A DNA stretch of 64,000 bases from Escherichia phage BEU50, in the sequence record OM632671.1; one strand, written 5' to 3'. The notes beneath the pieces are model-generated. The model was not told the DNA's origin and searched no databases. It worked only from the letters and a program-made list of their open reading frames with translations. This document shows positions 1 through 64,000 of this stretch, piece after piece (positions within the stretch are counted from its first letter, which is position 1; the number at the start of each line of letters is the position of its first letter). A program made the position numbers and the translations under genes.

Positions 1-54
1 CCCTTTTTGCTTTAGATTTTGGATGATAGAATACCTTCATAACGAGGAGACAAC

Positions 55-1875
55 ATGATTAAAAATGAAATTAAGGTATTGTCAGATGTAGAACATATTA
101 AGAAACGTAGTGGTATGTATATTGGTTCTTCTGCTAAAGAAGCACATGAGCGTTTTTTGTTTGGTAAATATCAACAAGTTGAATATGTTCCTGGTCTGGT
201 TAAATTAATCGATGAGATTATTGACAACTCGGTTGATGAAGCTATTCGTACATCATTTAAGTTTGCAAATAAAATTGATGTGCAAATTAAAAATAATCAA
301 GTTTCGGTGGAAGATAACGGACGTGGTATTCCTCAAGGTTTAGTTACCGACCAAACGGGTGAACAAATTCCTGGGCCTGTAGCAGCCTGGACTATTCCAA
401 AGGCTGGTGGTAACTTTGGTGATGACTCTGAACGCAAGACTGGTGGTATGAACGGTGTAGGGAGTAGTTTAACTAATATCTTCTCTACGTTGTTTACAGG
501 CATCACGTCAGATGGCGAAAATGAAATCACTGTTAACTGTTCAAACGGAATGGAAAACAAATCATGGTCTTCTAAGAAATCTAAAGGTAAAGGCACTAAA
601 GTAATCTTCACTCCTGATTTCTCTTCATTTGAAGAGCATAATTTATCTCAAATTTATTTAGATATTACTTTAGACAGACTTCAAACATTGGCAGTCGTTT
701 ATCCTGATATCAAGTTCACATTTAATGGTAAAAAGGTTGATGGTAATTTTAAACGATTTGCTAAACAATTTGGTGAAGATAACATCATTCAAGAAAATGA
801 TAAAGTCTCTATAGCATTCACAACATCACCAGATGGCTTCCGTCATTTAACTTATGTGAATAACATCCATACTAAAAATGGTGGCCATCATGTTGAATGT
901 GTAATGGATGATATCTGTGAACATCTTTTGCCGGGTATTAAAAAGAAATATAAGGGTATTGAAGTCACTAAAGCTCGTGTTAAAGAATGCCTCACAATGT
1001 TGATGTTTATTAGAGACATGAGCAACATGCGTTTTGATTCTCAGACTAAAGAACGTTTAACGTCAACGTATGGTGATATTCGTAATCATATCCAATTAGA
1101 TGCTAAGAAAATTGCTCAGGCACTTCTTAAAAACGAAGCCTTGATTATGCCTATTGTTGAAGCAGCATTAGCTCGTAAATTGGCAGCAGAAAAGGCTGCA
1201 GAAACTAAAGCAGCTAAAAAGGCGACTAAAGCTAAGGTTCATAAGCATATTAAAGCTAACCAATGTGGTAAAGATGCAGATACGACATTGTTTTTAACAG
1301 AAGGTGATTCGGCAATTGGTTATCTCATTGATGTTCGTGACCGTGAACTACACGGCGGATTCCCATTACGTGGTAAGGTGATGAATAGCTGGGGTATGTC
1401 ATATGCTGATATGATGAAGAACAAAGAGCTCTTTGATATCTGTGCTATCACAGGTCTTATTCTTGGTGAAAAGGCAGAGAATACGAACTATCGTAATATT
1501 GCAATTATGACCGATGCCGATCATGACGGTCTTGGAAGTATCTATCCAGCTTTGCTTGCTTTCTTTAGTAATTGGCCTGAATTGTTTGAACAAGGACGTA
1601 TTCGCTTTGTTAAAACGCCTGTAATTATTGCACAAATTGGCAAAACTCAAAAATGGTTTTATACTGTAGCTGAGTATGAAGAAGCTAAAGATACACTGCC
1701 TAAGCATAGTATTCGATACATCAAGGGATTGGGCTCACTTCAGCGAGATGAATATAAAGAAATGATTCAAAACCCTGTGTACGACGTAGTTAAACTTCCT
1801 GAAAATTGGAAAGAACTATTTGAAATGCTCATGGGTAACGACCCTGAACTCCGTAAAGATTGGATGCTAGGATAA
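55..1875 (+). CDS. 39: DNA topoisomerase II large subunit, unsplit 39/60 form
   Basis: 606 aa ORF with RBS GAGGAG; GyrB-like ATPase N-terminus, Toprim motifs EGDSA and DADHDG. Confidence 0.9.
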   Translation: MIKNEIKVLSDVEHIKKRSGMYIGSSAKEAHERFLFGKYQQVEYVPGLVKLIDEIIDNSVDEAIRTSFKFANKIDVQIKNNQVSVEDNGRGIPQGLVTDQTGEQIPGPVAAWTIPKAGGNFGDDSERKTGGMNGVGSSLTNIFSTLFTGITSDGENEITVNCSNGMENKSWSSKKSKGKGTKVIFTPDFSSFEEHNLSQIYLDITLDRLQTLAVVYPDIKFTFNGKKVDGNFKRFAKQFGEDNIIQENDKVSIAFTTSPDGFRHLTYVNNIHTKNGGHHVECVMDDICEHLLPGIKKKYKGIEVTKARVKECLTMLMFIRDMSNMRFDSQTKERLTSTYGDIRNHIQLDAKKIAQALLKNEALIMPIVEAALARKLAAEKAAETKAAKKATKAKVHKHIKANQCGKDADTTLFLTEGDSAIGYLIDVRDRELHGGFPLRGKVMNSWGMSYADMMKNKELFDICAITGLILGEKAENTNYRNIAIMTDADHDGLGSIYPALLAFFSNWPELFEQGRIRFVKTPVIIAQIGKTQKWFYTVAEYEEAKDTLPKHSIRYIKGLGSLQRDEYKEMIQNPVYDVVKLPENWKELFEMLMGNDPELRKDWMLG

Positions 1876-2672
1876 TGAATTATCGTAAAATTTATGATAA
1901 ACTTATCGCTGCGGCTAAAAACCGCAGCATTATTCCTAATTATACTGAGACACATCATATATTGCCAAAATCTATGGGTGGGAGTAATGATAAATCAAAT
2001 CTAGTTAAAATGACCCCTAGAGAGCATTTTATCGCCCATTTATTGCTTTATAAAATTCATAAGAACCGTTCTATGCTTATGGCTATTAGAGCTTTTTACA
2101 TGGGAGCTAGAAATTCTAGAGATTATGATTGGCTTAAACAAGAATTCTCTAAAGAGCACTCTAGATTTATGAAAGAATGGATTGCTAAAAACGGCAACCC
2201 ATTTAAAGGTAAAAAACATACTAAAGCAACAAGAGAATTAATGTCACATATTGCTTCACAACGTATAGGCGAATTAAATCCATTTTATGGTAAAACTCAT
2301 ACGCAAGAAGCAATAGATAAAATAATACAGGCCAACAAGTTATCTTGGGAGAATGGGCGAAAAGCACCTGTAAAAACAAAAGAACACCAGGATAAAATAA
2401 CTAAATCAAGAATGGAAACATTTAAAACAAAAGGATTTAAACCATACACTCCTAGGTCGGAAGAAACTAAAGCTAAGACTAGAGAGTTGTATAAATCTAA
2501 ATATGAAAGAAGGCCTATAAGAATCACAAGTGTAAAAACAGGTGAAACTATTGATTTTAACTATCTTTATGAATTAAGAGAGTATTTAGATATAGGGTCT
2601 TCTAATATATTGAAAGCATTAAATAATCCTAACAGAACCTGCAAAGGTTATAAAATGTGTTGGATGTCCTAA
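1875..2672 (+). CDS. HNH homing endonuclease (I-TevIII/MobA-like)
   Basis: ATG overlaps gene 39 stop (TAATG); N-terminus MNYRKI shared with intron ORF at 28074; HHILPKSMGG HNH motif. Confidence 0.75.
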   Translation: MNYRKIYDKLIAAAKNRSIIPNYTETHHILPKSMGGSNDKSNLVKMTPREHFIAHLLLYKIHKNRSMLMAIRAFYMGARNSRDYDWLKQEFSKEHSRFMKEWIAKNGNPFKGKKHTKATRELMSHIASQRIGELNPFYGKTHTQEAIDKIIQANKLSWENGRKAPVKTKEHQDKITKSRMETFKTKGFKPYTPRSEETKAKTRELYKSKYERRPIRITSVKTGETIDFNYLYELREYLDIGSSNILKALNNPNRTCKGYKMCWMS

Positions 2673-2696
2673 GCTCCTTCGGGAGCTTCATTTTAA
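2672..2696 (+). terminator. rho-independent terminator hairpin AGCTCC-TTCG-GGAGCT plus T-run
   Basis: perfect 6 bp stem, UUCG loop, followed by TCATTTT. Confidence 0.6.
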
Positions 2697-2714
2697 TTTT
2701 AATAAGGCTTAATT

Positions 2715-3815
2715 ATGAAAGTTATGTTTATCCCATCTCGTGCAGTCCCATTTAATCCTGACCGTGTACAAGGTGGTCTTGAAGCGGTTCATTTGAACGT
2801 GTTGAAATATTTAGTTTCTATCGGTGCCGATATTGATTATATCGGCTTTGATAATGACACGTTTGGTGACTGGAAAGTTACACACCATCCTGTTGGTCAT
2901 CTGACTAAATTCAGTCTAGGTATGAGTTATACTATGGCTCGTAAGATTGTTGAACTAGCCGGCATCCATGAATACGATTTTGTTGTTACTATGGAACCGA
3001 CTAAACTAACCGTTCAGGCAATTAAAGACGCAGGTCTCTCTAAAGTTCATAAGAATTTTATGGCAACACCATTTGAACCAGTATCTCGTGGCATTGTTCA
3101 AATTTGGGACCAGACTATTCAAATTCATAAGAATGGCGGTAAGAGTTATGCTCCTACTAAAGCCTTCCGTGAATTTGAACGCAAATATTGTTATATGACT
3201 TCAGGTCTGACTGACAAAATCGATTATGATTATTGGCGAGCAAATCCGTTGTTTGAAGCCGAAGATTATCCGGTTATTTGTTTGACTGAAAAGCCAGAAG
3301 TTCTCCCGGCAACTGATTTGATTATTAGTGCTCAACGTTATGACACTAAGATGCGTCGCACTGATGTTGCTCTTGAAGCAATTAAAGCACTAGGCGAAAA
3401 TGGTGTAGGATACTGTCCTAGTAAATGGGCACCACCAGCTAAATATCCTGTTATTATTGATGCTCCACACAGTGAAATCATGGAACGTCTTAAAACAGCT
3501 AAAGCACTTATTAATACGTGTCCTGACACAGGTACGGTAGAGAATAGTTCTATTGAAGCCATCTCTAAAGGTGTCCCTGTAATCCAGTTAGTTTTTAAGG
3601 ATTATCCTCATGCGACATTTGAATACGACCCAGATACTGTGCGTGTAGAAATTGATTCCTCTACTCCTAAGAAAGAAGTAGTTGCGCTTTACACAAAAGC
3701 TGTATTAGAATTCACTGACACATACGAAGCTCGAGTTAAACGTGCTGAAGCAGTATGGAAGAAGTATAATCGAGATGCAGTTGTTGCGATGTGGGATAAA
3801 ATCTTCACAGCGTAA
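2715..3815 (+). CDS. hypothetical protein, possible GT-B type glycosyltransferase
   Basis: 366 aa ORF; C-terminal E-x7-EA-x3-G-x-PVI pattern (ENSSIEAISKGVPVI); not at a position of any T4 gene I recognise. Confidence 0.5.
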   Translation: MKVMFIPSRAVPFNPDRVQGGLEAVHLNVLKYLVSIGADIDYIGFDNDTFGDWKVTHHPVGHLTKFSLGMSYTMARKIVELAGIHEYDFVVTMEPTKLTVQAIKDAGLSKVHKNFMATPFEPVSRGIVQIWDQTIQIHKNGGKSYAPTKAFREFERKYCYMTSGLTDKIDYDYWRANPLFEAEDYPVICLTEKPEVLPATDLIISAQRYDTKMRRTDVALEAIKALGENGVGYCPSKWAPPAKYPVIIDAPHSEIMERLKTAKALINTCPDTGTVENSSIEAISKGVPVIQLVFKDYPHATFEYDPDTVRVEIDSSTPKKEVVALYTKAVLEFTDTYEARVKRAEAVWKKYNRDAVVAMWDKIFTA

Positions 3816-3831
3816 ATCCTGAATAGCCTGA

Positions 3832-3882
3832 GGCACTATTACACATAAGATGATAGATTATATGGTCTTTAGTAATAGTGCC
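3832..3882 (+). other. long stem-loop (11 bp perfect stem, about 29 nt loop)
   Basis: GGCACTATTAC ... GTAATAGTGCC inverted repeat in the intergenic gap; no T-run. Confidence 0.4.
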
Positions 3883-3907
3883 CTAGGAATCTACTGAAGA
3901 GAATATT

Positions 3908-4108
3908 ATGAGAACATATAACGTGGACTTGGAACTTTTTGATAAAGCAGTGCTCCGGGAATTCCGGCTTATCCAAAGATTTTTTGATATCGAATCAGCA
4001 GAGTCCTTTAAAGAACGCTTTAAAGAAATTCGATATAAAATACAAACCGATACAGCTACTAAAGAAGAACTTCTTGAAGTAGCAGAAATTTTTAAACGTA
4101 ACTTGTGA
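3908..4108 (+). CDS. small hypothetical protein (rIIA.1 position)
   Basis: 66 aa ORF with ATG and upstream purine-rich RBS. Confidence 0.5.
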   Translation: MRTYNVDLELFDKAVLREFRLIQRFFDIESAESFKERFKEIRYKIQTDTATKEELLEVAEIFKRNL

Positions 4109-4120
4109 TGAGAGAAAAAC

Positions 4121-6178
4121 ATGATTATCGAAACGGCTAAAGAAACGATTATTGGTTCTGGTGGTAAGAGCACAGCATTCACTATTCAAGGCAATAGCAA
4201 AGTTTATAAGATTTTGTCTAATGACCTTTATACAAACAAAGAATTGGCTTGTGTACGTGAATTAATCACAAACTGTATCGATGGACAAATTCTTAATGGT
4301 TGCACTGATAAGTTTATTGTTCAGGCTCCAGGTCGTTTAGACCCACGTTTTGTAGTTCGAGACTTTGGTCCTGGTATGAGTGATTTCACCATTCGAGGTA
4401 ATGACGAAGAGCCAGGAATCTATAACTCATATTTTGCTTCAACTAAAACATCGAGTAATGATTTCATTGGTGGATTCGGACTCGGCTCTAAAGCTCCATT
4501 AGCATATACTGATACGTTTAACATTACTTCTTATCATAATGGTGAAGTTCGTGGTTATGTAATTTATCAAGATGACAGTGGTCCACAAATTAAGCCAACC
4601 TTTGTAGATAAGATGGGCCCTGATGACCGTACGGGTGTAGAAGTAGTTGTGCCTGTTAACCCGGAAGATTTTGAAAAGTTCGCATCTGAAATTGCGTATG
4701 TTATGCGTCCTCTCGGCGATATTGCAGAAGTTCGTGGTGTTAAAGATATCAAATACTTCCCGGAATTCGATGATGTTTATTTAGCCAAGGAAGCTCCATG
4801 GGGTGAACGTGGTAATATCATGGCTGTTTATGGTGGTATTGTATATCCAATCGGAAGTGTTATTAAAGAACAAACATGGATGATGACGCGATGCACTACA
4901 GCTTATATCAAATTCCCTATGGGTGAACTAGATGTAGCCCCGTCTCGTGAAGCATTGTCATTTGATAAACGTACAGTAGCAAATATTCATAAACGTGTTG
5001 CAGAAATTGATGCAAAATTATTTGCTGAAGATTCTAAGAAATGGATTGATTGTGAATATCCACGTCATGTATTCCGTGAAATCGATTCTCTTGGTTACTC
5101 TGCTCGTAAATACATGGAAAAAGCCGGTTCTAATATTGAATCACTGAAATATTCTAAAGAACAACTAACTTATTCTGAGTTGTACAAACGTTTTAAAATG
5201 GGACCTGAATGGTGCAACCTTGGCGTTGTATATGATATCGTTTCAGATCCACGACTTCGTCGTATTCGTGAAAGCGGAAGCTCGTCTGCAACTATTTCAA
5301 TTAATAGCCTGCTAGGTATTAGTCGTAAGCATATTGATATTGTTATTGACGATGTGAAAGGCCGCGTACCAATGATGCGTGCTCTGAACGATGCTTTGAC
5401 TTCCACCGATGCATCAACACTCGTTGATAAGGTTCCTTCCGGACGGGGTAGTAGCGTATTATTCATTAACCCGGAAGATGAAGTTGCAATGAAACTTCTG
5501 GAACGATTAAAGGTTATTTTCGCTGGTGATAGCCTTAAATTTTATAAGACCTCTGAAATTCTTGCATTAGTTAAACCATGGATTGAAGTTAAAGAACGTT
5601 CATCGCAGCCTCGTCCTAAATCCCCAAGTGCTCATCGGTTCTTTAAGAATGAAAACGATGTTTGGGTATCAGAAGATCTCTTTATTCCGGCCGGTAAAGC
5701 TGATGAGATTCAAGGTTATGTTGTAATTCGTAATCGTTCTAACGCTGAATGTCTTGACGCAGATAAAGGTTGGTTGAACTATGATTCTAATTTCTTGACT
5801 CGTATTGCTGATTTGTCAGGTATTAAAGAGTTCACTGTAGTCCGTCCACAGATTGCTAAGAAAGTTCGTAAACTTGGTGAAGTAGAATGCTTGTTCGAAA
5901 AATCAATTAATGACTATATTACGCTAATTGATAAAGTGGATTATGATGAGTATGTATCACCAAGTCGTAGAGCACAGCCTTATTTGAATCATATTACTCG
6001 TAACGAAGAGCTTAACTTCCTTAGTAAGTATTTTAGCTCTAAGAACAAAGAAATCAGTAAAGACTTTGCAAAACTCTCAACAGTAAATAATCGCTGGGGA
6101 TGGAATCGATTCGCAGGTGCTGATAACAGAGACCTGAACAGGAAGTTAGAATTGTGCTTAAAGAGGACTCTTTTGTAG
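4121..6178 (+). CDS. rIIA: rIIA membrane-associated protein, 3-prime end ends at a junction
   Basis: 685 aa; GHKL-like boxes ([19 protein letters not shown]); about 40 aa shorter than T4 rIIA as I recall it. Confidence 0.85.
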
Positions 6179-6429
6179 ACCCAGAAATTTTCTACGGTTT
6201 GCGTGCCCGTGAAATTGAAATTGAGCCACAACCTACAGTTAAAATTGAAGGTGGTCAACACCTGAACGTTAACGTTCTGCGTCGTGAAACTCTGGAAGAT
6301 GCAGTTAAGCATCCGGAAAAATATCCGCAATTGACTATCCGTGTATCCGGTTATGCAGTTCGCTTTAACTCTCTGACTCCGGAACAGCAGCGCGACGTTA
6401 TCGCTCGTACCTTTACCGAGAGTTTGTAA
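6154..6429 (+). CDS. GrcA/YfiD-like autonomous glycyl radical cofactor, 5-prime end probably truncated
   Basis: C-terminal RVSGYAVRF glycyl-radical motif, near-identical to E. coli GrcA C-terminal half; only a GTG start available. Confidence 0.75.
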
Positions 6430-6650
6430 TGGCAAAGATAATTATTGAAGGTTCTGAAGATGTGCTAAATGCTTTCGCCGAGTGGTTTAGTAATTCAGGT
6501 GAACAACAATTTAATGAAGCGTGGAATATGGGTGATATTGATGGAATTTATCCTACGACAGAAATTTCTGTTCAGGGATATGGCATTCATGAACCTATTC
6601 GTTTAGTTGAATACGATTTATGTACTGGCGAGGAAGTCAAATATGATTGA
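6429..6650 (+). CDS. hypothetical small protein (vs.5 position)
   Basis: 73 aa ORF, ATG overlaps upstream stop. Confidence 0.5.
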   Translation: MAKIIIEGSEDVLNAFAEWFSNSGEQQFNEAWNMGDIDGIYPTTEISVQGYGIHEPIRLVEYDLCTGEEVKYD

Positions 6651-6909
6651 AGATATTAAGGGTTATAAACCACATACCGACGAAAAAATCGGTAAAGTAA
6701 ATGCTATTAAAGACGCTGAAGTTCGTTTAGGACTTATCTTTGATGCTTTATACGATGAATTTTGGGAAGCATTTGATAGCTGTGAAGATGATGAACTCGC
6801 GAAGAATTACGCCGAAAGCCTCGATCAGTTAACTATTGCTAAAACGAAACTCAAAGAAGCAAGTATGTGGGCTTGCCGTGCTGTGTTCCAACCAGAGGAA
6901 AAATACTAA
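6643..6909 (+). CDS. hypothetical small protein, candidate Vs.4/Acb2-like
   Basis: 88 aa from ATG 6643 with RBS GAGGAAG; assigned by synteny (second ORF before regB) only. Confidence 0.4.
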
Positions 6910-7187
6910 TGGCTCAATTAAGCGCAGGGTTTGGTTATGAGTATTATACTGCCCCTCGTCGTGTATCTGTTGCTCCTAAGAAAATTCAAAGTCTTGATGA
7001 TTTCCAGGAAGTAGTCCGTAACGCTTTCCAGGACTATGCACGCTATCTTAAAGAAGATTCACAGGACTGTCTCGAAGAAGATGAAATTGCTTACTATACG
7101 CAGCGTCTTGAACAGCTCAAAAATCTACATGAGGTTCGTGCCGAAGTTTCAAAGTCTATGAATAAATTGATTAGATTTAAAGAATAA
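6909..7187 (+). CDS. hypothetical small protein (vs.3 position)
   Basis: 92 aa from ATG 6909 with RBS AGAGGAA. Confidence 0.5.
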
Positions 7188-7189
7188 CT

Positions 7190-7219
7190 GTTTACTTTTC
7201 CTCTTGACTGTGGTATAAT
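7190..7219 (+). promoter_or_regulatory. T4-type early promoter
   Basis: GTTTAC, 18 nt spacer, TATAAT; upstream of regB. Confidence 0.65.
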
Positions 7220-7246
7220 TTTTCTATCAGTTAAGAGGAGAATAAC

Positions 7247-7708
7247 ATGACTATCAACACAGAAGTTTTTATCCGTCGAAATAAGCTTCGTCGTCACTTT
7301 GAGTCGGAGTTTCGTCAAATTAACAATGAGATTCGTGAGGCATCAAAAGCAGCAGGGGTCTCATCGTTTCATCTAAAATATTCTCAGCATCTTCTTGATC
7401 GTGCAATTCAACGGGAGATTGATGAGACATATGTTTTTGAATTATTCCACAAAATAAAAGACCATGTTTTAGAAGTTAATGAATTCCTGAGTATGCCTCC
7501 GCGTCCTGACATTGATGAGGATTTTATTGATGGGGTTGAATACCGTCCTGGACGTTTAGAAATCACAGATGGAAATCTTTGGCTTGGATTTACAGTTTGT
7601 AAACCTAATGCGAAGTTCAAAGACCCGTCGCTTCAATGCAGGATGGCAATTATCAATAGTCGTCGTTTACCAGGAAAGGCTTCTAAAGCAGTAATTAAAA
7701 CTCAATGA
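7247..7708 (+). CDS. regB: RegB site-specific endoribonuclease
   Basis: 153 aa, RBS AAGAGGAG; sequence matches RegB as I recall it. Confidence 0.8.
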   Translation: MTINTEVFIRRNKLRRHFESEFRQINNEIREASKAAGVSSFHLKYSQHLLDRAIQREIDETYVFELFHKIKDHVLEVNEFLSMPPRPDIDEDFIDGVEYRPGRLEITDGNLWLGFTVCKPNAKFKDPSLQCRMAIINSRRLPGKASKAVIKTQ

Positions 7709-7715
7709 GGTAAGC

Positions 7716-8261
7716 ATGAGAAAAGCACTACTCGCTGGTCTATTGGCCATTTCAATGATGGCACATAGCTCCGAGCATACTTTCAGTAATGTCCAACTCG
7801 ATAACATGCGTTACGCGTATCAATTCGGGGAACAATTTTCTAAGGATGGAAAATATAAAACACACAAAAACATCCACAAGAGCGGATTGGGTCATATAAT
7901 GGCTGCTATTTTGTGGCAAGAAAGCTCTGCCGGAGTTAATTTAAAATCTAAACCAAAGCATCACGCCTACGGAATGTTCCAAAATTATTTGCCTACTATG
8001 CGAGCGAGAGTTAAGGAACTTGGTTATAATATGACCGATGCTGAAATAAAAAGAATGTTGAATAAACGATCCAATTCAGCTTCCTGGGCGTACATTGAAC
8101 TTTCTTATTGGTTAAATATACATAAGGGCGATATAAGAAAAGCAATATCCTCTTATAATTCGGGATGGAATGTTAAAGCAGGTTCTAAATATGCTTCTGA
8201 AGTCCTAGAAAAGGCTAATTACCTTAAAAATAATAAACTTTTGGAAATAGTAAATGACTAA
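7716..8261 (+). CDS. secreted lytic transglycosylase-like protein (SLT domain)
   Basis: signal peptide; ESSAG, YGMFQ and SYNSGW motifs resembling SLT catalytic motifs. Confidence 0.6.
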   Translation: MRKALLAGLLAISMMAHSSEHTFSNVQLDNMRYAYQFGEQFSKDGKYKTHKNIHKSGLGHIMAAILWQESSAGVNLKSKPKHHAYGMFQNYLPTMRARVKELGYNMTDAEIKRMLNKRSNSASWAYIELSYWLNIHKGDIRKAISSYNSGWNVKAGSKYASEVLEKANYLKNNKLLEIVND

Positions 8262-8595
8262 AATTTTGGTTTTATGTATAGGATTAATTTCATTTTCTGC
8301 GTTAGCAGATACATCATATACTGAAATTAGAGAGTATGTAAACCGTACTGCAGCGGATTATTGCGGGAAAAATAAAGCATGCCAAGCTGAATTTGCGCAG
8401 AAATTAATATATGCATATAAAGACGGAGAAAGAGATAAATCAAGCAGATACAAAAATGATACATTGTTAAAACGATATGCTAAAAAGTGGAATACCTTAG
8501 AATGTTCAGTTGCGGAGGAGAAAGATAAAGCCGCTTGTCATTCAATGGTTGACCGTTTAGTAGATTCTTATAATCGAGGATTGAGTACTAGATGA
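8254..8595 (+). CDS. small secreted protein (vs position)
   Basis: 113 aa with N-terminal signal peptide (…FSALA). Confidence 0.5.
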   Translation: MTKILVLCIGLISFSALADTSYTEIREYVNRTAADYCGKNKACQAEFAQKLIYAYKDGERDKSSRYKNDTLLKRYAKKWNTLECSVAEEKDKAACHSMVDRLVDSYNRGLSTR

Positions 8596-9071
8596 TTGTA
8601 AAATATATCAAGGGCGATATTGTCGCCCTATTTCTTCAAGGTAATATTATTGCGCACGGGTGCAATTGCTTCCACACAATGGGCTCTGGCGTAGCAGGTC
8701 AATTAGCAAGAGCCTATCCCAAAATTTTAGAAATAGATAAAACCACTACCGAGTACGGTTCTCGTGATAAATTAGGCGATATGTCTATTGTTTTTAAACA
8801 TAGTCCTACGGGATTTGGTATATGCTATAACCTGTATACACAATACGAACCGGGTCCTAATCTTGATTATGGTGCTTTAGTAAACTGCATGATAGAATTA
8901 AATCTACAGGCAGAAACCCTTTTGTTTAAACCAGTAATTTACATTCCACGCATAGGTTGCGGTATTGCTGGTGGTGATTGGGATAAGGTTTCTAAATTAA
9001 TCGACATGTTTACTCCTGATATTGATTTAATAGTGGTGGATTATGAAAGTACATTACCCGCATCCGTTTGA
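8592..9071 (+). CDS. macro domain protein (ADP-ribose binding/hydrolase family)
   Basis: 159 aa; IAHGCNCFHTMGSGVAGQ motif typical of macro domains. Confidence 0.7.
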   Translation: MIVKYIKGDIVALFLQGNIIAHGCNCFHTMGSGVAGQLARAYPKILEIDKTTTEYGSRDKLGDMSIVFKHSPTGFGICYNLYTQYEPGPNLDYGALVNCMIELNLQAETLLFKPVIYIPRIGCGIAGGDWDKVSKLIDMFTPDIDLIVVDYESTLPASV

Positions 9072-9255
9072 TCCTAAAAACAAAGTGGAAATTATTCGTC
9101 AATGGGAACGCATTTGCCGTACTAAATGCCCAATTAATAGTCCACATGATGTAGATAAAGACTATATTGGAACATTCGTTGAATATACCTTTATTGATAG
9201 GAAAGGTCGTAAACAACATGTAGAAGAATATTGTTTAAAGGTTACATGGTTATGA
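9043..9255 (+). CDS. hypothetical small protein
   Basis: 70 aa ORF, ATG start, overlaps macro gene end. Confidence 0.35.
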   Translation: MKVHYPHPFDPKNKVEIIRQWERICRTKCPINSPHDVDKDYIGTFVEYTFIDRKGRKQHVEEYCLKVTWL

Positions 9256-9458
9256 GCCAAACTAGTATTCTTAAAAATGCCCATTGTGAAAAGTGTAAGT
9301 GGCCGATTGTTTTTGCTTTATGTAATGATGAAATGGCTTGTGATTTCGATTATTGGTGCTATTGTTCTAATAAAGGATGCATCAATCATAAAGGTGAAGG
9401 ATTTTATTCAGGATTTTATCCTTATCCTGATTTCGTTAAAGAAGGTAAACCGAAATGA
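9246..9458 (+). CDS. hypothetical Cys-rich small protein
   Basis: 70 aa from ATG 9246; CEKC…C…C…C pattern. Confidence 0.4.
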   Translation: MVMSQTSILKNAHCEKCKWPIVFALCNDEMACDFDYWCYCSNKGCINHKGEGFYSGFYPYPDFVKEGKPK

Positions 9459-9628
9459 ATAGTTTTGAGTTACAATATGAAGTGTTACGTGAGCTTGATA
9501 ATTTAATTGAACTCGCTGTCAATAAAGGTTTTGCCATTGGAATCGGTCAAAAAGATACTGGTCATTTAACTATGGAAATATTTAAGCAAAAGCGAATTAT
9601 TTTAAAACTCCTGGAAATTAATATATGA
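9455..9628 (+). CDS. hypothetical small protein
   Basis: 57 aa, ATGA overlap with upstream stop. Confidence 0.3.
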   Translation: MNSFELQYEVLRELDNLIELAVNKGFAIGIGQKDTGHLTMEIFKQKRIILKLLEINI

Positions 9629-9819
9629 GTCTGAGTAAAGAATAAAAAGATAAATTGTTTGAGCTTATCCATGAACTTCTAGATGAGCATGCAGAAGCAA
9701 ACACCTTTTATGATGAATACGGCCCGCTATCTCCCGAACAGCAAGAAGAATTTGCTGATCGGTTTGATAAGAAAGAAAACGAATTAATAGCTTATGTGAA
9801 TATGCTTTAAGAAGGTGAT

Positions 9820-10401
9820 ATGGCGAGTTTAATTTTTACTTACGCAGCAATGAATGCTGGAAAATCTGCTTCTCTTTTGACTGCTGCACATAATTATAAA
9901 GAACGCGGAATGAGTGTATTAGTTCTTAAGCCTGCTATTGATACTCGCGATTCTGTCTGTGAAGTCGTTTCTCGCATTGGAATTAAGCAGGAAGCGAATA
10001 TTATTACAGATGATATGGATATTTTCGAGTTCTATAAATGGGCTGAAGCACAAAAAGATATTCATTGCGTATTTGTAGATGAAGCTCAGTTTTTAAAAAC
10101 TGAACAGGTGCATCAATTAAGTCGAATTGTTGATACATATAATGTTCCTGTTATGGCTTATGGATTAAGGACTGATTTCGCTGGAAAATTGTTTGAAGGT
10201 TCTAAAGAACTTTTAGCGATTGCAGATAAACTTATTGAACTAAAGGCAGTTTGTCATTGCGGCAAAAAAGCGATTATGACAGCTCGATTAATGGAAGATG
10301 GAACACCAGTTAAAGAAGGTAATCAAATCTGTATTGGTGATGAAATTTATGTTTCTTTGTGTAGAAAACATTGGAACGAATTAACTAAAAAGCTCGGTTA
10401 G
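9820..10401 (+). CDS. tk: thymidine kinase
   Basis: 193 aa; P-loop AAMNAGKS; C-terminal Cys cluster. Confidence 0.9.
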   Translation: MASLIFTYAAMNAGKSASLLTAAHNYKERGMSVLVLKPAIDTRDSVCEVVSRIGIKQEANIITDDMDIFEFYKWAEAQKDIHCVFVDEAQFLKTEQVHQLSRIVDTYNVPVMAYGLRTDFAGKLFEGSKELLAIADKLIELKAVCHCGKKAIMTARLMEDGTPVKEGNQICIGDEIYVSLCRKHWNELTKKLG

Positions 10402-10443
10402 TGCAAAAGTTATAAATAGGTTTATCTAACTAAAGGGGTATAT

Positions 10444-10656
10444 ATGCTACAATTAACTGAAAAGCAACTTCGCAATCTTACTGTTCTTCAATTAGATGAA
10501 ATTCGTAGGGAAGTTGGAAATATCATTTCAGCTTTGCGTCGAGAAGTATCACTCAACCAATCTCCGGCAGACTATACTAGATTGCGAAATTTTGAAAAAT
10601 ACCTTGATAAAGTTAAGGCCGTGCATCGGCATAAAGTAAATACAGGACAAAAATGA
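10444..10656 (+). CDS. hypothetical small protein
   Basis: 70 aa ORF in tk-nrdC region. Confidence 0.45.
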
Positions 10657-10668
10657 TAGGAGGCCTTT

Positions 10669-10962
10669 ATGGCCTTAAAAGCAACGGCACTATTTGCCAT
10701 GCTAGGATTAGCGTTTGCTTTATCTCCATCGATTGAAGCGAATGTCGATCCTCATTTTGATAAATTTATGGAATCTGGTATTAGACACGTTTATATGCTT
10801 TTTGAAAATAAAAGCGTAGAATCATCTGAACAGTTCTATAGTTTTATGCGAACGACTTATAAAAATGACCCGTGCTCTTCTGATTTTGAATGTATAGAGC
10901 GAGGCGCGGAGATGGCACAATCATACGCTAGAATTATGAACATTAAATTGGAGACTGAATGA
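10669..10962 (+). CDS. hypothetical secreted small protein
   Basis: 97 aa, RBS AGGAGG, N-terminal signal peptide. Confidence 0.5.
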   Translation: MALKATALFAMLGLAFALSPSIEANVDPHFDKFMESGIRHVYMLFENKSVESSEQFYSFMRTTYKNDPCSSDFECIERGAEMAQSYARIMNIKLETE

Positions 10963-11345
10963 AATTCAGCGACTTTTCACAAAGTGGAAAACCTTCAAAG
11001 GCAGATGAATACTTAGGTTTATTAATGGCTGCACAAGCTTATTTTCATTCTGCGCATTTTGAAACTAAAAGTTATGCTAGACACAAAGCATACGATTTTA
11101 TTTTCTCCGAGTTGCCAGATTTGATTGATAAATTTGGTGAGCAATATTTGGGGTATTCTGGTAGAAAATACACACCTTCAATTCCAGATGCTAGTAAACT
11201 TCCTACCGACACAATTAAAATGATTGATCGCATACTAGACCAATCTAACAGCATTTATAAAGAAATGCCTCCAGCCATTCAAAGCACGATAGATGATATC
11301 ACTGGGATGTTTTATCAGAGTAAATATCTTCTTTCCCTCGAATAA
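10959..11345 (+). CDS. hypothetical protein
   Basis: 128 aa ORF, overlapping start with upstream stop. Confidence 0.5.
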
Positions 11346-11350
11346 CGTTA

Positions 11351-11372
11351 GTCTCCTTCGGGAGACTTTTTT
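11351..11372 (+). terminator. rho-independent terminator GTCTCC-TTCG-GGAGAC plus T6
   Basis: perfect hairpin followed by TTTTTT. Confidence 0.7.
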
Positions 11373-11382
11373 CATTTTACCG

Positions 11383-11412
11383 GTTTACTTTCCATTTGAG
11401 CTGTGATACTAT
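11383..11412 (+). promoter_or_regulatory. T4-type early promoter
   Basis: GTTTAC, about 18 nt, TACTAT. Confidence 0.55.
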
Positions 11413-11440
11413 ACAACCATCGGATAAAGAGGAGAACATC

Positions 11441-11629
11441 ATGAAAATTGAAGCACTTAATCAAGAAGGAAATATCTACGTCATCATTAATGGTGATTTT
11501 TTCGTCGACATGGATGAAGTTACCAGTGAAGAACTTGTAGAACTTCTTAAGAAACGTTATAATATGTGTGATGAAGTTGCAACTCACATGGCGTGTGCAA
11601 TATTCTCTCTTTCATATGTGGTGGAATAA
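11441..11629 (+). CDS. hypothetical small protein
   Basis: 62 aa from ATG 11441 with RBS AAGAGGAG. Confidence 0.45.
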
Positions 11630-11645
11630 TGAAAACTGAAAAGCA
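11620..11645 (+). repeat. 26 nt direct repeat copy 1 (GGTGGAATAATGAAAACTGAAAAGCA)
   Basis: identical 26-mer spanning stop/RBS/start; second copy at 12010. Confidence 0.8.
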
Positions 11646-11832
11646 AGCGGATAAAATTAAGGAATTAGTGGCTTCAATTCGTAAAGCAGATGAAGAGCTG
11701 ATTGACTTTGCTTGGTATTCATCGGGTATTTCGAATAAAGGCATTAAAGACTTTGAAACTAAAGTTGATAATGCTTTAGAAGCGTTAGATATGTTTCTTG
11801 ATGAAATTATCGATCATAATACGAGAGTTTAA
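11629..11832 (+). CDS. hypothetical small protein (MKTEKQ start)
   Basis: 67 aa from ATG inside the 26 nt repeat. Confidence 0.45.
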   Translation: MKTEKQADKIKELVASIRKADEELIDFAWYSSGISNKGIKDFETKVDNALEALDMFLDEIIDHNTRV

Positions 11833-11834
11833 GT

Positions 11835-12029
11835 ATGCTAACACGTGAACAGTTTGAAAAAATCATTAAATTAGCACGTGATGTTGAAATAGATTCATAT
11901 CAATTAGCAGTTGAGCATTGTGAAGGATATTCATACGATGGTATAGAATCAGCTAAAAGGGATTTGGATAAATCTAAAGCTAAGTTAGTCCAATATCTTG
12001 AAATGATTAGGTGGAATAATGAAAACTGA
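11835..12029 (+). CDS. hypothetical small protein
   Basis: 64 aa ORF. Confidence 0.45.
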   Translation: MLTREQFEKIIKLARDVEIDSYQLAVEHCEGYSYDGIESAKRDLDKSKAKLVQYLEMIRWNNEN

Positions 12030-12035
12030 AAAGCA
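12010..12035 (+). repeat. 26 nt direct repeat copy 2
   Basis: identical to 11620-11645. Confidence 0.8.
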
Positions 12036-12192
12036 GATGTTTTTAATGAAACTAATTGAAGAATATGCTAATGCAGTTTCTGACTATGAGCGTTCTTCTC
12101 GGGAAAGAGGTACAGCTTTCGCCAAAGAAGAAATGAAAATCATGGTTGATGCTCACACAAAGCTTCAGAATTTTATTGAAAACAACATTTAA
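12019..12192 (+). CDS. hypothetical small protein (MKTEKQ start)
   Basis: 57 aa from ATG inside repeat copy 2. Confidence 0.35.
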   Translation: MKTEKQMFLMKLIEEYANAVSDYERSSRERGTAFAKEEMKIMVDAHTKLQNFIENNI

Positions 12193-12194
12193 CG

Positions 12195-12224
12195 GTTTAC
12201 AAGTTGGCAAGGTTATGGTATAGT
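12195..12224 (+). promoter_or_regulatory. T4-type early promoter
   Basis: GTTTAC, 18 nt, TATAGT. Confidence 0.55.
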
Positions 12225-12359
12225 AATCTTGTCAACTGTCAAGGAGAAGAGAATGAAAGTTTTGTTTGTTGTGTATGTAATGATTCAATATAATTACCCA
12301 ATGTTTACTTATAATCTGGTGAACAACATTATTGATATTATTCAAAGGAGTATGTAATT

Positions 12360-12590
12360 GTGAGTGAGTCGAAGAGAATCAATATGAAACGATTAGTATT
12401 AGAAGTTAGTCCGCTTTTTGGTGAATTGGCTATAGAAAAAGTAAATAACATGTATCGTTTGACGCAAGAAGACGATATGCTATATTTTACGCCTAGTGAA
12501 ATCATTCATTTAACCCAAATTGAATATCCTTATACTGATAAAATAGTAAGTATCAATGATGAGCACAAAATTCATTGCTCGTTTGATTGA
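12360..12590 (+). CDS. hypothetical small protein
   Basis: 76 aa; GTG start 8 nt after AAGGAG (alternative ATG at 12384). Confidence 0.4.
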   Translation: MSESKRINMKRLVLEVSPLFGELAIEKVNNMYRLTQEDDMLYFTPSEIIHLTQIEYPYTDKIVSINDEHKIHCSFD

Positions 12591-12680
12591 AGTTGAAGCC
12601 CAAATTGCAGAACACACCAAATTGTTAAAAGCTCTTAATGCAAAAGCAAATGGTTTACGTAATGCTATTGAGGTATTGAA

Positions 12681-12995
12681 ATGAAAAAGCGTCTATTAGA
12701 AGACATTGCAGCTTCAAGTAATTCCAGTTTAATTAAAATTATTATGGCCGGTGAAGAAGACGATCTGGAAATGCGTGGAAAGATTTATGGTTGTGATGAT
12801 TATAGCAGCCCTATTAATTGGGATTCTGTAATGGTCATGGTTGAACGTCGCGAAAGGGCTTCTAAAAACGTTCCTAATTGCCCTGAATGTGGAACTGAAC
12901 AGGTGCAATTAGTCCATTGGCAGACTAATAATCTTCGTTATAAATGTCGCCATTGTAAACACCGATTTGACCGAGAAGAAAATGACAAAGCGTAA
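12681..12995 (+). CDS. hypothetical zinc-ribbon protein
   Basis: 104 aa; CPECG…CRHCKH. Confidence 0.5.
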
Positions 12996-13224
12996 AGAAT
13001 ATATGGAGACCGCCGAAAAGGCAGTCCGTGAATTAGCAATAGCTTATTATAATGAACACGGTAAATTTCCTGATAGATACAGCGTGCTTAAATCTGCTTT
13101 AACTCGTTCATATAAAAATATGCTATCAGAAGTAAGTGATATTATATACAAACATAAAGAACAAACGGGCCAAAGTCTTGATTACGACGAGACTTTTAAA
13201 CAAGTACTAGGAATTAAGGAATAA
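12982..13224 (+). CDS. hypothetical small protein
   Basis: 80 aa from ATG 12982. Confidence 0.45.
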
Positions 13225-13225
13225 T

Positions 13226-13489
13226 ATGTTTAAAGTATATGGTTATGATAGCAACATCCATAAATGTGTGTATTGCGATAATGCAAAACGTCTTTTGACC
13301 GTGAAGAAACAGCCGTTTGAATTTATCAACATTATGCCGGAAAAAGGTGTTTTTGATGATGAGAAAATCGCTGAGCTTCTGACTAAACTAGGTCGTGATA
13401 CTCAAATCGGCTTAACAATGCCTCAGGTATTTGCTCCTGATGGAAGTCATATTGGTGGATTTGACCAATTGCGGGAATACTTTAAATGA
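13226..13489 (+). CDS. nrdC: glutaredoxin/thioredoxin NrdC
   Basis: 87 aa; CVYC active site. Confidence 0.85.
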   Translation: MFKVYGYDSNIHKCVYCDNAKRLLTVKKQPFEFINIMPEKGVFDDEKIAELLTKLGRDTQIGLTMPQVFAPDGSHIGGFDQLREYFK

Positions 13490-13701
13490 TTCTCGAAGGA
13501 ACTGATTATATCCATGATTACCGCGGAAGCGCGGTATATGTAGGTGATGAAGTTGCAGTTTACTACGGGTATGGAACTTTGATGACAGCCAAGGTTATTC
13601 AAATTAAAAATAATCGTGCTAAACTCGAAGTTTATTATTCTAACGGCGAAAAGTCTATTTCTAAGTGGAAATACGGCGATTGTATGGTCAAACTGGGGTA
13701 A
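13486..13701 (+). CDS. hypothetical small protein
   Basis: 71 aa, ATGA overlap with nrdC stop. Confidence 0.45.
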   Translation: MILEGTDYIHDYRGSAVYVGDEVAVYYGYGTLMTAKVIQIKNNRAKLEVYYSNGEKSISKWKYGDCMVKLG

Positions 13702-13703
13702 AT

Positions 13704-13874
13704 ATGATTTACGATATTAGTGCAGCAAGAGCTCCATCAATGGTTGCTATTCCAGCTGAAGAATTAGATCGTCTTCATAAAATTGAAGAACTTCTGTGGG
13801 AAATTGAATCTGATTTGCCATCAGGATTAGAATCCTGGATTGATTATGAAGAACTTAATAAGCTTCGGGGTTAA
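13704..13874 (+). CDS. hypothetical small protein
   Basis: 56 aa from first ATG of the 13665 ORF. Confidence 0.3.
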   Translation: MIYDISAARAPSMVAIPAEELDRLHKIEELLWEIESDLPSGLESWIDYEELNKLRG

Positions 13875-13996
13875 ACCCTGGTGGGCGGCTAGATGGGAAA
13901 CTGTAGAGCCAGAGCCGGAAGAACCGGTTTACACTGATGAAGAAACAGTATATAATGAACCAACGATAAATGACTTAATTGATATGGAGATGGGAC

Positions 13997-14482
13997 ATGA
14001 TTACAGTAGATAAGTGGTTTAGAATTAATCGTGTTGATACAGGGCTATGTAATTACTGGCCGGAACTTAGTGCAGGTACTGTCTTTAAAGTTCGTGAACT
14101 TGCAAAAGAATGTGAAGATGATATAGAACCTGATACTGGAATTATTGAAATTGAACTTTCTGATGGAAAGATTATTAACATCTATGATAAGCCAATTACG
14201 TATTGGTGCTTGTGGAATACTGAATCCGTTGAAAATGGCGAAATTGAAGAAGTTGTAGAGAGAACTAGCCAAGATGCTCAGAAGCCTAAAGCCGCTTTTC
14301 AAGGTGAACGTATTTCATACGCATTAGCTAAATTAGCTGCACAAGAAAATAACGATGGTTATGAAGGAAATTTAATGCAAGCTGCCGCAGAGTACATTGA
14401 ATGGCTTGAAACTCAAATTTCTTTTTCTGACCAAATGATTCGGCAATATAAGCGATTGCATCAAATGTTTTACAATACTTGA
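13997..14482 (+). CDS. pin: Pin-like protein (protease inhibitor position)
   Basis: 161 aa from ATG 13997 with RBS GGAGA; length and position match T4 pin. Confidence 0.55.
   Translation: MITVDKWFRINRVDTGLCNYWPELSAGTVFKVRELAKECEDDIEPDTGIIEIELSDGKIINIYDKPITYWCLWNTESVENGEIEEVVERTSQDAQKPKAAFQGERISYALAKLAAQENNDGYEGNLMQAAAEYIEWLETQISFSDQMIRQYKRLHQMFYNT
14408..14482 (+). repeat. direct repeat copy A (3-prime end of pin)
   Basis: two sub-blocks (26 nt and 48 nt) recur at 14483-14510 and 14648-14695. Confidence 0.75.
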
Positions 14483-14695
14483 AAAAACTCAAAATTCTTT
14501 TTCTGACAAGGCATTTTAATGAAAACCGAATTGGTTTATACTGAAAAGTTAAATGGCGGTAAGGTTTGGAAACTTTTTATTAAAGGACATTCTACGGACC
14601 CTCATATGACCACTTGCGTAGGAACCTATTCTCGTCCTACTAAAAAGATGATTCGACAGTATAAACGATTGCATCGAATGTTTTACAATACTTAA
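14483..14695 (+). repeat. direct repeat copy B flanking a 58-codon ORF
   Basis: AAAAACTCAAAATTCTTTTTCTGACA at 14483 and ATGATTCG…TACAATACTTAA at 14648. Confidence 0.75.
14519..14695 (+). CDS. hypothetical small protein sharing Pin C-terminal 15 aa
   Basis: 58 aa ending MIRQYKRLHRMFYNT, the same tail as the pin ORF. Confidence 0.4.
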   Translation: MKTELVYTEKLNGGKVWKLFIKGHSTDPHMTTCVGTYSRPTKKMIRQYKRLHRMFYNT

Positions 14696-14704
14696 ATAAT
14701 AAAT

Positions 14705-14735
14705 ACCCTTATCTATTTAAGGTAAGGGTTTTATT
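14705..14735 (+). terminator. hairpin plus T-run before gene 49
   Basis: ACCCTTA … TAAGGGT stem followed by TTTTATT. Confidence 0.5.
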
Positions 14736-15209
14736 ATGTTATTGACTGGCAAATTATACAAAGAAGAAAAACAAAAATTTTATAATGTACAAAACGGTAA
14801 ATGCTTAATTTGCCAACGAGAACTAAATCCTGATGTTCAAGCTAATCACCTTGACCATGACCATGAATTAAATGGACCAAAAGCAGGAAAGGTACGTGGA
14901 TTGCTTTGTAATCTCTGCAATGCTGCAGAAGGTCAAATGAAGCACAAATTTAATCGTTCTGGCTTAAAGGGTCAAGGTGTTGATTATCTTGAATGGTTAG
15001 AAAATTTACTTACTTATTTAAAATCCGATTACACCCAAAATAATATTCACCCTAACTTTGTTGGAGATAAATCAAAGGAATTTTCTCGTTTAGGAAAAGA
15101 GGAAATGATGGCCGAGATGCTTCAAAGTGGATTTGAATATAATGAATCTGACACCAAAACACAATTAATAGCTTCATTTAAGAAGCAGCTTAGAAAGAGT
15201 TTAAAATGA
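14736..15209 (+). CDS. 49: endonuclease VII (Holliday junction resolvase)
   Basis: 157 aa; CLICQ…CNLC zinc site plus HLDHDHE. Confidence 0.85.
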   Translation: MLLTGKLYKEEKQKFYNVQNGKCLICQRELNPDVQANHLDHDHELNGPKAGKVRGLLCNLCNAAEGQMKHKFNRSGLKGQGVDYLEWLENLLTYLKSDYTQNNIHPNFVGDKSKEFSRLGKEEMMAEMLQSGFEYNESDTKTQLIASFKKQLRKSLK

Positions 15210-16027
15210 ATGTAGTATATAAACTATCATTTATTAATAGAATTAATGCTAAAACCCCACCATATTATTACATTGGAAGTAAAACCAATTGCACTTTTGA
15301 TGGAACGAATATTATTGATAAAAATGGTAAATTTTATTATTCGTCTTCGTCATCTTCTGAATTTCAAAAAGCCTTATTGAAAGAAACGCCGAAAGTTGAA
15401 ATATTATATTTTCAATTAGTCGGAGATGAACAAATAACTAGCATTGAAGCTGAATTTCAAAAGAATATAGAAAAAGATGTATGGAATAAAGAGTATTTTA
15501 ATTTAGCATATGCTGATGGCAAATTTACGACATATGGTATTTCTCCTTCTAAAGAAACTAGAGAAAAGCAATCAATAACCATGATTAAAAGAAATCGTAA
15601 TAAAGGCAAAAATCATGGATTTTATGGAAAGCATCATACTAATTTAGCTAGAAAGAAAATATCAGAAGCTTCTAAAAAATACTGGAAAGAAAATCCACAT
15701 CGTGGATTTTCGCATACAAAGGAAGCTAAAATTAAAATTGGAATTTCATCTTCTATCAGGCATAAAGGAAGTGGAAATCCGATGTATGGTGTAAAACCTT
15801 GGAAAACTCCGAGCGCAATTAAATCTGGTACTTGTATATTATGGTTAAAATACGCAGAAATTTTATATGATTATTTAAGTCCAGATTTTAAAAGTAAATC
15901 ATCTATTTTTGCGGATTTAAACTTACCGAAATTTAGAATTGATAATTTCATCAAAAGGTTTAAAATGGGTTGGAACCCATATTTAGACGAAGAATTTCAA
16001 AAGGATAAATTAGAATTATGTCTTTAG
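15206..16027 (+). CDS. GIY-YIG/NUMOD-type homing endonuclease-like protein (seg-like)
   Basis: 273 aa; VVYKLS…YYYIGSK and repeated GxxHT/NPMYG NUMOD-like motifs; inserted between 49 and nrdD. Confidence 0.6.
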   Translation: MNVVYKLSFINRINAKTPPYYYIGSKTNCTFDGTNIIDKNGKFYYSSSSSSEFQKALLKETPKVEILYFQLVGDEQITSIEAEFQKNIEKDVWNKEYFNLAYADGKFTTYGISPSKETREKQSITMIKRNRNKGKNHGFYGKHHTNLARKKISEASKKYWKENPHRGFSHTKEAKIKIGISSSIRHKGSGNPMYGVKPWKTPSAIKSGTCILWLKYAEILYDYLSPDFKSKSSIFADLNLPKFRIDNFIKRFKMGWNPYLDEEFQKDKLELCL

Positions 16028-17016
16028 AAAAAGATGTTTTAAATTTTATTTCAAATAAAGATAAAGAATTAAATACAGAAAACGCCAACAAAGATTCTCG
16101 CGTCTTTCCAACAAAAAGAGATTTAATGGCCGGTATTGTTTCTAAACATATCGCTTGTCGTATTCTTCCAAGTCATATTGTAAATGCCCATAATGTTGGA
16201 TTAATTCATTTTCATGATTTAGATTACAGTATATCATTGCCTTTTACTAATTGCTGTTTAGTAGATTTAAAAGGAATGCTTGAGAACGGGTTTAAGCTCG
16301 GTAATGCACAGATTGAAACTCCTAAATCAATCGGTGTTGCTACTGCAATTATGGCACAAATTACTGCACAGGTTGCTTCTCACCAATATGGCGGAACTAC
16401 ATTTGCTAATGTCGATAAAGTACTTTCTCCTTATGTTAAACGCACCTATGCAAAACATATCGAAGACGCAGAAAAATGGCAAATCGCCGATGCGTTAAAT
16501 TATGCTCAATCTAAAACAGAAAAAGACGTATACGATGCATTCCAAGCTTATGAATATGAAGTAAATACTCTCTTTAGTTCAAACGGACAGACTCCTTTTG
16601 TAACAATTACATTTGGTACAGGAACTGACTGGACTGAACGAATGATTCAGAAAGCAATTCTGAAAAATCGTATTAAAGGTCTTGGTCGTGATGGGATAAC
16701 TCCTATTTTCCCTAAGCTTGTTATGTTTGTTGAAGAAGGTGTTAATCTTTATAAAGACGATCCGAACTATGATATTAAGCAGCTTGCTCTAGAGTGTGCA
16801 AGCAAAAGAATGTATCCTGATATTATTTCAGCTAAGAACAATAAAGCTATCACTGGTTCATCTGTTCCTGTTTCTCCAATGGGTTGCCGTAGTTTCTTGG
16901 GCGTATGGAAAGATTCGACTGGTAATGAAATTCTTGATGGACGTAATAATCTTGGCGTTGTAACACTGAATCTTCCTCGCATCGCGTTAGATTCTTATAT
17001 TGGAACACAGTTCAAT
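16018..17016 (+). pseudogene. nrdD: anaerobic ribonucleotide reductase NrdD, 3-prime truncated (N-terminal ~333 codons only)
   Basis: NrdD-like sequence to …[17 protein letters not shown]; remainder of the ORF to 17103 is reverse complement of gene 37 start; no glycyl-radical C-terminus. Confidence 0.8.
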
Positions 17017-17150
17017 CCTGAGTCATCTTTTGTGAAAATTGTTTTATCTTTTAAGTTTATAGCCAATTCACCTTCGGCTAATACTGAAGCAGCAGGACGT
17101 TGACCTGCAGTTTTGCTTCTTTTAAATTGTATTTGTTTTAAAGTAGCCAT
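16995..17150 (-). pseudogene. 37: long tail fibre distal subunit gene 37, 51-codon N-terminal stub
   Basis: [13 protein letters not shown]…TKDDSG then LNCVPI-stop; gp37-like only to codon 45. Confidence 0.75.
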
Positions 17151-17158
17151 AAGTCCTC

Positions 17159-17809
17159 TTAATAATAGCCGAAATCTTGAACAGAATCCTTAATTACGAT
17201 TTGGTCAAATCGTGGAACGTGTGAAGGTTGAGATGCAGGATTCTGTGAAAAAAGGTTTGGCGCAGTTAAATTTCCTGTCATAGTGTCTCCAGAGCGTAAT
17301 ACCCTAGAGTTTGCATTTGCTGTAACAGTATTTATTGCTCCATCAACATAATCTTTACGAGTAGCATCTGATGCTGCGGAAGGAGTAGATGTAACAGTTA
17401 CAGATGGAGCCGTTACAGCTTTGGTAAATGTTGTCAAACCTTCTGGCGTAATAGTAATTTGTCCAGTAGTGATTTCACTACCTGCTGGTCTAAAACTAAT
17501 ACCGCCAGAAGAGCCACCAACTACAAGAGTATTACCAGTGCCGCCACCAGAACGAATTCGGATGGGGGTTTCATTATTACTTAATTGAAGATAACTATTT
17601 ACACCATAATTAATAGTAACTGGGCCTGTGTAAGTACCACCAGTAGATTTAGAAACGAAATCATTATCAGCTGCCTGTGGTTTATTATATTCTGAATATA
17701 TTTTAAATGATTTGTAGAGTACATCGTCACCGGCTGAATTCAACGGAAAATTTCCTTGATGCCAAATGACAGATCCACCTACAGTTGAACCTCCTTTTAA
17801 ATCAGCCAT
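17159..17809 (-). CDS. 36: long tail fibre subunit gp36
   Basis: 216 aa; N- and C-termini match gp36 as recalled. Confidence 0.9.
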
Positions 17810-17832
17810 AGTATGCCCATTTATTTTAATAT

Positions 17833-17840
17833 TATTTATA
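17833..17840 (-). promoter_or_regulatory. late promoter TATAAATA
   Basis: TATAAATA on minus strand 24 nt upstream of gene 36 ATG. Confidence 0.6.
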
Positions 17841-17842
17841 AA

Positions 17843-17866
17843 GAAAAAAGGAGCCCGGCGGCTCCC
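17843..17866 (-). terminator. hairpin GGAGCC-GCCG-GGCTCC plus T6 (minus strand)
   Basis: between gene 35 stop and gene 36 late promoter. Confidence 0.6.
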
Positions 17867-17871
17867 TCAGT

Positions 17872-18987
17872 TTAAACTTCTCTAAATTCCTGTCCAAACA
17901 CTTTACCAGTTTTAGACGATGCCTGTGTAGGAAGTACCATTATATCTGGAGGTGAAGCCGATTCACAGACATAATTAACGCGAATACCATTGACGCCAAA
18001 TTCGGCAGGTTTTGAAATGCCGCCATTTCTTGATACTTCAGAAAAGCTTAAATTTCTCATACCGCCTTGACCCGCTTGGGCGGTTCTCTGTGTGTATATC
18101 GTAAATCCTACTGCATTTTCAGGAACAACTACATAATCTTCTTTTAATTCCCAAGACCCAGCTTGCCCAGTAAACTCAGCTTGGGTCGAGGAAATATATC
18201 CATTTGATGCATCATAAAAACGAATAGATATATTTGCAGTTCCAAGATCAAGTAAATCAGCATCAGCATATAGTTGTGCTTTAAGATAAAGAACATCACC
18301 AGGAATTAAATTGTAGTCAGAAAGTTTACTTATAGCAGCTGAAGTTGGTAAACGCGCAATTTCATTATTAGTTCCACCAACCGCAGACATAAATTGCTCA
18401 ACGCTTTCGTATGTTCTTTTAGGAAATCCTGTAGCTCCGACGTCTTCTAAACTATCAAATACAACATCTAAAATAGTTTGATAATCATCTGTGCTTTTTC
18501 TATTACTTAGTTTAACATGCTCTAATGCAATAGCTCTTTTAGAAGAAGTATAAAAAGCAGCATATGACACGTCAAATCTTGACAATACTGAATCTGATGG
18601 AAAAACTGAAGTTCCTGCTCCCCTTAACCAAGATACCACTTCAGGAGGAAAATTAACCTTTCCGCTAGTTAATATAGCAACAAGTCTATTGTTTGACAAA
18701 GAATTCATGAAACTGACAAAAGTGGTAGATGTTGTATTGTTTGAAGCAGAAAAAGCATATGACTTACTATCAACTAATGCTCCCGTAGAAGGGTCAAAAA
18801 CTCTTAAATGAAGACCTGCACTAAATGTTTGATTTCCAACGGGATTATCCTGAAATTTAACATATGGTCCCGCAGTAGAAAGCGGGCAAGAACCCGCTAT
18901 GCTTATTTTATATCTTACTGAATTGCTTTCCGATAAAAATGGCGTTTGGACATATCCTTGTCCAAACTCTGCCATAAATTTTTCCAT
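17872..18987 (-). CDS. 35: long tail fibre hinge protein gp35
   Basis: 371 aa; position and length. Confidence 0.85.
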   Translation of the reverse strand: MEKFMAEFGQGYVQTPFLSESNSVRYKISIAGSCPLSTAGPYVKFQDNPVGNQTFSAGLHLRVFDPSTGALVDSKSYAFSASNNTTSTTFVSFMNSLSNNRLVAILTSGKVNFPPEVVSWLRGAGTSVFPSDSVLSRFDVSYAAFYTSSKRAIALEHVKLSNRKSTDDYQTILDVVFDSLEDVGATGFPKRTYESVEQFMSAVGGTNNEIARLPTSAAISKLSDYNLIPGDVLYLKAQLYADADLLDLGTANISIRFYDASNGYISSTQAEFTGQAGSWELKEDYVVVPENAVGFTIYTQRTAQAGQGGMRNLSFSEVSRNGGISKPAEFGVNGIRVNYVCESASPPDIMVLPTQASSKTGKVFGQEFREV

Positions 18988-18995
18988 AATACCTC

Positions 18996-21900
18996 TTATT
19001 CAACCCATTCAAATTTAACAGTTTTATTCACTGGGTCAGGAATAATGCGAACATTACCAATTCGTAAGAAATCACGAATAGTAAGATTACCTATTATTCC
19101 ATTATCAGATGGGATTGCTCCTATATCCGAAGGTTGAGGAGGATTACCTCCATCGAATACCTGAACAAAACTTGACCAAGAGTTTTTGGTTTTCTGCCAT
19201 GTACGTGTCCAGCGAGTGGTACGTGCTTCTGGGGTCGTTGGATAAGTAATCCAATCTTGGTAAAGTGAATCAAGTGTGTTACCAAACTGAGTCAATGTAC
19301 CAGGAGATTTAACTTCTTCACCGCGTTCTAAATATGGAAGTCCAGTCACTTCATTAGTTTTTTCAACCATTTTAAAATAACCCGGGAACTGGTTATAAGT
19401 GGCTGAATCATTAATATCGATTGACCAGAATCCTACAGTATCAGATGTTGGCGCACGGGTATATAAATCAGATGTTTTAACACCTTGAGAACGAATTCTC
19501 GAGTTAACAGTTAAACCGCCTGAACTTATAGTAGCACCTTTTGCAATGATTAAGCTTTCACCAATCGTTACTTGGCCAGATGCATTATTAATAGATAAAG
19601 GACGTAATCCATTAAATCCGCCAGTTTGATCACCCGATGCAGTAAGCATAAAATTCGTTACTGACCCATCATTGCGAACAATGAAACCATAATTTCCGTT
19701 AATAGCACGGAAAGCATTTGCGCTTCGAGAAATAATTTCACCAGTTGCAGTGACTGAATTACCAAATGTTGCTACACCATTTGCATTCAATGTTCCTGAA
19801 GCATTAACATTTATCGGTGTTACTGTACCGTTGATATTAAATGTTATATTTCCAGCTTTATTACGCTGAGAATAAAAATGACTAGACGTTTCATCACTAA
19901 CTTCAAATACGGTAGAACGTGTTGTGTCTGATTCCCCACTAAATTGATTTCCCCACACTCTGACTGTCATCGTTTGAGCCGGGTTTGTTCCAGTTTGAGG
20001 TCCTTTCTCAAAAATCAATCGAGTTGCCGTTCCAGTATTAGAAATAGTTAATGTACTATTTGCTGAAACTGATCCACCGAATGTAGCAGTACTAGATGAT
20101 ACAAGAGGGGCACTCAGATTCGTTTGTTGGGTTAAGGTTAGTGAACCATTAACTGTTTGTGCAATGTCCCTACGAATGAACTGGAGCGAATCTAGACCAT
20201 CTAATAAATTACTATCTACAGCTTTTGCTTTTAATGGCAAATAATTTGCTAATACGCGATTTAATTCATATGGTGATACTGCATAACCATTTTTCTCATA
20301 TGATTCTAATGGTTGTGTTGAACCTACCGTATCATTACCAACGAATGTAATTGAACCAGATGAAGTTTTAACAAACCCTCTTATCAGAGTAGTTGCTGCC
20401 CAAGTTGGTTCACTCTGCACAATCCATTTTAAATTTTTTGGAGATACAGCAGTATTTGCTGATGTTCCAGTCACAGTTTCAGACTGAGTTGCAACTTTAA
20501 TAACACCTTCCTGTGCTTCAGTAGATTTAGTACCTAAAAGCTTTTTAGGAGTTATTAAAACATTATCTAATGTTCCTGCAGCAGCTTCAACTTGTGTAGC
20601 TACACGAAGTGTACCACGCTGTGTCTCATTTGCTTCAAGAATATTAAGTGTATAATGGTCCCAGAGAGTTCCTGATTCAACTAATCCAGATAGAGCAACA
20701 ACAGAAGTACGATCAGTACTATTAAATCTAGTTTTAATTTTTAATGGTGTAGAGATGCGAGTATCGTCGACGCCTGCGTCGAATTCAACTTGCGTAGCAA
20801 TTTCAGCTATACCACTTAAACTTTCAGTTGCTCTACGGTCATTTAAAGTTTTAGGAGTGACTGCACGAGTATAGTCAGTTCCTGTGTTAACTTCACTTTG
20901 CGTAGCAATTTCAATTAAACCAATTCTTCCATCAGTTGATGTCTTTTTATGTAACGTTTCTGGCGTTACAACCGCATTTGCCCATCCTTCTTGGCTTTGT
21001 CCAGCAATTACTTCACTTTCAACTGCTAAAATTACTGCGCCTTGTTGCGTTGGAGTAGCTTTATACTGATCCAAAGCTTTAGGTGAAACAACTAAATTAT
21101 TAGTGTTTTTATTATAAACATTCGTACCATTTAATTCACGGCTAGAAGCTGGAGTAGCTCCTGCAGTAGATACATAAGTTACAATACCAGATAATGATTC
21201 AGAACCTTGGCGAGCTTGAAGCTTTTTAGGAGTGATGATTGTAGTATCATCAGTACCTGTATTAGTTTCCTGCTGCGTAGCAATTTCAGCGACACCTCTA
21301 CGAGTTTCTGTAGCAGTTCTTTCATTCAGCTTTTTAGGAGTGATGATAAGGTCATCTGCAAAAGAGAATGTGGTGTTCTGATTCACTTGAGCAGTAGTTG
21401 CTATTCTTGCAATACCTCTGCGAGTTTCTGTAGCAGTACGATTAGCTAACGTTTCTGGAGTAATTGCTAATTCTTTTTGTGGAGAATTTTCTAAATCAGC
21501 ATTTGCTTGAGCTTGCGTAGCTAAAGCAATTACGCCTAATCTTGCTCTAGTAGAAGCATTTAAAGAGTCTACTCTTTCTACAGTTGGAACGTTTTGCTGT
21601 ACAACCCAGCATTTTCCATCAGAATCTTCTATATAAGCAAGTTGTAAAACTGGAACATAATTAGTTTCACCGTTAAAAACTAATTCTTGAACTGTTACCC
21701 ATTCAGCTTCAGGCGGATATTCTGAACGTTTTGGGAATTGCAGCAATTGAACTGAGGAAGCAATTTTATCTTCACCTGCAGCTTTGATTTTAACTGTTTG
21801 TCCTTTTCTCATGTAATTCATGGAAATTTTAACAGTATCACCAACAGAAATATCAGTCGGAAGCTGAAGTTCAATTGTTTGGGTTGTTCCATTATTCGCG

Positions 21901-22865
21901 CCAAATACCATGACTTCTTCATTTGGACGAATATTAGAATTAGTTGTTATAATGCGTAAACGTGCTTTACTATCCCCGTCAAACAATCTCCACAATTTCT
22001 CATTATCATCAAACATCAAGAAACCGTCAATCGATGTACGGCCTTCAATGGAATGAGTTCCAACTTCTTGCACTGACGTTGTTTCATCATATGTCGTAAC
22101 AATTGTATGATAAAGTGGATTTAATTTATCTAAATCAACGAAATTAATGATATCTCCATGATTGGCAAATCTTGGAAGCTTAACATTAATCGGCGCGGCA
22201 GAAGTAAATCTACGTACGATAAAATCATTAGATTGTGCTTGATATGCAGTCGATGGAGTAACAATCGCAGCTTCTCTGCTATAATCAGCAATATACATTT
22301 GCCACAAACGATTATTAAAAATGAATACCATCTGTGACTTTGGATGAGTCATTAAAACTGAACGTACCTGTTCACCTCTAAAATTGACAATACTCTGATT
22401 TGAAGAATTTATTTTAACCTGATTTATGCCAGGTTTTCCACCGATATCTTGAATTATTACGGTTTCTCCATCAAGCGGAGAAGGTGGTAAAGTAAACTCA
22501 ATGTCATTGCCAACTGATGTATCTACTGAAATTGCTTCTCCGGATTTTAATTGATATGGTCCAGATGATACGGTTGTATATACAGCATCAGTACGTAATG
22601 CTTTCCAACGAATTCTATTAAAATTTCCAGCAGGTTTTGGAATATTATCCGTTGCTGCCCAAAAACGATTATTATAAATGATTACAAAATCTTTTAAATA
22701 TCCACGAGTTGGATCATATTGCTGAACTGTGTTTTCTTGAATTAAGTAATCAACGTTAACACCGTCAGTTCCTACGGTACGATCAGCTAAAGCTACGTTG
22801 ATTATTTTATCGCCACCTGCGTCCAGACCATCTTCTGCTCTGAACTTTCTTTTAATCTCGGCCAT
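18996..22865 (-). CDS. 34: long tail fibre proximal subunit gp34
   Basis: 1289 aa with internal repeats; divergent from rnh. Confidence 0.9.
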   Translation of the reverse strand: MAEIKRKFRAEDGLDAGGDKIINVALADRTVGTDGVNVDYLIQENTVQQYDPTRGYLKDFVIIYNNRFWAATDNIPKPAGNFNRIRWKALRTDAVYTTVSSGPYQLKSGEAISVDTSVGNDIEFTLPPSPLDGETVIIQDIGGKPGINQVKINSSNQSIVNFRGEQVRSVLMTHPKSQMVFIFNNRLWQMYIADYSREAAIVTPSTAYQAQSNDFIVRRFTSAAPINVKLPRFANHGDIINFVDLDKLNPLYHTIVTTYDETTSVQEVGTHSIEGRTSIDGFLMFDDNEKLWRLFDGDSKARLRIITTNSNIRPNEEVMVFGANNGTTQTIELQLPTDISVGDTVKISMNYMRKGQTVKIKAAGEDKIASSVQLLQFPKRSEYPPEAEWVTVQELVFNGETNYVPVLQLAYIEDSDGKCWVVQQNVPTVERVDSLNASTRARLGVIALATQAQANADLENSPQKELAITPETLANRTATETRRGIARIATTAQVNQNTTFSFADDLIITPKKLNERTATETRRGVAEIATQQETNTGTDDTTIITPKKLQARQGSESLSGIVTYVSTAGATPASSRELNGTNVYNKNTNNLVVSPKALDQYKATPTQQGAVILAVESEVIAGQSQEGWANAVVTPETLHKKTSTDGRIGLIEIATQSEVNTGTDYTRAVTPKTLNDRRATESLSGIAEIATQVEFDAGVDDTRISTPLKIKTRFNSTDRTSVVALSGLVESGTLWDHYTLNILEANETQRGTLRVATQVEAAAGTLDNVLITPKKLLGTKSTEAQEGVIKVATQSETVTGTSANTAVSPKNLKWIVQSEPTWAATTLIRGFVKTSSGSITFVGNDTVGSTQPLESYEKNGYAVSPYELNRVLANYLPLKAKAVDSNLLDGLDSLQFIRRDIAQTVNGSLTLTQQTNLSAPLVSSSTATFGGSVSANSTLTISNTGTATRLIFEKGPQTGTNPAQTMTVRVWGNQFSGESDTTRSTVFEVSDETSSHFYSQRNKAGNITFNINGTVTPINVNASGTLNANGVATFGNSVTATGEIISRSANAFRAINGNYGFIVRNDGSVTNFMLTASGDQTGGFNGLRPLSINNASGQVTIGESLIIAKGATISSGGLTVNSRIRSQGVKTSDLYTRAPTSDTVGFWSIDINDSATYNQFPGYFKMVEKTNEVTGLPYLERGEEVKSPGTLTQFGNTLDSLYQDWITYPTTPEARTTRWTRTWQKTKNSWSSFVQVFDGGNPPQPSDIGAIPSDNGIIGNLTIRDFLRIGNVRIIPDPVNKTVKFEWVE

Positions 22866-22899
22866 TCTCCCGGGCTCCTATTGTGTTTTCAATAATAAG

Positions 22900-22907
22900 T
22901 ATTTATA
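22900..22907 (-). promoter_or_regulatory. late promoter TATAAATA
   Basis: 35 nt upstream of gene 34 ATG on minus strand. Confidence 0.65.
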
Positions 22908-22910
22908 CTT

Positions 22911-22940
22911 GTTTACTTTAAGATTTAGATAGTATATAAT
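22911..22940 (+). promoter_or_regulatory. T4-type early promoter
   Basis: GTTTAC, 18 nt, TATAAT upstream of rnh; -10 flanked by AGATTT/AAATCT dyad. Confidence 0.65.
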
Positions 22941-22969
22941 AGAAATCTCACTAATTGAACGAGGTTCAT

Positions 22970-23887
22970 ATGGATTTAGAAATGATGTTGGATGAAGATT
23001 ACAAAGAAGGAATTTGCTTAATTGACTTTAGTCAGATTGCGCTTTCAACTGCTCTGGTAAACTTCCCAGATAAAGAAAAAATTAATTTATCAATGGTTCG
23101 TCATTTGATATTGAACTCAATTAAGTTTAATGTCAAAAAAGCAAAAACGCTTGGATACACTAAAATTGTGCTGTGTATTGATAACGCGAAATCTGGATAC
23201 TGGCGTCGTGATTTTGCTTATTATTATAAGAAAAACCGTGGAAAAGCACGAGAAGAATCTACTTGGGACTGGGAAGGTTATTTTGAATCCAGCCATAAAG
23301 TTATAGATGAATTGAAAGCTTATATGCCATACATTGTTATGGATATTGATAAGTATGAAGCAGATGACCACATTGCTGTTCTTGTTAAAAAGTTCTCTTT
23401 AGAAGGACATAAGATTTTAATCATTTCATCGGATGGTGACTTTACACAGCTTCACAAATATCCAAATGTTAAGCAATGGTCACCGATGCATAAGAAATGG
23501 GTTAAAATTAAAAGCGGTTCTGCTGAAATTGACTGTATGACTAAAATCCTTAAAGGCGACAAAAAGGATAACGTTGCTTCAGTTAAAGTACGATCTGACT
23601 TTTGGTTTACCAAAGTTGAAGGTGAACGGACTCCTTCAATGAAAACTTCAATCGTTGAAGCTATTGCTAATGATCGTGAGCAAGCTAAGGTGCTTCTCAC
23701 AGAATCTGAATATAATCGTTATAAAGAAAATTTAGTTCTAATTGATTTTGATTATATTCCTGATAATATTGCTTCAAACATTGTGAATTACTATAATTCA
23801 TATAAATTACCACCGCGTGGCAAAATTTATTCATATTTTGTAAAAGCGGGTCTTTCTAAATTAACTAATAGCATTAATGAATTTTGA
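22970..23887 (+). CDS. rnh: RNase H / 5-prime-3-prime exonuclease (FEN family)
   Basis: 305 aa from ATG 22970 (MDLEMML…) with RBS GAGG. Confidence 0.9.
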   Translation: MDLEMMLDEDYKEGICLIDFSQIALSTALVNFPDKEKINLSMVRHLILNSIKFNVKKAKTLGYTKIVLCIDNAKSGYWRRDFAYYYKKNRGKAREESTWDWEGYFESSHKVIDELKAYMPYIVMDIDKYEADDHIAVLVKKFSLEGHKILIISSDGDFTQLHKYPNVKQWSPMHKKWVKIKSGSAEIDCMTKILKGDKKDNVASVKVRSDFWFTKVEGERTPSMKTSIVEAIANDREQAKVLLTESEYNRYKENLVLIDFDYIPDNIASNIVNYYNSYKLPPRGKIYSYFVKAGLSKLTNSINEF

Positions 23888-23895
23888 GGTGAATA

Positions 23896-24165
23896 ATGGC
23901 TAAAAAAGAAATGGTTGAATTTGATGAAGCTATCCATGGCGAAGACTTGGCTAAATTTATTAAAGAAGCATCTGATCATAAACTGAAAATTTCCGGTTAT
24001 AATGAACTGATTAAAGATATTCGAATTCGTGCTAAAGATGAACTTGGCGTTGATGGTAAGATGTTTAATCGTCTATTAGCTTTGTATCATAAAGATAACC
24101 GTGATGTGTTTGAAGCTGAAACTGAAGAGGTAGTTGAACTTTATGACACAGTTTTCTCTAAATGA
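23896..24165 (+). CDS. dsbA: dsDNA-binding protein DsbA
   Basis: 89 aa, position between rnh and 33. Confidence 0.8.
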   Translation: MAKKEMVEFDEAIHGEDLAKFIKEASDHKLKISGYNELIKDIRIRAKDELGVDGKMFNRLLALYHKDNRDVFEAETEEVVELYDTVFSK

Positions 24166-24481
24166 CATTCGTCCGGTCGATGAGACCGGTCTTTCAGAAA
24201 AAGAACTTTCAATTAAGAAAGAAAAGGATGAAATAGCAAAGCTTCTTGATCGTCAAGAAAATGGATTTATTATTGAAAAAATGGTAGAAGAGTTTGGAAT
24301 GAGTTATCTTGAAGCTACAACAGCATTCTTAGAAGAAAATTCTATTCCTGAAACTCAATTTGCTAAATTTATTCCTTCGGGTATAATTGAAAAAATTCAG
24401 TCAGAAGCTATTGACGAAAATCTTTTACGTCCTTCTGTTGTTCGTTGTGAAAAAACTAATACATTAGATTTTCTACTATGA
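24143..24481 (+). CDS. 33: late transcription accessory protein gp33
   Basis: 112 aa from ATG 24143 (MTQFSLNDI…). Confidence 0.85.
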   Translation: MTQFSLNDIRPVDETGLSEKELSIKKEKDEIAKLLDRQENGFIIEKMVEEFGMSYLEATTAFLEENSIPETQFAKFIPSGIIEKIQSEAIDENLLRPSVVRCEKTNTLDFLL

Positions 24482-24537
24482 TTAAACTCCGCATGCCTGC
24501 TGGTGGTGAAAGATACATTGATGGTAAATCAGTTTAG
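24478..24537 (+). pseudogene. 59: helicase loader gene 59, 19-codon N-terminal stub
   Basis: [19 protein letters not shown] then TAG; downstream sequence is not gene 59. Confidence 0.6.
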
Positions 24538-24620
24538 TGAGTATTTTGATAATAAAATTTCTACAGTTAAAACTTCTTCTGATTGTTACTATGATATTAC
24601 TGTTTTGACGGAAAAACAAT

Positions 24621-24947
24621 ATGTTGAATTATCACCGCGCGGGCCGTCTATGCCGGGTAGTGAATAAATATAAATCCGACTTTGATGTTAATATTCACCG
24701 TGGTACATTTTGGGGAAATTACGTCGGTAAAGATGCTGGCAGCCGGGAGGCTGCCATTGAATTATTCAAAAAAGATTTTATACGTCGAATTAAATCCGGA
24801 GAAATAACTAAAGCACATTTAGAGCCTTTACGTGGAATGAGGCTAGGATGCACATGTAAACCAAAGCCGTGTCATGGTGATATAATAGCTCATATAGTTA
24901 ACCGACTGTTTAAAGACGATTTTCAAGTTGAGGACTTATGCAATTAA
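24621..24947 (+). CDS. hypothetical protein with C-terminal C-x-C…CHGD motif
   Basis: 108 aa ORF upstream of nrdA; GC-rich 5-prime patch; true start uncertain. Confidence 0.45.
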
Positions 24948-27202
24948 TTAATGTTATCAAAAGTAGTGGTGTTTCTCAGAGCTTTGACCCGCAAAAAATT
25001 ATTAAAGTTTTATCTTGGGCAGCTGAAGGAACATCAGTAGATCCTTATGAATTATATGAAAATATTAAATCTTATCTCCGTGATGGAATGACAACTGATG
25101 ATATTCAGACTATTGTCATTAAGGCCGCTGCGAATTCTATTTCGGTTGAAGAGCCTGATTATCAATATGTAGCTGCACGCTGTTTAATGTTCGCTCTTCG
25201 TAAGCATGTTTATGGGCAGTATGAACCACGTTCATTTATTGACCATATTTCTTACTGCGTAAATGAAGGTAAATATGACCCTGAATTATTGTCAAAATAT
25301 TCAGCAGAAGAAATTACATTTTTAGAATCAAAAATTAAGCACGAGCGGGATATGGAATTTACTTATTCCGGGGCGATGCAATTAAAAGAAAAATATCTAG
25401 TCAAAGATAAAACCACCGGTCAAATTTATGAAACTCCGCAGTTTGCATTTATGACTATTGGAATGGCATTGCATCAAGATGAACCTGTTGATAGACTAAA
25501 ACACGTTATCCGTTTTTATGAAGCAGTATCCACTCGACAGATTTCATTGCCAACTCCTATTATGGCTGGTTGCCGTACTCCGACTCGACAGTTTAGTTCA
25601 TGTGTTGTTATTGAGGCAGGAGATTCATTGAAGTCTATCAATAAGGCTTCTGCTTCAATTGTTGAATATATCTCTAAACGCGCTGGAATTGGTATTAACG
25701 TTGGTATGATTCGTGCCGAAGGTTCTAAGATTGGCATGGGTGAAGTACGCCATACTGGTGTTATTCCTTTTTGGAAACATTTTCAGACTGCAGTTAAATC
25801 ATGTTCACAGGGTGGAATTCGTGGCGGCGCTGCTACTGCTTATTATCCTATTTGGCATTTGGAAGTTGAAAATCTTCTCGTTTTGAAAAATAACAAAGGC
25901 GTAGAAGAAAACCGCATTCGTCATATGGATTATGGTGTTCAACTGAATGATTTGATGATGGAACGTTTTGGAAAGAACGATTACATTACTTTGTTCAGTC
26001 CCCATGAAATGGGTGGAGAGCTTTATTATTCTTATTTTAAAGACCAAGACCGTTTCCGTGAATTATACGAAGCAGCAGAAAAAGACCCTAATATTCGTAA
26101 AAAGCGTATTAAAGCCCGTGAACTATTTGAATTGCTCATGACTGAACGTTCAGGAACAGCAAGGATTTATGTACAGTTCATTGATAATACGAATAACTAT
26201 ACTCCGTTTATTCGTGAAAAGGCACCTATTCGTCAGAGTAACTTGTGCTGTGAAATTGCTATTCCAACAAATGATGTGAATAGTCCTGATGCTGAAATTG
26301 GATTGTGTACTCTCTCTGCATTCGTACTAGATAATTTTGACTGGCAAGACCAAGATAAAATTAATGAATTGGCAGAAGTTCAAGTTCGTGCTCTTGATAA
26401 TCTTTTGGATTACCAAGGATATCCAGTTCCTGAAGCAGAAAAAGCTAAAAAGCGTCGTAACCTTGGCGTAGGTGTTACCAACTATGCAGCTTGGCTGGCA
26501 AGTAACTTTGCTTCTTATGAAGATGCTAACGATTTAACACATGAACTATTTGAGAGATTACAGTATGGACTCATTAAAGCATCCATTAAGCTCGCCAAAG
26601 AAAAAGGACCTTGCGAATATTATTCAGACACTCGTTGGTCTCGAGGCGAATTACCTATCGACTGGTACAATAAAAAGATTGACCAAATCGCAGCTCCAAA
26701 ATACGTTTGTGACTGGTCGTCGCTGCGGGAAGACCTCAAGCTCTTTGGCATCCGTAATAGCACATTATCAGCACTTATGCCATGTGAGTCATCTTCCCAA
26801 GTTTCTAACAGTACAAACGGTATCGAGCCTCCACGTGGACCGGTAAGTGTTAAAGAATCAAAAGAGGGTTCCTTTAATCAAGTCGTGCCCAATATTGAGC
26901 ATAACATAGACCTCTATGATTATACGTGGAAATTAGCTAAGAAAGGTAATAAACCTTATCTTACGCAGGTAGCTATTATGCTGAAATGGGTATGTCAATC
27001 AGCTTCAGCGAATACATACTATGACCCGCAAATTTTTCCAAAAGGAAAGGTTCCAATGTCAATAATGATTGATGACATGCTATATGGATGGTATTATGGC
27101 ATTAAAAATTTCTATTATCATAATACCCGTGATGGTTCTGGTACTGATGATTATGAAATAGAAACTCCAAAAGCTGAAGATTGTTCATCCTGTAAATTAT
27201 GA
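24938..27202 (+). CDS. nrdA: ribonucleotide reductase large subunit
   Basis: 754 aa; N-terminal ATP-cone; class I RNR alpha. Confidence 0.9.
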   Translation: MQLINVIKSSGVSQSFDPQKIIKVLSWAAEGTSVDPYELYENIKSYLRDGMTTDDIQTIVIKAAANSISVEEPDYQYVAARCLMFALRKHVYGQYEPRSFIDHISYCVNEGKYDPELLSKYSAEEITFLESKIKHERDMEFTYSGAMQLKEKYLVKDKTTGQIYETPQFAFMTIGMALHQDEPVDRLKHVIRFYEAVSTRQISLPTPIMAGCRTPTRQFSSCVVIEAGDSLKSINKASASIVEYISKRAGIGINVGMIRAEGSKIGMGEVRHTGVIPFWKHFQTAVKSCSQGGIRGGAATAYYPIWHLEVENLLVLKNNKGVEENRIRHMDYGVQLNDLMMERFGKNDYITLFSPHEMGGELYYSYFKDQDRFRELYEAAEKDPNIRKKRIKARELFELLMTERSGTARIYVQFIDNTNNYTPFIREKAPIRQSNLCCEIAIPTNDVNSPDAEIGLCTLSAFVLDNFDWQDQDKINELAEVQVRALDNLLDYQGYPVPEAEKAKKRRNLGVGVTNYAAWLASNFASYEDANDLTHELFERLQYGLIKASIKLAKEKGPCEYYSDTRWSRGELPIDWYNKKIDQIAAPKYVCDWSSLREDLKLFGIRNSTLSALMPCESSSQVSNSTNGIEPPRGPVSVKESKEGSFNQVVPNIEHNIDLYDYTWKLAKKGNKPYLTQVAIMLKWVCQSASANTYYDPQIFPKGKVPMSIMIDDMLYGWYYGIKNFYYHNTRDGSGTDDYEIETPKAEDCSSCKL

Positions 27203-27253
27203 TATAATTTGACTCATGGACGAGTCACTATCTATTAACTAAGTGGAAAATTT

Positions 27254-27915
27254 ATGAGCACAGTTTTTAATACAAACCCAGTTGATGTTTTAAAAGAACC
27301 TATGTTTTTTGGTTCAGGTCTTGGTATTGCGCGTTATGATATTCAACGCCATAAAGTTTTTGAAGATTTGACCGAAAAGCAATTGTCATTTTTCTGGCGT
27401 CCTGAAGAAGTAAACTTAATGATGGATGCTGCACAGTTTAATAAGCTTCCTCAGTATCAGCAAAATATTTTTACTAATAACCTGAAGTATCAATCACTTT
27501 TGGATAGCATTCAGGGTCGTGCGCCATCTGCTGTACTTATGTCATTAATTTCAGACCCGAGTCTTGATACATGGGTTGCTACATGGACTTTTAGTGAAAC
27601 TATTCACAGCCGTTCATATACACATATCATGCGAAATCTTTATACTGATCCATCGAAGGTATTTGATGAGATTGTATTAGATGAAGCTATTATGAAACGT
27701 GCTGAATCTATCGGTCGCTATTATGATGATGTTCTGATTAAAACCCGTGAATGGGAAAATGCTAAAGAATTTGTAGAACTAGCTAAAGAATCTCCTGATG
27801 CTGTCTTTCGTTTAAACCGAGCTATTAAACAAGAAGCCGAAGCTAAACGTGCTTTAATGAAATCTCTTTACCTCTGTTTGCACGTTATTAATGCCTTAGA
27901 AGCATTCGTTTTTAT
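27254..27915 (+). CDS. nrdB: ribonucleotide reductase small subunit, exon 1 (3-prime boundary approximate)
   Basis: NrdB-like sequence to …LYLCLHVINALEA; frame then runs into intron. Confidence 0.75.
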
Positions 27916-28038
27916 GTATCTTTTGCGTAAAATGCGCCTTTAAACGGTAACGTTTATCGAAAACTCCTTTAATTGCTGGAAAGTCCTTTATAGGAAAACT
28001 AGCAGCCAAGGTTTTGCTTGCACCTTTAATTAGTATAA

Positions 28039-28046
28039 TATAAATA
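28039..28046 (+). promoter_or_regulatory. late promoter TATAAATA inside intron
   Basis: 28 nt upstream of the intron ORF start. Confidence 0.5.
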
Positions 28047-28073
28047 TGGTTATACTTTTAAGAGGATGCACAA

Positions 28074-38730: not shown

Positions 38731-38771
38731 AGACCTGTACCAACAAACAACTTAAACATCTGGAGAATAAA

Positions 38772-39137
38772 ATGAACTACATCAACTTCGAACGTAAATA
38801 TGTTTCTAACGGTATCGCTGGTTCTTCTGAAGTTATTTGCTTATGGAAACACGAAAACGGTACAGTTTGTGAAATCGAACAGTGCATGACTCCTAATTAC
38901 GTTTATATGCGATTTGAAAACGGTATCACGGTTTCAATCACGATGGAAGGTTCAAATTTTAAAATTGCATTAGATGATGATTTCCGTCAGCGTGATTTAG
39001 GTACTCATCCTTGCTGGAATGGTGTTAATCGTAAACTTCTGGTTAAAACTTGGATTCGTCATATCCTGAGTAACCGAGCTAAACCTGAACATCTCGAAGC
39101 AATCTTTGATGTAGTTCTTAACGAATTTGATATCTAA
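38772..39137 (+). CDS. hypothetical protein (30.x cluster)
   Basis: 121 aa, RBS CTGGAGAA. Confidence 0.5.
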   Translation: MNYINFERKYVSNGIAGSSEVICLWKHENGTVCEIEQCMTPNYVYMRFENGITVSITMEGSNFKIALDDDFRQRDLGTHPCWNGVNRKLLVKTWIRHILSNRAKPEHLEAIFDVVLNEFDI

Positions 39138-39145
39138 ATTAATTG

Positions 39146-39161
39146 GGAGCTTCGGCTCCCA
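39146..39161 (+). other. intercistronic stem-loop GGGAGC-TTCG-GCTCCC without T-run
   Basis: perfect 6 bp stem with UUCG loop just upstream of RBS. Confidence 0.4.
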
Positions 39162-39172
39162 CTGAGGAAATT

Positions 39173-39787
39173 ATGTTTAAAGTTAATACTTTTTATAAAA
39201 TGAATTTTAAAAATGGGGATATTACTCCACGCCTTAAAAACATGTTCTCATATGACCTTATCGAGCCTTTTGAAGTTTTAGAAGTTACTGATGCCGGCTC
39301 GGTTTGTGAAATTAGAACTTCTGAAGGTAAAATTTATCAGGCAGGTGTTGGTAAATTCAGTAATTGTTTTTCTTTAATATTCTCGACCGATTTAGATGAG
39401 CATTTTATTGAATGTCCTAACCCTAAGGTCTATGAAGTTCCACATCAAGAAACTAAGAAAAATGGACCGCACGAATATACGAAGGTTGAAACTCCTCACG
39501 GCGTGATGTGGCGACATAACTCTCCTTTTGGAAGTAAAGGAACATTTGCTCAACTGGCTAAGCCCTACGACGATGAAAAATATGTAGTAGTCCTTTTATC
39601 TGAACAGGGTACTCAAGACCGTGGATGCCAGCGTTCCGGTTTATTGAGTGAACTCGAAGCTCATAACCTAGCACGTGAATTCGTTGAGAAAAATCCTGGT
39701 TCTGAAGCTCTAGTCATGAAAGCAATTACTCAATATATCACTGCTCAACCTGTTGTTCATCCGGTAGAAATTAATTTCATTAAGTAG
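39173..39787 (+). CDS. hypothetical protein (30.x cluster)
   Basis: 204 aa from ATG 39173 with RBS GAGGAA. Confidence 0.5.
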   Translation: MFKVNTFYKMNFKNGDITPRLKNMFSYDLIEPFEVLEVTDAGSVCEIRTSEGKIYQAGVGKFSNCFSLIFSTDLDEHFIECPNPKVYEVPHQETKKNGPHEYTKVETPHGVMWRHNSPFGSKGTFAQLAKPYDDEKYVVVLLSEQGTQDRGCQRSGLLSELEAHNLAREFVEKNPGSEALVMKAITQYITAQPVVHPVEINFIK

Positions 39788-39841
39788 TGTACATCCAAGG
39801 ACGGATTAGAGTATAATGATTTCTTTAGTAAGTGGAAAAAT

Positions 39842-40039
39842 ATGAAATTTTTAATAGCACAAACAGTCCAATTAAAAGGTGTTGGAATCCCTGGGATGAT
39901 TTTTAAAGTTCTCAACGAATTTAAAACTGCCGCTGGAATTATCAATGAAGCGTATGCTGTTCAATGGGTTGATGGGACTTCTGACATACGTATGGGTAAA
40001 GAGTTATCTCCTATTAAAGGGTTGAAACATGTTGAATAA
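39842..40039 (+). CDS. hypothetical small protein
   Basis: 65 aa ORF. Confidence 0.4.
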   Translation: MKFLIAQTVQLKGVGIPGMIFKVLNEFKTAAGIINEAYAVQWVDGTSDIRMGKELSPIKGLKHVE

Positions 40040-40247
40040 ATTAATCCAGAAATTGTTTGGTACGGAAATGATTGAAGTTACTTATCGTGTAACCGACGTT
40101 TTTCCATATTACGCGGAAAACCGTTTAGAACCATACGTTACGTCAATTAAAATGCCTAAAAATGACAGAAATTTATCTATCGAAGACCGTATACCTGGAT
40201 ACGGACATTGGGCTGATGTTGAAATTATAAGTGTTAAAGATGTCTGA
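40029..40247 (+). CDS. hypothetical small protein
   Basis: 72 aa ORF. Confidence 0.4.
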   Translation: MLNKLIQKLFGTEMIEVTYRVTDVFPYYAENRLEPYVTSIKMPKNDRNLSIEDRIPGYGHWADVEIISVKDV

Positions 40248-40698
40248 ATTAGAAATAAGAAGTAATTTCAAATGGCCGTCATGTGCATTAAGTAACTTTG
40301 CTCAATGGCCTTTTGTTATGGATGGTATTCAATTCGGAGGTCTTGAAGGATTTCTCCAAGGATGTAAGGTGAAAAATGTTGAACAACAAAGACGTATATT
40401 TGGGTTGTCTGGATTGGCTGCACAGCAAGCTGGAAGGTCTTACGCAAGAGCTCAGGACCGTGGGACTCTCTTCTGGTTCGGAGTTCCATTTTCAAGATAC
40501 TCCGAAGCGTGGAAAGAATTATACACAAATGCATATTTTGAAGCCGCGATCCAAAACAAGGGGTTTCGTGATGCCTTACAAGCCTCTAAAGGAAAAATTT
40601 TGAAGCACAGCATGGCCAGCCACCTAACAAAAGATGATACAATACTAACTGAAGATGAATTTATTGACGTGTTAAACCTATTAAGAGACTCTTTATGA
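40240..40698 (+). CDS. NADAR-domain (YbiA-like) protein
   Basis: 152 aa from ATG 40240; LSNFAQWPFVMDG…LEGFLQGCKV resembles YbiA FSNFAAWPIKVDG…SEHYFQAQKF. Confidence 0.65.
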   Translation: MSELEIRSNFKWPSCALSNFAQWPFVMDGIQFGGLEGFLQGCKVKNVEQQRRIFGLSGLAAQQAGRSYARAQDRGTLFWFGVPFSRYSEAWKELYTNAYFEAAIQNKGFRDALQASKGKILKHSMASHLTKDDTILTEDEFIDVLNLLRDSL

Positions 40699-41510
40699 AG
40701 CCTACTATTTTGACTGATATTGATGGTGTATGTTTAAGCTGGCAATCTGGACTTCCTTATTTTGCCCAAAAATATAACCTTCCATTAGAACATATTTTAA
40801 AAATGATTCAGGACGAAAAATTTATTTCTCCTGGTAAACTGTTCAATACCGACGATAACCTTGGTAAACAATTAATAGAAAAATATAATAGCTCTGATTT
40901 TATTCGTTACTTAGCGCCTTATTCTGATGCTCTTCGAGTTATCAATAAACTAAAAGAAGACTATAATTTTGTAGCCGTGACGGCGCTAGGTGATTCAATT
41001 GATGCTCGATTGAATAGACAATTTAATTTGAATGCTTTGTTCCCAGGCGCTTTCTCTGAAGTAATGATGTGTGGTCATGATTCTTCAAAGGAACAATTAT
41101 TCGAACTAGCTAAAACAAAATATAACGTAATTTGTTACGTTGACGATTTAGCTCATCATTGTGACCATGCGGCAGAAATTCTTAATGTACCGATTTATTG
41201 GTTGGCTCGTGGTGAACGTGATGCCATTCCTCGTACTGCACAACGTGTACACACGTGGGATGATATTGAATCTCGTTTGGTTCTGCCTAAGAATAATTCA
41301 GATTCAGATCGTGAAGACCTTTTAAAACGATTGGCGGATTTGCTTAAAGAATCTGGTGCAACAAGTCCAGGTGCATGGCCTAATCAAATTGGCGCTCCGT
41401 CGAATCCGTATACCTGGCGAACCCTAGGACCAACCGATATGCAGCCATGGTGGACGATTCAAAACTTTCCTTTAGATTCGTCTAAATGGACTTGGTCTAT
41501 AAATTGTTAA
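40695..41510 (+). CDS. HAD-superfamily hydrolase-like protein
   Basis: 271 aa; N-terminal LTDIDGV motif. Confidence 0.55.
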   Translation: MKPTILTDIDGVCLSWQSGLPYFAQKYNLPLEHILKMIQDEKFISPGKLFNTDDNLGKQLIEKYNSSDFIRYLAPYSDALRVINKLKEDYNFVAVTALGDSIDARLNRQFNLNALFPGAFSEVMMCGHDSSKEQLFELAKTKYNVICYVDDLAHHCDHAAEILNVPIYWLARGERDAIPRTAQRVHTWDDIESRLVLPKNNSDSDREDLLKRLADLLKESGATSPGAWPNQIGAPSNPYTWRTLGPTDMQPWWTIQNFPLDSSKWTWSINC

Positions 41511-41519
41511 GGGATAATT

Positions 41520-41789
41520 ATGTTTGTAGTTCATGATATTACAGATGGCAAAAACACCACACGTGACTACGGTCATGTTAACATGTTCTTTCGAGACTGG
41601 CCATTGTTTCGTTCAGTAAAAGACGCAGAAATATTTAAAGAGTGTGTTGAACAAGGGTTCATCTACATTTCAGAATATTATGTTGAAGGTCTCGGTAAAT
41701 GGATTACAACTTATCAGAAAACGCTGAAATCGCTTCTAGATGAAGTGGCTTATAATAGAACCGTAACCAAAATCGAGGACATCAAATGA
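41520..41789 (+). CDS. hypothetical small protein
   Basis: 89 aa ORF upstream of ligase. Confidence 0.45.
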   Translation: MFVVHDITDGKNTTRDYGHVNMFFRDWPLFRSVKDAEIFKECVEQGFIYISEYYVEGLGKWITTYQKTLKSLLDEVAYNRTVTKIEDIK

Positions 41790-43279
41790 TTTTAGATATT
41801 TTAAACCAAATAGCTGCGATCGGTTCTACTAAAACAAAACAAGAAATCCTTAAGAAAAATAAGGACAACAAATTACTTGAACGTGTGTATCGTTTAACAT
41901 ATGCACGTGGTATCCAGTATTATATTAAGAAATGGCCAGGACCAGGTGAAAGGTCCCAAGCATATGGTCTTCTTGAATTAGATGACATGTTGGATTTTAT
42001 TGAGTTCACATTAGCCACTCGTAAACTCACCGGTAATGCCGCAATTAAAGAGCTCATGGGTTATATCGCTGACGGTAAACCTGATGATGTAGAAGTCCTT
42101 CGTCGTGTAATGATGCGCGACCTTGAAGTAGGTGCTTCAGTGTCTATCGCGAATAAGGTGTGGCCTGGACTTATTCAATTGCAACCACAGATGTTAGCAT
42201 CTGCATATGATGAGAAATTGATTACTAAAAATATTAAATGGCCTGCATTTGCTCAATTAAAAGCCGATGGTGCTCGTTGTTTCGCTGAAGTTCGCGATGA
42301 TGGTGTTCAATTCTTTTCTCGTGCTGGTAATGAATACCATGGTCTTACCCTATTAGCAGATGAATTAATGGAAATGACTAAAGAAGCTCGTGAAAGACAT
42401 CCTAATGGGGTTTTAATCGACGGTGAATTAGTTTACCATTCATTTGATATTAAAAAGGCTGTGAGCTCAGGAAATGACCTGTCGTTCTTATTTGGTGATA
42501 ATGAAGAATCCGAAGAAGTACAAGTTGCGGACCGTAGCACTTCAAACGGTTTAGCAAATAAATCTCTTCAAGGGACTATTTCTCCTAAAGAAGCTGAAGG
42601 TATGGTTCTTCAAGCCTGGGACTATGTTCCTTTAGATGAAGTCTATTCTGATGGCAAAATTAAAGGTCAGAAATACGATGTTCGTTTTGCTGCTCTTGAA
42701 AATATGGCTGAAGGCTTTAAACGAATTGAGCCAATTGAAAATCAGTTAGTTCGTAATCTTGACGAAGCTAAAGTGGTTTATAAAAAATATGTTGACCAAG
42801 GTCTTGAAGGTATTATCCTTAAAAACCGTGATTCATATTGGGAAAACAAACGTTCTAAGAACCTAATTAAATTTAAAGAAGTTATTGATATCGCTTTAGA
42901 AGTTGTAGGATACTATGAACACTCTAAAGACCCTAACAAATTAGGTGGTGTCGAACTCGTATCACGTTGTCGTCGTATTACAACCGATTGTGGTTCAGGG
43001 TTTAAAGATACAACTCATAAAACAGTTGATGGTGTAAAGGTTCTTATTCCTTTAGATGAGCGACATGATTTGGACCGTGAACGATTAATGACCGAAGCTC
43101 GTGAAGGTAAATTGATTGGACGTATTGCTGATTGTGAATGCAATGGTTGGGTTCATTCTAAAGGACGTGAAGGCACTGTAGGTATTTTCCTCCCAATTAT
43201 TAAAGGGTTCCGTTTTGATAAAACAGAAGCGGATTCGTTTGAAGACGTATTTGGACCACGGTCCCAGACAGGTTTATAA
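41786..43279 (+). CDS. 30: ATP-dependent DNA ligase
   Basis: 497 aa; motif I KADGAR. Confidence 0.9.
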   Translation: MILDILNQIAAIGSTKTKQEILKKNKDNKLLERVYRLTYARGIQYYIKKWPGPGERSQAYGLLELDDMLDFIEFTLATRKLTGNAAIKELMGYIADGKPDDVEVLRRVMMRDLEVGASVSIANKVWPGLIQLQPQMLASAYDEKLITKNIKWPAFAQLKADGARCFAEVRDDGVQFFSRAGNEYHGLTLLADELMEMTKEARERHPNGVLIDGELVYHSFDIKKAVSSGNDLSFLFGDNEESEEVQVADRSTSNGLANKSLQGTISPKEAEGMVLQAWDYVPLDEVYSDGKIKGQKYDVRFAALENMAEGFKRIEPIENQLVRNLDEAKVVYKKYVDQGLEGIILKNRDSYWENKRSKNLIKFKEVIDIALEVVGYYEHSKDPNKLGGVELVSRCRRITTDCGSGFKDTTHKTVDGVKVLIPLDERHDLDRERLMTEAREGKLIGRIADCECNGWVHSKGREGTVGIFLPIIKGFRFDKTEADSFEDVFGPRSQTGL

Positions 43280-43467
43280 TGAAAGCTTATTTAGAAACAG
43301 TTATTGTAGCTAAGAAGGATGGTGGAGATGTTTCCACCTCTTGCTCTCAGATTATATTAGATTTTCCTAATAACGATTCCTATCATATTTTTATGGACAA
43401 TTTCGATAAGTACGAAAAAGGCTCTAATTTTGAAGTTTATCGTACTTTGCTTCCGATTGTGGATTAA
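43279..43467 (+). CDS. hypothetical small protein
   Basis: 62 aa, ATG overlaps ligase stop. Confidence 0.4.
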   Translation: MKAYLETVIVAKKDGGDVSTSCSQIILDFPNNDSYHIFMDNFDKYEKGSNFEVYRTLLPIVD

Positions 43468-43487
43468 GAGCCTTCGGGCTCTTTTTG
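43467..43487 (+). terminator. hairpin AGAGCC-TTCG-GGCTCT plus T-run
   Basis: perfect stem, UUCG loop, TTTTTGG. Confidence 0.65.
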
Positions 43488-43522
43488 GCATAAATATAAA
43501 TTATTACTAAAAGGAAAACACT

Positions 43523-45610
43523 ATGTCTGAACAATTAAATGAAGTGTTTGAATCTGAAGGCAGTCTTCCTGTCGTCAATTTGAACCCTAAAGCTAAAGTT
43601 CCACAAGTCTGGAAAATTGGTGATATCGATACAAATATTGTAGTTCGTTTATTCTCTTACCTTTCCGAAGGCGACGCTGTAAAACAAGTTAAACTTGGCG
43701 ACAAATACGCTCATGTTGTTATTATGAGTCTGTCTGAAAAGGGTAATCTCGCTGAATTGAAAAATGGCCTTGGTCCTGCTCCTATTGATGCAATCAACAC
43801 CATTTTCAATACAGTATATGAACAAGTTAAAGCTCTTCGTATGGATGCAGTTCTGTTCCGATTCCCTACCAAGAAATTGAAAGGACGTGGACAACAGCTT
43901 CAAACTCTTCTTGCTCGTTTAGTTTCTACTAAAACCGGTGGTCGTTTTAAAGTATTGTCGGCAATGTATCAATTCACAGGTAAACACACCTATGTGATGA
44001 TGGTTCGTAAAAATGCCAACATTGAAGATATTAAAGGCATCCCTAACATTAACACAGAGTTGTACACGAAAGTAGATTCTGATGTTGGCGAAGTTTATGT
44101 GAGTAAAAAGACCGGCGAAAAAGTCACCAAAGAAACGGCTATCGCTGGTTCTATTGCTGCTGTAGAAGAAAAACGTAAAGATAAGCCTGTTATTGCTCGT
44201 ACTAAAATTTCTCGTCGTGCTATTGCCGCAAGCCAATCTTTAGAAGCTGACCGCCAAGAAGGTGAGTTATTCCAGAAATACGAAAATTCTGCTAAAGAAG
44301 TTAGTGGCCCGGCTACAGCCGAATTACTTCCTGAAGCATATGAAATCGTACTAGCCCAAGCATCATCCACAGCAAAAGGCACTTTAGTTGCTGATATCGA
44401 AAATAAGATTTATAATCGTATTGATGAATCCTTTAGATTTGCTGATGAAGTTTCTTATGGTAGTGTTATTAAGCCAACTTTAGAAAAGTTTGCTAAGAAA
44501 ATTAAAACTGAAAAAACAACATCTGTTAAAGCATTAGCTGCTTTTGTTGAAGCTGCAAACGAAATTGCGGACTCTATTAAAGACGAATGGTTTGAAGATT
44601 TTAGACGTGATAATTTCCAACTGGCCGACGATGTTTTAGCTGAAGTATCTGAAAAAACTTGGAAACAACGTAAATCAGCGTTCTTGTCTAATGTGATGTA
44701 TACTTATGCACGAGAATCGGCTAGAGGCACCTTTAATATAACAATGAATCGGGACCCTAAACAATACTCTGTTGCTGAAAAACGAGCTATTCGCGAATAT
44801 GCCTCTTCTGCGTATACCGATATCAATAATATGTTGTTAGGTCGTTATAAACCAGATTTTTACGATGTTGCAGATGAAGATGAAGTTAAACGCGCTATTG
44901 ATGGTCTTGATTCGGCGTTTTTAAATGGAGACCGTTTACCTGAAGGACTAACGTTATATAGAGCTCAGTCTATCAGAATGCCTATTTACGAAGCAATGGT
45001 TAAAAATAAGGTATTCTACTTCAGAAACTATGTTTCCACTTCACTAGCTCCTATTATTTTCGGTGGGTTTAAAGAGAACGTTGCCCTTGGACTTGCTCCT
45101 GAAGAAGTTCGCAAAGAGCTTAACATTGACAATAATGACGAAGGTGTTACCATTTCTCCTAGTCAAGTAAGAACAGCTATGCATGCGCCAGAACAAATCC
45201 GTGTTAACGTTGGATGGGCTATTGATGGCGCCCATAAAGTTAACGTGATTTATCCAGGACAGTTGAGTAATCACCCTAATGAGCAAGAAATTATTTTGCC
45301 TAGAGGCATTCTCTTGCAGATAAATAAAATTACAGATGCGTCATCTGACACCGGTGCAGGTTTAGAATCCAACCTTAAATTTATTCAAGCTGAAGTCATG
45401 TCCTCGGACCAGTTGGACGAAGCTGTCATTTACGATGGTGATGTTCTCATGGAAACAGGCGAGGTAGTTGCTATGACGGGTGAAATCGAATCAGATGAGC
45501 CGGTATCTTTTGCCTCATTTGTAGAAAAAACTAGTGCACCTAAAGGTTTGAAATTGTTAGCATCTTTAATGGATTTAGAATCAGTTCCGTTTAAATTTAT
45601 CCAAGGATAG
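43523..45610 (+). CDS. alt: Alt ADP-ribosyltransferase (packaged)
   Basis: 695 aa; ART-like R/STS/E arrangement (LYRAQS, STS, QEIILP); position next to gene 54. Confidence 0.8.
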   Translation: MSEQLNEVFESEGSLPVVNLNPKAKVPQVWKIGDIDTNIVVRLFSYLSEGDAVKQVKLGDKYAHVVIMSLSEKGNLAELKNGLGPAPIDAINTIFNTVYEQVKALRMDAVLFRFPTKKLKGRGQQLQTLLARLVSTKTGGRFKVLSAMYQFTGKHTYVMMVRKNANIEDIKGIPNINTELYTKVDSDVGEVYVSKKTGEKVTKETAIAGSIAAVEEKRKDKPVIARTKISRRAIAASQSLEADRQEGELFQKYENSAKEVSGPATAELLPEAYEIVLAQASSTAKGTLVADIENKIYNRIDESFRFADEVSYGSVIKPTLEKFAKKIKTEKTTSVKALAAFVEAANEIADSIKDEWFEDFRRDNFQLADDVLAEVSEKTWKQRKSAFLSNVMYTYARESARGTFNITMNRDPKQYSVAEKRAIREYASSAYTDINNMLLGRYKPDFYDVADEDEVKRAIDGLDSAFLNGDRLPEGLTLYRAQSIRMPIYEAMVKNKVFYFRNYVSTSLAPIIFGGFKENVALGLAPEEVRKELNIDNNDEGVTISPSQVRTAMHAPEQIRVNVGWAIDGAHKVNVIYPGQLSNHPNEQEIILPRGILLQINKITDASSDTGAGLESNLKFIQAEVMSSDQLDEAVIYDGDVLMETGEVVAMTGEIESDEPVSFASFVEKTSAPKGLKLLASLMDLESVPFKFIQG

Positions 45611-45639
45611 TTTACAAACACATGGATGTGTGATACTAT
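45610..45639 (+). promoter_or_regulatory. T4-type early promoter
   Basis: GTTTAC, 18 nt, TACTAT. Confidence 0.55.
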
Positions 45640-45668
45640 CATCCCATAAACAACATGAGGAAAACGTT

Positions 45669-45962
45669 ATGAAATCTATGCTTCGCTTTAATGGTCAAGA
45701 ACTAGTAGTTGAAGATGCTATCCCAGCGGATGATGTTTTTAACGAAGCTGTGATTGACGAATTGAATCGAGTATTCCCAGGTGCATTCCATATTGCTATG
45801 GAACCTCTTAAAAACTTTCGTGACCCTGAGCACACTGATCAAATTTTTATCGGTGTAGTGACAGGTCATTTAGAAACAGAGGTACCAATGGTCGTATTAG
45901 TTAAATACTCTAAAGATGATACTCCATTCCGAGCACCAGCATTCCTTTCATTCCGTAAATAA
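45669..45962 (+). CDS. hypothetical small protein
   Basis: 97 aa from ATG 45669 with RBS GAGGAAAA. Confidence 0.45.
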   Translation: MKSMLRFNGQELVVEDAIPADDVFNEAVIDELNRVFPGAFHIAMEPLKNFRDPEHTDQIFIGVVTGHLETEVPMVVLVKYSKDDTPFRAPAFLSFRK

Positions 45963-45969
45963 ACCCCTA

Positions 45970-45995
45970 AAGGGAGACGTTGTCTCCCTTTTTCT
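45970..45995. terminator. bidirectional terminator GGGAGAC-GTTG-TCTCCC with flanking A/T runs
   Basis: between convergent ORF 45669-45962 and gene 54. Confidence 0.65.
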
Positions 45996-46957
45996 TATAG
46001 TCCTAAAACTCTTGACGCAGAATTCACCACACCTGTCAATGTGTTTATATTAGACACGCCACCAGCAGTCCCACCTAATCTAGAAAGTCTTGATACTGCA
46101 CTTCCTAGACCAGAATCATTCTGATTATTTCCAAACATTCCTGAAACACTACTAATAAGTCCTGATTCCAACCATTCTAAAGCAGCCTGTCTATTTACAG
46201 CACCTGATTGCATAACGCGATAAGCAAATGTTACATCAAAAACTGTTATCTGATTATCACCATCATATGTTAACTCAGGAGAAGAGACACTAACAGGAAT
46301 ACATCCGGTGAACATGACAGCGGTATGTGGTAAACCATTTCGTGCATGTAAATTAACCTGAATATCTGCTTCGACGTCTTGTGGTAAAGCACGAAGACCT
46401 GTTACAGGGTCTTGGACTGAGTTTACCCAGTCTTGCATTGCTCTAAAGTTAGATGCTTCGGAATCCATTCTAAAGCTTATTACTAACGGGTCCATTTCAC
46501 GACCGGTAATTCGGATGTTCGGGGAGTTATAGTTGAAATCTGTTTCATACGATAATCGGTTCTCAGGCATTTTTACAGAATAAATCATTAAACCTGTATT
46601 ATTATATGCCATATTGAAGAAGTCTATCAGATAAGCTCCTACCGTGAACTCACCTAACAAGCTTTGTACCGTACGTTGGCTCATTGCTCCAATCAGATAT
46701 TTACTTATACCCGATTTTCGAATTAATTTCTGTGTTCCTGCTGTAATCAGGGTTGTTACGCCCTGATTGATATCACCTTGAGACAATCCTAGCCAATCGG
46801 AATCCAACCCTAAGTTATTATAAGCAAAACTACCAATTGACGAAATTAGTGAAGACGATTTGGTTGATGGTGTAGTAGCAAATACACAACTAAACATATT
46901 GTTTCGTTGGAAATCTGCATTTATAGCTTGGTTATTAAATTCTTCTAAAGAGTACAT
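45995..46957 (-). CDS. 54: baseplate tail tube initiator gp54
   Basis: 320 aa; order 54-48-29-28-27-51 as in T4. Confidence 0.85.
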   Translation of the reverse strand: MYSLEEFNNQAINADFQRNNMFSCVFATTPSTKSSSLISSIGSFAYNNLGLDSDWLGLSQGDINQGVTTLITAGTQKLIRKSGISKYLIGAMSQRTVQSLLGEFTVGAYLIDFFNMAYNNTGLMIYSVKMPENRLSYETDFNYNSPNIRITGREMDPLVISFRMDSEASNFRAMQDWVNSVQDPVTGLRALPQDVEADIQVNLHARNGLPHTAVMFTGCIPVSVSSPELTYDGDNQITVFDVTFAYRVMQSGAVNRQAALEWLESGLISSVSGMFGNNQNDSGLGSAVSRLSRLGGTAGGVSNINTLTGVVNSASRVLGL

Positions 46958-48066
46958 TAGAAAGTCCCCGCATAAAGTGAAGAACGGTTTAATGTAATAA
47001 TTTCTCGCATTGTTATCTCTAACGTAAATGTCGATGGTAAGTTAGGAGCAACAGCGAGACCATTAAATTGTCCATTTGGAGTTTTATCAAAACGTACGCT
47101 TTGAATTTGACATGGGCCAAATACATCAGTTAACCCGTCAAATTTAGACGTGTGTCCAAAGTTTTTAACCATCCAAATTGTAGGGTTGCTTACAACTAAT
47201 ACATTTGTTAATGACGCAGTAATCTTTTCAAACAATGTCTTATTTTTTACTGCATCGTCTGGTGTCATAGGCTCAATAAACGTTGAACGGTACCATTCGT
47301 CTAAATAACTTTTAATCTCTTGGGCGTATTGTGATTTACCTGTCTCACCATATGAGAAATAGTTAAAATATTGGTAAATGTTTATAATAGCCATAAGGTC
47401 TTCAGTTGAACGTGGAGTTAAATCCCATGTAAAGACTTTAGTACGGTTCTCAGCACCGCCATACATACTACGAGAAGTCGTATAAATCTGTTCGTTATTA
47501 TCAGCCATAAGCCCTTGAGTAATAGAATCTAATGCACCAAAAACTGCAGTAGAAGCAATGTTACTTAAAACACCTGTAGCAGTACCTCCACCTTTAGTAA
47601 TAAGGCTATCACCTATATCATTAAAACGATGTGAAGTTGTATCAACGTCAGATTTGGAACGTGGCAAAAGTATATTAGCAACAGGAGTTTTATTTATAGT
47701 AGACTTATTAGCTCCGGCAGGAAGCAATCCATTTGAGAATTTAGTCACCGCATCTTTCACATTATCAGTTAAATCTGATATGATACCGTTAGATGAAGTC
47801 CCGGCGTATGCCGGACGTAAATTCCTGAGGGATCCTGAATCGCGTGCAGACATATTGTACGCGGTAAATAATAATCCATTCTTATAAAGGTCTGTTACCT
47901 GGAAGTCTCCTGTGGAGTCATTTCCGGCTGCTCTTCCTGTAGGAAATTGAGCAACATAAGTTTTAGTAGTTGTTTCGGTTTTAGTGCTTTGCCCAGCACT
48001 TTCTGATACTGGGATTGCTTTATTTAAATCCTTTGCATCTACTACTATTTCTTTTACACTAATCAT
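46957..48066 (-). CDS. 48: baseplate tail tube cap gp48
   Basis: 369 aa; synteny. Confidence 0.85.
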   Translation of the reverse strand: MISVKEIVVDAKDLNKAIPVSESAGQSTKTETTTKTYVAQFPTGRAAGNDSTGDFQVTDLYKNGLLFTAYNMSARDSGSLRNLRPAYAGTSSNGIISDLTDNVKDAVTKFSNGLLPAGANKSTINKTPVANILLPRSKSDVDTTSHRFNDIGDSLITKGGGTATGVLSNIASTAVFGALDSITQGLMADNNEQIYTTSRSMYGGAENRTKVFTWDLTPRSTEDLMAIINIYQYFNYFSYGETGKSQYAQEIKSYLDEWYRSTFIEPMTPDDAVKNKTLFEKITASLTNVLVVSNPTIWMVKNFGHTSKFDGLTDVFGPCQIQSVRFDKTPNGQFNGLAVAPNLPSTFTLEITMREIITLNRSSLYAGTF

Positions 48067-48074
48067 AATAATCC

Positions 48075-49847
48075 TTAATTAACACCGGTGGCATGGAAAA
48101 TTCCAGGAGCCGTTGTACTTGTTACAGGGGTCATATTCTGGACTACGGTATTCTTTTTGACGACATTATTTGTGTTACTAATCGCCGCTACCGGTTGCTG
48201 TTGTTTAGATTCAGAAGCACGTCCTTTCTCTATTGACTGAACTTGTTTTGCTTCTGGAGATTTAGATGAAGATTCAGGCTTAACTGTTGTCTGAGCCTTT
48301 TTGGCTTCAGCCATTTTATTATTTAGCTTTTCAAATCTAGCATCTAATTCCTTTTTAACAACAGGAGTTTTATTAAGTTCAGGGTCTTTAATAAGTTTAC
48401 TTAAATCGGCATAAGACTTCTCGACGTTTTTAGCATTTTCCGGATTAGTCATATCGATTTTATCGATATAATCCTCAAATCTAACCAGTGCCGCACGAGT
48501 TTCATTAGCTTTTATATACGCCTCTTTACGCTCCTCTTCAGGTAAATCTTTTAATTTTGCTGATTCCGCAGCACGCTCATCACTTGTACTAAACTCTTCT
48601 TTATTGTCATTACCACGAACCCAGTTAGTAACGAATGTTTTACCGCGTTGTAACATATCAAGACCTTTAGAAACGGTTCCTAATTCCCCATCGTCACGCT
48701 TCATTTGATATTTAGCGACTTTCTCTTGGTCTTCTTTCTTTAATTTGTTCCCAGTAGTTTCTTGGAATCCTTCCAAAGCACGTCCTTCTATTTCGTCCGC
48801 GGTATCACCAAAACCTATAGCACGCAATATAGACGCGGAGAGTTTAGCCATTCCTAATTGAATTAGTTCACCTAAGTTCATTAATGCTGTTCCTACACCT
48901 TTGACAATAGCAACGGTTAAACCACCCCAGTCTCCAGCTTCCCACAATTGTTTTATCGAGTCAATAGAAGTGAATATATCACTTAAGAATTTACCCCACT
49001 CTTTAGCTTCATCGGAGAATTTAGTAAAGTTTTCATCAAATAAATCCCAGGCAGAAGTGAACTTGTCTGTCCAATATTTGAAATGGACTATCAATAAATC
49101 AATACCGATAACAATACCAAGAATAAGTGCGGCCATTTTTGCTGCTTCAATAGCAGCCGTTATAGTGTATTTGAAAAGCATTCCAGCAATTCTGTCTGAA
49201 ATTGATATTGATTTATTAAACCCGGTTTGAACTGTTTTGGTGAGCATTGCAATTTTATCGCTCAATTTAAAGCTAATTCCGCCTTTAGAATCGGAAGTAG
49301 AATTAGCACTTTCTTGAACCGGGGCCGGGAAGAAATCTTCGTCTGGCTTATTATCAATCTTTTCAGGTGTAGGGAATGCTTTAAACAACTCATCAGAAGT
49401 TTCATTCTCAACCACTTTAACAGGTATTGCGTTCTCAATTACTTCAAGAGAGGTGCCTCCTGTATTTTGAATAGCGGTAGATGTTTGTAATTTTTGCTCT
49501 AATAATGTAGCTAATCGGTCTAACTTAGAGCTTATTGCACTAGAAACTTCGTTTATACTTTTAGTGACTTCAGTTTGTTTTTCAATAACTTCTGCGATAA
49601 GCTCTGTGCCTTCAGCAGTATTATCTGTCGAATTCTTTAAGTCTCCAATTGATTCAATAATTCCATTGCCTTTATCTTCTACACTTTGTGATGTGAGTTC
49701 AGACGCGGCTTGGACATCGTCTAGTTTTGATGAAATGTCATTCAATGCTTCTAATGAATCGGTAGCTGCTGTTGCAGCTACTTTTTGTGGTTTATTATCG
49801 GCAATGACCTTATTTCTACGCATGGATTTCATTTCTTCAGGTTTCAT
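48075..49847 (-). CDS. 29: tail length tape measure / baseplate hub gp29
   Basis: 590 aa; synteny and length. Confidence 0.85.
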   Translation of the reverse strand: MKPEEMKSMRRNKVIADNKPQKVAATAATDSLEALNDISSKLDDVQAASELTSQSVEDKGNGIIESIGDLKNSTDNTAEGTELIAEVIEKQTEVTKSINEVSSAISSKLDRLATLLEQKLQTSTAIQNTGGTSLEVIENAIPVKVVENETSDELFKAFPTPEKIDNKPDEDFFPAPVQESANSTSDSKGGISFKLSDKIAMLTKTVQTGFNKSISISDRIAGMLFKYTITAAIEAAKMAALILGIVIGIDLLIVHFKYWTDKFTSAWDLFDENFTKFSDEAKEWGKFLSDIFTSIDSIKQLWEAGDWGGLTVAIVKGVGTALMNLGELIQLGMAKLSASILRAIGFGDTADEIEGRALEGFQETTGNKLKKEDQEKVAKYQMKRDDGELGTVSKGLDMLQRGKTFVTNWVRGNDNKEEFSTSDERAAESAKLKDLPEEERKEAYIKANETRAALVRFEDYIDKIDMTNPENAKNVEKSYADLSKLIKDPELNKTPVVKKELDARFEKLNNKMAEAKKAQTTVKPESSSKSPEAKQVQSIEKGRASESKQQQPVAAISNTNNVVKKNTVVQNMTPVTSTTAPGIFHATGVN

Positions 49848-50377
49848 TCAAGCAATCCAATAATTTCTGCTATACCCTTAATAGGGCCATTAGGGCCTGG
49901 AATAGCAATAGTTGTCGAAAGGTCTTCTGCCCATTTGATTACAAAAGCAGGCATCTCAAGGAAAGAAATTTCTTTCTCTTCGTCATTAACTTTTATTAAG
50001 CAATTTGATAGCATTTCACTGATTGTAGCGAATTGTTCAAATTTGCCTGGGGGTCTAAAATAAAAAGTATTACCTTGAAATTGGAATTCTGTTCGTTGGC
50101 ATACATAGACGTCATCTAGTTTATAAGTGAATCCATCTTTTTCAACTTCAGACTTAAGTTTGTTATTAAATTCCAATATGTGTAGACATGCAAAATCAAA
50201 ATCGGCGGGACTCATATTTTTACAAATAGAATCAGCTAAGATTTTCATGTTTTCGTCAGGACCTTTAACGTCCTTTAAAAGATTATAATGTTTGAGCCCT
50301 AATTTGGGAATCATTACCTTTTTATTAGACTGTGGTAGAATTATTTTCTTTAGAGGTAGAATCAGATTTAAGTTCAT
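49844..50377 (-). CDS. 28: baseplate hub distal subunit gp28
   Basis: 177 aa; synteny and length. Confidence 0.8.
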
Positions 50378-51497
50378 TTTTAACCTTAACTGGGTTAACA
50401 GGTTCTAACACCATTGAGTTGGTAAACATGTACAGATGAGTTTGTGAGTTGTTATTTGATAACTCATGAATAACTTCATCGACGTAAAATTCGGATTTGA
50501 ATTGGTTCTTTTGGTCAACAAATATAATTTTAGTAGCAGGCGTTATGTTAAAATTACCTGTAGTAGTGCATTTAGCATATCCGTCATATTGAGCCATTGT
50601 CTGAAGACGACTTGCTTCTTCAAATCCATTACGATAGGTCATTTCGGAATATCCACCGGATCTTGACACAAGAATAGCATTATCACCATCGCCTGTAACA
50701 ATAACCGGAATAGATGTATCTAAAAATGAATGGGCGAATATTGTGGCGTTTTTAATAGGGTCTCTTGTAAATTGGTTGGCTTTAGTCATCCAGGTAAAAT
50801 CCCATACTAATGGATACTCAAGCTCTTGAATATACTGACCTACGGTATTTGGCTCGCCTACAACCATCTTAATGCCTTCCTGACCAATAAGAGTATCGTA
50901 GTCAATCATGTTTACGCCTAAAATATCTTGCCATACGAATACGAACTTATCACTCGCTGTAGCAAGTCCTAATTCTCTGACATATGCCAAATAATCATCA
51001 AATGTGCTTGTCCAAGGGATATCAGGAACATAAGCATTAATAGTGTTTATTGGCGGAGTAATTAACGCACGATCTTTGTATATGACACCTAACATTTCAC
51101 GTATAGATTCGCCTGCGTCCGGGAAGAATGGTCGCCCAAATTTAAGGTTCTCTATAGAATGTATTGTTCCAAGCTCAATTGCAATAATATTGTCACCTTT
51201 TGAGTCCACAGACACAGAATAATGTCTACATCCATAAATTCGAGTTCTAACTTGGAGAGGTGTGTTTGAATTTGAAACAGAGATTTGAACTATCTGTCTA
51301 CCATCCATTTTAGTGTGGATGTTTTTAGTGTCATAAAATTGAAGAATCCCTTCATTTCTTCCATATAGCGAATCTCGCATGGTTAAAGTTGTTATTGTTG
51401 CTGCGAGTTCAACGTATCTATTTTCTTGCCAAGCCGAATAATCTTGGTATAATTTAACGCTTAAGTTAGGATATCCTGGACGTTGGAATACTGTCAT
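50325..51497 (-). CDS. 27: baseplate hub subunit gp27
   Basis: 390 aa; synteny and length. Confidence 0.85.
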
Positions 51498-52246
51498 TTT
51501 TTATGGTCCTTTTCTACTAATGTTAAAGCAATACCACGTTCAACAGGAATCATTTGCATAATAGAATCCAATGTGTATTGACTCTTTACTAGTGAATGGT
51601 TTATCTGATAGAATGTAAAAATCTCATCAGGGTTAACTAACAATTTAAAAACCTCTAAGATATCAGTATATGTTTTAACATGACGTTCACAACAACCTAA
51701 TCTAAGGGTCAAATTAATAGGGTTCATAGAAGCAATAACCTTCTCGAGCGAGTCAATGTCTATTGCTTCTATTACTTGGATTTGGTTCTCTTCAGTCAAA
51801 TCATTCCATGGGTACCATTCATCATTATAATATATTTCTTTTATGTTTTCACTTATCATTAATGCCTTGTTGTCATAAAACTTTTCAGGGAAAGAAAAAC
51901 GTATTTTTATACCAGCAACATCAAGTTCAGGTTCGACTAGTTCTTTTTGATATATCTCAAATGGTGCAGTTTTTTCTTTAGAGCATTTAGGGCAAGTGAA
52001 AATAACGGGAACTTTTGTTTTGCCTATAGAGCCTGCAAAAACTTGCAGGAATATAAATGGTTGCCATGTTTTAGGGTATTCGTTAAAATAATCATCAATC
52101 AGATCGGCAATTATTTCTTTTTGTTCTTGCGGCGAACGATGTTCGATATCATTTCTAACTAGTAAAAAGTCTCTATAATCCGCTACGGTGAACGGCTTAA
52201 AACGATGAACACCATCCGGTAATTTACAACGAATTATATTAGCCAT
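51494..52246 (-). CDS. 51: baseplate hub assembly catalyst gp51
   Basis: 250 aa; Cys pairs; synteny. Confidence 0.8.
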
Positions 52247-52263
52247 AATTACTCCTTTTCTAT

Positions 52264-52275
52264 TATTTATAAATA
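52264..52275. promoter_or_regulatory. bidirectional late promoter, palindromic TATTTATAAATA
   Basis: TATAAATA readable on both strands, 18-19 nt from the ATGs of divergent genes 51 and 26. Confidence 0.6.
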
Positions 52276-52293
52276 CACAATAAAGGAGTTAAC

Positions 52294-52920
52294 ATGTACA
52301 AATATACGTTTACCGTACGTTTAGGCGATAAAGAAGTGAATTGTAGAGCCTTTACTTTAAAAGAATATTTAGGACTCATAGGTGCGCGGGCTACCGGTAC
52401 TATTGAATCAGCAGTGAACAATATTATCACTAATTGCTCTAACGCTAAAAACTTGACTAAACAAGAAGCCGAGCTATTGTTGGTAAATCTGTGGGCACAT
52501 TCGTTAGGTGAAGTGAATCAAGAACACACCTGGAATTGTTCCTGTGGGCATTCATTTCAAGTCTATATGAATTTATTGCACACTCAATTGGATGAACAGG
52601 CCGATCCCTGGTATTCGTTCAGTGGCATTAAAATTAAGTTCCGTCAACCTAAATTATTTGATGATAAAAATATCGCATTAATGATTGCTTCATGTATTGA
52701 GGCCGTTTTTGTCAATGGAGAGTCCATCCCTGTTGAAGATTTAACTGAAGCAGAAATAAACGACCTTTACGGCCTTATAACAGAAGATGACATGATCAAT
52801 ATTAAAAATCTTTTGGTATCGCCATCAATTTATCTGGCAACCCCTATTAAATGTCCCAAATGCGGGGCGTCACACGTTCACACAATACGAGGCCTCAAAG
52901 AATTCTTTGAGTTACTATAA
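52294..52920 (+). CDS. 26: baseplate hub subunit gp26
   Basis: 208 aa; RBS AAGGAG. Confidence 0.8.
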   Translation: MYKYTFTVRLGDKEVNCRAFTLKEYLGLIGARATGTIESAVNNIITNCSNAKNLTKQEAELLLVNLWAHSLGEVNQEHTWNCSCGHSFQVYMNLLHTQLDEQADPWYSFSGIKIKFRQPKLFDDKNIALMIASCIEAVFVNGESIPVEDLTEAEINDLYGLITEDDMINIKNLLVSPSIYLATPIKCPKCGASHVHTIRGLKEFFELL

Positions 52921-53318
52921 TGTCTAATATCAATAAACTTTATTCAGATATCGACCCAGAAATGCGCATGGATTGGAACAAGGACGTTGCTCGTTCTGTA
53001 GGACTTCGTTCTATTAAAAATAGTCTTCTTGGTATAGTGACAACTAGAAAAGGCTCACGCCCCTTCGACCCTGAATTTGGATGCGATTTGGTCGACGAAC
53101 TTTTCGAGAACATGACACCGCTTACAGCCGATACGATTGAGCGTAATATCCAGGCAGCCGTCCGCAACTATGAGCCGCGCATCGACAAACTTTCTGTAAG
53201 TGTAACGCCAGTATATGATGACTATACGGTTATAGTAGAGATTAGATTTTCGGTCGTAGATAACCCTGATGATATCGAACAAATCAAACTTCAGTTAGCA
53301 TCAAGCAATAGAGTGTAA
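52920..53318 (+). CDS. 25: baseplate wedge subunit gp25
   Basis: 132 aa; synteny. Confidence 0.85.
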   Translation: MSNINKLYSDIDPEMRMDWNKDVARSVGLRSIKNSLLGIVTTRKGSRPFDPEFGCDLVDELFENMTPLTADTIERNIQAAVRNYEPRIDKLSVSVTPVYDDYTVIVEIRFSVVDNPDDIEQIKLQLASSNRV

Positions 53319-53398
53319 TGCTTCAAGGCAACCTATGTATAATGGTTTTAGGTCCTTCCGATACAGCCGGGAGATTATTAGTTAAAAGAGAGAATATT

Positions 53399-53812
53399 AT
53401 GAAGCTGGAAGATTTACAGGAAGAGTTAGACGCAGACTTAGCTATTGATACGACAAAGTTGCAATATGAGACAGCGAATAATGTTAAGTTATACAGCAAA
53501 TGGCTACGTAAGCACTCATTTATTCGTAAAGAAATGTTGCGTATAGAGACTCAGAAGAAAACTGCTCTAAAAGCGAGATTAGACTACTACTCGGGACGAG
53601 GTGACGGTGATGAATTCAGTATGGACCGATACGAGAAATCTGAAATGAAAACTGTCCTGGCTGCAGATAAAGATGTGCTTAAAATAGAGACTACTTTACA
53701 ATACTGGGGAATTTTACTTGAGTTCTGTAGTGGTGCACTTGACGCAGTTAAGTCTCGTAGTTTTGCACTTAAACATATCCAGGATATGCGAGAATTTGAA
53801 GCGGGGCAATAA
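53399..53812 (+). CDS. uvsY: UvsY recombination mediator
   Basis: 137 aa from ATG 53399 (MKLEDLQEEL…). Confidence 0.9.
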   Translation: MKLEDLQEELDADLAIDTTKLQYETANNVKLYSKWLRKHSFIRKEMLRIETQKKTALKARLDYYSGRGDGDEFSMDRYEKSEMKTVLAADKDVLKIETTLQYWGILLEFCSGALDAVKSRSFALKHIQDMREFEAGQ

Positions 53813-54036
53813 TGCGTTATTCAATTGAAGATGCCTTTAATAACGATGAAGAATTTGAAACTGAAATTAAATTCTTAATGGAAAAGTATCGTCTACGTCG
53901 TCAGGATATTCGTATCCTGGCAGACCACCCTTGTGGCGAAGACGTCCTTTATATTAAAGGGAAGTTTGCTGGGTACATCGACGAGTATTTTTATACAAAA
54001 GATATGGGTATCGATATGTGCATGCGAATGGTATAA
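53812..54036 (+). CDS. hypothetical small protein (uvsY-adjacent)
   Basis: 74 aa ORF. Confidence 0.45.
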   Translation: MRYSIEDAFNNDEEFETEIKFLMEKYRLRRQDIRILADHPCGEDVLYIKGKFAGYIDEYFYTKDMGIDMCMRMV

Positions 54037-54068
54037 ATAGATATGTAATTTCAACTTAGGAGGCAATC

Positions 54069-54236
54069 ATGTCAGATAAGATTTGTGTTGTCTGTAAAAC
54101 TCCAATCGATTCTGCATTGGTTGTTGAAACAGACAAAGGTCCAGCACATCCTGGTCCTTGTTATAATTATGTCCAACAATTGCCGGTTTCAGAAAGTTCA
54201 GAAGAGCAATTGAACGAAACCCAACTTTTACTATAG
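54069..54236 (+). CDS. hypothetical small Cys-containing protein
   Basis: 55 aa; RBS AGGAGG; CVVCK…C; not in ORF track (under 60 aa). Confidence 0.35.
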   Translation: MSDKICVVCKTPIDSALVVETDKGPAHPGPCYNYVQQLPVSESSEEQLNETQLLL

Positions 54237-54294
54237 TGTTACCTTTTTTGCCTATGGTTTTTGGCCCTTCCAAAAAGGTCGGGCCTTTTTTTAA

Positions 54295-54525
54295 TTAGAA
54301 GTCTTCTTCCGCATCCTCATCGTCGCCTTCAAGTTCGGCACGCTTACCTGCTAAGGCATCCCTGACAGAAATATCATCTGTATCTTTTAATTCCGTTTCT
54401 TTTATACGTTTCTTATAATAAGCTTCCAATTCTTCAAGCCCTTCTAAGGTATGACAACTAGCAATTTTACCCATGAATTCGTCAATAGATGCTTCGTATA
54501 AAAATTGTTTAAATTCAAGTACCAT
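54295..54525 (-). CDS. UvsW.1-like small protein
   Basis: 76 aa immediately downstream of uvsW. Confidence 0.6.
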   Translation of the reverse strand: MVLEFKQFLYEASIDEFMGKIASCHTLEGLEELEAYYKKRIKETELKDTDDISVRDALAGKRAELEGDDEDAEEDF

Positions 54526-54535
54526 TTTTATCTCC

Positions 54536-54552
54536 TAAGGGCCGAAGCCCTT
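54536..54552 (-). other. intercistronic stem-loop between uvsW and uvsW.1
   Basis: TAAGGGC-CGAA-GCCCTTA on + strand, just before uvsW.1 RBS. Confidence 0.4.
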
Positions 54553-56065
54553 ATAAATTAATTGTTTTCATTACATAGTTAAATTTCTCATCAGCGTAAC
54601 GTTGGATACGATCAATACCGTGTTTTAACAAGTAATTAAGATGAGTATACTTCTTTTTAGTATTTAATGATTTAGGTTTTACACCTGCGTCATCTATGAG
54701 ATCCCAAACTGTAGCAACAGCTTTAGAACCGTGCTTACGAAGCACACGACCTACGGTTTGAAGTACGATAATTTTTGATTTAACACCATGGGCAAAAATA
54801 ACATGATGAAGATTCTTGACTGAAATACCAGTAGAGAATACTCCATATGATGCAACAATAATAATGCCTTTACCATTTTCTGCCATGACTTTAAGCGCGT
54901 TACGTGTTTCAGTATCAACTTCACCTGATACGTAATAAACTTTTTCGTATCCAAGCTCTTTAATAGCTTCAAATATTTCTTTACCGTGTGTAACGTGTTT
55001 AAACATTACAAAGGCGTTCTCGTCTTTCTTAGCCAATTTGACTGAAAGTTGAGCAATCCACTTTGTACGTCGTTTTAGTCCGGTAATAATTTTAACTTCT
55101 TCTTGGTATGTTTTACCTTTTAATTTAACAGTGAATTCGTCCGGATAACGAAGGAAAATACTATTAATCTTAAGCTCAGTTACCTGTCCATCTTCCATTA
55201 ATTTAGACGTGCTAACAGGACGGAAGATTTCGCCGAACATGCCTACATACTGCATTACATTGGCTTTTCCGTCTCTTAATGAGCCGGATAAACCGAATTT
55301 AAACATGCAATTATTTAATCCTGAGATGATTGAAGAAATACTTTTGCCTGTTGCTAAGTGGCATTCATCGTTCATCATCATACCGAACTGAGAGAACCAT
55401 TCTTTAGGCTGCTTAACTACCGTTTGCCATGTGCCAACAATAATTGGAGCGTCGTTTTTAGATTTGTCCGCTTTATCAGCACCACCGCCAATTTTCTTAA
55501 TCATCGAATGACTAAACAAGCGATAATCAACAAAATCATTAGCCATCTGGGTTGTCAATGCTGTTGTAGGGACGATAATGAGAATTTTACCTTCATAGTT
55601 CTCTAGATAATACCGAGCTAAAAGTGCTTGGATTAGTGATTTACCTGCTGATGTCGGAAGGTTTAAAATTCGACGACGATTAACTAGTCCTTCATATACT
55701 GCATCTTTTTGATACCAATGTGGTTCGATTTTGGCATTGCCGGAATAAATTTCTTGTTTAGAAAGCCATGCGTCAAAATCTTCCCTGGTAAGGTCTTCGG
55801 TCTCAAAGATTTTAGGGTCAATCCATACAGAATAACTCATATTGTTACAGAACTTTTTTATTTGTCCTACAAGTCCATATGGTAACAAACGATTGTAATC
55901 TAAAAGTCGAATTCTACCATCCCAGTTCCCATATTTGTAACGCGGGTTGAATTTGTACCCATCGGCTTCAAAGCTAAAAAAGTCACGAAGTTCGTAAAAC
56001 GTACTTTCGTCGCATTCAATGCGCACGTGACTAAAATCATAAAAATGTACTTTAATATCTGTCAT
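54551..56065 (-). CDS. uvsW: UvsW RNA-DNA / DNA helicase
   Basis: 504 aa; Walker A PTSAGKS, DECH box. Confidence 0.9.
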   Translation of the reverse strand: MTDIKVHFYDFSHVRIECDESTFYELRDFFSFEADGYKFNPRYKYGNWDGRIRLLDYNRLLPYGLVGQIKKFCNNMSYSVWIDPKIFETEDLTREDFDAWLSKQEIYSGNAKIEPHWYQKDAVYEGLVNRRRILNLPTSAGKSLIQALLARYYLENYEGKILIIVPTTALTTQMANDFVDYRLFSHSMIKKIGGGADKADKSKNDAPIIVGTWQTVVKQPKEWFSQFGMMMNDECHLATGKSISSIISGLNNCMFKFGLSGSLRDGKANVMQYVGMFGEIFRPVSTSKLMEDGQVTELKINSIFLRYPDEFTVKLKGKTYQEEVKIITGLKRRTKWIAQLSVKLAKKDENAFVMFKHVTHGKEIFEAIKELGYEKVYYVSGEVDTETRNALKVMAENGKGIIIVASYGVFSTGISVKNLHHVIFAHGVKSKIIVLQTVGRVLRKHGSKAVATVWDLIDDAGVKPKSLNTKKKYTHLNYLLKHGIDRIQRYADEKFNYVMKTINL

Positions 56066-56070
56066 AATAA

Positions 56071-56814
56071 TTACCTTAAACGGCCTTTAACATATCCATC
56101 TGGGATGGATAACGGATTTACTAATTTATTTATAGCCCCGTTATTTACCCATATTCTGCCGGTGGTCGTAGGTTTTACTTCACAGCCCTTTCTAGATTTT
56201 CTATTAAGTTGGACCATTCCTTTTACAAATCCTTCAGGCATCGGGTCCTCGGCTGATATAAATCTGTTTTCTTTACCGTTGTTAACACAAATTTTATTTA
56301 GAGTTGTAGGATTTTTAGGACCTTTAATTTTATCAATCTTTGGCTTTCCTGTACCATACCGCCCGTGGCATGTTGGGTCTTCAGAGTATCGACGTTTATT
56401 TGTTTCAGATAGTTTTCTTTTTGTTTCTTCCGATCTGTGTTTTCCTAAAAGATTATGACCAAGCCTCTTTATTCGTTCTTTAGCACTATTAGACATTTTA
56501 GTCTTATCAGCTTCGGTGTACTTATACCTTCCACCTTCACCGCCTTGGCGCATATTATAATACTCGTTAGATTTGACCAAATCCTCTGTTACTAACTGAG
56601 CTTCGTATTCTAAAGCTTCAGCGGAAGTTTCAAATTGTTTAATTATTGAACGTTTAAATGATTCTTCTCCGTATTTTTTGATAGCGCGATTTAAGGCAAC
56701 ACCTGACCCTAGATACGAATCATTTAAATTTTCTGTAGAATGTTTGCCAATGTACTTTTTACCATTGATTAAATTTACGGTCTCATAAACAAAGTGATAC
56801 ATACTCTTTTCCAT
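56071..56814 (-). CDS. GIY-YIG homing endonuclease (seg-like)
   Basis: start taken at MEKSMYHFVYE; GIY-YIG motif region; late promoter upstream. Confidence 0.7.
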   Translation of the reverse strand: MEKSMYHFVYETVNLINGKKYIGKHSTENLNDSYLGSGVALNRAIKKYGEESFKRSIIKQFETSAEALEYEAQLVTEDLVKSNEYYNMRQGGEGGRYKYTEADKTKMSNSAKERIKRLGHNLLGKHRSEETKRKLSETNKRRYSEDPTCHGRYGTGKPKIDKIKGPKNPTTLNKICVNNGKENRFISAEDPMPEGFVKGMVQLNRKSRKGCEVKPTTTGRIWVNNGAINKLVNPLSIPDGYVKGRLR

Positions 56815-56830
56815 GTAATAAATATAGTTA

Positions 56831-56838
56831 TATTTATA
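56831..56838 (-). promoter_or_regulatory. late promoter TATAAATA
   Basis: minus-strand TATAAATA upstream of the seg-like gene. Confidence 0.5.
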
Positions 56839-56851
56839 ATGAGGAAATATC

Positions 56852-57520
56852 ATGATCGATAAAGACTATATTGAAGAGTTACGTGCTCTTTCTGATAAAA
56901 AGGAAGCCAAAGCTAAACTGTTTGAATATGCGGAACAATTTGGCATTAGTGTTAAGAAAACAAAATCATTCGATAATATTGTTATTGATATCGAAGAAGC
57001 TCTTAACGCACTGGCTGATGAACCATTACCTGAAACTGATGGATTATCTATCACTGATTTAATTACTGCCGCAGATGATGTGGACGGTGTTAATTTCACC
57101 AACGAAGAAGTTAAAGAAGAAGCTATTCTGTTGTTTGATTCTCCAACAGAACAAGTTGAAGTATTAGAAGTTGTCGAACAAGAAAAAGAATTCGACCATG
57201 ATAAATTCAAAGAAGCAATTACTCAGGTTGTTGAATCTGAAAAAGAGCCTGAGACAGAGGTAAATAAAGAAGTAAAATTTGTTCTGCCTGAAAATTTTAG
57301 TCCTACACTCATTAAATTAGGCAAAGGCCTAGGATATGTTACTGTTCCTTGGTGGATTTATCAATGGATCGCTGAAACCCCAGATTGGAAATCTCGCCCA
57401 ACTAGTTTTGTGCATGCTTCTGCTCACCAAACATTATTTAGCTTAATTTATTATATTAATCGCGATGGATCAGTTCTAATTCGTGAAACTCGTAATTCTT
57501 CTTTCGTAACATTAAAATAA
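56852..57520 (+). CDS. inh: Inh-like protein (prohead protease inhibitor position)
   Basis: 222 aa, acidic; RBS GAGGAAA; between seg-like gene and hoc. Confidence 0.6.
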   Translation: MIDKDYIEELRALSDKKEAKAKLFEYAEQFGISVKKTKSFDNIVIDIEEALNALADEPLPETDGLSITDLITAADDVDGVNFTNEEVKEEAILLFDSPTEQVEVLEVVEQEKEFDHDKFKEAITQVVESEKEPETEVNKEVKFVLPENFSPTLIKLGKGLGYVTVPWWIYQWIAETPDWKSRPTSFVHASAHQTLFSLIYYINRDGSVLIRETRNSSFVTLK

Positions 57521-57529
57521 GGATAACTT

Positions 57530-58660
57530 ATGGCTTTTACAGTTAATATAACTCCTAAAACACCTACTGGAGTTATAGGACAGACTCAGCAGTTTACTGT
57601 CACACCCAGTGGTCAGGCTGAAGGTGGAACTATTACATATGCTTGGACTGTGGATGATGCTCCTCAAGTAGGATCGGCAGAAACTTTTGATTACGTGTTA
57701 AAAGGACCTGCTGGAACAAAAACAATTAAAGTTGTTGCAACAAATACTATTCCTGATACTGACGCTGAAACAGCAGAAATTACTACGACTATCACGGTTA
57801 AAAATAAAACTCAGACAACTACGTTGGCAGTAACTCCCAATAGTCCTCCAGCAGGAGTAATTGGAACAGCTGTTAAATTTACCGCTGCTTTGGCTTCGAA
57901 GCCATCAGGTGCATCTGCTACGTACCAATGGTATGTTGACGGTTCTCAAGTTAGTGGAGAAACTAACTCTACATTTAGCTATACTCCAACTACAAGTGGA
58001 GTTAAAAAAATTAAATGCGTAGCCCAAGTAACCGCGGCAGATTATGATGCAAAGGAAGTTACTTCTAATGAAGTATCATTAACGGTTAATAAGAAGACAA
58101 TGAATCCACAGGTTACATTGACTCCTCCTTCTATTAACGTTCAGCAAGATGCTTCGGCTACATTTACCGCTAATGTCACTGATGCACCACCAGAAGCACA
58201 AATTACTTATTCATGGAAGAAAGATTCTTCTCCTGTAGAAGGGTCAACTAATGTATATACCGTTGATACCTCGTCTATTGGAAGTCAAACTATTGAAGTT
58301 ACTGCAACTATTACTGCAACTGATTACGATAGCAAAACTATTACAGCAGAAGGTCAAGTTCAGGTAACTGATAAAGTTGCTCCAGAACCAGAAGGTGAAC
58401 TACCTTATGTTCATCCTCTTCCACATCGTACTTCAGCTTACATCTGGTGCGGATGGTGGGTTATGGATGAAATCCAAAAAATGACTGAAGAAGGTAAAGA
58501 TTGGAAAACTGAAGATCCAGATAGTAAATACTACCTGCATCGTTACACTCTTCAGAAGATGATGAAAGACTATCCGGAAGTTGATGTTCAAGAATCACGT
58601 AATGGATACATCATCCATAAAACTGCTTTGGAAACTGGTATCATCTATACATATCCATAA
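57530..58660 (+). CDS. hoc: Hoc outer capsid protein
   Basis: 376 aa; repeated Ig-like segments. Confidence 0.8.
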   Translation: MAFTVNITPKTPTGVIGQTQQFTVTPSGQAEGGTITYAWTVDDAPQVGSAETFDYVLKGPAGTKTIKVVATNTIPDTDAETAEITTTITVKNKTQTTTLAVTPNSPPAGVIGTAVKFTAALASKPSGASATYQWYVDGSQVSGETNSTFSYTPTTSGVKKIKCVAQVTAADYDAKEVTSNEVSLTVNKKTMNPQVTLTPPSINVQQDASATFTANVTDAPPEAQITYSWKKDSSPVEGSTNVYTVDTSSIGSQTIEVTATITATDYDSKTITAEGQVQVTDKVAPEPEGELPYVHPLPHRTSAYIWCGWWVMDEIQKMTEEGKDWKTEDPDSKYYLHRYTLQKMMKDYPEVDVQESRNGYIIHKTALETGIIYTYP

Positions 58661-58665
58661 TCGTA

Positions 58666-58693
58666 AGGGGCTTCGGCCCCTTTCTTCGTTTTT
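58666..58693 (+). terminator. rho-independent terminator GGGGC-TTCG-GCCCC plus T-rich tail
   Basis: after hoc. Confidence 0.7.
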
Positions 58694-58761
58694 AAAGCAT
58701 ACAAAACACAACTTGAGATTGATGTATATAATGGCACAAACCAAATAATACGGGATTGATT

Positions 58762-58956
58762 ATGAGAGCTGAAGTTGAAGTTTATACATTACATGAGGCG
58801 GGATTTTCATTCGTAGAAATTGCTCAAAAAATTGGTTTACAACCTAAAGAAGTTGGATTACTATGGACTAAAGCCGAGACAGCTCGGTCAAAGTTTAAAG
58901 CAAAAGAAAAAGTTGTATACCGTAAACGTTTGATTAACAAAAAGGTGAAGAAATGA
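58762..58956 (+). CDS. hypothetical small protein
   Basis: 64 aa from ATG 58762. Confidence 0.45.
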   Translation: MRAEVEVYTLHEAGFSFVEIAQKIGLQPKEVGLLWTKAETARSKFKAKEKVVYRKRLINKKVKK

Positions 58957-59204
58957 GTTTTGCACAGGAATTAAGAGAAAGGGCACTGGCCACTAAAGCT
59001 AATTTGTTGAGTGATTTTATTACTAACTTCTCTGTGATGGCAGAGAAAGCCGCTGATAAAGGCCAGACACAATTCACGTACTACCCGTCAAAGAACGATT
59101 TAACTATAACTGAACAAGTCGGTCAATGGCTTCGTGATAACGGCTTTCAGTACAAAATTAATCACGACCAGCGTGATGGGCACTGGATAGAAATCAAGTT
59201 CTAG
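58953..59204 (+). CDS. hypothetical small protein
   Basis: 83 aa ORF. Confidence 0.45.
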   Translation: MSFAQELRERALATKANLLSDFITNFSVMAEKAADKGQTQFTYYPSKNDLTITEQVGQWLRDNGFQYKINHDQRDGHWIEIKF

Positions 59205-59205
59205 T

Positions 59206-59233
59206 ATGCTTTACATTTTTTGATGGTATAATG
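59206..59233 (+). promoter_or_regulatory. middle promoter (MotA box TGCTTTA plus TATAAT)
   Basis: box 13 nt upstream of TATAAT, before rnlB. Confidence 0.55.

Positions 59234-64000: not shown

What the first reader, a model, noticed from the sequence alone, without database searches (positions are those of the whole stretch)
2715..3815. Unrecognised 366 aa ORF with glycosyltransferase-like motif between gene 39 and rIIA
T4 has only small ORFs and the gene 60 segment at this position as far as I recall. Here a large ORF with a GT-B-like C-terminal pattern (E…EAISKGVPVI) follows a homing endonuclease. It could be a DNA-modifying sugar transferase or another nucleotide-sugar enzyme that travelled with the mobile endonuclease.
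Basis: inference. Interest (0 to 1): 0.55.

Follow-up and report, generated by a model that had tools for sequence, protein, structure and literature searches.

The report
Known Mosigvirus DNA arabinosyltransferase (RB69 gp3)
The 366-aa ORF is a real gene, the near-identical copy of phage RB69 ORF003c/gp3, a sugar-transferase already proposed to add the second arabinose to the modified cytosines of RB69-type phage DNA and already crystallised, so the finding is correct in spirit but not new.

Summary

The literature names this gene as the Mosigvirus arabinosyltransferase lying between rIIA and the topoisomerase gene. It was proposed in 2018 and is now assigned to adding the second arabinose to arabinosyl-5-hydroxycytosine in DNA. 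Distribution supports this. The family has one copy in di-arabinosylating Mosigviruses and two in tri-arabinosylating Acinetobacter phages. It is absent from phages that carry only the first transferase.

"Unrecognised" and "travelled with the homing endonuclease" are not: the HNH gene is an optional 794-bp insert in a minority of these phages.

Verdict: already known, low interest. Separately, the window is a chimera, with about 10.9 kb of Tequatrovirus-type DNA spliced in at 6157-17016.

The parts
2715..3815 (+). Orthologue of RB69 ORF003c/gp3: a GT-B (GT4-like) glycosyltransferase and putative second DNA arabinosyltransferase
3540..3584 (+). C-terminal-domain motif T272-G-T-V-E276-N-S-S-I-E281-A-I-S-K-G286 (then V-P288-V289-I just beyond these coordinates).
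   Evidence: G273, T274, E276, S279, E281, A282, I283, G286, P288 and V289 are invariant across 11 family members at 35-44% identity. E281, A282 and G286 stay invariant when the distant GT4-like P0015 is added.
3333..3356 (+). Q207-R208-x-D210-x3-R214: conserved basic motif at the start of the C-terminal Rossmann domain, inferred to contact the UDP diphosphate
   Evidence: Q207, R208, D210 and R214 are invariant in A3. R208 and R214 are invariant in A4. The role is inferred by analogy with the GT4 R/K pair and was not tested.
2772..2780 (+). G20-G21-L22: N-terminal glycine loop after strand beta1, typical of GT4-type GT-B enzymes
   Evidence: Invariant in A3. Lies between E2-6 and H21-35 of the model.
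2671..2714 (+). Intergenic region upstream of the ORF: stem-loop AAGCTCCTTCGGGAGCTT with a T-rich tail (terminator-like or RNA-stabilising), then Shine-Dalgarno AAGG 7 nt before the ATG
   Evidence: The region is shared with RB69 and SF, which lack the HNH gene (the alignment resumes at window 2661).
1875..2672 (+). MobA-like HNH/NUMOD3 homing endonuclease. It is an optional insertion (window 1867-2660 relative to RB69/SF), a neighbour of the glycosyltransferase and not part of it.
   Evidence: Pfam NUMOD3 5e-9 and HNH, and phrog_655. Present at >=95% identity in about 27 records only. Absent in RB69, SF and 5 of 6 natural contexts. Insert boundaries.

Best explanation
The ORF encodes the Mosigvirus chain-extending DNA arabinosyltransferase. 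It is the orthologue of RB69 ORF003c/gp3 and is essentially the same protein as the crystallised 'phage HY126 glycosyltransferase'.

It is a two-domain GT-B enzyme of GT4-like architecture. The C-terminal Rossmann domain binds a UDP-sugar, most likely UDP-arabinofuranose made by the phage's own arabinose-5-P isomerase, kinase/uridylyltransferase and phosphatase genes, which lie outside this window. The cleft between the domains takes as acceptor an arabinosyl-5-hydroxycytosine residue already present in replicated phage DNA.

It transfers a second arabinose, converting 5-ara-dC to 5-ara-ara-dC. This bulkier sugar coat shields phage DNA from restriction enzymes, CRISPR and other DNA-targeting defences.

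Shown here: the gene is real and under selection; its identity to RB69 gp3 and the HY126 GT; the GT-B fold; conservation of the nucleotide-binding motifs; its fixed locus; and a distribution that tracks arabinose chain length.

Taken from the literature: the chemistry of RB69 DNA (mono- plus di-arabinosyl-5hoC); UDP bound in the crystal; in-vitro third-arabinose addition by the two Acinetobacter homologues using UDP-Araf on RB69 DNA.

Inferred: that this particular protein adds the second arabinose, and the linkage it makes.
For: - Identity: 362/366 to RB69p003. About 99% to PDB 9IQZ/9IR0, 'phage HY126 glycosyltransferase (with UDP)'.
- Motifs invariant at 35-44% identity: GGL, QRxDx3R, TGTVEN..EAISxGxPV.
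- Context: the Acinetobacter homologues sit as a tandem pair inside the cluster of ThyA homologue, kinase, arabinose-5-P isomerase and NDP-sugar pyrophosphorylase.
- Distribution: the family is found only in Mosigvirus (one place per record) and Acinetobacter T4-likes (two places per record). The proposed first transferase, gp46:47, is in 348 records across many genera, including mono-pentosylated Shewanella Thanatos. RB69, NP and Bas46/47 DNA is di-arabinosylated and DLP3 DNA tri-arabinosylated (PMC13326640, PMC13390438, PMC12923530).
- Biochemistry of homologues: DLP3 gp76 + gp77 with UDP-Araf add a third arabinose to RB69 DNA in vitro (PMC13326640, read).
Against: - No direct assay of RB69 gp3 or this protein appears in the papers I could read. 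In PMC13326640 its role is a proposal. He et al. (Nat Chem Biol 2026) and Mahler et al. (Cell Host Microbe 2025), which may contain the direct test, are not held.
- The individual DLP3 enzymes were inactive alone, so a partner requirement or a non-catalytic role for one paralogue is possible.
- At sequence level the protein fails Pfam GT models. The first Glu of the GT4 EX7E motif is not at the canonical -8 position: G273 is there, and an invariant E276 sits at -5.
- The nearest structural relatives are retaining enzymes, whereas the published label is 'beta', so the stereochemical mechanism is unresolved.
- The rest of the pathway is not in this window. The window itself is chimeric, so the genome background cannot be read from it.
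Confidence: 0.8

Rival explanations
1. It is the primary transferase that puts the first arabinose on the hydroxylated cytosine. [quoted passage not shown]
For: Thomas et al. 2018 (PMC6024577) identified ORF003c as the only GT-B-like candidate they could find in RB69. It has the GT-B fold and binds UDP.
Against: A second GT-B gene, gp46:47 (split by a sequencing error in the RB69 record), lies directly beside the 5hodCMP synthase. It is conserved in 348 phage records, including mono-pentosylated Thanatos (PMC13326640). The ORF003c family is missing from those phages. Its copy number (0, 1, 2) tracks the extra arabinoses (0, 1, 2).
Confidence: 0.08
2. It glycosylates something other than DNA, for example a host envelope lipid or LPS, a small molecule or a protein, as its closest structural relatives (PimA, BshA, WaaG, sucrose-phosphate synthase) do.
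Against: It co-occurs strictly with the arabinosylation pathway: about 155 versus about 153 Mosigvirus records and 55 versus 57 Acinetobacter records. The Acinetobacter homologues are embedded in the cluster and act on DNA in vitro (PMC13326640). It is an early-region gene among DNA-metabolism genes.
Confidence: 0.05
3. It is a largely non-catalytic partner, a UDP-binding scaffold or specificity subunit, that assists the first arabinosyltransferase. This is suggested by the mutual dependence of DLP3 gp76 and gp77.
For: In vitro, neither DLP3 homologue works alone; both are needed. The first Glu of the canonical EX7E motif is displaced.
Against: The nucleotide-binding and cleft residues are invariant across the family, and the crystal contains UDP. 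Mosigviruses carry only one copy, so no paralogue is available to supply catalysis for the second step. Strong purifying selection acts over the whole length.
Confidence: 0.05

Closest known systems
RB69 ORF003c / gp3 (RB69p003, NP_861693.1): putative arabinosyltransferase, 'beta-arabinosyltransferase 2'
   Same: 99% identical (362/366). Same length and same locus between gene 39 and rIIA.1/rIIA. Same PHROG.
   Different: Four substitutions (T56N, T191N, V230A, T327I). In this window an HNH homing endonuclease gene is inserted between gene 39 and the ORF; RB69 has only a 42-bp spacer there.
Phage HY126 glycosyltransferase, PDB 9IQZ (apo) and 9IR0 (UDP complex); He et al., Nat Chem Biol 2026 (paper not held)
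   Different: A handful of substitutions (e.g. Y159H, G163A, T191N, S315F). I could not read the paper, so the activity demonstrated for it is not known to me.
Acinetobacter phage DLP3 gp76/gp77 (and the Lazarus gp072/gp073 tandem pair): arabinosyltransferases 2/3
   Same: Same family (41-44% identity over the full length). The conserved motifs are identical. They act on arabinosylated 5hoC DNA with UDP-Araf (PMC13326640).
   Different: Two tandem copies embedded in the arabinose/5hoC gene cluster. Together they add a third arabinose. Mosigviruses have a single copy at a remote locus and stop at two arabinoses.
Bacterial GT4-type GT-B glycosyltransferases (PimA, BshA, MshA, WaaG, sucrose-phosphate synthase, BGluT)
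   Different: 10-15% identity. No significant Pfam Glycos_transf_1 or Glyco_trans_1_4 hit. The first Glu of EX7E is shifted. The acceptor is a modified base in duplex DNA, and the sugar is a pentofuranose.
T4 alpha-glucosyltransferase (GT72; 1Y6F/1XV5) and beta-glucosyltransferase (GT63)

Membership tests
RB69 ORF003c/gp3 family (phrog_8302; Mosigvirus/Acinetobacter-phage DNA arabinosyltransferase 2/3) | Full-length sequence match to family members | tested here: met
   phrog_8302 matched 1-366 of 366, E 4e-222. 99% identical to RB69p003. 41-44% to the Acinetobacter members.
RB69 ORF003c/gp3 family (phrog_8302; Mosigvirus/Acinetobacter-phage DNA arabinosyltransferase 2/3) | Mosigvirus synteny: gene lies between gene 39 (topoisomerase II large subunit) and rIIA.1/rIIA | tested here: met
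   Window order is 39 - HNH - ORF - rIIA.1 - rIIA. RB69, SF, a20 and six further contexts show the same order.
RB69 ORF003c/gp3 family (phrog_8302; Mosigvirus/Acinetobacter-phage DNA arabinosyltransferase 2/3) | Co-occurrence with the 5hodCMP synthase / first arabinosyltransferase / UDP-arabinose pathway in the same genome | tested here: inconclusive
   Met across the family by record counts and in RB69. For this sequence the pathway genes are not in the window and the window is chimeric, so its own genome cannot be checked.
RB69 ORF003c/gp3 family (phrog_8302; Mosigvirus/Acinetobacter-phage DNA arabinosyltransferase 2/3) | Catalysis: transfer of arabinofuranose from UDP-Araf to arabinosyl-5-hydroxycytosine in DNA | not testable with these tools
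   Only indirect evidence: UDP in crystal 9IR0 and DLP3 gp76 + gp77 activity in vitro (PMC13326640).
GT-B fold nucleotide-sugar glycosyltransferases | Two Rossmann-like beta/alpha/beta domains separated by a cleft, with C-terminal helices crossing back | tested here: met
GT-B fold nucleotide-sugar glycosyltransferases | Nucleotide-sugar donor bound by the C-terminal domain | not testable with these tools
   Supported by the title of PDB entry 9IR0, 'with UDP', and by the invariant R208/R214 and E281 motifs. Contacts were not inspected.
CAZy GT4 / Pfam Glycos_transf_1 (PF00534) and Glyco_trans_1_4 (PF13692) | Match to the Pfam models at the gathering threshold | tested here: not met
   No Pfam family at E <= 1 for the ORF. 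Divergent members give only sub-threshold GT4-conflict or Glyco_trans_1_4 hits. A profile search of the PDB finds only 9IQZ.
CAZy GT4 / Pfam Glycos_transf_1 (PF00534) and Glyco_trans_1_4 (PF13692) | EX7E motif (two Glu eight residues apart in the C-terminal domain) | tested here: inconclusive
   The second Glu (E281, in EAISKGVPV) is present and invariant. Position -8 is G273. An invariant E276 lies at -5 instead. The canonical-motif description comes from my own knowledge of GT4.
CAZy GT4 / Pfam Glycos_transf_1 (PF00534) and Glyco_trans_1_4 (PF13692) | Closest structural neighbours are GT4 members | tested here: met
   BshA, PimA/PimB, MshA, WaaG/WaaB, WlaC, tll1590/1591 and BGluT dominate both lists. 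The depositors named 9IQZ 'Glycosyltransferase subfamily 4-like N-terminal domain-containing protein'.
T4 alpha-glucosyltransferase (GT72) / beta-glucosyltransferase (GT63) | Detectable sequence homology to T4 a-gt or b-gt | tested here: not met
   hhalign of the family profile against T4 a-gt and b-gt gave probability 0.3% for each. Thomas 2018 reported only a remote HHpred-level relationship.
T4 alpha-glucosyltransferase (GT72) / beta-glucosyltransferase (GT63) | Shared fold with the DNA glucosyltransferases | tested here: met

The most novel reading that the evidence does not exclude
The enzyme may be mechanistically unusual. It has a GT4-like scaffold whose nearest relatives are all retaining alpha-transferases, but its first catalytic-motif Glu is displaced (TGTVE276N instead of EX7E) and it has an invariant N-domain acid (E94). 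It might form the beta-linked second arabinofuranose that Lee et al. label it with, which would make it an inverting pentofuranosyl transferase acting on a sugar attached to duplex DNA.

A more remote possibility is that the Mosigvirus-Tequatrovirus-Mosigvirus mosaic of the window is a real recombinant, placing this arabinosyltransferase in a hybrid genome.
Probability: 0.12. Interest if true: 0.45.

Novelty: already known. Interest (0 to 1): 0.12.

Why it matters
Arabinosylated 5-hydroxycytosine is a recently clarified phage DNA hypermodification that blunts restriction enzymes, some CRISPR systems and DNA glycosylases. It is relevant to choosing and engineering therapeutic T-even-like phages. 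This gene is the proposed determinant of whether the DNA carries one or two arabinoses.

For this scan the value is negative but useful. The flagged ORF is correctly read as a glycosyltransferase, but it is an already described, already crystallised gene of a well-sampled genus. Nothing new would be learned from it without wet-lab work on linkage chemistry. The real anomaly nearby, the chimeric structure of the window, looks like a sequence artefact rather than biology.

Tried and rejected
- Pfam on the ORF gave nothing at E <= 1. phmmer and a family-profile hmmsearch against PDB sequences found only 9IQZ/9IR0. The GT assignment therefore cannot be made by ordinary sequence searches. It needs a fold comparison, or deep profile-profile searches as in Thomas 2018.
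- The first AlphaFold run with 6 sequences was poor (pLDDT 60) and gave low TM scores. Adding the divergent representatives raised it to pLDDT 91.7.
- hhalign of the family profile against single T4 a-gt and b-gt sequences gave no signal. I reject 'orthologue of T4 glucosyltransferases'.
- An exhaustive search of 1.84 billion representatives found only 11 hits. The family is small and isolated, with no bridge to a named bacterial family apart from one weak hit (P0015, E 5e-4).
- Mahler 2025 and He 2026 could not be retrieved. Searches for 9IQZ/9IR0 and HY126 found only citing papers.
- 'The gene arrived with the HNH endonuclease' is rejected on distribution and insertion boundaries.
- Exact-match scans of viral contigs for the two chimera junctions found nothing.
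- tblastn of the RB69 arabinose-cluster proteins and of T4 a-gt, b-gt and gp42 against the window gave no hits except the ORF itself.

Full report
**1. Observation**

Its neighbours are as follows:
- Gene 39: a fused 606-aa topoisomerase II large subunit at 55..1875.
- An HNH/NUMOD3 homing endonuclease, mechanically called at 1860..2672. The annotated orthologues are 265 aa, which puts the start at the ATG at 1875.
- The ORF itself.
- rIIA.1 at 3908..4108 (PF24210, E 2e-30).
- rIIA from 4121.

The quoted motif is at residues about 276-290. An open frame of 366 codons has probability about 2e-12 at this base composition. Against ten orthologues the codon differences are overwhelmingly synonymous, for example 19-24 synonymous versus 0 non-synonymous. 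A stem-loop and an AAGG Shine-Dalgarno precede the ATG.

**2. What it is**

Ordinary sequence searches give little:
- Pfam gives nothing.
- PHROGs gives a full-length match to phrog_8302, annotated 'unknown function' (E 4e-222).

A tblastn search of 50,697 phage records finds the protein in 211 records:
- About 155 Escherichia/Shigella phages match at 95-100% identity. The records inspected are all Mosigvirus.
- 55 Acinetobacter T4-like phages match at about 42%, with two places per record. Some are annotated 'putative DNA alpha-glucosyltransferase'.

The ORF is 362/366 identical to RB69 ORF003c (RB69p003), which occupies the same position between gene 39 and rIIA.1.

A phmmer search of PDB sequences finds a single hit at about 99% identity: 9IQZ/9IR0, 'Glycosyltransferase subfamily 4-like N-terminal domain-containing protein'. 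Foldseek describes these entries as 'phage HY126 glycosyltransferase' and '... with UDP', released 2025-07-16.

**3. Independent fold test**

- A first AlphaFold model from six sequences was poor (pLDDT 60).
- An exhaustive HMM search of 1.84 billion representatives found only 11 relatives, so the family is small and isolated.
- Adding those relatives gave a confident model (pLDDT 91.7, pTM 0.88) with two alternating beta/alpha domains.
- Profile comparison with T4 a-gt and b-gt sequences shows nothing.

Across members at 35-44% identity, these motifs are invariant:
- the N-terminal G20-G21-L22 loop;
- E94;
- Q207-R208-x-D210-x3-R214;
- T272-G-T-V-E276-N-x-S-x-E281-A-I-x2-G286-x-P-V.

R208, R214, E281 and G286 survive the addition of a distant GT4-like protein. 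The first Glu is not at the canonical -8 position: G273 is there, and E276 sits at -5.

**4. Literature**

- Thomas et al. 2018 (PMC6024577) discovered arabinose in RB69 DNA. Using custom HMMs, HHpred and Phyre2, they proposed ORF003c (366 residues) as the GT-B arabinosyltransferase.
- Lee et al. 2026 (PMC13326640) revised the chemistry. RB69 DNA carries mono- and di-arabinosylated 5-hydroxycytosine with an ether link, not hmC. The 5hodCMP is made by a flavin-dependent ThyA homologue.
- The same paper lists RB69p003 as 'beta-arabinosyltransferase 2'. It proposes that gp46:47 adds the first arabinose and gp3 the second. It also shows that the two Acinetobacter homologues, DLP3 gp76 + gp77, together add a third arabinose to RB69 DNA from UDP-Araf in vitro. 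RB69 gp3 itself was not assayed.
- PMC12923530 cites Mahler et al. 2025 for double arabinosylation in Mosigvirus Bas46/Bas47.
- PMC13216743 mentions that deleting 'the arabinosyltransferase Aat' in Bas46 sensitised it to a defence system. I could not verify which gene that is.
- He et al. 2026, the HY126 paper and the source of the structures, and Mahler et al. 2025 are not held.

**5. Comparative support for the chain-extension role**

- The proposed first transferase family (RB69 gp47 used as query) is in 348 phage records, always next to the ThyA homologue. The records span Escherichia, Klebsiella, Serratia, Enterobacter, Proteus, Edwardsiella and Acinetobacter phages and the mono-pentosylated Shewanella phage Thanatos.
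- The ORF003c family is confined to Mosigvirus (one copy; di-arabinosyl DNA) and Acinetobacter phages (two tandem copies inside the arabinose cluster; tri-arabinosyl DNA).
- The counts within those two groups agree closely: about 155 versus 153, and 55 versus 57.
- The copy number of this family therefore tracks the number of arabinoses beyond the first. This argues against the 2018 idea that it is the primary transferase and against a non-DNA substrate.

**6. The homing endonuclease**

- Relative to RB69 and SF, the window carries a discrete insertion at 1867-2660 that holds the HNH gene. RB69 and SF have a 42-bp spacer there.
- The HNH protein at >=95% identity occurs in only about 27 records.
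- Only 1 of 6 natural contigs encoding the identical glycosyltransferase has it.
- It resembles T4 MobA, which also follows gene 39 (hit H86).
- The endonuclease is therefore a later, optional arrival next to a resident gene. The glycosyltransferase did not travel with it.

**7. Genome background and a caveat**

No other DNA-modification gene is in the window. In RB69 the arabinose cluster lies between uvsX and gene 43, beyond the window's left end.

The window itself is a mosaic:
- 1-6156 is Mosigvirus, 98.8% identical to phage a20.
- 6158-17016 is the regB-vs-tk-rI-nrdC-pin-49-nrdD region. Its best matches are Tequatrovirus genomes at 93-98% identity; phage Bas43 matches in five pieces with gaps.
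- From 17022 onward it is Mosigvirus again, running from the gene 37 5' end through genes 36, 35 and 34 on to gene 23.

Both junctions cut genes. rIIA is truncated to 685 aa instead of 737, and nrdD to 361 aa. The Mosigvirus segment that should lie between them is missing. It carries the rIIA 3' end, rIIB, denB, ndd, gene 52, motA, asiA, the holin, gp38 and most of gp37. Neither junction is found in public viral contigs. This most likely reflects a chimeric assembly or concatenation rather than a viable phage. It does not affect the identity of the ORF, but it means the ORF's own genome cannot be inspected here.

**8. Verdict**

The ORF is the known Mosigvirus GT-B glycosyltransferase. It is the orthologue of RB69 ORF003c/gp3 and the HY126 GT, and most likely the UDP-arabinofuranose-dependent enzyme that adds the second arabinose to arabinosyl-5-hydroxycytosine in phage DNA.

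The claims of novelty and of co-mobility with the endonuclease do not hold.

- Novelty: already known.
- Interest: low.
- Still open, and not addressable here: a direct assay of this protein, the linkage it forms, and how a GT4-like scaffold with a shifted EX7E motif recognises a sugar on duplex DNA.

Noticed in passing
window 6156|6157 and 17016-17022 (segment 6157-17016): The window is chimeric. About 10.9 kb of Tequatrovirus-type DNA (regB-vs-tk-rI-nrdC-pin-49-homing endonuclease-5' nrdD; 93-98% identical to Bas43 and relatives) sits between two Mosigvirus segments. It starts inside rIIA and ends inside nrdD, abutting the 5' end of gene 37. The Mosigvirus genes rIIB, denB, ndd, 52, motA, asiA, t, 38 and most of 37 are missing. 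Neither junction exists in public viral contigs. Most likely a misassembly or concatenation rather than a viable recombinant.
   Followed up: partly
window 4121..6178 and 6154..6429: The rIIA ORF is truncated to 685 aa (737 aa in RB69, SF and a20) by the junction. The 91-aa 'glycyl-radical' ORF (Pfam Gly_radical, 1.5e-18; GrcA/YfiD-like) that follows starts at a GTG spanning the junction. It is the 3' part of a 363-nt Tequatrovirus gene (bas43_0229), so its start here is an artefact of the join.
   Followed up: partly
window 1867-2660 (HNH CDS about 1875..2672): MobA-like HNH/NUMOD3 homing endonuclease inserted precisely between the stop of gene 39 and the conserved intergenic stem-loop. It is present in only about 27 of about 155 Mosigvirus records and is about 60% identical over its N-terminus to the T4 gene at the equivalent site after gene 39. 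A recurrent homing site downstream of gene 39 appears to be shared by two genera.
   Followed up: partly
L011 (Shigella phage JK45, MK962757.1) 11194..11604: JK45 carries a partial tandem duplicate of the 3' part of the glycosyltransferase gene (nt 707-1101, 99% identical) as a 136-aa ORF between the full gene and rIIA.1.
   Followed up: no
window 15206..16027 and 16018..17103: Within the Tequatrovirus-type segment, a 273-aa putative homing endonuclease lies between gene 49 and nrdD, as in Bas43. The nrdD reading frame is cut off after 361 aa by the second junction.
   Followed up: no
L013 (RB69 NC_004928) 598-1498 and 4095-5781: The RB69 reference record splits two arabinosylation genes (ORF046c/047c and ORF052c/053c). 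Lee et al. 2026 and Thomas et al. 2018 treat these splits as errors in the reference record. Related Mosigvirus records match the ORF047c part at >=95% identity next to the ThyA homologue; I did not check that the genes are intact there. Annotation transferred from RB69 will propagate the split.
   Followed up: no

Follow-up and report, generated by a model that had tools for sequence, protein, structure and literature searches.

The T-even rIIA/rIIB locus provides protection from prophage-induced early lysis, and the T4 rII mutation r1589 is a small local deletion in one genome that creates an in-frame rIIA-rIIB fusion. Natural shuffling of modules among T4-type phages involves intergenic promoter/stem-loop cassettes and co-conversion by homing endonucleases. 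Another well-known family is that of the autonomous glycyl-radical "spare parts" for oxygen-cleaved pyruvate formate-lyase, of which E. coli GrcA (YfiD) and T4 Vs.6 (Y06I) are the two validated proteins (PMC8683613). The N-terminal half of the spare part is needed to bind the cleaved enzyme and to install the radical efficiently (PMC8683613).

At the locus described here, both genes are ordinary members of these families, present as fragments. In the window, by which we mean the whole stretch of DNA that was analyzed (64,000 nt), an rIIA gene with rIIA.1 upstream, as in the T-even rII locus, runs into an ORF that has the Gly_radical domain in common with GrcA and Y06I. Unlike the known rII locus, however, the last 58 codons of rIIA are lost and there is no rIIB in the window; and unlike GrcA/Y06I, the ORF is devoid of the first 30 of 120 residues, of its own start, and of its ribosome-binding site, which makes it a fragment and not a variant. 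The locus resembles r1589 in that rIIA is broken and joined to a downstream gene without its start, but here the partner belongs to a different genus and its locus is about 100 kb distant in T4-type coordinates, the fusion is out of frame, and the join is one of four. A simple deletion in one genome was rejected on two of these points, namely the different genera of the two sides and the distance of the partner locus. The features at the junction are the following.

4121 to 6156, plus strand: Mosigvirus rIIA, codons 1-679 of 737, truncated at the 3' end, 99% amino acid identity to RB69 rIIA.
6140 to 6145, plus strand: AGGAAG, a Shine-Dalgarno-like motif read from the sequence, 8 nt upstream of GTG 6154.
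6154 to 6429, plus strand: 91-aa ORF with a GTG start, which overlaps rIIA in a different frame.
6157 to 6178, plus strand: junction base and rIIA tail, consisting of an orphan C, then six out-of-frame foreign codons (LKRTLL) and TAG from vs.6 DNA.

Two shortened genes at the junction

The rIIA ORF extends from 4121 to 6178 and encodes 685 aa, with a TAG stop at 6176-6178, and the ORF list and the sequence bear out the length and end given for it in the initial annotation. The estimate that accompanied them, of a protein about 40 aa shorter than that of T4, needs correction, as the product is 52 aa shorter than that of the nearest relatives (RB69, 737 aa). BLASTP with RB69 rIIA returned 677 identities over 681 positions, and collinearity stops past residue 679 (...RKLELC), after which six unrelated residues precede the stop. 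The gene has lost 58 native C-terminal residues and gained six foreign ones. In RB69 and a20, rIIA likewise lies downstream of rIIA.1, continues for these 58 residues to a total of 737 aa, and is followed by rIIB within about 10 nt. The rIIA of the window is not a full-length one (725-737 aa and collinear with relatives to the C-terminus), no rIIB follows it in the same transcription unit, and tblastn with the Sf21 and a20 rIIB proteins did not find this gene within the 64-kb window. Additionally, the exact 685-aa product had no match in public assemblies.

On the other side of the junction, positions 6158-6429 are vs.6 (GrcA/Y06I) of Tequatrovirus, beginning at the second base of codon 31 and extending to codon 120 and the stop. 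The vs.6 gene measures 363 nt and the match begins 91 nt into it, so 30 codons and 1 nt are absent. The 91-aa product aligns to residues 31-120 of the 120-aa Vs.6/GrcA of fPS-2 and is 97% identical to Tequatrovirus vs.6 over these residues; it contains the Pfam domain Gly_radical (PF01228, E=1.5e-18) and the sequence RVSGYAV, that is, a C-terminal glycyl-radical domain with the RVxG motif. The match to the C-terminal half of GrcA recognized in the initial annotation was therefore well founded, and, measured against a complete GrcA protein (about 120-127 aa with the N-terminal half), it is residues 1-30 of 120 that are absent. The last 189 nt of the ORF also show 95.8% DNA identity to the chromosomal grcA of complete E. 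coli genomes.

The frame check agreed that the ORF contains no in-frame ATG and opens only inside rIIA, since stops close the frame up to 6123 and the first possible start is GTG 6154. It has neither a start of its own nor its native upstream context, with vs.7 immediately upstream. Every grcA-like homologue examined is 120 aa long, begins with its own ATG (MKAYQILEG...), and has vs.7 upstream. In 10 of 10 further contigs, vs.6 is likewise a 120-aa, ATG-started gene located after vs.7, and six of these, which have an identical RegB and come from NCBI genomes and ENA metagenome assemblies, carry vs.7, the 120-aa Gly_radical gene, genes of 73, 88, and 92 aa, and regB. The genes on the 3' side of the 91-aa ORF are vs.5, vs.4, vs.3, regB, vs.1, vs, tk.x, and tk. 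This gene order, together with tblastn over the whole window, supports the earlier assignment of what follows to the vs/regB/tk region and not to rIIB/denB/ndd.

A natural arrangement would require a lineage in which a shorter rIIA adjoins a GrcA that truly starts at GTG 6154. The AGGAAG located 8 nt upstream of the GTG and the intact glycyl-radical domain (RVSGY) are consistent with such a gene, but in the alignment both AGGAAG and GTG 6154-6156 are native rIIA coding sequence with the same bases in RB69. Because of this, the apparent start is regarded as an accident: as read from the alignment, the GTG is in frame with vs.6 by an accident of the join, and any function of AGGAAG is putative. 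Furthermore, the relatives all have a 737-aa rIIA followed by rIIB and a 120-aa, ATG-started vs.6 after vs.7, and at the junction the DNA changes genus within 2 nt. A natural origin for this gene pair is extremely unlikely, and a naturally short rIIA next to a GTG-started GrcA was rejected on the alignments with RB69, a20, fPS-2, Maryam, four IMG/VR contigs, and the six identical-RegB contigs.

The break at 6156/6157

When the rIIA C-terminus and the grcA-like ORF were aligned with their homologues, similarity stopped at 6156 and resumed at 6158. In the three-way alignment the switch is blunt (...GAATTGTG, then C, then TTAAAGAGG...). The C at 6157 is matched by neither parent, both having T there, and the parents share no sequence and no k-mer at 6156/6157. 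In a megablast search of 50,697 phage records, window positions 4000-6156 were 96-98% identical to Mosigvirus genomes of the RB69 type, and among the matches listed, those to the top-ranked records with rIIA ended exactly at 6156; the DNA match ends at nt 179 in RB69 and at nt 72,781 in a20. In the same search, positions 6158-6450 matched vs.6 of T2/T4-like Tequatrovirus at ~98%. The right-hand match starts exactly at 6158 in 734 phage records, four IMG/VR contigs, and the six identical-RegB contigs, the last of which match the window from 6158 only and never beyond 12576. A boundary this constant is not due to chance. None of the 50,697 records covers both sides of this join. According to the alignment and the tile map described below, genus identity changes from Mosigvirus to Tequatrovirus within 2 nt, and 6156/6157 is, as judged from these comparisons, a non-homologous breakpoint between DNA of two T4-type phage genera. 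The initial annotation was right that each gene flanking the junction had lost an end, namely the last 58 codons of rIIA and the first 30 of vs.6, and neither of the two observations named there as refuting this was made.

It is important to consider whether the site has the features of known module exchange. Unlike T4-type modular shuffling, the join at 6157 lies inside two coding sequences and is devoid of homology and of promoter or stem-loop motifs. The scan for promoters and terminators at 6157 gave promoter-like hits at chance level and no promoter or stem-loop motif above chance, and a regulatory cassette at the join was rejected on this basis. A break common to the 113-kb "complete" Tequatrovirus record Maryam was also considered and rejected, as the vs region of Maryam is normal.

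Segment map, cut genes, and missing genes

Local BLAST and a 500-nt tile map were made with a20 and RB69 (Mosigvirus) and fPS-2, Sf21, and Maryam (Tequatrovirus) as references. In the tile map, positions 1-6156 are 95-100% identical to a20 with no Tequatrovirus match, while from 6157 to about 27,700 the tiles are 95-99% identical to Tequatrovirus and either match a20 at only 70-90% or do not match it. The remainder of the window, to 64,000, is again Mosigvirus, a20-like (about 99%) and collinear with a20. The left part is composed of the following segments.

1 to 6156: segment A, Mosigvirus, with gp39, a NUMOD3 homing endonuclease, ORF003, rIIA.1, and truncated rIIA; 98.8% identical to a20 in one ungapped HSP.
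6157 to about 12574: segment B, Tequatrovirus, with truncated vs.6, vs.5-3, regB, vs.1, vs, tk.4-1, tk, the rI region, and truncated mobD.
About 12575 to 17016: segment C, Tequatrovirus, from the last 35 codons of the nrdC.x gene through pin and 49 to truncated nrdD.
17017 to 24536: segment D, Tequatrovirus, with gp37 codons 1-45 only (minus strand), 36, 35, 34, rnh, dsbA, 33, and gp59 codons 1-19.
24537 to about 27,770: segment E', Tequatrovirus, with nrdA.2 (last 42 codons), nrdA.1, nrdA, and the start of nrdB.

The four Tequatrovirus pieces are non-adjacent and amount to 21.5 kb, and they stand where the a20 map has about 28.5 kb, from the 3' end of rIIA to nrdB. Segment B is 96.5-97.6% identical to fPS-2 and to the contigs spanning it, and about 6.6 kb found in fPS-2 is missing at the join between segments B and C. 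The nrdD gene of segment C has no intron and breaks off some 150 codons after the start of exon 2, and it covers Pfam NRDD positions 1-293 of 562. Segment D matches Sf21 at 96.5% in one HSP, and its start is 99.7% identical to Sf21 and RB3.

The initial annotation had suspected that the rIIA junction was one of several, and four blunt, orientation-preserving joins were found, at 6157, about 12574, 17016, and 24536. All eight gene ends at these joins (8/8) lie inside coding sequence. The first join cuts rIIA at 679/737 and leaves vs.6 from codon 31; the second cuts mobD after aa 68/181 and leaves the last 35 aa of the nrdC.x gene; the third retains about half of nrdD and 45/988 of gp37; and the fourth retains 19/217 of gp59 and nrdA.2 from aa 46. 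The join at 12574 has 3-4 nt of microhomology and the other three have 0-1 nt. Microhomology-mediated events usually show a direct repeat of 5 nt or more at both end points, which is not seen here, and recombination of this kind was rejected after inspection of the parental sequences, which share only 0-4 nt at the four joins.

The joins also appear to be unique to this sequence. None of the four is bridged by a phage record, and BLAST against complete E. coli genomes, which matched only through chromosomal grcA, gave no genome that bridges the first. Junction 24- to 40-mers from all four joins were not present in viral_contigs (IMG/VR), and the 24-mer of the first junction was found neither in metagenome_contigs nor in genome_contigs; as a positive control, an internal vs.6 26-mer retrieved four viral contigs, in all of which vs.6 is full length. 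The exact gp34 product of the window had no match in public assemblies, and a literature search on Mosigvirus/Tequatrovirus chimeras found nothing relevant. Hallmarks of a natural T-even gene-order variant, such as an indel in a hyperplastic region, are lacking: the ends do not fall at gene boundaries or in intergenic cassettes, and the junction is not common to other isolates.

The switch from Tequatrovirus back to Mosigvirus on the right, at about 27,700-27,770, falls within nrdB exon 1 where the two parents resemble each other, some 200 nt ahead of the intron that carries the endonuclease gene. Located at about 27.7 kb beside an intron and a homing endonuclease gene, it fits T4-type modular shuffling and, from its sequence context, looks like genuine homologous recombination. 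Given this homologous-type switch, some of the mosaic could be real.

Productive T4 infection requires gp32, gp37, gp38, t, motA, and asiA. A tblastn search of the window with Sf21 and a20 proteins found neither rIIB, denB, ndd, gp52, motA, and asiA, nor t, gp38, and gp37 past residue 45, nor gp32, gp59 past residue 19, frd, td, and nrdG. The window includes the normal neighborhood of the absent gp32, gp37, gp38, t, asiA, motA, and gp52, and essential genes are consequently not retained within these 64 kb. Genes 37 and 59 are physically split. The arrangement cannot be a working phage gene order unless intact copies exist elsewhere, in which case the split genes would still be non-functional remnants. 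Because essential genes are removed, a patchwork is favored over evolutionary deletion. The initial annotation had noticed neither the different genera of the two sides nor the removal of essential genes.

Origin of the joins and consequences for annotation

From the cuts that ignore gene boundaries, the lack of homology, the removal of essential genes, and the uniqueness of the joins to this sequence, we infer that the joins were most likely made outside a phage; the breakpoints, the parents of the two sides, the truncations, and the gene absences are themselves shown by the comparisons. The sequence is probably a patchwork, in which contigs from a sample with phages of the two genera were concatenated or mis-joined, or which arose by some other in silico or in vitro splice. 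The left parent would be an a20/RB69-like Mosigvirus genome cut within rIIA and the right parent T2/T4-like Tequatrovirus DNA cut within vs.6, so that the short rIIA and the grcA ORF without a start would be simply two cut ends, for which a biological mechanism is unnecessary. This pattern is like that of chimeric or concatenated phage contigs, with an abrupt change of parentage, arbitrary cuts in genes, missing essential genes, and junctions present in one record only. It differs from graph-based mis-joins, as there is no shared k-mer here, and from usual scaffolder output, as there are no N spacers. The shared k-mer of a graph-based assembly chimera (at least about 21 nt) is absent at the joins, and a de Bruijn-graph mis-join or ordinary short-read chimera is therefore unlikely. 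Random ligation is disfavored because the direction of transcription is conserved across all four joins, for which chance alone would give a probability of 1/16; this suggests that a person or a process ordered the pieces and that they were not joined at random. The best-fitting route would be to concatenate contigs in consistent orientation with no N spacers between them; other conceivable routes are N-free scaffolding, manual editing, or a long read that is itself chimeric.

A real molecule, arising by illegitimate recombination in a mixed infection with Mosigvirus and Tequatrovirus, would have its essential genes outside the window or would be a defective genome with a helper. Several observations are compatible with it: the homologous-type crossover in nrdB at about 27.7 kb, beside an intron-borne homing endonuclease, is expected of T-even crosses; orientation is preserved at all joins; the quality of the consensus is good; and near the break there is a 7-nt microhomology with vs.6 (TTAAAGA), as the rIIA of RB69 and a20 has GCTTAAAGA 19 nt past it. 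This last match is treated as chance, however, because its use requires a second deletion, of 19 nt. Moreover, four independent illegitimate events within 25 kb would be needed, each with 0-4 nt of microhomology, and no junction is common to any relative. The split of gp37 after 45 codons and of gp59 after 19 would leave no functional long tail fibers even if the remainders were located elsewhere, and gp32, motA, asiA, t, and 38 are not present where they would normally lie. We consider such a molecule unlikely. The more specific proposal that the sequence is a faithful record of an inter-genus hybrid formed by repeated non-homologous joining, in which the chance AGGAAG-N8-GTG drives a shortened GrcA, is very unlikely.

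A deliberate construct, that is, an engineered or synthetic T-even genome or an in silico splice with segments cut and pasted, would also give blunt joins that keep orientation and are unique to this sequence. Nevertheless, no design logic is visible, as the cuts fall within codons and essential genes are lost, and inspection of the sequence at the joins revealed no restriction-site pattern, vector, scar, or marker. By its sequence alone, such a construct would look the same as careless concatenation. We regard deliberate construction as quite unlikely, and concatenation or mis-joining of contigs from a mixed sample as the preferred explanation.

The main value of these results is as a quality flag on the left 25 kb of the window. 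This region is unsuitable for inferring T-even gene order, gene loss (rIIB, gp32, and the tail-fiber genes), or new gene fusions, and the short rIIA and short GrcA are not to be annotated as variants. The junction should be filed as not a real biological feature, and a natural gene arrangement should be denied. If the joins were real, they would show, unusually, that illegitimate recombination between genera of T-even phages had occurred several times, although rIIA and vs.6 at this junction would still be broken remnants and not a new system. On a real DNA molecule, rIIA would probably have no activity and rIIB would be gone as well, and rII-mutant behavior would be expected of the phage. GTG 6154 behind the chance AGGAAG might then at best yield a 91-aa GrcA fragment that keeps the whole glycyl-radical domain without the 30 N-terminal residues, and its function would probably be impaired, as it would be devoid of half of the N-terminal region with which E. 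coli YfiD binds damaged pyruvate formate-lyase.

Finally, a 1-nt deletion frameshifts nrdB within its conserved ALEAIRFYVSFA motif, a minor sign that the consensus is not free of errors. Apart from this it is clean, and indels relative to the references are few.

Truncated genes at the second, third and fourth joins

Beyond the join of rIIA to vs.6, three blunt joins interrupt genes in the window:
12572-12576: second join, Tequatrovirus mobD to an nrdC.x gene
17016/17017: third join, nrdD to gp37, on opposite strands
24536/24537: fourth join, gp59 to nrdA.2

At the second join, Tequatrovirus mobD retains only amino acids 1-68 of 181 and is followed, out of frame, by the final 35 codons of the nrdC.x gene. 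Approximately 6.6 kb of the sequence of fPS-2, a Tequatrovirus reference, is missing at this position, and the junction was not found in any of the phage records or viral contigs searched. At the third, nrdD is cut ~150 codons into exon 2 and directly abutted by gp37 codons 1-45, encoded on the other strand; the remainder of 37 is absent from the window, together with 38, t, asiA, motA, 52, ndd, denB and rIIB. The fourth leaves gp59 ending after codon 19 and nrdA.2 beginning at codon 46, with the loss of gp32, frd and td, a span of ~5.2 kb in the Tequatrovirus Sf21.

The same nrdD lacks, at 16553-16556, the ~1-kb intron and homing-endonuclease insert that interrupts the gene in fPS-2, and is a clean intron-less allele.

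Sequences flanking the rIIA/vs.6 break

In the rIIA of the Mosigvirus references RB69 and a20, GCTTAAAGA lies 19 nt downstream of the breakpoint; it is identical to the window sequence spanning the join (6156-6164) and overlaps vs.6 by TTAAAGA. An origin in this sequence would account for the orphan C at 6157, a base matching neither parent, but because an additional 19-nt deletion would be required, we judged the match to be a coincidence. Farther into vs.6, the phage GrcA/Y06I gene, the 3' 189 nt (6245-6433) share 95.8% DNA identity with the chromosomal grcA of 5,426/5,426 complete E. coli genomes, a similarity consistent with recent acquisition of this 3' half from the host.

Parental switch and frameshift in nrdB

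The change from Tequatrovirus-like to a20-like sequence occurs at ~27,700-27,770, in a part of nrdB exon 1 where the parents resemble each other; the nrdB intron, with its endonuclease ORF (28074-28883), lies ~200 nt farther downstream. The switch has the appearance of homologous exchange or co-conversion, not of a blunt splice. Exon 1 is also frameshifted by a 1-base deletion at 27903, relative to both a20 and Sf21, within the conserved ALEAIRFYVSFA motif; this deletion reflects either an error in the consensus or a mutation that inactivates the gene.

A stretch absent from a20 in the gp23-gp24 region

Upstream of gene 24, ~930 nt of the window (61737-62671) have no counterpart in a20. This stretch carries the following ORF:
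62015-62674: 219-aa ORF, weak SegE GIY-YIG match (E=8.7e-4, below the Pfam cut-off)

This ORF probably encodes a free-standing homing endonuclease.

Follow-up and report, generated by a model that had tools for sequence, protein, structure and literature searches.

Deletions in T4 typically arise between short direct repeats, as documented in the rII deletion literature. The classical examples (rII deletions, e.g. r1589) formed from short repeats within one genome and spared the essential genes, and the nrdC.x region of T4 is dispensable. Established T4 genetics shows that 32, motA, asiA, t, 37 and 38 are indispensable and trans-acting. To our knowledge, defective interfering genomes are not established for T-even phages. 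The epsilon2-phages, which are bred T-even mosaics, are homologous, collinear and retain all genes (PMC8614997).

We analysed a stretch of 64,000 nucleotides of Escherichia phage BEU50 (OM632671.1), hereafter the window, and found it to be composed of pieces of two genera. Positions 1–6157 and about 29040–64000 were Mosigvirus (RB69-like, 98–100% identity to phage a20 and NRG-P0074). Position 6158 to about 27830 was Tequatrovirus (98–99% identity to Shigella phage SHFML-26) and consisted of four non-contiguous pieces. The source record probably mixes two phages. The segments, their main genes and the junctions between them are the following.

1–6157, + strand: segment A, Mosigvirus (RB69-like), with gp39, homing endonuclease, 366-aa ORF, rIIA.1 and cut rIIA
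55–1875, + strand: gp39
1860–2672, + strand: homing endonuclease
4121–6157, + strand: rIIA, cut after codon 679 of 737; the ORF runs past the junction to a stop at 6178
6157/6158: junction A/B1, Mosigvirus rIIA to mid-gene Tequatrovirus vs.6 (GrcA-like), of which the initial 91 nt are absent; 0 nt microhomology
6158–12576, + strand: segment B1, Tequatrovirus, with vs.6' (3' 272 nt), vs.5–vs.3, regB, vs.1 and vs in its left part and tk.4–tk.1, tk, rI.1, rI, rI.-1, mobD.5–mobD.2 and mobD.1' (5' 205 nt) in its right part
7247–7708: regB
9820–10401: tk
10669–10962: rI
12576/12577: junction B1/B2, mobD.1 to the 3'-terminal 113 nt of nrdC.3; 1 nt microhomology
12577–17016, + strand: segment B2, Tequatrovirus, with nrdC.3' tail, nrdC.2, nrdC.1, nrdC, 49.x ORFs, pin, 49, NUMOD3 endonuclease and nrdD'
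13226–13489: nrdC
About 13997–14482: pin
14736–15209: gene 49
15206–16027: NUMOD3 homing endonuclease
16018–17016: nrdD, intron-less, ending after codon 333 (Pfam profile NRDD, positions 1–293 of 562 only)
17016/17017: junction B2/C, sense nrdD codon 333 to antisense gene 37 codon 45; 0 nt microhomology
17017–24536: segment C, Tequatrovirus, with gene 37', 36, 35, 34, rnh, dsbA, 33 and gene 59'
17016–17150, − strand: gene 37, first 45 codons (tblastn: gp37 residues 1–45 at 100%)
17159–17809, − strand: gene 36
17872–18987, − strand: gene 35
18996–22865, − strand: gene 34
22955–23887, + strand: rnh, followed by dsbA and 33
24478–24534, + strand: gene 59, first 19 codons (tblastn: gp59 residues 1–19 at 100%)
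24536/24537: junction C/D, gene 59 codon 19 to the middle of nrdA.2; 0 nt microhomology
24537–27836 (right end approximate), + strand: segment D, Tequatrovirus, with the nrdA.2' 3' end, nrdA.1, nrdA and nrdB exon 1
24621–24947, + strand: nrdA.1
24938–27202, + strand: nrdA
27254–27943, + strand: nrdB exon 1
27837–29037, + strand: switch zone D/E, nrdB intron with endonuclease ORF (28074–28883)
29038–64000 (left end approximate): segment E, Mosigvirus, in standard-map order, with nrdB exon 2, denA, 63, alc, pseT and cd in its left part, then 31, rIII, 30, alt, 54, 48, 29–25, uvsY, uvsW, hoc, 24 and 23

Segments B1, B2, C and D (6.4, 4.4, 7.5 and 3.3 kb) shared 97.7–98.8% identity with one Tequatrovirus, SHFML-26, and 72–91% with Mosigviruses where both were comparable. 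Segment A matched phage a20 in a single gapless HSP (1–6156, 98.85%); its rIIA was 98.4% identical to that of RB69, and window positions 1–2056 were 90.8% identical to NRG-P0074. Segment B1, which maps onto T4 63828–57624, gave a single HSP with SHFML-26 (98.5%; 96.7% to fPS-2). Segment B2 was 97.8% and 92% identical to SHFML-26 and 96–97% to fPS-2 and T4, and its end (16500–17016) matched SHFML-26 at 99.4%. Segment C aligned to SHFML-26 in a single 7520-nt HSP (98.8%; 97.3% to JB75), with only 75–82% identity to the Mosigviruses NRG-P0074, KAW3E185 and a20. In 300-nt steps, segment D was 94–100% identical to JB75 or SHFML-26, with one exception (85.9%, SHFML-26, step 27237), and 72–91% identical to three Mosigviruses; its first part (24537–25200) was 99.4% identical to JB75. 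In the switch zone, SHFML-26 and a20/NRG-P0074 matched equally at 99.3–100%; past it, the Tequatrovirus references dropped to 67–82% while a20 and NRG-P0074 remained at 98–100%. Segment E was covered by a single HSP to KAW3E185 (27254–64000, 97.7%), and 42001–64000 was 99.0% identical to NRG-P0074. Within the pieces, the ORFs were intact and the sequence quality was high.

The four Tequatrovirus pieces replaced 28.7 kb of Mosigvirus sequence between the rIIA 3' end and nrdB. Segments B1 and B2 normally map about 90–110 kb away on the T-even map. The orientation of all five pieces matched that map, and A, C, D and E on the one hand and B1 and B2 on the other were each collinear with gaps.

An earlier note had described an 11 kb early-gene block lying between rIIA and the tail-fibre genes at 6150–17016. 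This misplaced block, which comprises segments B1 and B2, exists in the sequence as given: its right edge was exact, but its left edge is 6158. Its order was T4-type (vs.6'-regB-vs-tk-rI-mobD.x / nrdC-pin-49-nrdD'), flanked by cut rIIA and the 45-codon gene 37 stump. The gene identities were confirmed by the annotation of T4, fPS-2 and SHFML-26 and by Pfam matches in segment B1 (REGB_T4, TK, Antiholin, Gly_radical) and segment B2 (Glutaredoxin, Endonuclease_7, NUMOD3, NRDD positions 1–293 of 562). An internal junction at 12576, where ~8.7 kb (mobD.1'-mobD-nrdC.11...nrdC.3') is gone relative to SHFML-26, had been overlooked. Two further features had escaped notice, namely that the Tequatrovirus block follows a Mosigvirus left flank and that T4-type sequence also makes up the tail-fibre segment on its right.

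The Mosigviruses NRG-P0074, a20 and KAW3E185 continue from rIIA into rIIB-denB-ndd-52-motA...asiA-t-38-37, and JB75 and SHFML-26 likewise have the order rIIA-rIIB-denB-ndd-52-motA...asiA-t-38-37-36-35-34. The identical gp39 protein occurred in 38 blocks of a 153-billion-gene index, and all five of the contexts listed, from metagenomes or isolates, continued with rIIA (737 aa)-rIIB-denB-ndd-52-motA...asiA-t-38-37. The block stands where rIIB to 37 would be expected, as had been proposed from the sequence, and the canonical Tevenvirinae synteny is broken at two points: codon 679 of rIIA is followed by vs.6, and codon 333 of nrdD by codon 45 of gene 37. In tblastn searches of the 64 kb window with JB75 and NRG-P0074 proteins, rIIB, denB, ndd, 52, motA, asiA, t, 38, 32, frd and td were found nowhere, and only residues 1–681 of rIIA were recovered. 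Within the window, the check suggested earlier for full copies of 37, 32 and rIIB returned only gp37 residues 1–45, and no intact 32, 59, 37, 38, motA, asiA, t or 52 lies there. A free-living phage that had no other copy of this region would be inviable because 32, motA, asiA, t, 37 and 38 are absent, which supports the earlier view that a T-even genome so arranged could not be self-sufficient.

Four of the five switches were blunt mid-gene junctions, all within 18.4 kb. In a three-way comparison with the parental types, their microhomology was 0, 1, 0 and 0 nt in order, as expected from random blunt joining. Together they cut eight genes (rIIA, vs.6, mobD.1, nrdC.3, nrdD, 37, 59 and nrdA.2). 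The loss of 59 to td, already noticed, proved to be a fourth junction of the same kind (24536/24537), where the join itself makes a TAG stop; 59, 32, frd.x, frd and td, a stretch of 6.4 kb in SHFML-26, are gone. The junction flanks shared no 10-mers at matching offsets and were not paired by any direct or inverted repeat of 10 nt or more, and neither a target-site duplication nor a terminal inverted repeat was found at the junctions. Insertion of a mobile-element or homing-endonuclease cassette was rejected on the lack of repeats or duplications, on the distance of the nrdD break from the I-TevII insertion site (~460 nt), and because the block is made up of ordinary early genes truncated at either end. 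The fifth switch, back to Mosigvirus, fell within a 1.2 kb nrdB intron and endonuclease stretch that is 99–100% identical in both genera. Since this stretch is near-identical in the two, the return is homologous and may reflect either a genuine crossover or a change of strain during assembly. The four blunt junctions do not lie in sequence identical in both source genomes. A homologous T-even mosaic recombinant was rejected for the window as a whole, as only the switch at 27837–29037 fits it, while the other four share 0–1 nt and break the gene order.

The arrangement, which does not look like a chance or natural variant of the gene order, was not found elsewhere. No record covered at least 80% of window positions 1–25000 in one place (0 of 1142 matching phage records), and none spanned the junctions at 6157/6158 (0 of 736), 12576/12577 (0 of 750, every match ending at window 12576), 17016/17017 (0 of 870) or 24536/24537 (0 of 1147). 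The IMG/VR and JGI relatives all broke at 17017, and 17017–24536 alone was collinear in 497 of 780 matching records. A 35-mer across 6157/6158 was absent from IMG/VR, JGI metagenomes and GTDB genomes; its half-site control gave three matches, each in the normal vs.6 context. The k-mers across the other three junctions (32-mer at 12576/12577, 33-mer at 17016/17017 and 34-mer at 24536/24537) were absent from IMG/VR, while half-site and strain k-mer controls did match, each time in normal context. The 153-billion-gene index lacked the 685-aa fusion product at 6157/6158, the fusion ORF products at 12576/12577 and the 361-aa fusion product at 17016/17017. The earlier note had proposed alignment with relatives as a test of its reading; because no relative with the same order was found among the matching phage records and canonical-order references, the reading stands.

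That note had offered a chimera, a construct or a defective element. This frame is supported, and the evidence leans to the chimera. We consider it likely that the window is no single natural genome but an artefactual chimera, in which a Mosigvirus and an SHFML-26-like Tequatrovirus occurring with it were mis-joined or concatenated. The two genera, and blunt homology-free junctions found nowhere else, suggest that the joins are most likely artefactual; arbitrary mid-gene breakpoints, 0–1 nt of microhomology and junctions unique to one sequence are what a blunt mis-join has. The parents would be an a20/NRG-P0074/RB69-like Mosigvirus and an SHFML-26-like Tequatrovirus occurring together, with the four Tequatrovirus pieces butt-joined at arbitrary mid-gene points by sequence handling rather than phage biology. 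The return within the shared nrdB intron would be a classic spot for an assembler strain swap. Several points speak against an artefact. De Bruijn and overlap assemblers change genome solely where sequence is shared, so another artefact route would be required for the four homology-free joins. Contigs of a mixed lysate or metagenome may have been mis-scaffolded, or ordered manually or by reference, with the gaps between them removed; the joins could also stem from long molecules that were themselves chimeric, or from a splice made deliberately in silico. Consistent orientation and gapped collinearity would rarely result from random ligation or contig concatenation, and the arrangement rather resembles a set of three deletions with one block transposed. 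Nor do the breakpoints coincide with changes in divergence between strains, the usual ends of contigs. These points of order and orientation, like the intact ORFs and high sequence quality within the pieces, would suit the main alternative, a real defective molecule from a Mosigvirus × Tequatrovirus co-infection, built by several illegitimate joins (e.g. topoisomerase subunit exchange, or end ligation after endonuclease cuts) and one homologous nrdB-intron crossover. It would replicate and be packaged only with a helper giving gp32, MotA, AsiA, holin and gp37/38 in trans. Every missing function is a trans-acting protein by established T4 genetics, headful packaging tolerates net DNA loss, and the D/E switch is a bona fide homologous site beside a mobile intron. 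We nevertheless regard this origin as unlikely. Four homology-free events would have had to occur independently within 18 kb of one molecule, with 0–1 nt of microhomology rather than the short direct repeats typical of T4 deletions. None of the junctions coincides with a known cleavage site of a homing endonuclease; in nrdD the break falls ~460 nt past the I-TevII insertion site, on the flank where resection would be expected. There is no sign of selective advantage, and the molecule was not seen again in any collection searched. T-even co-infections do recombine readily, as in bred mosaic phages, but the bred recombinants are reported to be homologous and collinear (PMC8614997). That the record faithfully copies such a helper-dependent hybrid, with at least three homology-free joins and a 10.9 kb block moved into the rIIA–37 interval, persisting in a mixed T-even population by trans-complementation, is quite doubtful.

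An engineered or in-silico sequence, either a deletion or cargo construct or a synthetic test chimera, would explain the perfectly blunt, scarless joins and the absence of the sequence from all public collections searched. Two pieces have lengths that are multiples of 40 (4440 and 7520 nt; a third is 6419 or 6420 nt), but this is a post-hoc observation with a 1-nt ambiguity. The sequence carries no vector, marker, recombination site or designed in-frame fusion, its joins destroy eight genes without discernible design, and a construct without 32, 37, 38, motA and asiA has no obvious use. Its parents are unpublished natural variants, 96–100% identical to database sequences and never exact over long stretches, and we judge engineering improbable. 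A viable rearranged phage with rIIB–37 and 59–td moved outside the window is conceivable insofar as only 64 kb of the genome is visible, yet it is extremely improbable: rIIA, nrdD, 37 and 59 are cut rather than relocated intact, reciprocal products would likewise be cut, synteny here was strict in every Tevenvirinae record examined, and the block and its left flank belong to different genera.

Most likely, the window does not represent a novel type of phage genome but arose when sequences of two related phages, present in a mixture, were mis-joined. The main value of the result is as a quality flag, as the stretch is unsuited to inferring T-even gene order, gene loss, host-range modules or inter-genus gene flow. 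If the junctions were real, co-infecting T-evens of different genera could yield multiply rearranged, helper-dependent genomes independently of homology. Such a case would document 'cheater' or DI-like genomes and illegitimate recombination between genera for the first time in T-even phages, and would bear on the origin of hyperplastic regions and new gene orders in the rigidly syntenic Tevenvirinae.

Compared with known systems, the window resembles classical T4 deletion and duplication mutants in a gene-fusing deletion ending inside rIIA, but differs in its 0–1 nt of microhomology, its inter-genus joins and the loss of 32, 37, 38, motA, asiA and t. With T-even mosaics (epsilon2-phages and Tevenvirinae tail-fibre module exchange) it shares stretches from different parents, and the nrdB-intron exchange resembles theirs; in contrast, its non-homologous joins cut genes and remove 18.5 kb including essential genes. 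Defective interfering or helper-dependent genomes likewise show a large internal loss of trans-complementable genes with the remainder kept, whereas here there are multiple unrelated joins, known from one sequence. Unlike chimeric contigs from mixed phage samples, four of the five switches here lack shared sequence, which is not graph-assembler behaviour, and map orientation is kept. As in such contigs, however, two co-occurring relatives alternate, one switch lies in the shared nrdB intron, essential genes are lost and the arrangement occurs in one sequence only.

In a megablast search of window positions 1-25000 against 50,697 phage records, matches broke sharply at 6158 and 17016. The early-gene block that the earlier note had placed at 6150-17016, between rIIA and the tail-fibre genes, thus exists at that position. 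T4-type phages matched inside it (fPS-2, Killian and others, 95-96%), and other records matched the flanks. None of the 1142 matching phage records held at least 80% of window 1-25000 in one place, nor was the collinear close relative that the earlier note had proposed to look for found among them. According to Pfam and the annotation of T4, fPS-2 and SHFML-26, the first part of the block carried vs.6' (GrcA-like), vs.5-vs.3, regB, vs.1, vs, tk.4-tk.1, tk, rI.1, rI, rI.-1, mobD.5-mobD.2 and mobD.1'. The second part carried the tail of nrdC.3', nrdC.2, nrdC.1, nrdC, pin, 49, a NUMOD3 homing endonuclease and an intron-less nrdD' limited to its first 333 codons. On the left side, rIIA identity extended to codon 679 of 737 and no further; on the right side, gene 37 was reduced to its first 45 codons and was followed by 36, 35, 34, rnh, dsbA, 33 and a gene 59 cut to 19 codons.

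Within vs.6' (6158-6429), positions 6245-6419 (175 nt) were 97.7% identical in DNA sequence to the chromosomal grcA of 5426 of 5426 complete E. coli genomes. The gene is already annotated as GrcA, a GrcA-like glycyl-radical cofactor, in T4, and is a very recent gene of host origin. The free-standing NUMOD3 homing-endonuclease ORF at 15206-16027, between gene 49 and nrdD, occurred in fPS-2 and not in T4 or SHFML-26. The adjoining nrdD had no intron; fPS-2 and T4 have the I-TevII intron at the place corresponding to window 16553/16556. Another homing-endonuclease ORF, at 1860-2672 directly after gp39, is shared by a20, phi25-307 and several contigs from metagenomes; KY608965 (locus L010) lacks it.

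Comparison with fetched references of Mosigvirus (NRG-P0074, KAW3E185, a20) and Tequatrovirus (fPS-2, T4, JB75, SHFML-26) divided the window into pieces of two genera.

Pieces of the window and their closest references
A, 1-6157: Mosigvirus; a20 98.85%, single gapless HSP
B1, 6158-12576: Tequatrovirus; SHFML-26 98.5%
B2, 12577-17016: Tequatrovirus; SHFML-26 97.8%
C, 17017-24536: Tequatrovirus; SHFML-26 98.8% over all 7520 nt, Mosigviruses only 75-82%
D, 24537 to ~27836: Tequatrovirus; JB75 and SHFML-26 94-100% in 300-nt steps (one SHFML-26 step 85.9%), Mosigviruses 72-91%
Switch zone, 27837-29037: both genera; nrdB intron and endonuclease, 99-100% identical
E, ~29038 to 64000: Mosigvirus; a20 and NRG-P0074 98-100%, KAW3E185 97.7% in one 36.7 kb HSP

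The 11 kb block therefore corresponds to B1 plus B2. The T4-type DNA amounted to ~21.7 kb in four non-contiguous pieces, all SHFML-26-like, where Mosigvirus has 28.7 kb. An assignment of nrdA as common to NRG-P0074 was rejected, the 300-nt sliding comparison showing it to be of Tequatrovirus type. In the switch zone, Mosigvirus (a20, NRG-P0074) and Tequatrovirus (SHFML-26) shared 99-100% identity across the nrdB intron and the endonuclease ORF that it contains (28074-28883), whereas the flanking exons differed by 10-25%, which suggests a recent spread of this mobile intron between the genera. An Rfam scan gave no family at the gathering score and reported no group I intron at 27837-29037.

The four other joins were compared with the closest parental types on both sides. 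The first connects rIIA to vs.6 (ATTGTGC / TTAAAGAGG), the second mobD.1 to nrdC.3 (AATTCATT / GCTCGTTTG), the third nrdD to the antisense of gene 37 (GTTCAAT / CCTGAGTCA) and the fourth gene 59 to nrdA.2 (CAGTTTA / GTGAGTATT). Microhomology was 0, 1, 0 and 0 nt, respectively. With random blunt joining, ~56% of joins are expected to have zero microhomology; the values fit such joining and not repeat-mediated deletion or homologous exchange, and homologous recombination at the block ends was ruled out on the same grounds. No direct or inverted repeats of at least 10 nt pairing the junction flanks were found, hence no target duplication and no terminal repeats. A transposon or homing cassette was ruled out as well, since repeats and duplications were lacking and none of the breaks fell on a known cleavage site. 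Eight genes were broken mid-ORF, and the fusion ORFs continued a few codons into nonsense.

The join at 12576/12577, inside the block, puts mobD.1 onto the nrdC.3 tail and removes mobD and nrdC.11 to nrdC.3, a gap of ~8.7 kb relative to SHFML-26. At 24536/24537, codon 19 of gene 59 runs into the middle of a T4-type nrdA.2, creating a TAG stop, with a gap of 6.4 kb relative to SHFML-26; what the earlier note had called a 59-td loss is this blunt junction. Between A and C, 12.1 kb are missing relative to NRG-P0074 (rIIA 3' end, rIIB, denB, ndd, 52, motA, asiA, t, 38 and most of 37). A tblastn search with JB75 and NRG-P0074 proteins found none of rIIB, denB, ndd, 52, motA, asiA, t, 38, 32, frd and td in the 64 kb. 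T4 genetics has established that the phage cannot do without gp32, MotA, AsiA, the holin or gp37/gp38. Because all of these are absent from the window, no plaque-forming T-even phage can have this sequence as its only genome.

The joins were found in no other record of the collections searched. Junction-centred queries, taken in window order, matched 736, 750, 870 and 1147 phage records, with zero records spanning the respective junction. The k-mers of all four junctions were absent from IMG/VR, that of the rIIA/vs.6 join also from JGI metagenomes and GTDB genomes. As controls, the right half of this junction was found in three IMG/VR contigs, preceded every time by normal vs.6 sequence, and a strain-specific 36-mer of the gp36 region retrieved IMG/VR and JGI contigs of 95-98.8% relatives that lost similarity exactly at 17017. 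Since the 36-mer found only such relatives, on long contigs, the window as a concatenation of IMG/VR or JGI contigs was not supported. The junction-spanning proteins (685-aa rIIA', 361-aa nrdD' and mobD.1') were not present among 153 billion indexed gene products, an exact-protein look-up of gp34, gp35 and gp36 gave no match, and complete E. coli genomes matched at host grcA only. The window's exact gp39 occurred in 38 blocks of the index, and five of five contexts among the matches listed ran rIIA (737 aa)-rIIB-denB-ndd-52-motA. A natural variant order was ruled out by these canonical contexts and by the lack of any phage record spanning a junction; a viable rearranged phage is very improbable.

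The window is probably best accounted for as a chimera of two co-occurring phages, judging from its sequence: the pieces belong to two genera, four blunt, gene-destroying joins unique to the window lie within 18 kb, and the only homologous switch sits in 1.2 kb identical in both parents, where assemblers swap strains. The earlier note had considered an assembly chimera, a construct or a defective element, an interpretation that is upheld here and sharpened towards a chimera of two phages by the two genera, the blunt joins and their absence from other records. The chimeric sequence would stem from a sample containing both a Mosigvirus and an SHFML-26-like Tequatrovirus. Graph assemblers need shared k-mers, so a non-graph route must be invoked for the blunt joins; they could have arisen by scaffolding, by manual or reference-guided contig ordering with gaps closed, from chimeric long molecules or by deliberate splicing. 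Contig ends at divergence boundaries were not supported as the origin of the breaks, since the parental sequences were still conserved beyond the breakpoints. Random ligation of sheared fragments was disfavoured by the uniform map orientation of all pieces and their near-collinear order (both A-C-D-E and B1-B2 follow the map collinearly apart from gaps).

This arrangement looks like the outcome of three deletions and the transposition of one block, which keeps a biological origin under consideration. T4 deletions usually use short repeats. A real defective recombinant, maintained by helpers in mixed infection, would need four independent homology-free events, and none of the breaks lies at a homing-endonuclease site. 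Experimentally bred T-even hybrids, moreover, are homologous and collinear (PMC8614997). We consider such a molecule unlikely, and a real helper-dependent defective hybrid between the genera slightly more so. An engineered or in-silico construct seems less probable still. In its favour, the lengths of B2 (4440 nt) and C (7520 nt) are each divisible by 40; B1 measures 6419 nt, or 6420 nt with base 6157 counted in. The pattern was noticed post hoc and carries this 1-nt ambiguity, and base 6157 is explainable by an NRG-type allele; the round lengths may hint at non-biological cutting and were rejected as proof of it.

Among known systems, the nearest category to the chimera of two phages is the inter-strain chimeric contig, from which the window differs in that its joins are homology-free. 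It is unlike a mosaic T-even recombinant, as only one in five of its switches is homologous, and does not show the hallmarks of a mobile cassette. Classical T4 deletions are similar only in that rIIA is joined to downstream DNA.

Follow-up and report, generated by a model that had tools for sequence, protein, structure and literature searches.

The stretch of DNA analysed here (64,000 nucleotides of the Escherichia phage BEU50 record OM632671.1, hereafter the window) carries on its plus strand an open reading frame (ORF) of 91 codons at positions 6154..6429, which starts with the GTG at 6154 and whose stop codon ends at 6429. On its 5' side lies rIIA' (4121..6178, plus strand), a Mosigvirus gene of the RB69 type (98% identity to RB69) without its last 178 nt, and on its 3' side lie, also on the plus strand and in the T4 order, vs.5 (6429..6650), vs.4 (6643..6909, of the Acb2/Tad1 family according to its Pfam match), vs.3 (6909..7187) and regB (7247..7708). 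The two sides meet at 6157..6158 in a blunt, non-homologous junction (J1), which joins the interior of the Mosigvirus rIIA to nucleotide 92 of the Tequatrovirus gene vs.6. In particular, window positions 3800-6156 correspond to RB69 positions 2535 down to 179 (at 98% identity, the match ending at 6156), the phage matches on the vs.6 side begin at 6158, and a three-way alignment revealed no sequence common to both parents at the join. The rIIA' frame continues for 21 nt past J1 into vs.6, out of frame, giving a foreign tail of seven residues and a product of 685 aa (737 aa in RB69).

The first two codons of the ORF (GTG CTT) lie across this junction and codons 3-91 correspond to Vs.6 residues 32-120, the odd length and start of the ORF being a consequence of the chimeric join. 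A Shine-Dalgarno-like hexamer (AGGAAG, 6140..6145, plus strand) is found 8 nt 5' of the GTG, within the rIIA coding sequence and, by alignment, at the same place in the RB69 rIIA; both the hexamer and the GTG are chance features of the rIIA coding sequence. A promoter and terminator scan of positions 5600-7300 gave counts no higher than those of shuffled sequences, with nothing informative at J1. The first-pass annotation had taken the 91-aa ORF for a gene adjoining a junction. The junction does exist, but it cuts inside vs.6, and what was read as a gene is actually a 5'-truncated fragment that takes its start codon from rIIA across the blunt join.

Relation of the ORF to the T-even gene vs.6

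From 6158 onward the window shows 98% nucleotide identity to Tequatrovirus genomes, where the match is annotated as "autonomous glycyl radical cofactor", the name that RefSeq gives to vs.6. In T4 this gene occupies 63557..63919 (363 nt, 120 aa, NP_049730.1), and only two His to Arg differences separate ORF residues 3-91 from T4 residues 32-120. The synteny is kept on the 3' side (vs.5-vs.4-vs.3-regB-vs.1-vs-tk.4-tk), with a flank that is colinear with T4 63828 to 60712 at 91% and with UFV09 at 98%, and is broken on the 5' side (vs.7, vs.8 and denV) at 6157/6158. The window copy hence shares with T4 Vs.6 the neighbours vs.5, vs.4, vs.3 and regB, the radical motif and an E. coli-like 3' tract, in which it has three additional synonymous changes (CAA TTG ACT). 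It differs from T4 Vs.6 in having lost the first 30 codons plus one nucleotide (and so residues 1-31), the ribosome-binding site, the upstream vs.7/vs.8 and its own start (the native ATG lies 91 nt 5' of where the vs.6 sequence of the window begins), and in being joined to the rIIA of another genus. About 1,590 phage records have a homologue, among them the T4 sequence X04567 from the 1980s, and the homologues are full length (about 120 aa) in 1,538 of 1,588; a gene of the same type is also present in T5-like phages. We consider it highly probable that the ORF represents a T-even vs.6 gene (T4 Y06I, 120 aa) of which the 3' three-quarters remain, cut by a join that is most likely non-biological.

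The glycyl-radical, GrcA-like character that was first ascribed to the ORF is borne out by its domain matches, since it matches the Pfam Gly_radical family (PF01228) with E=1.5e-18 and 67.7 bits (cut-off 22.2), the solved GrcA structure (6OWR) with E=5.9e-40 and PflB residues 698-759 with E=2e-26. The putative radical-bearing glycine lies in an RVSGYAV motif and is encoded by the GGT at 6349..6351 (plus strand); alignment to 6OWR and PflB equates ORF G66 with Vs.6 G95, GrcA G102 and PflB G734, the site assignment following PMC8683613. With the TIGR04365 profile (spare_glycyl), the ORF scores 146.8 bits (E=3.6e-43) over profile positions 46-126 of 126. This is below the curated equivalog cut-off of 170 bits, but the validated T4 Y06I (151.1 bits) also falls short of it, so that the cut-off reflects bacterial GrcA and does not decide membership for phage proteins. 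As a member of the autonomous glycyl radical cofactor class (GrcA/YfiD/Y06I), the ORF has the PFL-type radical domain with its RVSGYAV loop; the class would lead one to expect about 120-127 aa with an N-terminal half, and 91 aa are present here.

Compared with E. coli GrcA (YfiD, P68066; structure 6OWR), the last 60 residues of the ORF (EGGQH...TESL) are 100% identical to GrcA 68-127, and the PFL-type fold, the activase and the target are presumably common to both. The earlier statement that the last 65 residues are nearly identical holds as well, with 62 of 65 identical in a hand count on the translations. However, GrcA has 127 aa, its N-terminal half being a disordered stretch of 60 residues which assists in binding and activation (PMC8683613), and it resides in the context ung-grcA-eamB, whereas the context of the ORF is phage; the corresponding half of the phage protein is only about 35% identical to that of GrcA, and about half of it is missing in the window. 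The difference reported for the N-terminal part is therefore real, although this N-terminus is not a natural one, its residues 1-2 being made by the junction and residues 3-91 being those of Vs.6 32-120. As for PflB, the match to its C-terminal domain (about 693-759) takes in the loop with Gly734, for which the spare part substitutes, although in PflB the radical domain is embedded in an enzyme of 759 aa and here it forms a small stand-alone protein.

Nature of the junction

J1 and three further joins of the same blunt kind fall inside genes in the 6-25 kb part of the window (6157/6158, about 12576, 17016/17017 (J2) and 24536/24537 (J3)), all with 0-2 nt of common sequence at the join. The window mixes two phage genera, with all five pieces in one orientation; the last switch is a homologous one that falls in the region of the nrdB intron (27.9-29.0 kb), and 28-64 kb is a colinear Mosigvirus backbone. 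Skipped from their usual places are rIIB, 52, motA, asiA, t, 38, most of 37, 32, frd and td, and several of these genes are essential in T4. A De Bruijn-type misassembly through a common repeat was rejected for J1, the join near 12576, J2 and J3, given their 0-2 nt of shared sequence, and such a repeat-mediated event is plausible only for the nrdB switch. The single orientation and the homologous nrdB switch are, in part at least, what one would expect of a genuine recombinant between Mosigvirus and Tequatrovirus.

None of the 50,697 phage records searched spans J1 (743 matching records cover one side only), a 24-mer across the join is absent from IMG/VR and from the JGI metagenome contigs, and neither the exact 685-aa rIIA' nor the exact 91-aa ORF was found in an index of 153 billion genes. 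Based on this absence, and because three more blunt mid-gene junctions are present, two genera are mixed and essential genes have been left out, J1 most likely goes back to assembly, to concatenation or to some other non-biological joining.

The best surviving alternative is that J1 arose by illegitimate recombination in a Mosigvirus/Tequatrovirus co-infection, yielding a genome, or else a defective member of the population, where the fragment follows the truncated rIIA and is translated from the GTG at 6154 as a shortened, partly active spare part. A close reference for such a product is truncYfiD (residues 61-127; Andorfer et al. 2021), which is likewise shortened at the N-terminus with its structured domain whole; the window fragment differs in keeping 29 more native residues, which are phage-derived and result from a junction and not from design. 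With truncYfiD, catalysis is kept and near normal once bound, but binding is weaker (too weak to measure) and activation is about four-fold lower (PMC8683613). The Vs.6 fragment would be expected to behave in the same way, with weaker binding and activation and with catalysis retained, and, because YfiD without residues 1-60 still supports catalysis (PMC8683613), such a fragment, if present in a phage, would not necessarily be inactive. The 8-nt spacing between AGGAAG and the GTG could permit translation, the fragment retains the whole structured radical domain plus 29 residues of the N-terminal region, and the common orientation of the pieces and the homologous nrdB switch are as in real T-even hybrids. 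Nevertheless, four blunt mid-gene joins within 19 kb, the long list of skipped genes, the impaired binding and activation of truncYfiD and the restriction of the join to this one record (among phage genomes, IMG/VR and JGI metagenomes) make the combination of a recombinational origin with translation of the fragment, in our view, unlikely. With a non-biological join as the preferred reading, the 6-25 kb region of the window should be treated as non-colinear, findings of adjacency within it (GrcA with rIIA, or near nrdD) are unsafe, and there is no ground for presenting the ORF as a novel or uncommon form of GrcA.

Function of intact Vs.6

The biology of vs.6 is already known, as the first-pass annotation had supposed: according to the account in PMC8683613 of Wagner et al. 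2001 (pmid 11444864), YfiD and T4 Y06I are both activated by PFL-AE and restore oxygen-cleaved PFL, and YfiD residues 61-127 adopt the fold of PFL 693-759 (PMC8683613). Intact Vs.6 acts as an autonomous glycyl-radical cofactor, whose C-terminal 60 residues copy the radical domain of the host GrcA/PflB. The host activase PflA installs the radical on the glycine of the RVSGYAV motif, and the radical-bearing Vs.6 then docks on oxygen-cleaved pyruvate formate-lyase, restoring the production of acetyl-CoA and formate when oxygen reaches the infected cell; the demonstration was made in vitro with T4 Y06I. Formate being the reductant of the phage NrdD, its supply may also be kept up by Vs.6. In this sense vs.6 is a textbook case of a phage-carried repair part for a host enzyme, which keeps anaerobic energy metabolism running in an oxygen-exposed host and, by inference, would provide formate for the phage NrdD too.

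A more direct relation to nrdD was also considered, in which the vs.6 product would be a spare part for the NrdD of the phage and not for the host PFL. The co-occurrence with nrdD was pointed out in the first-pass annotation, vs.6 is conserved in T4-like genomes which also carry nrdD/nrdG, and a role in nucleotide metabolism was suggested for it by Nolan et al. 2006 (PMC1524935). However, nrdD does not lie alongside the ORF, as had been stated: what the window has of nrdD is limited to a fragment 9.6 kb downstream that lacks its 3' end (nrdD', 16018..17016, plus strand); it covers the N-terminal 333 codons or so of an anaerobic ribonucleotide reductase gene without an intron and breaks off at J2 (17016/17017). 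Its extent was defined with NCBIfam profiles, blastn against T4 and the junction alignment; it lacks its own glycyl-radical C-terminus, the NCBIfam NrdD profiles being matched only to positions 308 of 581 and 421 of 712, and in T4 vs.6 and nrdD are 17 kb apart. Further against an NrdD target, the C-terminal domain is identical to that of GrcA and matches PflB 698-759 as described above, no ribonucleotide reductase chain occurs among the 33 PDB matches at E<=1e-3, the top NCBIfam matches are GrcA, GrcA2/3 and PFL and not NrdD, PFL is reconstituted by Y06I in the account given in PMC8683613, and T5-like phages carry the gene too. We regard this reading as very unlikely.

Natural short GrcA variants of about 78-80 aa do exist (NCBIfam models GrcA2 and GrcA3, NF008341 and NF038360; 78-80 positions), and the ORF resembles them in its comparable length and its radical-domain match (E=4e-27 to 4e-31). 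That it is such a variant, with its own start and without any truncation, is nevertheless extremely improbable: the scores are under both curated cut-offs (107 against 158 and 94 against 145), the DNA is that of a cut vs.6, colinear at 98% with the full-length gene from exactly nucleotide 92 and preceded by rIIA coding sequence, and nearly all the phage homologues are full length, as counted above. The preferred identity, a fragment of vs.6, is retained in what follows.

Origin of the E. coli-like 3' tract

Within the ORF, a host-derived tract of 172 nt (6245..6416, plus strand) is 98.3% identical to E. coli grcA, with three mismatches. In the relatives UFV09, L094, L095 and L099 the tract matches E. 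coli grcA perfectly (100%), and in T4 it has one mismatch (the nucleotide identity is, for comparison, 81% for Salmonella and 89% for Citrobacter). At 47%, its GC content exceeds that of the window (37%). When window positions 1-25000 were compared by megablast with 5,426 E. coli genomes, no other stretch was similar to any of them; the similarity is limited to 6245-6433 (95.8%), ending at the stop and collapsing 5' of 6245. In the alignment with E. coli grcA and the T4 homologue, which had been proposed as a check, the last 183 coding nucleotides are 95.6% identical to grcA here and 97.8% in T4. The last 61 codons differ from grcA by 8 nt in 8 codons (seven synonymous changes and one Ile/Val), with a dS of 0.17, which disagrees with the earlier claim that many synonymous codons differ.

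The two halves of the gene have different histories. The 3' half has 96-98% nucleotide identity to Escherichia grcA (dS 0.05-0.17), the dS to E. coli being 0.39 for Citrobacter, 0.98 for Salmonella and 1.65 for Klebsiella phage PKO111. When T4 is compared with Mosigvirus, the 3' half gives a dS of 0.12 and the 5' half next to it one of 0.45. The 5' half of the ORF is homologous to phage vs.6 and has no DNA-level homology to E. coli, although at the protein level homology between Vs.6 and GrcA can still be recognised in their N-terminal halves (35% identity over 40 aa, E=5e-6). The proposal of an acquired, long-resident phage gene consequently stands for the 5' half only, the Escherichia-like 3' half pointing to a recent host origin.

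Host DNA contamination, or an E. coli fragment mis-joined in the phage assembly, might be suggested by the fact that every one of the 5,426 complete E. coli genomes has a grcA matching at 96% nucleotide identity and by the host-like GC content, but it was rejected as having a negligible probability, given that the identity is confined to about 185 nt with phage flanks on both sides, that the upstream half is phage vs.6 and not E. coli DNA, and that the hybrid gene is universal in T-even phages (about 1,590 independent records, including the 1980s T4). The first-pass annotation, for which near-100% identity including the flanks would have indicated contamination, was right in calling this a phage gene, the similarity to E. 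coli stopping at 6245 and 6433.

These observations suggest that vs.6 is an old, full-length grcA homologue, of which the 3' 175 nt or so would have been recently overwritten, in T-even phages that infect E. coli, by Escherichia chromosomal grcA sequence, with host-to-phage gene conversion (marker rescue from host DNA) as the likely route. Both the direction and the mechanism are judged likely from the composition and the phylogenetic distances. A search of the open literature, which did not reach the older T4 papers, found no mention of such a conversion, and one on phage grcA as an auxiliary gene or on its horizontal transfer found nothing relevant.

More tentatively, and with somewhat less than even confidence, the sequences raise the possibility that in Tequatrovirus and Mosigvirus this conversion is recurrent and keeps the radical half of vs.6 nucleotide-identical to the grcA of the current host. 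If so, the spare part would always fit the PflB and PflA of the host, and vs.6 would show, in a clean natural case, how a lytic phage can refresh one of its auxiliary genes with sequence from the host that it currently infects. One A/G polymorphism of E. coli is shared with a phage allele. Host tracking at the nucleotide level found no support in Klebsiella, Enterobacter, Aeromonas and T5-like phages, for which the best identities to the sampled host genomes were 74-86%. Klebsiella phages carry residues of the Klebsiella/Enterobacter type (LLDAVEH), and on the Klebsiella side the agreement with the host consists of this amino-acid signature only.

A glycyl-radical ORF cut from gene vs.6

The reported ORF, which runs on the plus strand from a GTG at 6154 to a stop codon ending at 6429 (91 codons), unmistakably encodes a glycyl-radical domain protein. 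It matches the Pfam Gly_radical family (E=1.5e-18), the structure 6OWR of GrcA (also called YfiD, the E. coli spare part for oxygen-cleaved pyruvate formate-lyase, PFL; E=5.9e-40) and residues 698-759 of PFL itself (PflB; E=2e-26). Additionally, its final 60 residues are 100% identical to residues 68-127 of E. coli GrcA, and the radical glycine, in the motif RVSGYAV, is residue 66 (codon 6349-6351). These matches bear out the core of the first-pass annotation, a glycyl-radical ORF with a GrcA-like C-terminus; as a whole, its observation is partly confirmed and its interpretation partly supported.

Megablast comparison with 50,697 phage records identifies the gene as T-even vs.6: Tequatrovirus genomes are 98% identical to the vs.6 side of the window, and the annotation beneath the match reads "autonomous glycyl radical cofactor" (with the gene name vs.6 in one record). 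In T4, vs.6 (63557..63919) encodes a 120-aa product, named GrcA in RefSeq and known as Y06I in biochemical papers. The T4 gene order is kept 3' of the ORF at 91-96% identity (vs.5, vs.4, vs.3, regB, vs.1, vs, tk.4 ... tk ... nrdC ... 49, nrdD). T4 Vs.6 is matched in 1,588 phage records (tblastn), 1,538 of which hold a match over at least 80% of the query, taken as a full-length homologue (about 120 aa); carriers include T4-like phages of Escherichia, Klebsiella, Enterobacter, Cronobacter and Aeromonas, as well as T5-like phages and one jumbo Yersinia phage. Nolan et al. 2006 (PMC1524935) had found vs.6 with a Gly_radical domain in 6/6 T4-like genomes. Two genes 3' of vs.6, the vs.4 homologue (6643-6909) matches Pfam Acb2_Tad1_hairpin (E=9e-20), a family of anti-CBASS/Thoeris nucleotide sponges.

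The join at 6157/6158 and the mosaic layout

The window copy of vs.6 is without its 5' end: the ribosome-binding site, the native start codon (ATG) and codons 1-30 are all absent. On the vs.6 side, window 6158 is the first position of every phage match, and the vs.6 gene of UFV09 (the closest relative) begins 91 nt before the position aligned with it; on the other side, window 3800-6156 is 98% identical to RB69-type (Mosigvirus) rIIA, in a match that ends at RB69 coordinate 179, 178 nt short of the end of rIIA. In a three-way alignment the switch is abrupt, without sequence common to both sides. Codons 1-2 of the ORF (GTG CTT) straddle the join, residues 3-91 correspond to Vs.6 residues 32-120, and rIIA coding sequence supplies both the GTG start and, 8 nt upstream, the AGGAAG. 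The rIIA frame continues 21 nt into vs.6, out of frame, to a stop at 6178. None of the 50,697 phage records spans both sides (megablast), a 24-mer across the join is absent from IMG/VR and JGI metagenome contigs, and neither the chimeric protein of the 3'-truncated rIIA (rIIA') nor the 91-aa ORF protein is on record in an exact-protein look-up of a 153-billion-gene index. The unusual length, the GTG start and the rIIA neighbour of this vs.6 copy are products of a blunt chimeric join, which is probably artefactual.

Several public phage records also start or end within vs.6 (MN508617.1, 12-194; PP531540.1, 166399-166605; KM389388.1, 2-70), so arbitrary contig or record ends can fall in this gene.

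According to blastn maps on T4 and on the Mosigvirus WFK, a Mosigvirus segment (1-6157, 60+39 to rIIA') is followed by T4-like segments at 6158-12576 (T4 63828 to 57624), 12577-17016 (T4 49045 to 44354, ending inside nrdD), 17017-24536 (T4 156676 to 149138; genes 37', 36, 35 and 34 on the other strand, then rnh to 59') and 24537 to about 27.9 kb (T4 143081 to about 139000; nrdA, nrdB), and then by a colinear Mosigvirus segment (98% identity) at about 28-64 kb. The joins at 6157/8, about 12576/7, 17016/7 and 24536/7 lie mid-gene on both sides, with possible microhomology of 0-2 nt. The second (12572-12577) connects T4-equivalent 57624 (inside mobD.1) to 49045 (inside nrdC.3), leaves out about 8.6 kb and is spanned by 0/608 matching phage records, in which its two sides match as separate places. 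The third (17016-17017) leads from nrdD to the reverse strand of the gene 37/36 region (T4 44354 / 156676; 1 nt of possible overlap), and the fourth (24536-24537) from a cut gene 59 to nrdA.2 (T4 149138 / 143081) without microhomology, skipping segG, 32, frd.1-3, frd and td. Only the switch back to Mosigvirus at 27.9-29.0 kb is homologous: it falls in the nrdB/intron region, and the window there is about 99% identical to both parents. It may be either a crossover between homologous sequences or a change of assembly path. Missing from their usual places are rIIB, 52, motA, asiA, t, 38, most of 37, 32, frd and td, several of which are essential in T4.

Given these mid-gene joins with at most 0-2 nt of possible microhomology, the first two of them spanned by no phage record, and the genes missing from their usual places, the 6157/6158 join most likely has no biological origin; contigs from two mixed T-even phages may, for example, have been concatenated or wrongly joined, or the join may be artificial in another way. 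The same orientation of all pieces and the homologous switch in nrdB would fit a real recombinant phage, an origin that we consider quite improbable for this join.

The first Mosigvirus segment also contains a 270-aa HNH + NUMOD3 homing-endonuclease ORF (1860-2672), flanked by the fused 60+39 topoisomerase gene on one side and the ORF003c homologue on the other, where RB69 has no gene.

A host-like tract in the radical-domain half

Over the last 183 coding nt, identity to E. coli grcA is 95.6% for the window, 97.8% for T4, 97.3% for UFV09 and 96.7% for a Mosigvirus, and the many synonymous codon differences from the host gene described at first pass were not borne out. Within a 172-nt tract (6245-6416), the mismatches to E. 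coli grcA number 3 in this window, 1 in T4 and 0 in UFV09 and three IMG/VR contigs (L094, L095, L099). Directly upstream, identity collapses (14/25 positions differ), and alignment finds no similarity to the E. coli grcA locus 3' of the stop codon. The window tract is 89%, 84% and 81% identical to grcA of Citrobacter, Klebsiella and Salmonella, respectively. The dS of the phage tract to E. coli is 0.05-0.17, against 0.39 for E. coli vs Citrobacter and 0.98 for E. coli vs Salmonella; for T4 vs Mosigvirus, dS rises from 0.12 in the tract to 0.45 in the 5' half next to it. The tract has 47% GC (window, 37%). A megablast comparison of window 1-25000 with 5,426 E. coli genomes gave matches to this tract and nowhere else. 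Together, these data indicate that vs.6 is an old grcA homologue of full length, in which Escherichia grcA has recently overwritten the radical-domain half; the host genes show ordinary vertical divergence, which argues for a host-to-phage direction.

There are hints, not proof, of more than one such exchange. Vs.6 of the Klebsiella phages PKO111 and Matisse (151-513 in both L087 and L088) carries LLDAVEH, as in Klebsiella/Enterobacter GrcA, and LEDAVKH is common to E. coli phages and E. coli GrcA. At the nucleotide level, Klebsiella-phage vs.6 reaches only 81-86% identity with any of the sampled hosts, so any exchange there would be older, or its donor outside these hosts. Additionally, a CAA/CAG (Gln) A/G polymorphism that separates two E. 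coli grcA alleles (L174, L175) is also present in a phage vs.6 allele (L096, IMG/VR UViG_2974787500), and could reflect independent conversion events or a coincident transition. The remaining interest lies in this host-identical tract, as possible evidence of recurrent host-to-phage gene conversion.

Function of the intact protein and relation to nrdD

The spare-part biology of vs.6/GrcA is already known (Wagner 2001; RefSeq name). As Wagner et al. 2001 is reported in PMC8683613, both YfiD/GrcA and T4 Y06I take up the glycyl radical from PFL activase and reactivate oxygen-cleaved PFL. The fold of YfiD residues 61-127 is that of PFL 693-759; tight binding and full activation require the disordered residues 1-60, whereas catalysis does not (PMC8683613). 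The N-terminal region of full-length Vs.6 is homologous to that of GrcA (35% over 40 aa, E=5e-6). The window fragment derives from a GrcA/Y06I member and would work in the same way; unlike those proteins, it has neither a start of its own nor a complete N-terminal half. The structured domain is retained in full, without difference from GrcA, together with 29 residues of the region N-terminal to it; if expressed, the fragment would act as a milder version of truncYfiD, the laboratory truncation of YfiD (residues 61-127). In the TIGR04365 model it scores 146.8 bits, below the 170-bit cut-off, as does the validated T4 Y06I (151.1 bits). A short cofactor of the GrcA2/GrcA3 type was rejected, with scores below the cut-offs of those families and DNA that is a cut vs.6.

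The first-pass annotation had set the ORF alongside nrdD, a placement that does not hold: the sole nrdD sequence of the window (16018..17016) is 9.6 kb away, and in T4 vs.6 and nrdD are 17 kb apart. Formate is the reductant of class III ribonucleotide reductase; a phage Vs.6 that keeps PFL active could thus also protect the formate supply for the phage's own NrdD. The link between vs.6 and nrdD would then be functional, not positional. Repair of NrdD itself by Vs.6 is unlikely, since the domain is of the PFL/GrcA type and no ribonucleotide reductase chain is among the PDB matches. The window nrdD is cut after about 333 codons, without its own glycyl-radical C-terminus, and is intron-less (no I-TevII intron). 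Between gene 49 and nrdD, which abut in T4, a 273-aa ORF with NUMOD3 (15206-16027), likely a homing endonuclease, is inserted.

Follow-up and report, generated by a model that had tools for sequence, protein, structure and literature searches.

Gene content and order at the vs.4 locus

The window, by which we mean the whole 64,000-nucleotide stretch of Escherichia phage BEU50 (sequence record OM632671.1) used for this analysis, carries on its plus strand a vs.4 (acb2) coding sequence at 6643..6909, stop included, the 88-aa product of which is predicted to be a hexameric cyclic-dinucleotide sponge. The ORF was read directly from the sequence and is intact, running for 267 nt from an ATG at 6643 to a TAA at 6907-6909, and a Shine-Dalgarno-like GAGGAAG of putative function (6630..6636, plus strand) lies 6 nt before the ATG. 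A longer version of 100 aa starting from the TTG at 6607 was present in the mechanical ORF list and was rejected, because T4, the crystallised T4 protein and all homologues use the ATG at 6643, which is also the one accompanied by the Shine-Dalgarno-like motif.

The neighbouring genes are packed closely around vs.4 on the same strand. Upstream lies the vs.5 ORF (6429..6650, plus strand, 73 aa; phrog_1986, E=1e-43), and the overlap of its stop with the vs.4 start (ATGATTGA) suggests translational coupling of the two genes. Downstream, the vs.3 ORF begins within the vs.4 stop (TAATG); it occupies 6909..7187 on the plus strand, encodes 92 aa (phrog_2037, E=1.5e-40) and sits in the same slot as T4 vs.3. 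Tight packing of this kind is typical of T4 early gene clusters. The vs.5 gene annotated in T4 (NC_000866, 63381-63557) is only 58 aa long and ends 36 nt before vs.4; in the window and in all 8 public contigs examined, vs.5 is 73 aa long and overlaps the vs.4 start.

Further downstream were identified the regB endoribonuclease gene (7247..7708, plus strand; Pfam PF10715 REGB_T4, E=1.4e-68), which had served the preliminary description as its synteny anchor, followed by vs.1 (7716-8261), vs (8254-8595), the macro-domain gene tk.4 (8592-9071), several small tk.x ORFs and the thymidine kinase gene tk (9820-10401). The resulting order of vs.5, vs.4, vs.3, regB, vs.1, vs, tk.4-tk.1 and tk is identical to that at 60.3-63.6 kb of T4 NC_000866, where vs.4 is an 88-aa gene on the minus strand at 63078-63344, and the order downstream of vs.4 is identical in T4 and in the 8 public contigs. 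Synteny of this extent with T4 is far beyond chance. The 88-aa ORF at 6643-6909, its place as the second gene upstream of regB and the T4-like order from vs.5 to tk were all as the preliminary description had given them. Upstream, the T4 order can be followed only as far as the 3' part of vs.6, where the block is cut at about 6157; because of this junction, the window differs from the T4 locus in having no vs.8, no vs.7 and no 5' part of vs.6.

Regulatory and overlapping features were also searched for. No convincing sigma-70-like promoter was found between 6157 and 6643, and a 9/12 match at 6123-6152 was not above chance. The best sigma-70-like match of the region, at 7191-7219 (TTTACT, 17 nt, TATAAT, with an extended -10 TG; 10/12), sits in the vs.3-regB gap just upstream of regB and belongs to that gene. 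On the minus strand beneath vs.4 the ORF list contained no ORF of at least 30 aa, and an Rfam search of the whole window returned no family match. Terminator-like hairpins numbered 3 against 1.1±1.1 expected, and those inside the vs.4 coding sequence (minus strand, 6694-6675 and 6877-6858) are weak matches to the consensus. Nothing points to an RNA element under vs.4.

Relationship of the product to Vs.4, Acb2 and other anti-defence proteins

The vs.4 product was compared with all PDB chain sequences, and the best match was T4 Vs.4 in complex with cGAMP (7uq2), to which 83 of 88 residues are identical (94%) over the full length (E=4.4e-53). The Pfam domain PF24729 (Acb2/Tad1 hairpin domain) was recovered along the entire profile (1-58 of 58) with a score of 71 bits (E=9.4e-20; gathering cut-off 27), and the protein also matched phrog_717 (E=5.6e-32), PHROG 717 being the family that holds the Vs.4 homologues (Jenson et al., PMC10097602). 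The preliminary description had proposed the Vs.4/Acb2 identity from position and size alone and had named a lack of similarity to these proteins as what would speak against it; the sequence agrees with the proposal, and the similarity looked for is there. The window protein is thus an ortholog of T4 Vs.4 (T4 Acb2; NP_049728), with which it shares the length of 88 aa, a place upstream of regB with vs.5 and vs.3 as neighbours and a predicted hairpin, and from which it differs by five substitutions at the N-terminal end of helix 1 and at the hairpin tip.

More distant members of the family were reached less directly. As a single sequence the protein found the PaMx33 Acb2 only weakly (E about 0.09), and a profile built from 44 homologues reached it at E=7.4e-5. 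An AlphaFold2 (AF2) model of the monomer, built on the homologue alignment, had a pLDDT of 87.5 and folded into a two-helix hairpin with helices at 13-45 and 50-81. A Foldseek search with this model placed 7uq2 at the top of the PDB (E=7e-10, TM 0.77), followed by the Acb2 structures 8h2x and 8h2j (TM about 0.70), and generic helical hairpins ranked far below these. The PaMx33 Acb2 (p26; PDB 8h2j, 8h2x and 8ixz) therefore shares with the window protein its Pfam family and its two-helix hairpin; its Y11/K26 dinucleotide-binding pair aligns with Y8/K23, and its mechanism, a hexameric sponge that takes up three cyclic dinucleotides (CDNs), is the same as the one proposed here for the window protein. 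The two proteins are nevertheless only about 22% identical, and the PaMx33 Acb2 has the added capacity to bind cyclic trinucleotides, for which it uses R67, T74 and a kinked helix, whereas the T4 type has D61 and T68, no kink and no cA3 binding.

The name of the Pfam family also raises Tad1 (Thoeris anti-defence 1), and the window protein might accordingly be a Tad1-like sponge for the Thoeris signal gcADPR and not a CBASS antagonist. Tad1 has the PF24729 hairpin domain and follows the same sponge logic, in which an immune signal is sequestered, but its main ligand is gcADPR, and no direct sequence or fold match between Tad1 and the window protein was detected. Tad1 has further structure beyond the hairpin; the 88-aa protein is the hairpin alone. 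Although both Tad1 and Tad2 are reported to bind CBASS nucleotides too (PMC10680739), sequence and fold alike give Vs.4 and Acb2 only as the nearest solved relatives of the window protein, the family profile found no Tad1 chain at E<=0.01, and the T4 protein, at 94% identity, is a characterised binder of cGAMP and other CDNs. Membership in Tad1 was rejected on these sequence and fold matches, and we give a Thoeris-directed sponge practically no credence.

Another T4 protein with the same goal of neutralising CBASS cyclic nucleotides is Acb1 (T4 gene 57B), which differs from Vs.4 in being a signal-cleaving enzyme of unrelated fold and no sponge. In normal T4-like genomes Acb1 lies about 10 kb upstream of vs.4 (as at locus L008), and a tblastn search of the window with the C-terminal 124-aa Acb1 fragment from that locus found no homologue.

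With high confidence, and with nothing found that speaks directly against it, we regard 6643-6909 as the T4-type vs.4 (acb2), the gene of a predicted cGAMP-sponge hexamer that opposes CBASS. The gene and its family are both known and already well described, its place is the usual one, and the allele is common.

Conserved residues and predicted ligands

The T4 protein provides the functional frame for reading the sequence, and the preliminary description was right that it has been described as an anti-CBASS nucleotide sponge. The Kd of T4 Vs.4 for 3',3'-cGAMP is about 30 nM, and the protein forms a hexamer with three ligands (Jenson et al., PMC10097602); the published Kd values for T4 Vs.4/Acb2 considered here lie at about 30-84 nM, and knockout of T4 vs.4 sensitised the phage to CBASS about 50-fold (PMC10097602; Cao et al.). 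The roles of individual residues come from mutagenesis and the crystal structure of T4 Vs.4 (PMC10097602), in which the ligand bases are stacked by Y8 and F82 and hydrogen bonds and salt bridges are made by Y8, H11, K23 and R79. Function was lost in mutants of Y8, F82, L29, A66, A73 and A77 and also in the screen mutants T12I, S74N and A77I, and F33A destabilised the hexamer (PMC10097602).

Relative to T4, Y8, H11, T12, K23, L29, F33, L60, A66, A73, S74, A77, R79 and F82 are unchanged in the window protein. This set contains all of the cGAMP-contact residues (Y8, H11, K23, S74, R79 and F82) and, as judged from the sequence, the model being a monomer, all of the hexamer-interface residues (L29, F33, A66, A73 and A77). 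Eight positions (Y8, H11, K23, A66, S74, A77, R79 and F82) are invariant across the 44 homologues. The nucleotide sequence differs from T4 vs.4 at 20 of 267 nt, and the 12 synonymous against 5 non-synonymous codon differences indicate that vs.4 is under purifying selection.

The five substitutions are E13D, L44F, N46S, C50D and F52L. In the AF2 model residue 13 is the first of helix 1, and residues 44-52 run from the end of that helix through the loop into the start of helix 2, so that four of the five cluster at the hairpin tip. This tip falls within the hypervariable middle segment of the Vs.4 family: the mean frequency of the commonest residue among the 44 homologues was 0.43 at 37-65 versus 0.86 in the N-terminal and 0.90 in the C-terminal segment. 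In the homologue alignment the N- and C-terminal thirds, which hold the ligand pocket and the hexamer interface, are invariant, and the half that includes the hairpin tip (window residues 37-65) is hypervariable, and indels there reach 5 residues. The positions on which cyclic-trinucleotide binding depends in other Acb2 proteins fall in this variable part, and this may reflect diversification of the second pocket.

As to ligand range, T4-Acb2 binds a spectrum of dinucleotides but not cA3 or cAAG (Cao et al.). This exclusion was put down to an unkinked helix together with Y37, A57, L60, D61 and T64, which narrow the second pocket, and a D61R substitution did not restore cA3 binding (Cao et al.). 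The residues that clash with cA3 (Y37, A57, L60, D61 and T64), and also T68, are all as in T4, and because this T4 state is kept, the window allele is expected to bind cyclic dinucleotides and not cyclic trinucleotides. With its T4-like D61 and T68, it would fall outside the cyclic-trinucleotide-binding Acb2 subgroup of the PaMx33/JBD67 type.

By analogy with the T4 protein, the early-expressed 88-aa two-helix hairpin would assemble into a hexamer with three inter-subunit pockets, each of which would accommodate one 3',3'-cGAMP or other cyclic dinucleotide, with the ligand bases held between Y8 and F82 and with hydrogen bonds and salt bridges supplied by Y8, H11, K23 and R79. The CD-NTase product would be sequestered and not degraded, the CBASS effector (e.g. 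the phospholipase CapV) would stay inactive, and the phage would complete its cycle. Hexamerisation, ligand binding and the anti-CBASS phenotype of the window allele are ones that we infer from this T4 counterpart.

T4 Acb2 also takes up 2',3'-c-di-AMP (Kd about 62 nM), and this binding sets off the Panoptes decoy system; phages that escape Panoptes carry loss-of-function mutations in acb2, F82C among them. Because F82 and Y8 are both kept, the window allele is expected to trigger decoy systems of the Panoptes type as well. Vs.4/Acb2 is among the main means by which T-even phages defeat cGAS-like (CBASS) immunity and at the same time the trigger that Panoptes decoy systems sense, so that from its presence one can predict which defended hosts a phage is able to infect.

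The location of the substitutions allows a different reading within the same family, namely that L44F, N46S, C50D and F52L at the tip have changed the ligand spectrum, for example through gain of cyclic-trinucleotide binding or through lower affinity for the decoy ligand 2',3'-c-di-AMP, which would amount to evasion of Panoptes-like systems. The contrast between the hypervariable segment 37-65 and the invariant ends would fit such a change; Acb2 homologues reportedly differ in the residues that cA3 binding requires (Cao et al.), and decoy systems should select on sponge specificity. The cA3-clash residues and T68 are nonetheless identical to those of T4, the dinucleotide pocket is unaltered, the reported Panoptes escapers are all loss-of-binding or loss-of-function mutants with no tip variant among them, and the allele is one of several that are common in Tequatrovirus. 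We consider a changed spectrum very unlikely and retain a sponge with the T4 ligand range. The copy in the window is a standard and apparently functional one and adds no new biology.

Distribution of vs.4 and the mosaic window

The vs.4 family was found in 1,231 phage records, 59 of which contain a protein at least 99% identical to that of the window. The exact 88-aa sequence occurs on contigs in 465 blocks of a public assembly collection; among the 8 places listed, 7 are T4-like contigs of 165-169 kb, which come either from a human gut metagenome or from an assembly of E. coli/Shigella, and the downstream neighbours of the exact protein are the same in 8 of 8. A second vs.4-like copy was not found in the window by tblastn. 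Most deposited records call the product a 'hypothetical protein', and the practical gain of the present analysis is a secure annotation for an ORF that is mostly deposited under that name.

Two of the records that carry the gene are unusual. In PV654520.1 ('Pseudomonas phage vB_PSGBLB0006', 142 kb, host P. aeruginosa ATCC 9027) a 100% identical Vs.4 was found in the T4-type order, and the host label and the short genome look inconsistent with Tequatrovirus. In GCA_025336695.1 a bacterial contig (JAODFN010000001.1, 489 kb; locus L011, 9322-10008) runs directly into phage vs.5-vs.4-vs.3-regB. The part before the phage genes is apparently chromosomal, with thioredoxin, SpoU-type methylase and uracil-DNA glycosylase genes and a 98-aa glycyl-radical gene, and resembles the ung-grcA region of E. 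coli. The point of joining seems to fall within the homology between host grcA and phage vs.6, and either chimeric assembly or recombination could account for it.

The window itself is a mosaic of two kinds of T-even sequence. Positions 1-6156, which contain the topoisomerase large subunit, a homing endonuclease, rIIA.1 and rIIA, match Mosigvirus phages (98.8% identity to phage a20 versus only about 68-78% to T4). The vs.4 gene lies in a block of Tequatrovirus type of 10.9 kb (6158..17016, plus strand), which extends from 91 nt inside vs.6 to inside nrdD between Mosigvirus-like flanks, is 95-98% identical to T4-like contigs and includes regB, tk, rI, nrdC and 49 besides vs.4/acb2. From 17022 to 64000 the sequence is again Mosigvirus-like, beginning 129 nt into gene 37 and passing through gene 36 (17159-17809, minus strand), gene 35 (17872-18987, minus strand) and gene 34 (18996-22865, minus strand) on to the capsid genes. 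Compared with a20, 12.1 kb has been replaced by 10.9 kb from an unrelated genome region of another genus, and the stretch lost comprises most of 37, 38, the holin gene (t), asiA, motA, 52, ndd, denB, rIIB and the 3' end of rIIA.

Both junctions (about 6157 and 17016-17022) are blunt and non-syntenic and cut reading frames, with possible microhomology of about 5 nt or less. At the first (6140-6175), the Mosigvirus-like rIIA is cut about 60 codons early and read through to give a 685-aa ORF (4121-6178), and on the other side are the 3' two-thirds of the Tequatrovirus vs.6/grcA-like gene, a 91-aa remnant at 6154-6429. At the second, the Tequatrovirus nrdD breaks off within the gene (at about T4 coordinate 44354), and the Mosigvirus-like gene 37 follows in reverse orientation. 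No phage record spans the first junction, its exact sequence is absent from IMG/VR, the JGI metagenomes and the GTDB genomes, and there is no record of the fused 685-aa rIIA' product.

The vs.4 start is only about 490 bp downstream of the abnormal junction at about 6157, and if the contig is real, transcription of vs.4 would have to rely on promoters on the rIIA side. It is quite probable that vs.4 is intact but that its context is an artefact, the window being chimeric or spliced, uninformative about the Mosigvirus-like flanks and perhaps not expressing vs.4 as arranged. The non-syntenic alternation of Mosigvirus-like (1-6156 and 17022-64000) and Tequatrovirus-like sequence (6158-17016), the blunt cuts through rIIA and vs.6 at one end and through nrdD and gene 37 at the other, the absence of the first junction, the one that was searched, from the three collections and the lack of a record for the rIIA' product all argue for an artefact, although a genuine illegitimate recombinant is possible as far as the sequence goes. 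An artefactual context would touch provenance only and leaves the identity of vs.4 and the assignment of its function unaffected.

Most likely the mosaic arose as a chimeric assembly or by an in-silico splice, and the window as written could not be a viable phage. A very unlikely reading combines the two themes, in that illegitimate recombination would have put the vs.4 block into a Mosigvirus backbone and the tip allele (F44, S46, D50 and L52) would tune specificity for ligand or decoy; if true, it would represent a real non-syntenic transfer of an anti-defence block between T-even genera. The surrounding sequence, being mosaic, is not to be read as one phage genome, and vs.4 should not be attributed to the flanking Mosigvirus-like genome.

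Two further features were observed towards the far end of the Tequatrovirus-type block. The nrdD gene of the window is without the T4 group I intron that carries I-TevII (16553-16556 versus T4 44814-45850), about 1.03 kb of T4 being absent between adjacent matching segments of nrdD. Between gene 49 and nrdD lies a 273-aa ORF (15206-16027) with no T4 DNA match, which by its sequence (…YYIGSKTN…) resembles a homing endonuclease of the GIY-YIG/Seg type.

What the first reader, a model, noticed from the sequence alone, without database searches (positions are those of the whole stretch)
7716..8595. Two adjacent early genes encode secreted proteins, one with lytic transglycosylase motifs
ORF 7716-8261 has a signal peptide and SLT-like motifs (ESSAG, YGMFQ, SYNSGW). 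The next ORF (8254-8595) also begins with a signal peptide. Early-expressed periplasmic murein-modifying proteins could act in superinfection exclusion or lysis timing rather than end-stage lysis.
Basis: partly seen in the sequence, partly recalled or inferred. Interest (0 to 1): 0.35.

Follow-up and report, generated by a model that had tools for sequence, protein, structure and literature searches.

The report
T4 vs.1–vs secreted gene pair
These are the phage T4 genes vs.1 (a secreted enzyme resembling cell-wall-cutting lytic transglycosylases, a similarity already published) and vs; the interesting point is that vs is labelled a modifier of a cytoplasmic tRNA synthetase, yet looks like an exported protein that always travels with vs.1.

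Summary
ORF 7716-8261 (181 aa) and ORF 8254-8595 (113 aa) are real, overlap by 8 nt, and both begin with Sec-type signal peptides. The three SLT motifs sit at residues 69, 85 and 146.

The genes are orthologues (97-99% identical) of T4 vs.1 and vs, inside the conserved block regB-vs.1-vs-tk.4-tk-rI. Vs.1 matches Pfam SLT above the curated cut-off. Its catalytic Glu69 is invariant across three phage families. A confident AlphaFold model (pLDDT 89) matches MltD, Slt, goose lysozyme and phage phi6 P5. This SLT similarity was already published (Nolan 2006), so that part is known.

Every full-length Vs homologue carries a signal peptide and four invariant cysteines. Vs was directly downstream of vs.1 in 27 of 27 loci. 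Published transposon data show that insertions in both genes, but not in their neighbours, are depleted.

Best reading: an early-transcribed, translationally coupled periplasmic module made of a lytic-transglycosylase-like enzyme and a small disulfide-bonded partner. The proposed roles in superinfection exclusion or lysis timing are untested. The conflict with the classical cytoplasmic role of Vs is unresolved and can be tested directly.

The parts
7191..7219 (+). sigma-70-type promoter-like site (TTTACT, 17 nt, TG-TATAAT) upstream of regB; candidate early promoter of the regB-vs.1-vs-tk.4 unit
   Evidence: Consensus scan, 10 of 12 matches with extended -10 TG. This is a consensus match only; promoter-like sites are not enriched in the region (19 found against 29 expected).
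7247..7708 (+). regB endoribonuclease gene, first gene of the block
   Evidence: Pfam REGB_T4 E 1.4e-68; phrog_1323 E 6.7e-78; same position as in T4.
7716..8261 (+). vs.1 orthologue: 181-aa precursor of a secreted SLT/GH23-like lytic-transglycosylase-type protein (mature about 163 aa, 18.8 kDa, pI 9.7, no Cys)
   Evidence: phrog_600 E 5.6e-69; Pfam SLT 23.4 bits, above the gathering score of 21.3; 99% identical to T4 vs.1; AF2 pLDDT 89; Foldseek hits to MltD, Slt, goose lysozyme, GH23 chitinase and phi6 P5.
7716..7769 (+). predicted Sec signal peptide of Vs.1 (residues 1-18, MRKALLAGLLAISMMAHS, cleavage after AHS)
   Evidence: In homologues the sequence varies but the hydrophobic character is kept. 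This segment has low pLDDT (57), while the rest of the model is confident.
7920..7934 (+). motif I, E69-S-S-A-G; E69 is the predicted catalytic glutamate at the C-terminal end of helix 59-70
   Evidence: E69 is invariant in 37 T4-like sequences and across Straboviridae, Felixounavirus and Ackermannviridae; helix boundaries.
7968..7982 (+). motif II, Y-G-M-F-Q (equivalent to GLMQ), in the beta-hairpin after the catalytic helix
   Evidence: G86, Q89 and N90 invariant; strands at 84-85 and 90-91 in the model.
8151..8168 (+). motif III, S-Y-N-S-G-W (equivalent to AYNAG)
   Evidence: Y147, N148 and G150 invariant.
8254..8261 (+). 8-nt overlap ATGACTAA between the vs.1 stop and the vs start (translational coupling)
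   Evidence: The gap is -8 to +3 nt in 27 of 27 vs loci and -8 to +7 nt in 53 of 62 vs-containing vs.1 loci.
8254..8595 (+). vs orthologue ('valyl-tRNA synthetase modifier' family, phrog_1256 / PF26829): 113-aa precursor; predicted mature protein about 95 aa, 11 kDa, four helices
   Evidence: phrog_1256 E 5.2e-40; 97% identical to the T4-type sequence P0078; AF2 model of low confidence (pLDDT 61) with helices 20-37, 41-59, 70-84 and 89-110.
8254..8307 (+). predicted Sec signal peptide of Vs (residues 1-18, MTKILVLCIGLISFSALA, cleavage after ALA)
   Evidence: A K/R n-region, hydrophobic core and AxA site are present in all full-length members of 67 clusters; the segment carries indels and is variable in sequence.
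8362..8382 (+). C37-x5-C43 at the helix 1 / helix 2 turn of Vs (Cys codons 8362-8364 and 8380-8382)
   Evidence: Both Cys invariant down to 25% identity; read directly from the sequence.
8503..8538 (+). C84 ... C95 at the helix 3 / helix 4 turn of Vs (Cys codons 8503-8505 and 8536-8538)
   Evidence: Both Cys invariant; 60 of 67 clusters have exactly four Cys after residue 22.
8592..9071 (+). tk.4 macrodomain gene (T4 AdfM), downstream neighbour with an ATGA overlap to vs; same transcription unit but a separate function
   Evidence: Pfam Macro E 1.3e-7; phrog_335; T4 tk.4 = anti-DarTG2 factor AdfM (bioRxiv 10.1101/2025.11.20.689424).

Best explanation
The two ORFs are the T4-type genes vs.1 and vs. 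They are transcribed early as part of the regB-vs.1-vs-tk.4 unit and are translationally coupled through an 8-nt overlap.

Vs.1 is made with a cleavable Sec signal peptide and exported to the periplasm. There it folds as a single-domain, family-1 (GH23, Slt70-type) lytic-transglycosylase-like enzyme with Glu69 as the catalytic acid. It most likely makes limited cuts in host murein during the infection, rather than acting as the end-stage endolysin.

Vs is also exported. It becomes an approximately 11-kDa four-helix protein stapled by two disulfides, and it most likely acts in the same compartment as Vs.1, as a partner or regulator of it. This pairing would resemble periplasmic glycosidase-inhibitor or effector-immunity gene pairs.

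Shown here: gene identity, the SLT-type motifs and predicted fold, signal-peptide and cysteine conservation, strict gene coupling, and the early context.

Inferred: actual export, enzymatic activity, the Vs-Vs.1 functional link, and the physiological role. The role is stated only as a contribution to phage fitness, strongest in minimal medium.
For: - Identity and context: 99% nucleotide identity to Tequatrovirus genomes. Same gene order as T4.
- SLT membership: Pfam SLT above cut-off, and 15 of 15 relatives hit it. E69, G73, G86, Q89, N90, Y147, N148 and G150 are invariant across three phage families.
- Fold: AF2 pLDDT 89, with E69 at the end of helix 59-70 followed by a beta-hairpin. Foldseek top hits are MltD, goose lysozyme, GH23 chitinase, Slt, phi6 P5 and T7 gp16 and viral SLT / LT_GEWL proteins.
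- Export signals: found by a crude scan that otherwise picks only rI and the spanins. They are conserved in character in all homologues.
- Vs cysteines: four invariant Cys down to 25% identity, and in 60 of 67 clusters.
- Coupling: vs.1 lies directly upstream of vs in 27 of 27 loci. The vs family also follows vs.1 in Jiaodavirus, Krischvirus and Acinetobacter phages. 62 of 80 vs.1 loci carry vs.
- Shared phenotype: in T4 HIDEN-SEQ libraries grown in LB, mean reads per site are 26.6 for vs and 22.6 for vs.1, against 178-652 for regB, tk.4 and vs.3. In M9, vs falls by log2FC -2.19 (adjusted p 0) and vs.1 by -0.87 (p 0.0055, adjusted p 0.155). This repeats in phage Bas37: vs 23.5, vs.1 73.8, neighbours 325-620.
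- Timing: early RNA and middle protein in T4. No late promoter lies before 10411.
Against: - Vs has a classical biochemical and genetic label: it binds and alters cytoplasmic valyl-tRNA synthetase (Muller and Marchin 1975 and 1977, as cited in PMC8076793). From my own recollection, vs mutations also change phage growth on valS(ts) hosts. That implies action in the cytoplasm.
- I could not read the primary papers, nor the paper that assigned this ORF to vs.
- The minimal-medium defect of a vs knockout fits an aminoacylation role at least as well as a cell-wall role.
- Depletion of vs.1 insertions could be a polar effect on vs.
- vs.1 occurs without vs in Aeromonas phages, Ackermannviridae and Felixounavirus, so it does not need Vs.
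- Fold matches to solved lytic transglycosylases are moderate (E 9e-3 or weaker, TM 0.45-0.54). Sequence searches of the PDB found nothing significant.
- The Vs model has low confidence and matches nothing.
- No signal-peptide predictor, complex prediction or activity assay was available.
Confidence: 0.5

Rival explanations
1. Only Vs.1 is a periplasmic murein enzyme. Vs is what the literature says it is: a small protein that binds host valyl-tRNA synthetase in the cytoplasm. Under this view its hydrophobic N-terminus is not an efficient export signal, or only part of the pool is exported, and its adjacency to vs.1 reflects shared early expression rather than shared function.
For: The classical assignment is cited in PMC8076793 and in the HIDEN-SEQ preprint. 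A vs knockout is defective specifically in minimal medium, where amino-acid supply limits growth. vs.1 exists without vs in three phage groups. Gene order in T4-like early regions is conserved in general.
Against: A classic n-h-c signal peptide with AxA site occurs in every full-length member of 67 clusters, while the sequence of that segment drifts and carries indels. Four invariant Cys are unusual for a cytoplasmic 11-kDa protein. The family persists in Acinetobacter phages with a different host ValRS. The gap to vs.1 is -8 to +3 nt in 27 of 27 loci. I could not verify how the ORF was linked to the tau factor.
Confidence: 0.3
2. Vs.1 is an auxiliary, holin-independent lysis enzyme: a secreted endolysin like Kayvirus Tgl, or a SAR-type endolysin. 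It would accumulate in the periplasm and contribute to end-stage lysis together with T4 lysozyme E, with Vs holding it in check until then.
For: It is a secreted SLT-type protein. Its relatives in Felixounavirus are annotated 'putative lysin'. Kayvirus Tgl is a signal-peptide-bearing lytic transglycosylase with an early-type promoter, and it lyses E. coli when exported (PMC7150955). In tootiki the homologue sits beside rIIA and rIIB.
Against: From general knowledge of T4, e-lysozyme mutants do not lyse despite carrying vs.1, so Vs.1 is not sufficient for lysis. The gene lies in the early region, away from e, t and the spanins, with no late promoter. Its hydrophobic core is only about 13 residues and is followed by an AxA site, which is typical of a cleaved signal peptide rather than a SAR anchor. 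Insertions are tolerated: the gene is 'Non-essential'.
Confidence: 0.12
3. The pair modifies murein, or senses events in the periplasm, in order to block superinfecting phages or to tune lysis inhibition, acting alongside Imm, Sp and RI.
For: It is made early and in the right compartment, like Sp (97 aa, signal peptide, two Cys) and RI. The locus lies about 2 kb from rI.
Against: There is no homology of Vs to Sp (hhalign probability 1.5%) or to RI. In the T4 transposon competition, sp and rI insertions are neutral while vs and vs.1 insertions are depleted. In the Bas37 libraries vs and vs.1 insertions are likewise depleted relative to their neighbours. The phenotypes therefore differ. No paper in the searchable library links vs.1 to exclusion.
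Confidence: 0.08

Closest known systems
Phage T4 genes vs.1 (NP_049725) and vs (NP_049724)
   Same: Orthologues: 99% and 97% protein identity, with the same order regB-vs.1-vs-tk.4 and the same overlap. Everything said here applies to T4 itself.
   Different: Vs in the window is 113 aa, against 115 aa in T4; the two-residue indel lies in the c-region of the signal peptide, SALA versus SASASA. The window is a mosaic whose T4-like block starts only at 6157.
Family-1 lytic transglycosylases, GH23 (E. coli Slt70 catalytic domain, P. aeruginosa MltD and Slt), and goose-type lysozyme
   Same: E-S catalytic motif at the end of a helix, GLMQ-like and AYNAG-like motifs, lysozyme-like fold, periplasmic location.
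   Different: Vs.1 is very divergent: Pfam E is only 5e-5, there is no significant PDB sequence hit and TM is 0.45-0.54. It is a single small domain with an extra N-terminal helix and hairpin (residues 25-47), with no lipid anchor and no LysM or superhelical domains. Activity is untested.
Small 'specialised' lytic transglycosylases of secretion and conjugation systems (VirB1, IpgF, P19; Lehnherr 1998 family, cited in PMC5384007)
   Same: Signal peptide plus a single SLT domain of about 160 aa, thought to open murein locally rather than lyse the cell. This comparison rests on my own knowledge.
   Different: No trans-envelope machine is encoded next to vs.1. The relationship was not tested here beyond the shared Pfam family.
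Kayvirus Tgl (PMC7150955)
   Same: A phage-encoded lytic-transglycosylase-like protein with a signal peptide, transcribed from an early-type promoter and separate from the main endolysin.
   Different: Gram-positive host, an IsaA/SceD-like domain, shown to be lytic, and no coupled small partner gene.
T4 Spackle (Sp), a periplasmic inhibitor of the gp5 tail lysozyme
   Same: A small early T4 protein with a signal peptide and cysteines in the mature part, acting on a murein hydrolase in the periplasm (its function is from the record's annotation and general knowledge).
   Different: No detectable homology to Vs. It is encoded elsewhere in the genome and is not coupled to an enzyme gene. sp insertions are neutral in conditions where vs insertions are not.
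Periplasmic glycoside-hydrolase / immunity or inhibitor pairs (T6SS Tge-Tgi; Ivy, PliG, MliC)
   Same: An enzyme gene is immediately followed by a small exported protein gene; this is the logic proposed here for Vs.1-Vs. The comparison rests on my own knowledge.
   Different: There is no sequence or fold similarity of Vs to any of them. Those inhibitors are mostly beta-rich, whereas Vs is predicted to be all-helical. An interaction is not shown.

Membership tests
Pfam SLT (PF01464) / family-1 GH23 lytic transglycosylases | Significant match to the family profile | tested here: met
   23.4 bits against a gathering score of 21.3, E 4.8e-5, residues 61-154. 15 of 15 diverse relatives match, best E 1.3e-7.
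Pfam SLT (PF01464) / family-1 GH23 lytic transglycosylases | Catalytic Glu followed by Ser (E-S) at the C-terminal end of a helix | tested here: met
   E69-S70; E69 is invariant in 37 sequences and across three phage families; helix 59-70 in the AF2 model.
Pfam SLT (PF01464) / family-1 GH23 lytic transglycosylases | Motif II (G-L/M-M/F-Q) and motif III (A/S-Y-N-A/S-G) | tested here: met
   G86-M-F-Q89 and S146-Y-N-S-G150; G86, Q89, Y147, N148 and G150 invariant.
Pfam SLT (PF01464) / family-1 GH23 lytic transglycosylases | Lysozyme-like alpha-rich fold with a small beta-sheet after the catalytic helix | tested here: met
   pLDDT 89. Foldseek probability 1.00 to MltD, Slt, goose lysozyme, GH23 chitinase and phi6 P5, but only E 9e-3 to 0.4 and TM 0.45-0.54. 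Viral SLT / LT_GEWL hits.
Pfam SLT (PF01464) / family-1 GH23 lytic transglycosylases | Cleaves the MurNAc-GlcNAc bond with formation of 1,6-anhydro-MurNAc | not testable with these tools
   Needs purified mature protein with muropeptide HPLC/MS or a zymogram.
Sec-exported periplasmic proteins (both ORFs) | N-terminal n-h-c signal peptide with a small-x-small cleavage site | tested here: met
   Heuristic only. The same rule finds just rI and the two spanins among the other ORFs of the window. The feature is conserved in homologues while the sequence drifts. SignalP was not available.
Sec-exported periplasmic proteins (both ORFs) | Actual export and signal-peptidase processing | not testable with these tools
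   Needs fractionation, PhoA fusions or N-terminal mass spectrometry.
T4 Vs family (phrog_1256 / PF26829) | Sequence membership | tested here: met
   E 5.2e-40 over the full length. All 67 relatives carry PF26829 and come only from T4-like phages.
Functional label 'valyl-tRNA synthetase modifier' | Protein resides in the cytoplasm, where ValRS is | tested here: inconclusive
   Sequence features predict the opposite: a universal signal peptide and four invariant Cys. A prediction cannot overrule the classical biochemistry, which I could not re-read.
Functional label 'valyl-tRNA synthetase modifier' | Binds ValRS and changes its properties | not testable with these tools
   Known only through citations.
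Phage endolysins (canonical or SAR) | Late expression and/or linkage to holin and spanin genes; for the SAR type, a weakly hydrophobic N-terminal transmembrane domain that is not cleaved | tested here: not met
   Early block, no late promoter. The spanins lie 23 kb away. The hydrophobic core is about 13 residues and is followed by AHS|S.
Virion-associated lytic transglycosylases (T7 gp16, PRD1 P7 type) | SLT domain embedded in a structural, late protein without a signal peptide | tested here: not met
   Stand-alone 181-aa protein with a signal peptide in the early region. T7 gp16 is only a weak fold match.
T4 superinfection-exclusion / lysis-inhibition proteins (Sp, RI) | Homology to Sp or RI | tested here: not met
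   hhalign probability 1.5% against Sp. BLASTP E 0.51 against RI.
Periplasmic enzyme-partner (inhibitor / immunity-like) gene pair | Conserved tight adjacency, with both products exported | tested here: met
   27 of 27 vs loci and 53 of 62 vs-containing vs.1 loci have a gap of -8 to +7 nt. Both products carry signal peptides.
Periplasmic enzyme-partner (inhibitor / immunity-like) gene pair | Physical interaction or modulation of activity | not testable with these tools

The most novel reading that the evidence does not exclude
Vs, carried for 50 years as the 'modifier of valyl-tRNA synthetase', would be primarily a Sec-exported, doubly disulfide-bonded periplasmic protein. Its real job would be to act with or on the lytic-transglycosylase-like Vs.1. 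The two would form a conserved early 'murein-remodelling module' of T4-like phages that matters for fitness, especially on slowly growing hosts. The ValRS binding would then be secondary, an extract artefact, or a property of the unprocessed precursor.
Probability: 0.35. Interest if true: 0.7.

Novelty: already known. Interest (0 to 1): 0.4.

Why it matters
Vs.1 is one of the few proteins conserved across nearly all T4-like phages, and it has relatives in Felix-O1-like and Vi1-like phages. It still has no tested function.

Vs has a textbook label whose biological meaning is admitted to be unknown.

If the pair really is a periplasmic enzyme-partner module, that would do three things. It would reassign a classical T4 gene. 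It would explain why both genes, unlike their neighbours, cost fitness when disrupted. It would add a third periplasmic murein-directed activity to T4 biology, alongside gp5/Sp and E. This has practical relevance for phage engineering and for lytic-enzyme discovery.

If the classical role holds, the finding is ordinary: two known genes, correctly annotated.

Tried and rejected
- Sequence searches of the PDB with Vs.1, with its 37-sequence profile and with Vs gave nothing significant.
- NCBIfam has no model for either protein.
- The Vs AlphaFold model is poor (pLDDT 61) and its Foldseek hits are noise. No fold assignment for Vs is made.
- Vs is not related to RI or to Spackle. A paralogue explanation is rejected.
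- A lipoprotein reading of Vs (LVLC at residues 5-8) is rejected. The Cys lies too close to the N-terminus, residue -1 is Leu, and the Cys is not conserved.
- A SAR-anchor reading of Vs.1 is judged unlikely, because the core is short and an AxA site follows.
- The primary papers could not be read: Miller 2003 (PMC150520), Muller and Marchin 1975 (PMC354445), Valerie 1986. Literature searches for vs.1 with periplasm or regB terms found nothing.
- Chromosomal relatives of Vs.1 in Helicobacter sit among housekeeping genes, not in secretion or prophage clusters. They gave no functional clue.
- A MotA-box search found no middle promoter directly upstream of vs.1.
Full report
**What is there**

The window carries two co-directional ORFs at exactly the stated coordinates. 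They are 7716-8261 (181 aa) and 8254-8595 (113 aa). The first stop and the second start overlap in ATGACTAA. The second stop overlaps the start of the next gene in ATGA.

Both proteins start with a basic residue or two, an uncharged hydrophobic core of 11-13 residues and a small-x-small site: MRKALLAGLLAISMMAHS|S and MTKILVLCIGLISFSALA|D.

No signal-peptide predictor was on hand, so I wrote a crude rule and ran it on all 130 ATG ORFs of at least 60 aa in the window. It flags six:
- the two ORFs of the finding;
- rI, the known periplasmic antiholin;
- an i-spanin/o-spanin pair at 31690-32333;
- one spurious minus-strand ORF.

**Identity**

The region 7000-9200 is 98.5-99.3% identical to many Tequatrovirus genomes. 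PHROGs and Pfam give the following gene order, which matches phage T4:

| Coordinates | Gene |
|---|---|
| 7247-7708 | regB |
| 7716-8261 | vs.1 (phrog_600) |
| 8254-8595 | vs (phrog_1256, 'valyl tRNA synthetase modifier') |
| 8592-9071 | tk.4 (macrodomain) |
| 9820-10401 | tk |
| 10669-10962 | rI |

The finding is therefore the T4 gene pair vs.1 and vs.

**Vs.1 is SLT-like**

- ORF1 scores 23.4 bits against Pfam SLT, above the gathering score of 21.3. Fifteen relatives as distant as 31% identity all hit the same model.
- In a 37-sequence alignment, E69, G73, G86, F88, Q89, N90, Y147, N148 and G150 are invariant.
- When homologues from Felixounavirus (tootiki) and Ackermannviridae (May) are added, E69, G86, Q89, N90, Y147, N148 and G150 stay invariant.
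- An AlphaFold model is confident (pLDDT 89). It places E69 at the C-terminal end of helix 59-70, followed by a beta-hairpin that carries the GMFQ motif.
- Foldseek against the PDB returns MltD, goose-type lysozyme, a GH23 chitinase, Slt, phage phi6 P5 and T7 gp16. Probability is about 1, but E-values are modest (9e-3 and weaker) and TM is 0.45-0.54.
- Against viral models, Foldseek returns its own family and then SLT / LT_GEWL proteins.
- Plain sequence searches of the PDB are negative. This is a divergent member of the family.

The similarity is not new. Nolan et al. 2006 report the SLT match for vs.1 orthologues and cite earlier PSI-BLAST results for T4 (PMC1524935). Several database records already call it 'transglycosylase SLT domain-containing protein'.

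**Distribution and context of vs.1**

tblastn finds the family in 2084 phage records. They include T4-like phages of Escherichia, Klebsiella, Aeromonas, Vibrio and Acinetobacter, plus Vi1-like and Felix-O1-like phages.

In all the loci I inspected the gene lies among early or nucleotide-metabolism genes, never in a lysis cassette. It follows regB in T4-like phages, rIIA and rIIB in tootiki, and gp46/47 in May. All homologues keep an N-terminal signal-like segment.

Weak chromosomal relatives (28-38% identity) exist in enterohepatic Helicobacter species. They sit among housekeeping genes and gave no functional clue.

**Timing**

A sigma-70-like site with an extended -10 lies at 7191-7219, ahead of regB. 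No MotA-type site lies directly ahead of vs.1. The first late TATAAATA box on this strand is at 10411, ahead of rI.1. In T4, RNA-seq and proteomics class both vs.1 and vs as early RNA with protein appearing in the middle period (PMC9697503 supplement). 'Early' is supported.

**Vs is the more interesting half**

The annotation says Vs modifies valyl-tRNA synthetase, a cytoplasmic enzyme. That label rests on 1970s work cited in PMC8076793. The sequence says otherwise:
- All four cysteines of the mature part (C37, C43, C84, C95) are invariant, even in homologues of 25-33% identity.
- Of 67 clusters found with a profile, all carry PF26829 and come from T4-like phages. Sixty have exactly four Cys after residue 22. 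Every full-length member has a K/R, hydrophobic-core, AxA N-terminus. That segment drifts in sequence and carries indels, as signal peptides do.
- A low-confidence model predicts two helical hairpins, with the cysteine pairs at the turns. It matches nothing in the PDB.

**Coupling of vs to vs.1**

The ORF just downstream of vs.1 in Jiaodavirus, Krischvirus and an Acinetobacter Lazarusvirus is also a Vs-family member. PHROG E-values are 4e-37, 2e-33 and 2e-28, although tblastn with the window's Vs had missed two of these lineages.

In IMG/VR, 27 of 27 vs loci have vs.1 directly upstream with a gap of -8 to +3 nt. Of 80 vs.1 loci, 62 carry vs:
- 53 abut vs.1 (gap -8 to +7 nt);
- one has a 141-nt gap;
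- eight have a gap of 471-1216 nt.

The Aeromonas, Vi1-like and Felix-O1-like phages lack vs.

**Phenotype from the literature**

A transposon screen of T4 classes both genes as non-essential. The read counts are telling.

In the T4 competition in LB, mean reads per site were:

| Gene | Reads per site |
|---|---|
| vs | 26.6 |
| vs.1 | 22.6 |
| regB | 179 |
| tk.4 | 290 |
| vs.3 | 652 |

In M9-glucose, vs drops further (log2FC -2.19, adjusted p 0). So does vs.1, but not significantly after correction (log2FC -0.87, p 0.0055, adjusted p 0.155).

The same local dip is seen in phage Bas37, whose Vs is identical to the window's: vs 23.5, vs.1 73.8, neighbours 325-620.

A clean vs knockout plates poorly on M9-glucose. 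Insertions in sp and rI are neutral in the T4 LB versus M9 competition.

The shared dip could mean a shared function. It could also mean that insertions in vs.1 are polar on the coupled vs.

**Interpretation**

The best-supported reading is an early, translationally coupled pair of exported proteins. One is a lytic-transglycosylase-like enzyme that makes limited cuts in murein. The other is a small disulfide-stapled partner acting in the same compartment.

The steps that are shown are identity, motifs, fold, export signals, cysteine conservation, coupling and early context. Export itself, catalysis, any Vs-Vs.1 interaction and the physiological purpose are inferred.

The main rival is that Vs really works on ValRS in the cytoplasm, as the classical genetics implies. 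As far as I recall, vs mutations change phage growth on valS(ts) hosts. Under that rival the adjacency would be incidental, and the minimal-medium phenotype fits it well.

I could not read the primary papers, nor the paper that tied this ORF to the tau factor. I therefore leave this as an open conflict rather than a correction.

An auxiliary-endolysin role like that of Kayvirus Tgl is possible but less likely. Nothing found here points to either, and Vs has no similarity to Sp or RI.

**Novelty and score**

The genes, their names and the SLT similarity are known, so the finding as written is an ordinary rediscovery of annotated T4 genes.

One point goes beyond the annotation, as far as the searchable literature shows. 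Vs is universally predicted to be exported and disulfide-bonded, and it is locked to Vs.1. That makes the old question of what the 'ValRS modifier' is for directly testable. I rate overall interest at 0.4. The novel reading has a probability of about 0.35, and an interest of about 0.7 if true.

**Caveat on the window**

The window is a mosaic. Positions 1-6156 are 98-99% identical to RB69-like phages: gene 39, a homing endonuclease, rIIA.1 and rIIA. At 6156/6157 the sequence switches abruptly to T4-like, in the middle of both rIIA and vs.6. The finding lies wholly inside the T4-like block, so its evaluation is not affected.

Noticed in passing
window 6156/6157 (context 4121-6429): Sharp chimeric breakpoint. 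Positions 1-6156 are 98-99% identical to RB69-like Mosigvirus genomes (gene 39 to rIIA). From 6157 the sequence is T4-like, starting in the middle of vs.6. The rIIA ORF (685 aa against about 725) loses its C-terminus and vs.6 loses about 30 N-terminal codons. No phage record covers the junction. It could be an assembly chimera, a natural or laboratory T4 x RB69 hybrid, or a spliced sequence.
   Followed up: partly
window about 17000 (query position 10918 of window:6100-31000): The best-matching T4-like genomes align window 17017-30870 (nrdA, nrdB, td, rnh, gene 32 region) as a separate place from 6100-17000. This suggests another break in colinearity with reference genomes.
   Followed up: no
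window 8592-9071: The macrodomain gene tk.4 overlaps the vs stop (ATGA). A 2025 preprint shows T4 Tk.4 is AdfM, an anti-DarTG2 factor. Insertions in it are neutral in LB and M9, unlike insertions in vs and vs.1.
   Followed up: partly
window 8611-8629: An 8-bp GC-rich hairpin (AGGGCGAT-ATT-GTCGCCCT) followed by ATTTCTT, 16 nt after the vs stop and inside the 5' end of tk.4. Fold energy of the 66-nt stretch containing it (8585-8650) is -14.3 kcal/mol, z = -2.1. It could be a partial terminator or an RNA-stabilising end for the regB-vs.1-vs message, or it could be incidental to coding.
   Followed up: partly
window 8873-8898 and 10411-10418: A MotA-box middle-promoter-like site (TGCTTTA, 13 nt, TAGAAT) lies inside tk.4, ahead of tk.3. 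A late-promoter box TATAAATA lies just upstream of rI.1. Such MotA-type sites are enriched in the window (13 against 2.1 expected).
   Followed up: no
window 31690-32046 and 32043-32333: An overlapping pair flagged by the signal-peptide scan. They are an i-spanin (phrog_739) and an o-spanin lipoprotein (LLVGC lipobox, phrog_812), the equivalents of T4 pseT.3 and pseT.2.
   Followed up: yes
L007 2363-2755; L009 2321-2746; L008 2417-2857: In Jiaodavirus and Acinetobacter Lazarusvirus, a third signal-peptide-bearing ORF (phrog_4957, 130-141 aa, unknown function) follows vs. This gives three consecutive exported proteins. Aeromonas phage AS-gz lacks vs but has a lipoprotein-like ORF (LSVYGC, phrog_9490) two genes downstream of vs.1.
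   Followed up: partly
L120 3857-4609, L130 3905-4777 and 20 other Helicobacter / Campylobacterales loci: Chromosomal proteins of 250-290 aa in enterohepatic Helicobacter share 28-38% identity with the Vs.1 catalytic region (AAIAWQESCAG, SYNKG). They lie next to housekeeping genes (pgk, corA, flagellin, glyS), do not reach Pfam SLT at E < 0.001, and have no known function.
   Followed up: partly
L103, L105, L107-L109, L112-L114 (174-180 kb contigs): In one clade of large T4-like genomes, vs is separated from vs.1 by 471-1216 nt instead of abutting it. Something has been inserted between the two genes.
   Followed up: no
window 6154-6429: The truncated vs.6 remnant still encodes the glycyl-radical motif (RVSGYAVRF; Pfam Gly_radical E 1.5e-18). 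This is a GrcA-like spare part for pyruvate formate-lyase or NrdD.
   Followed up: no
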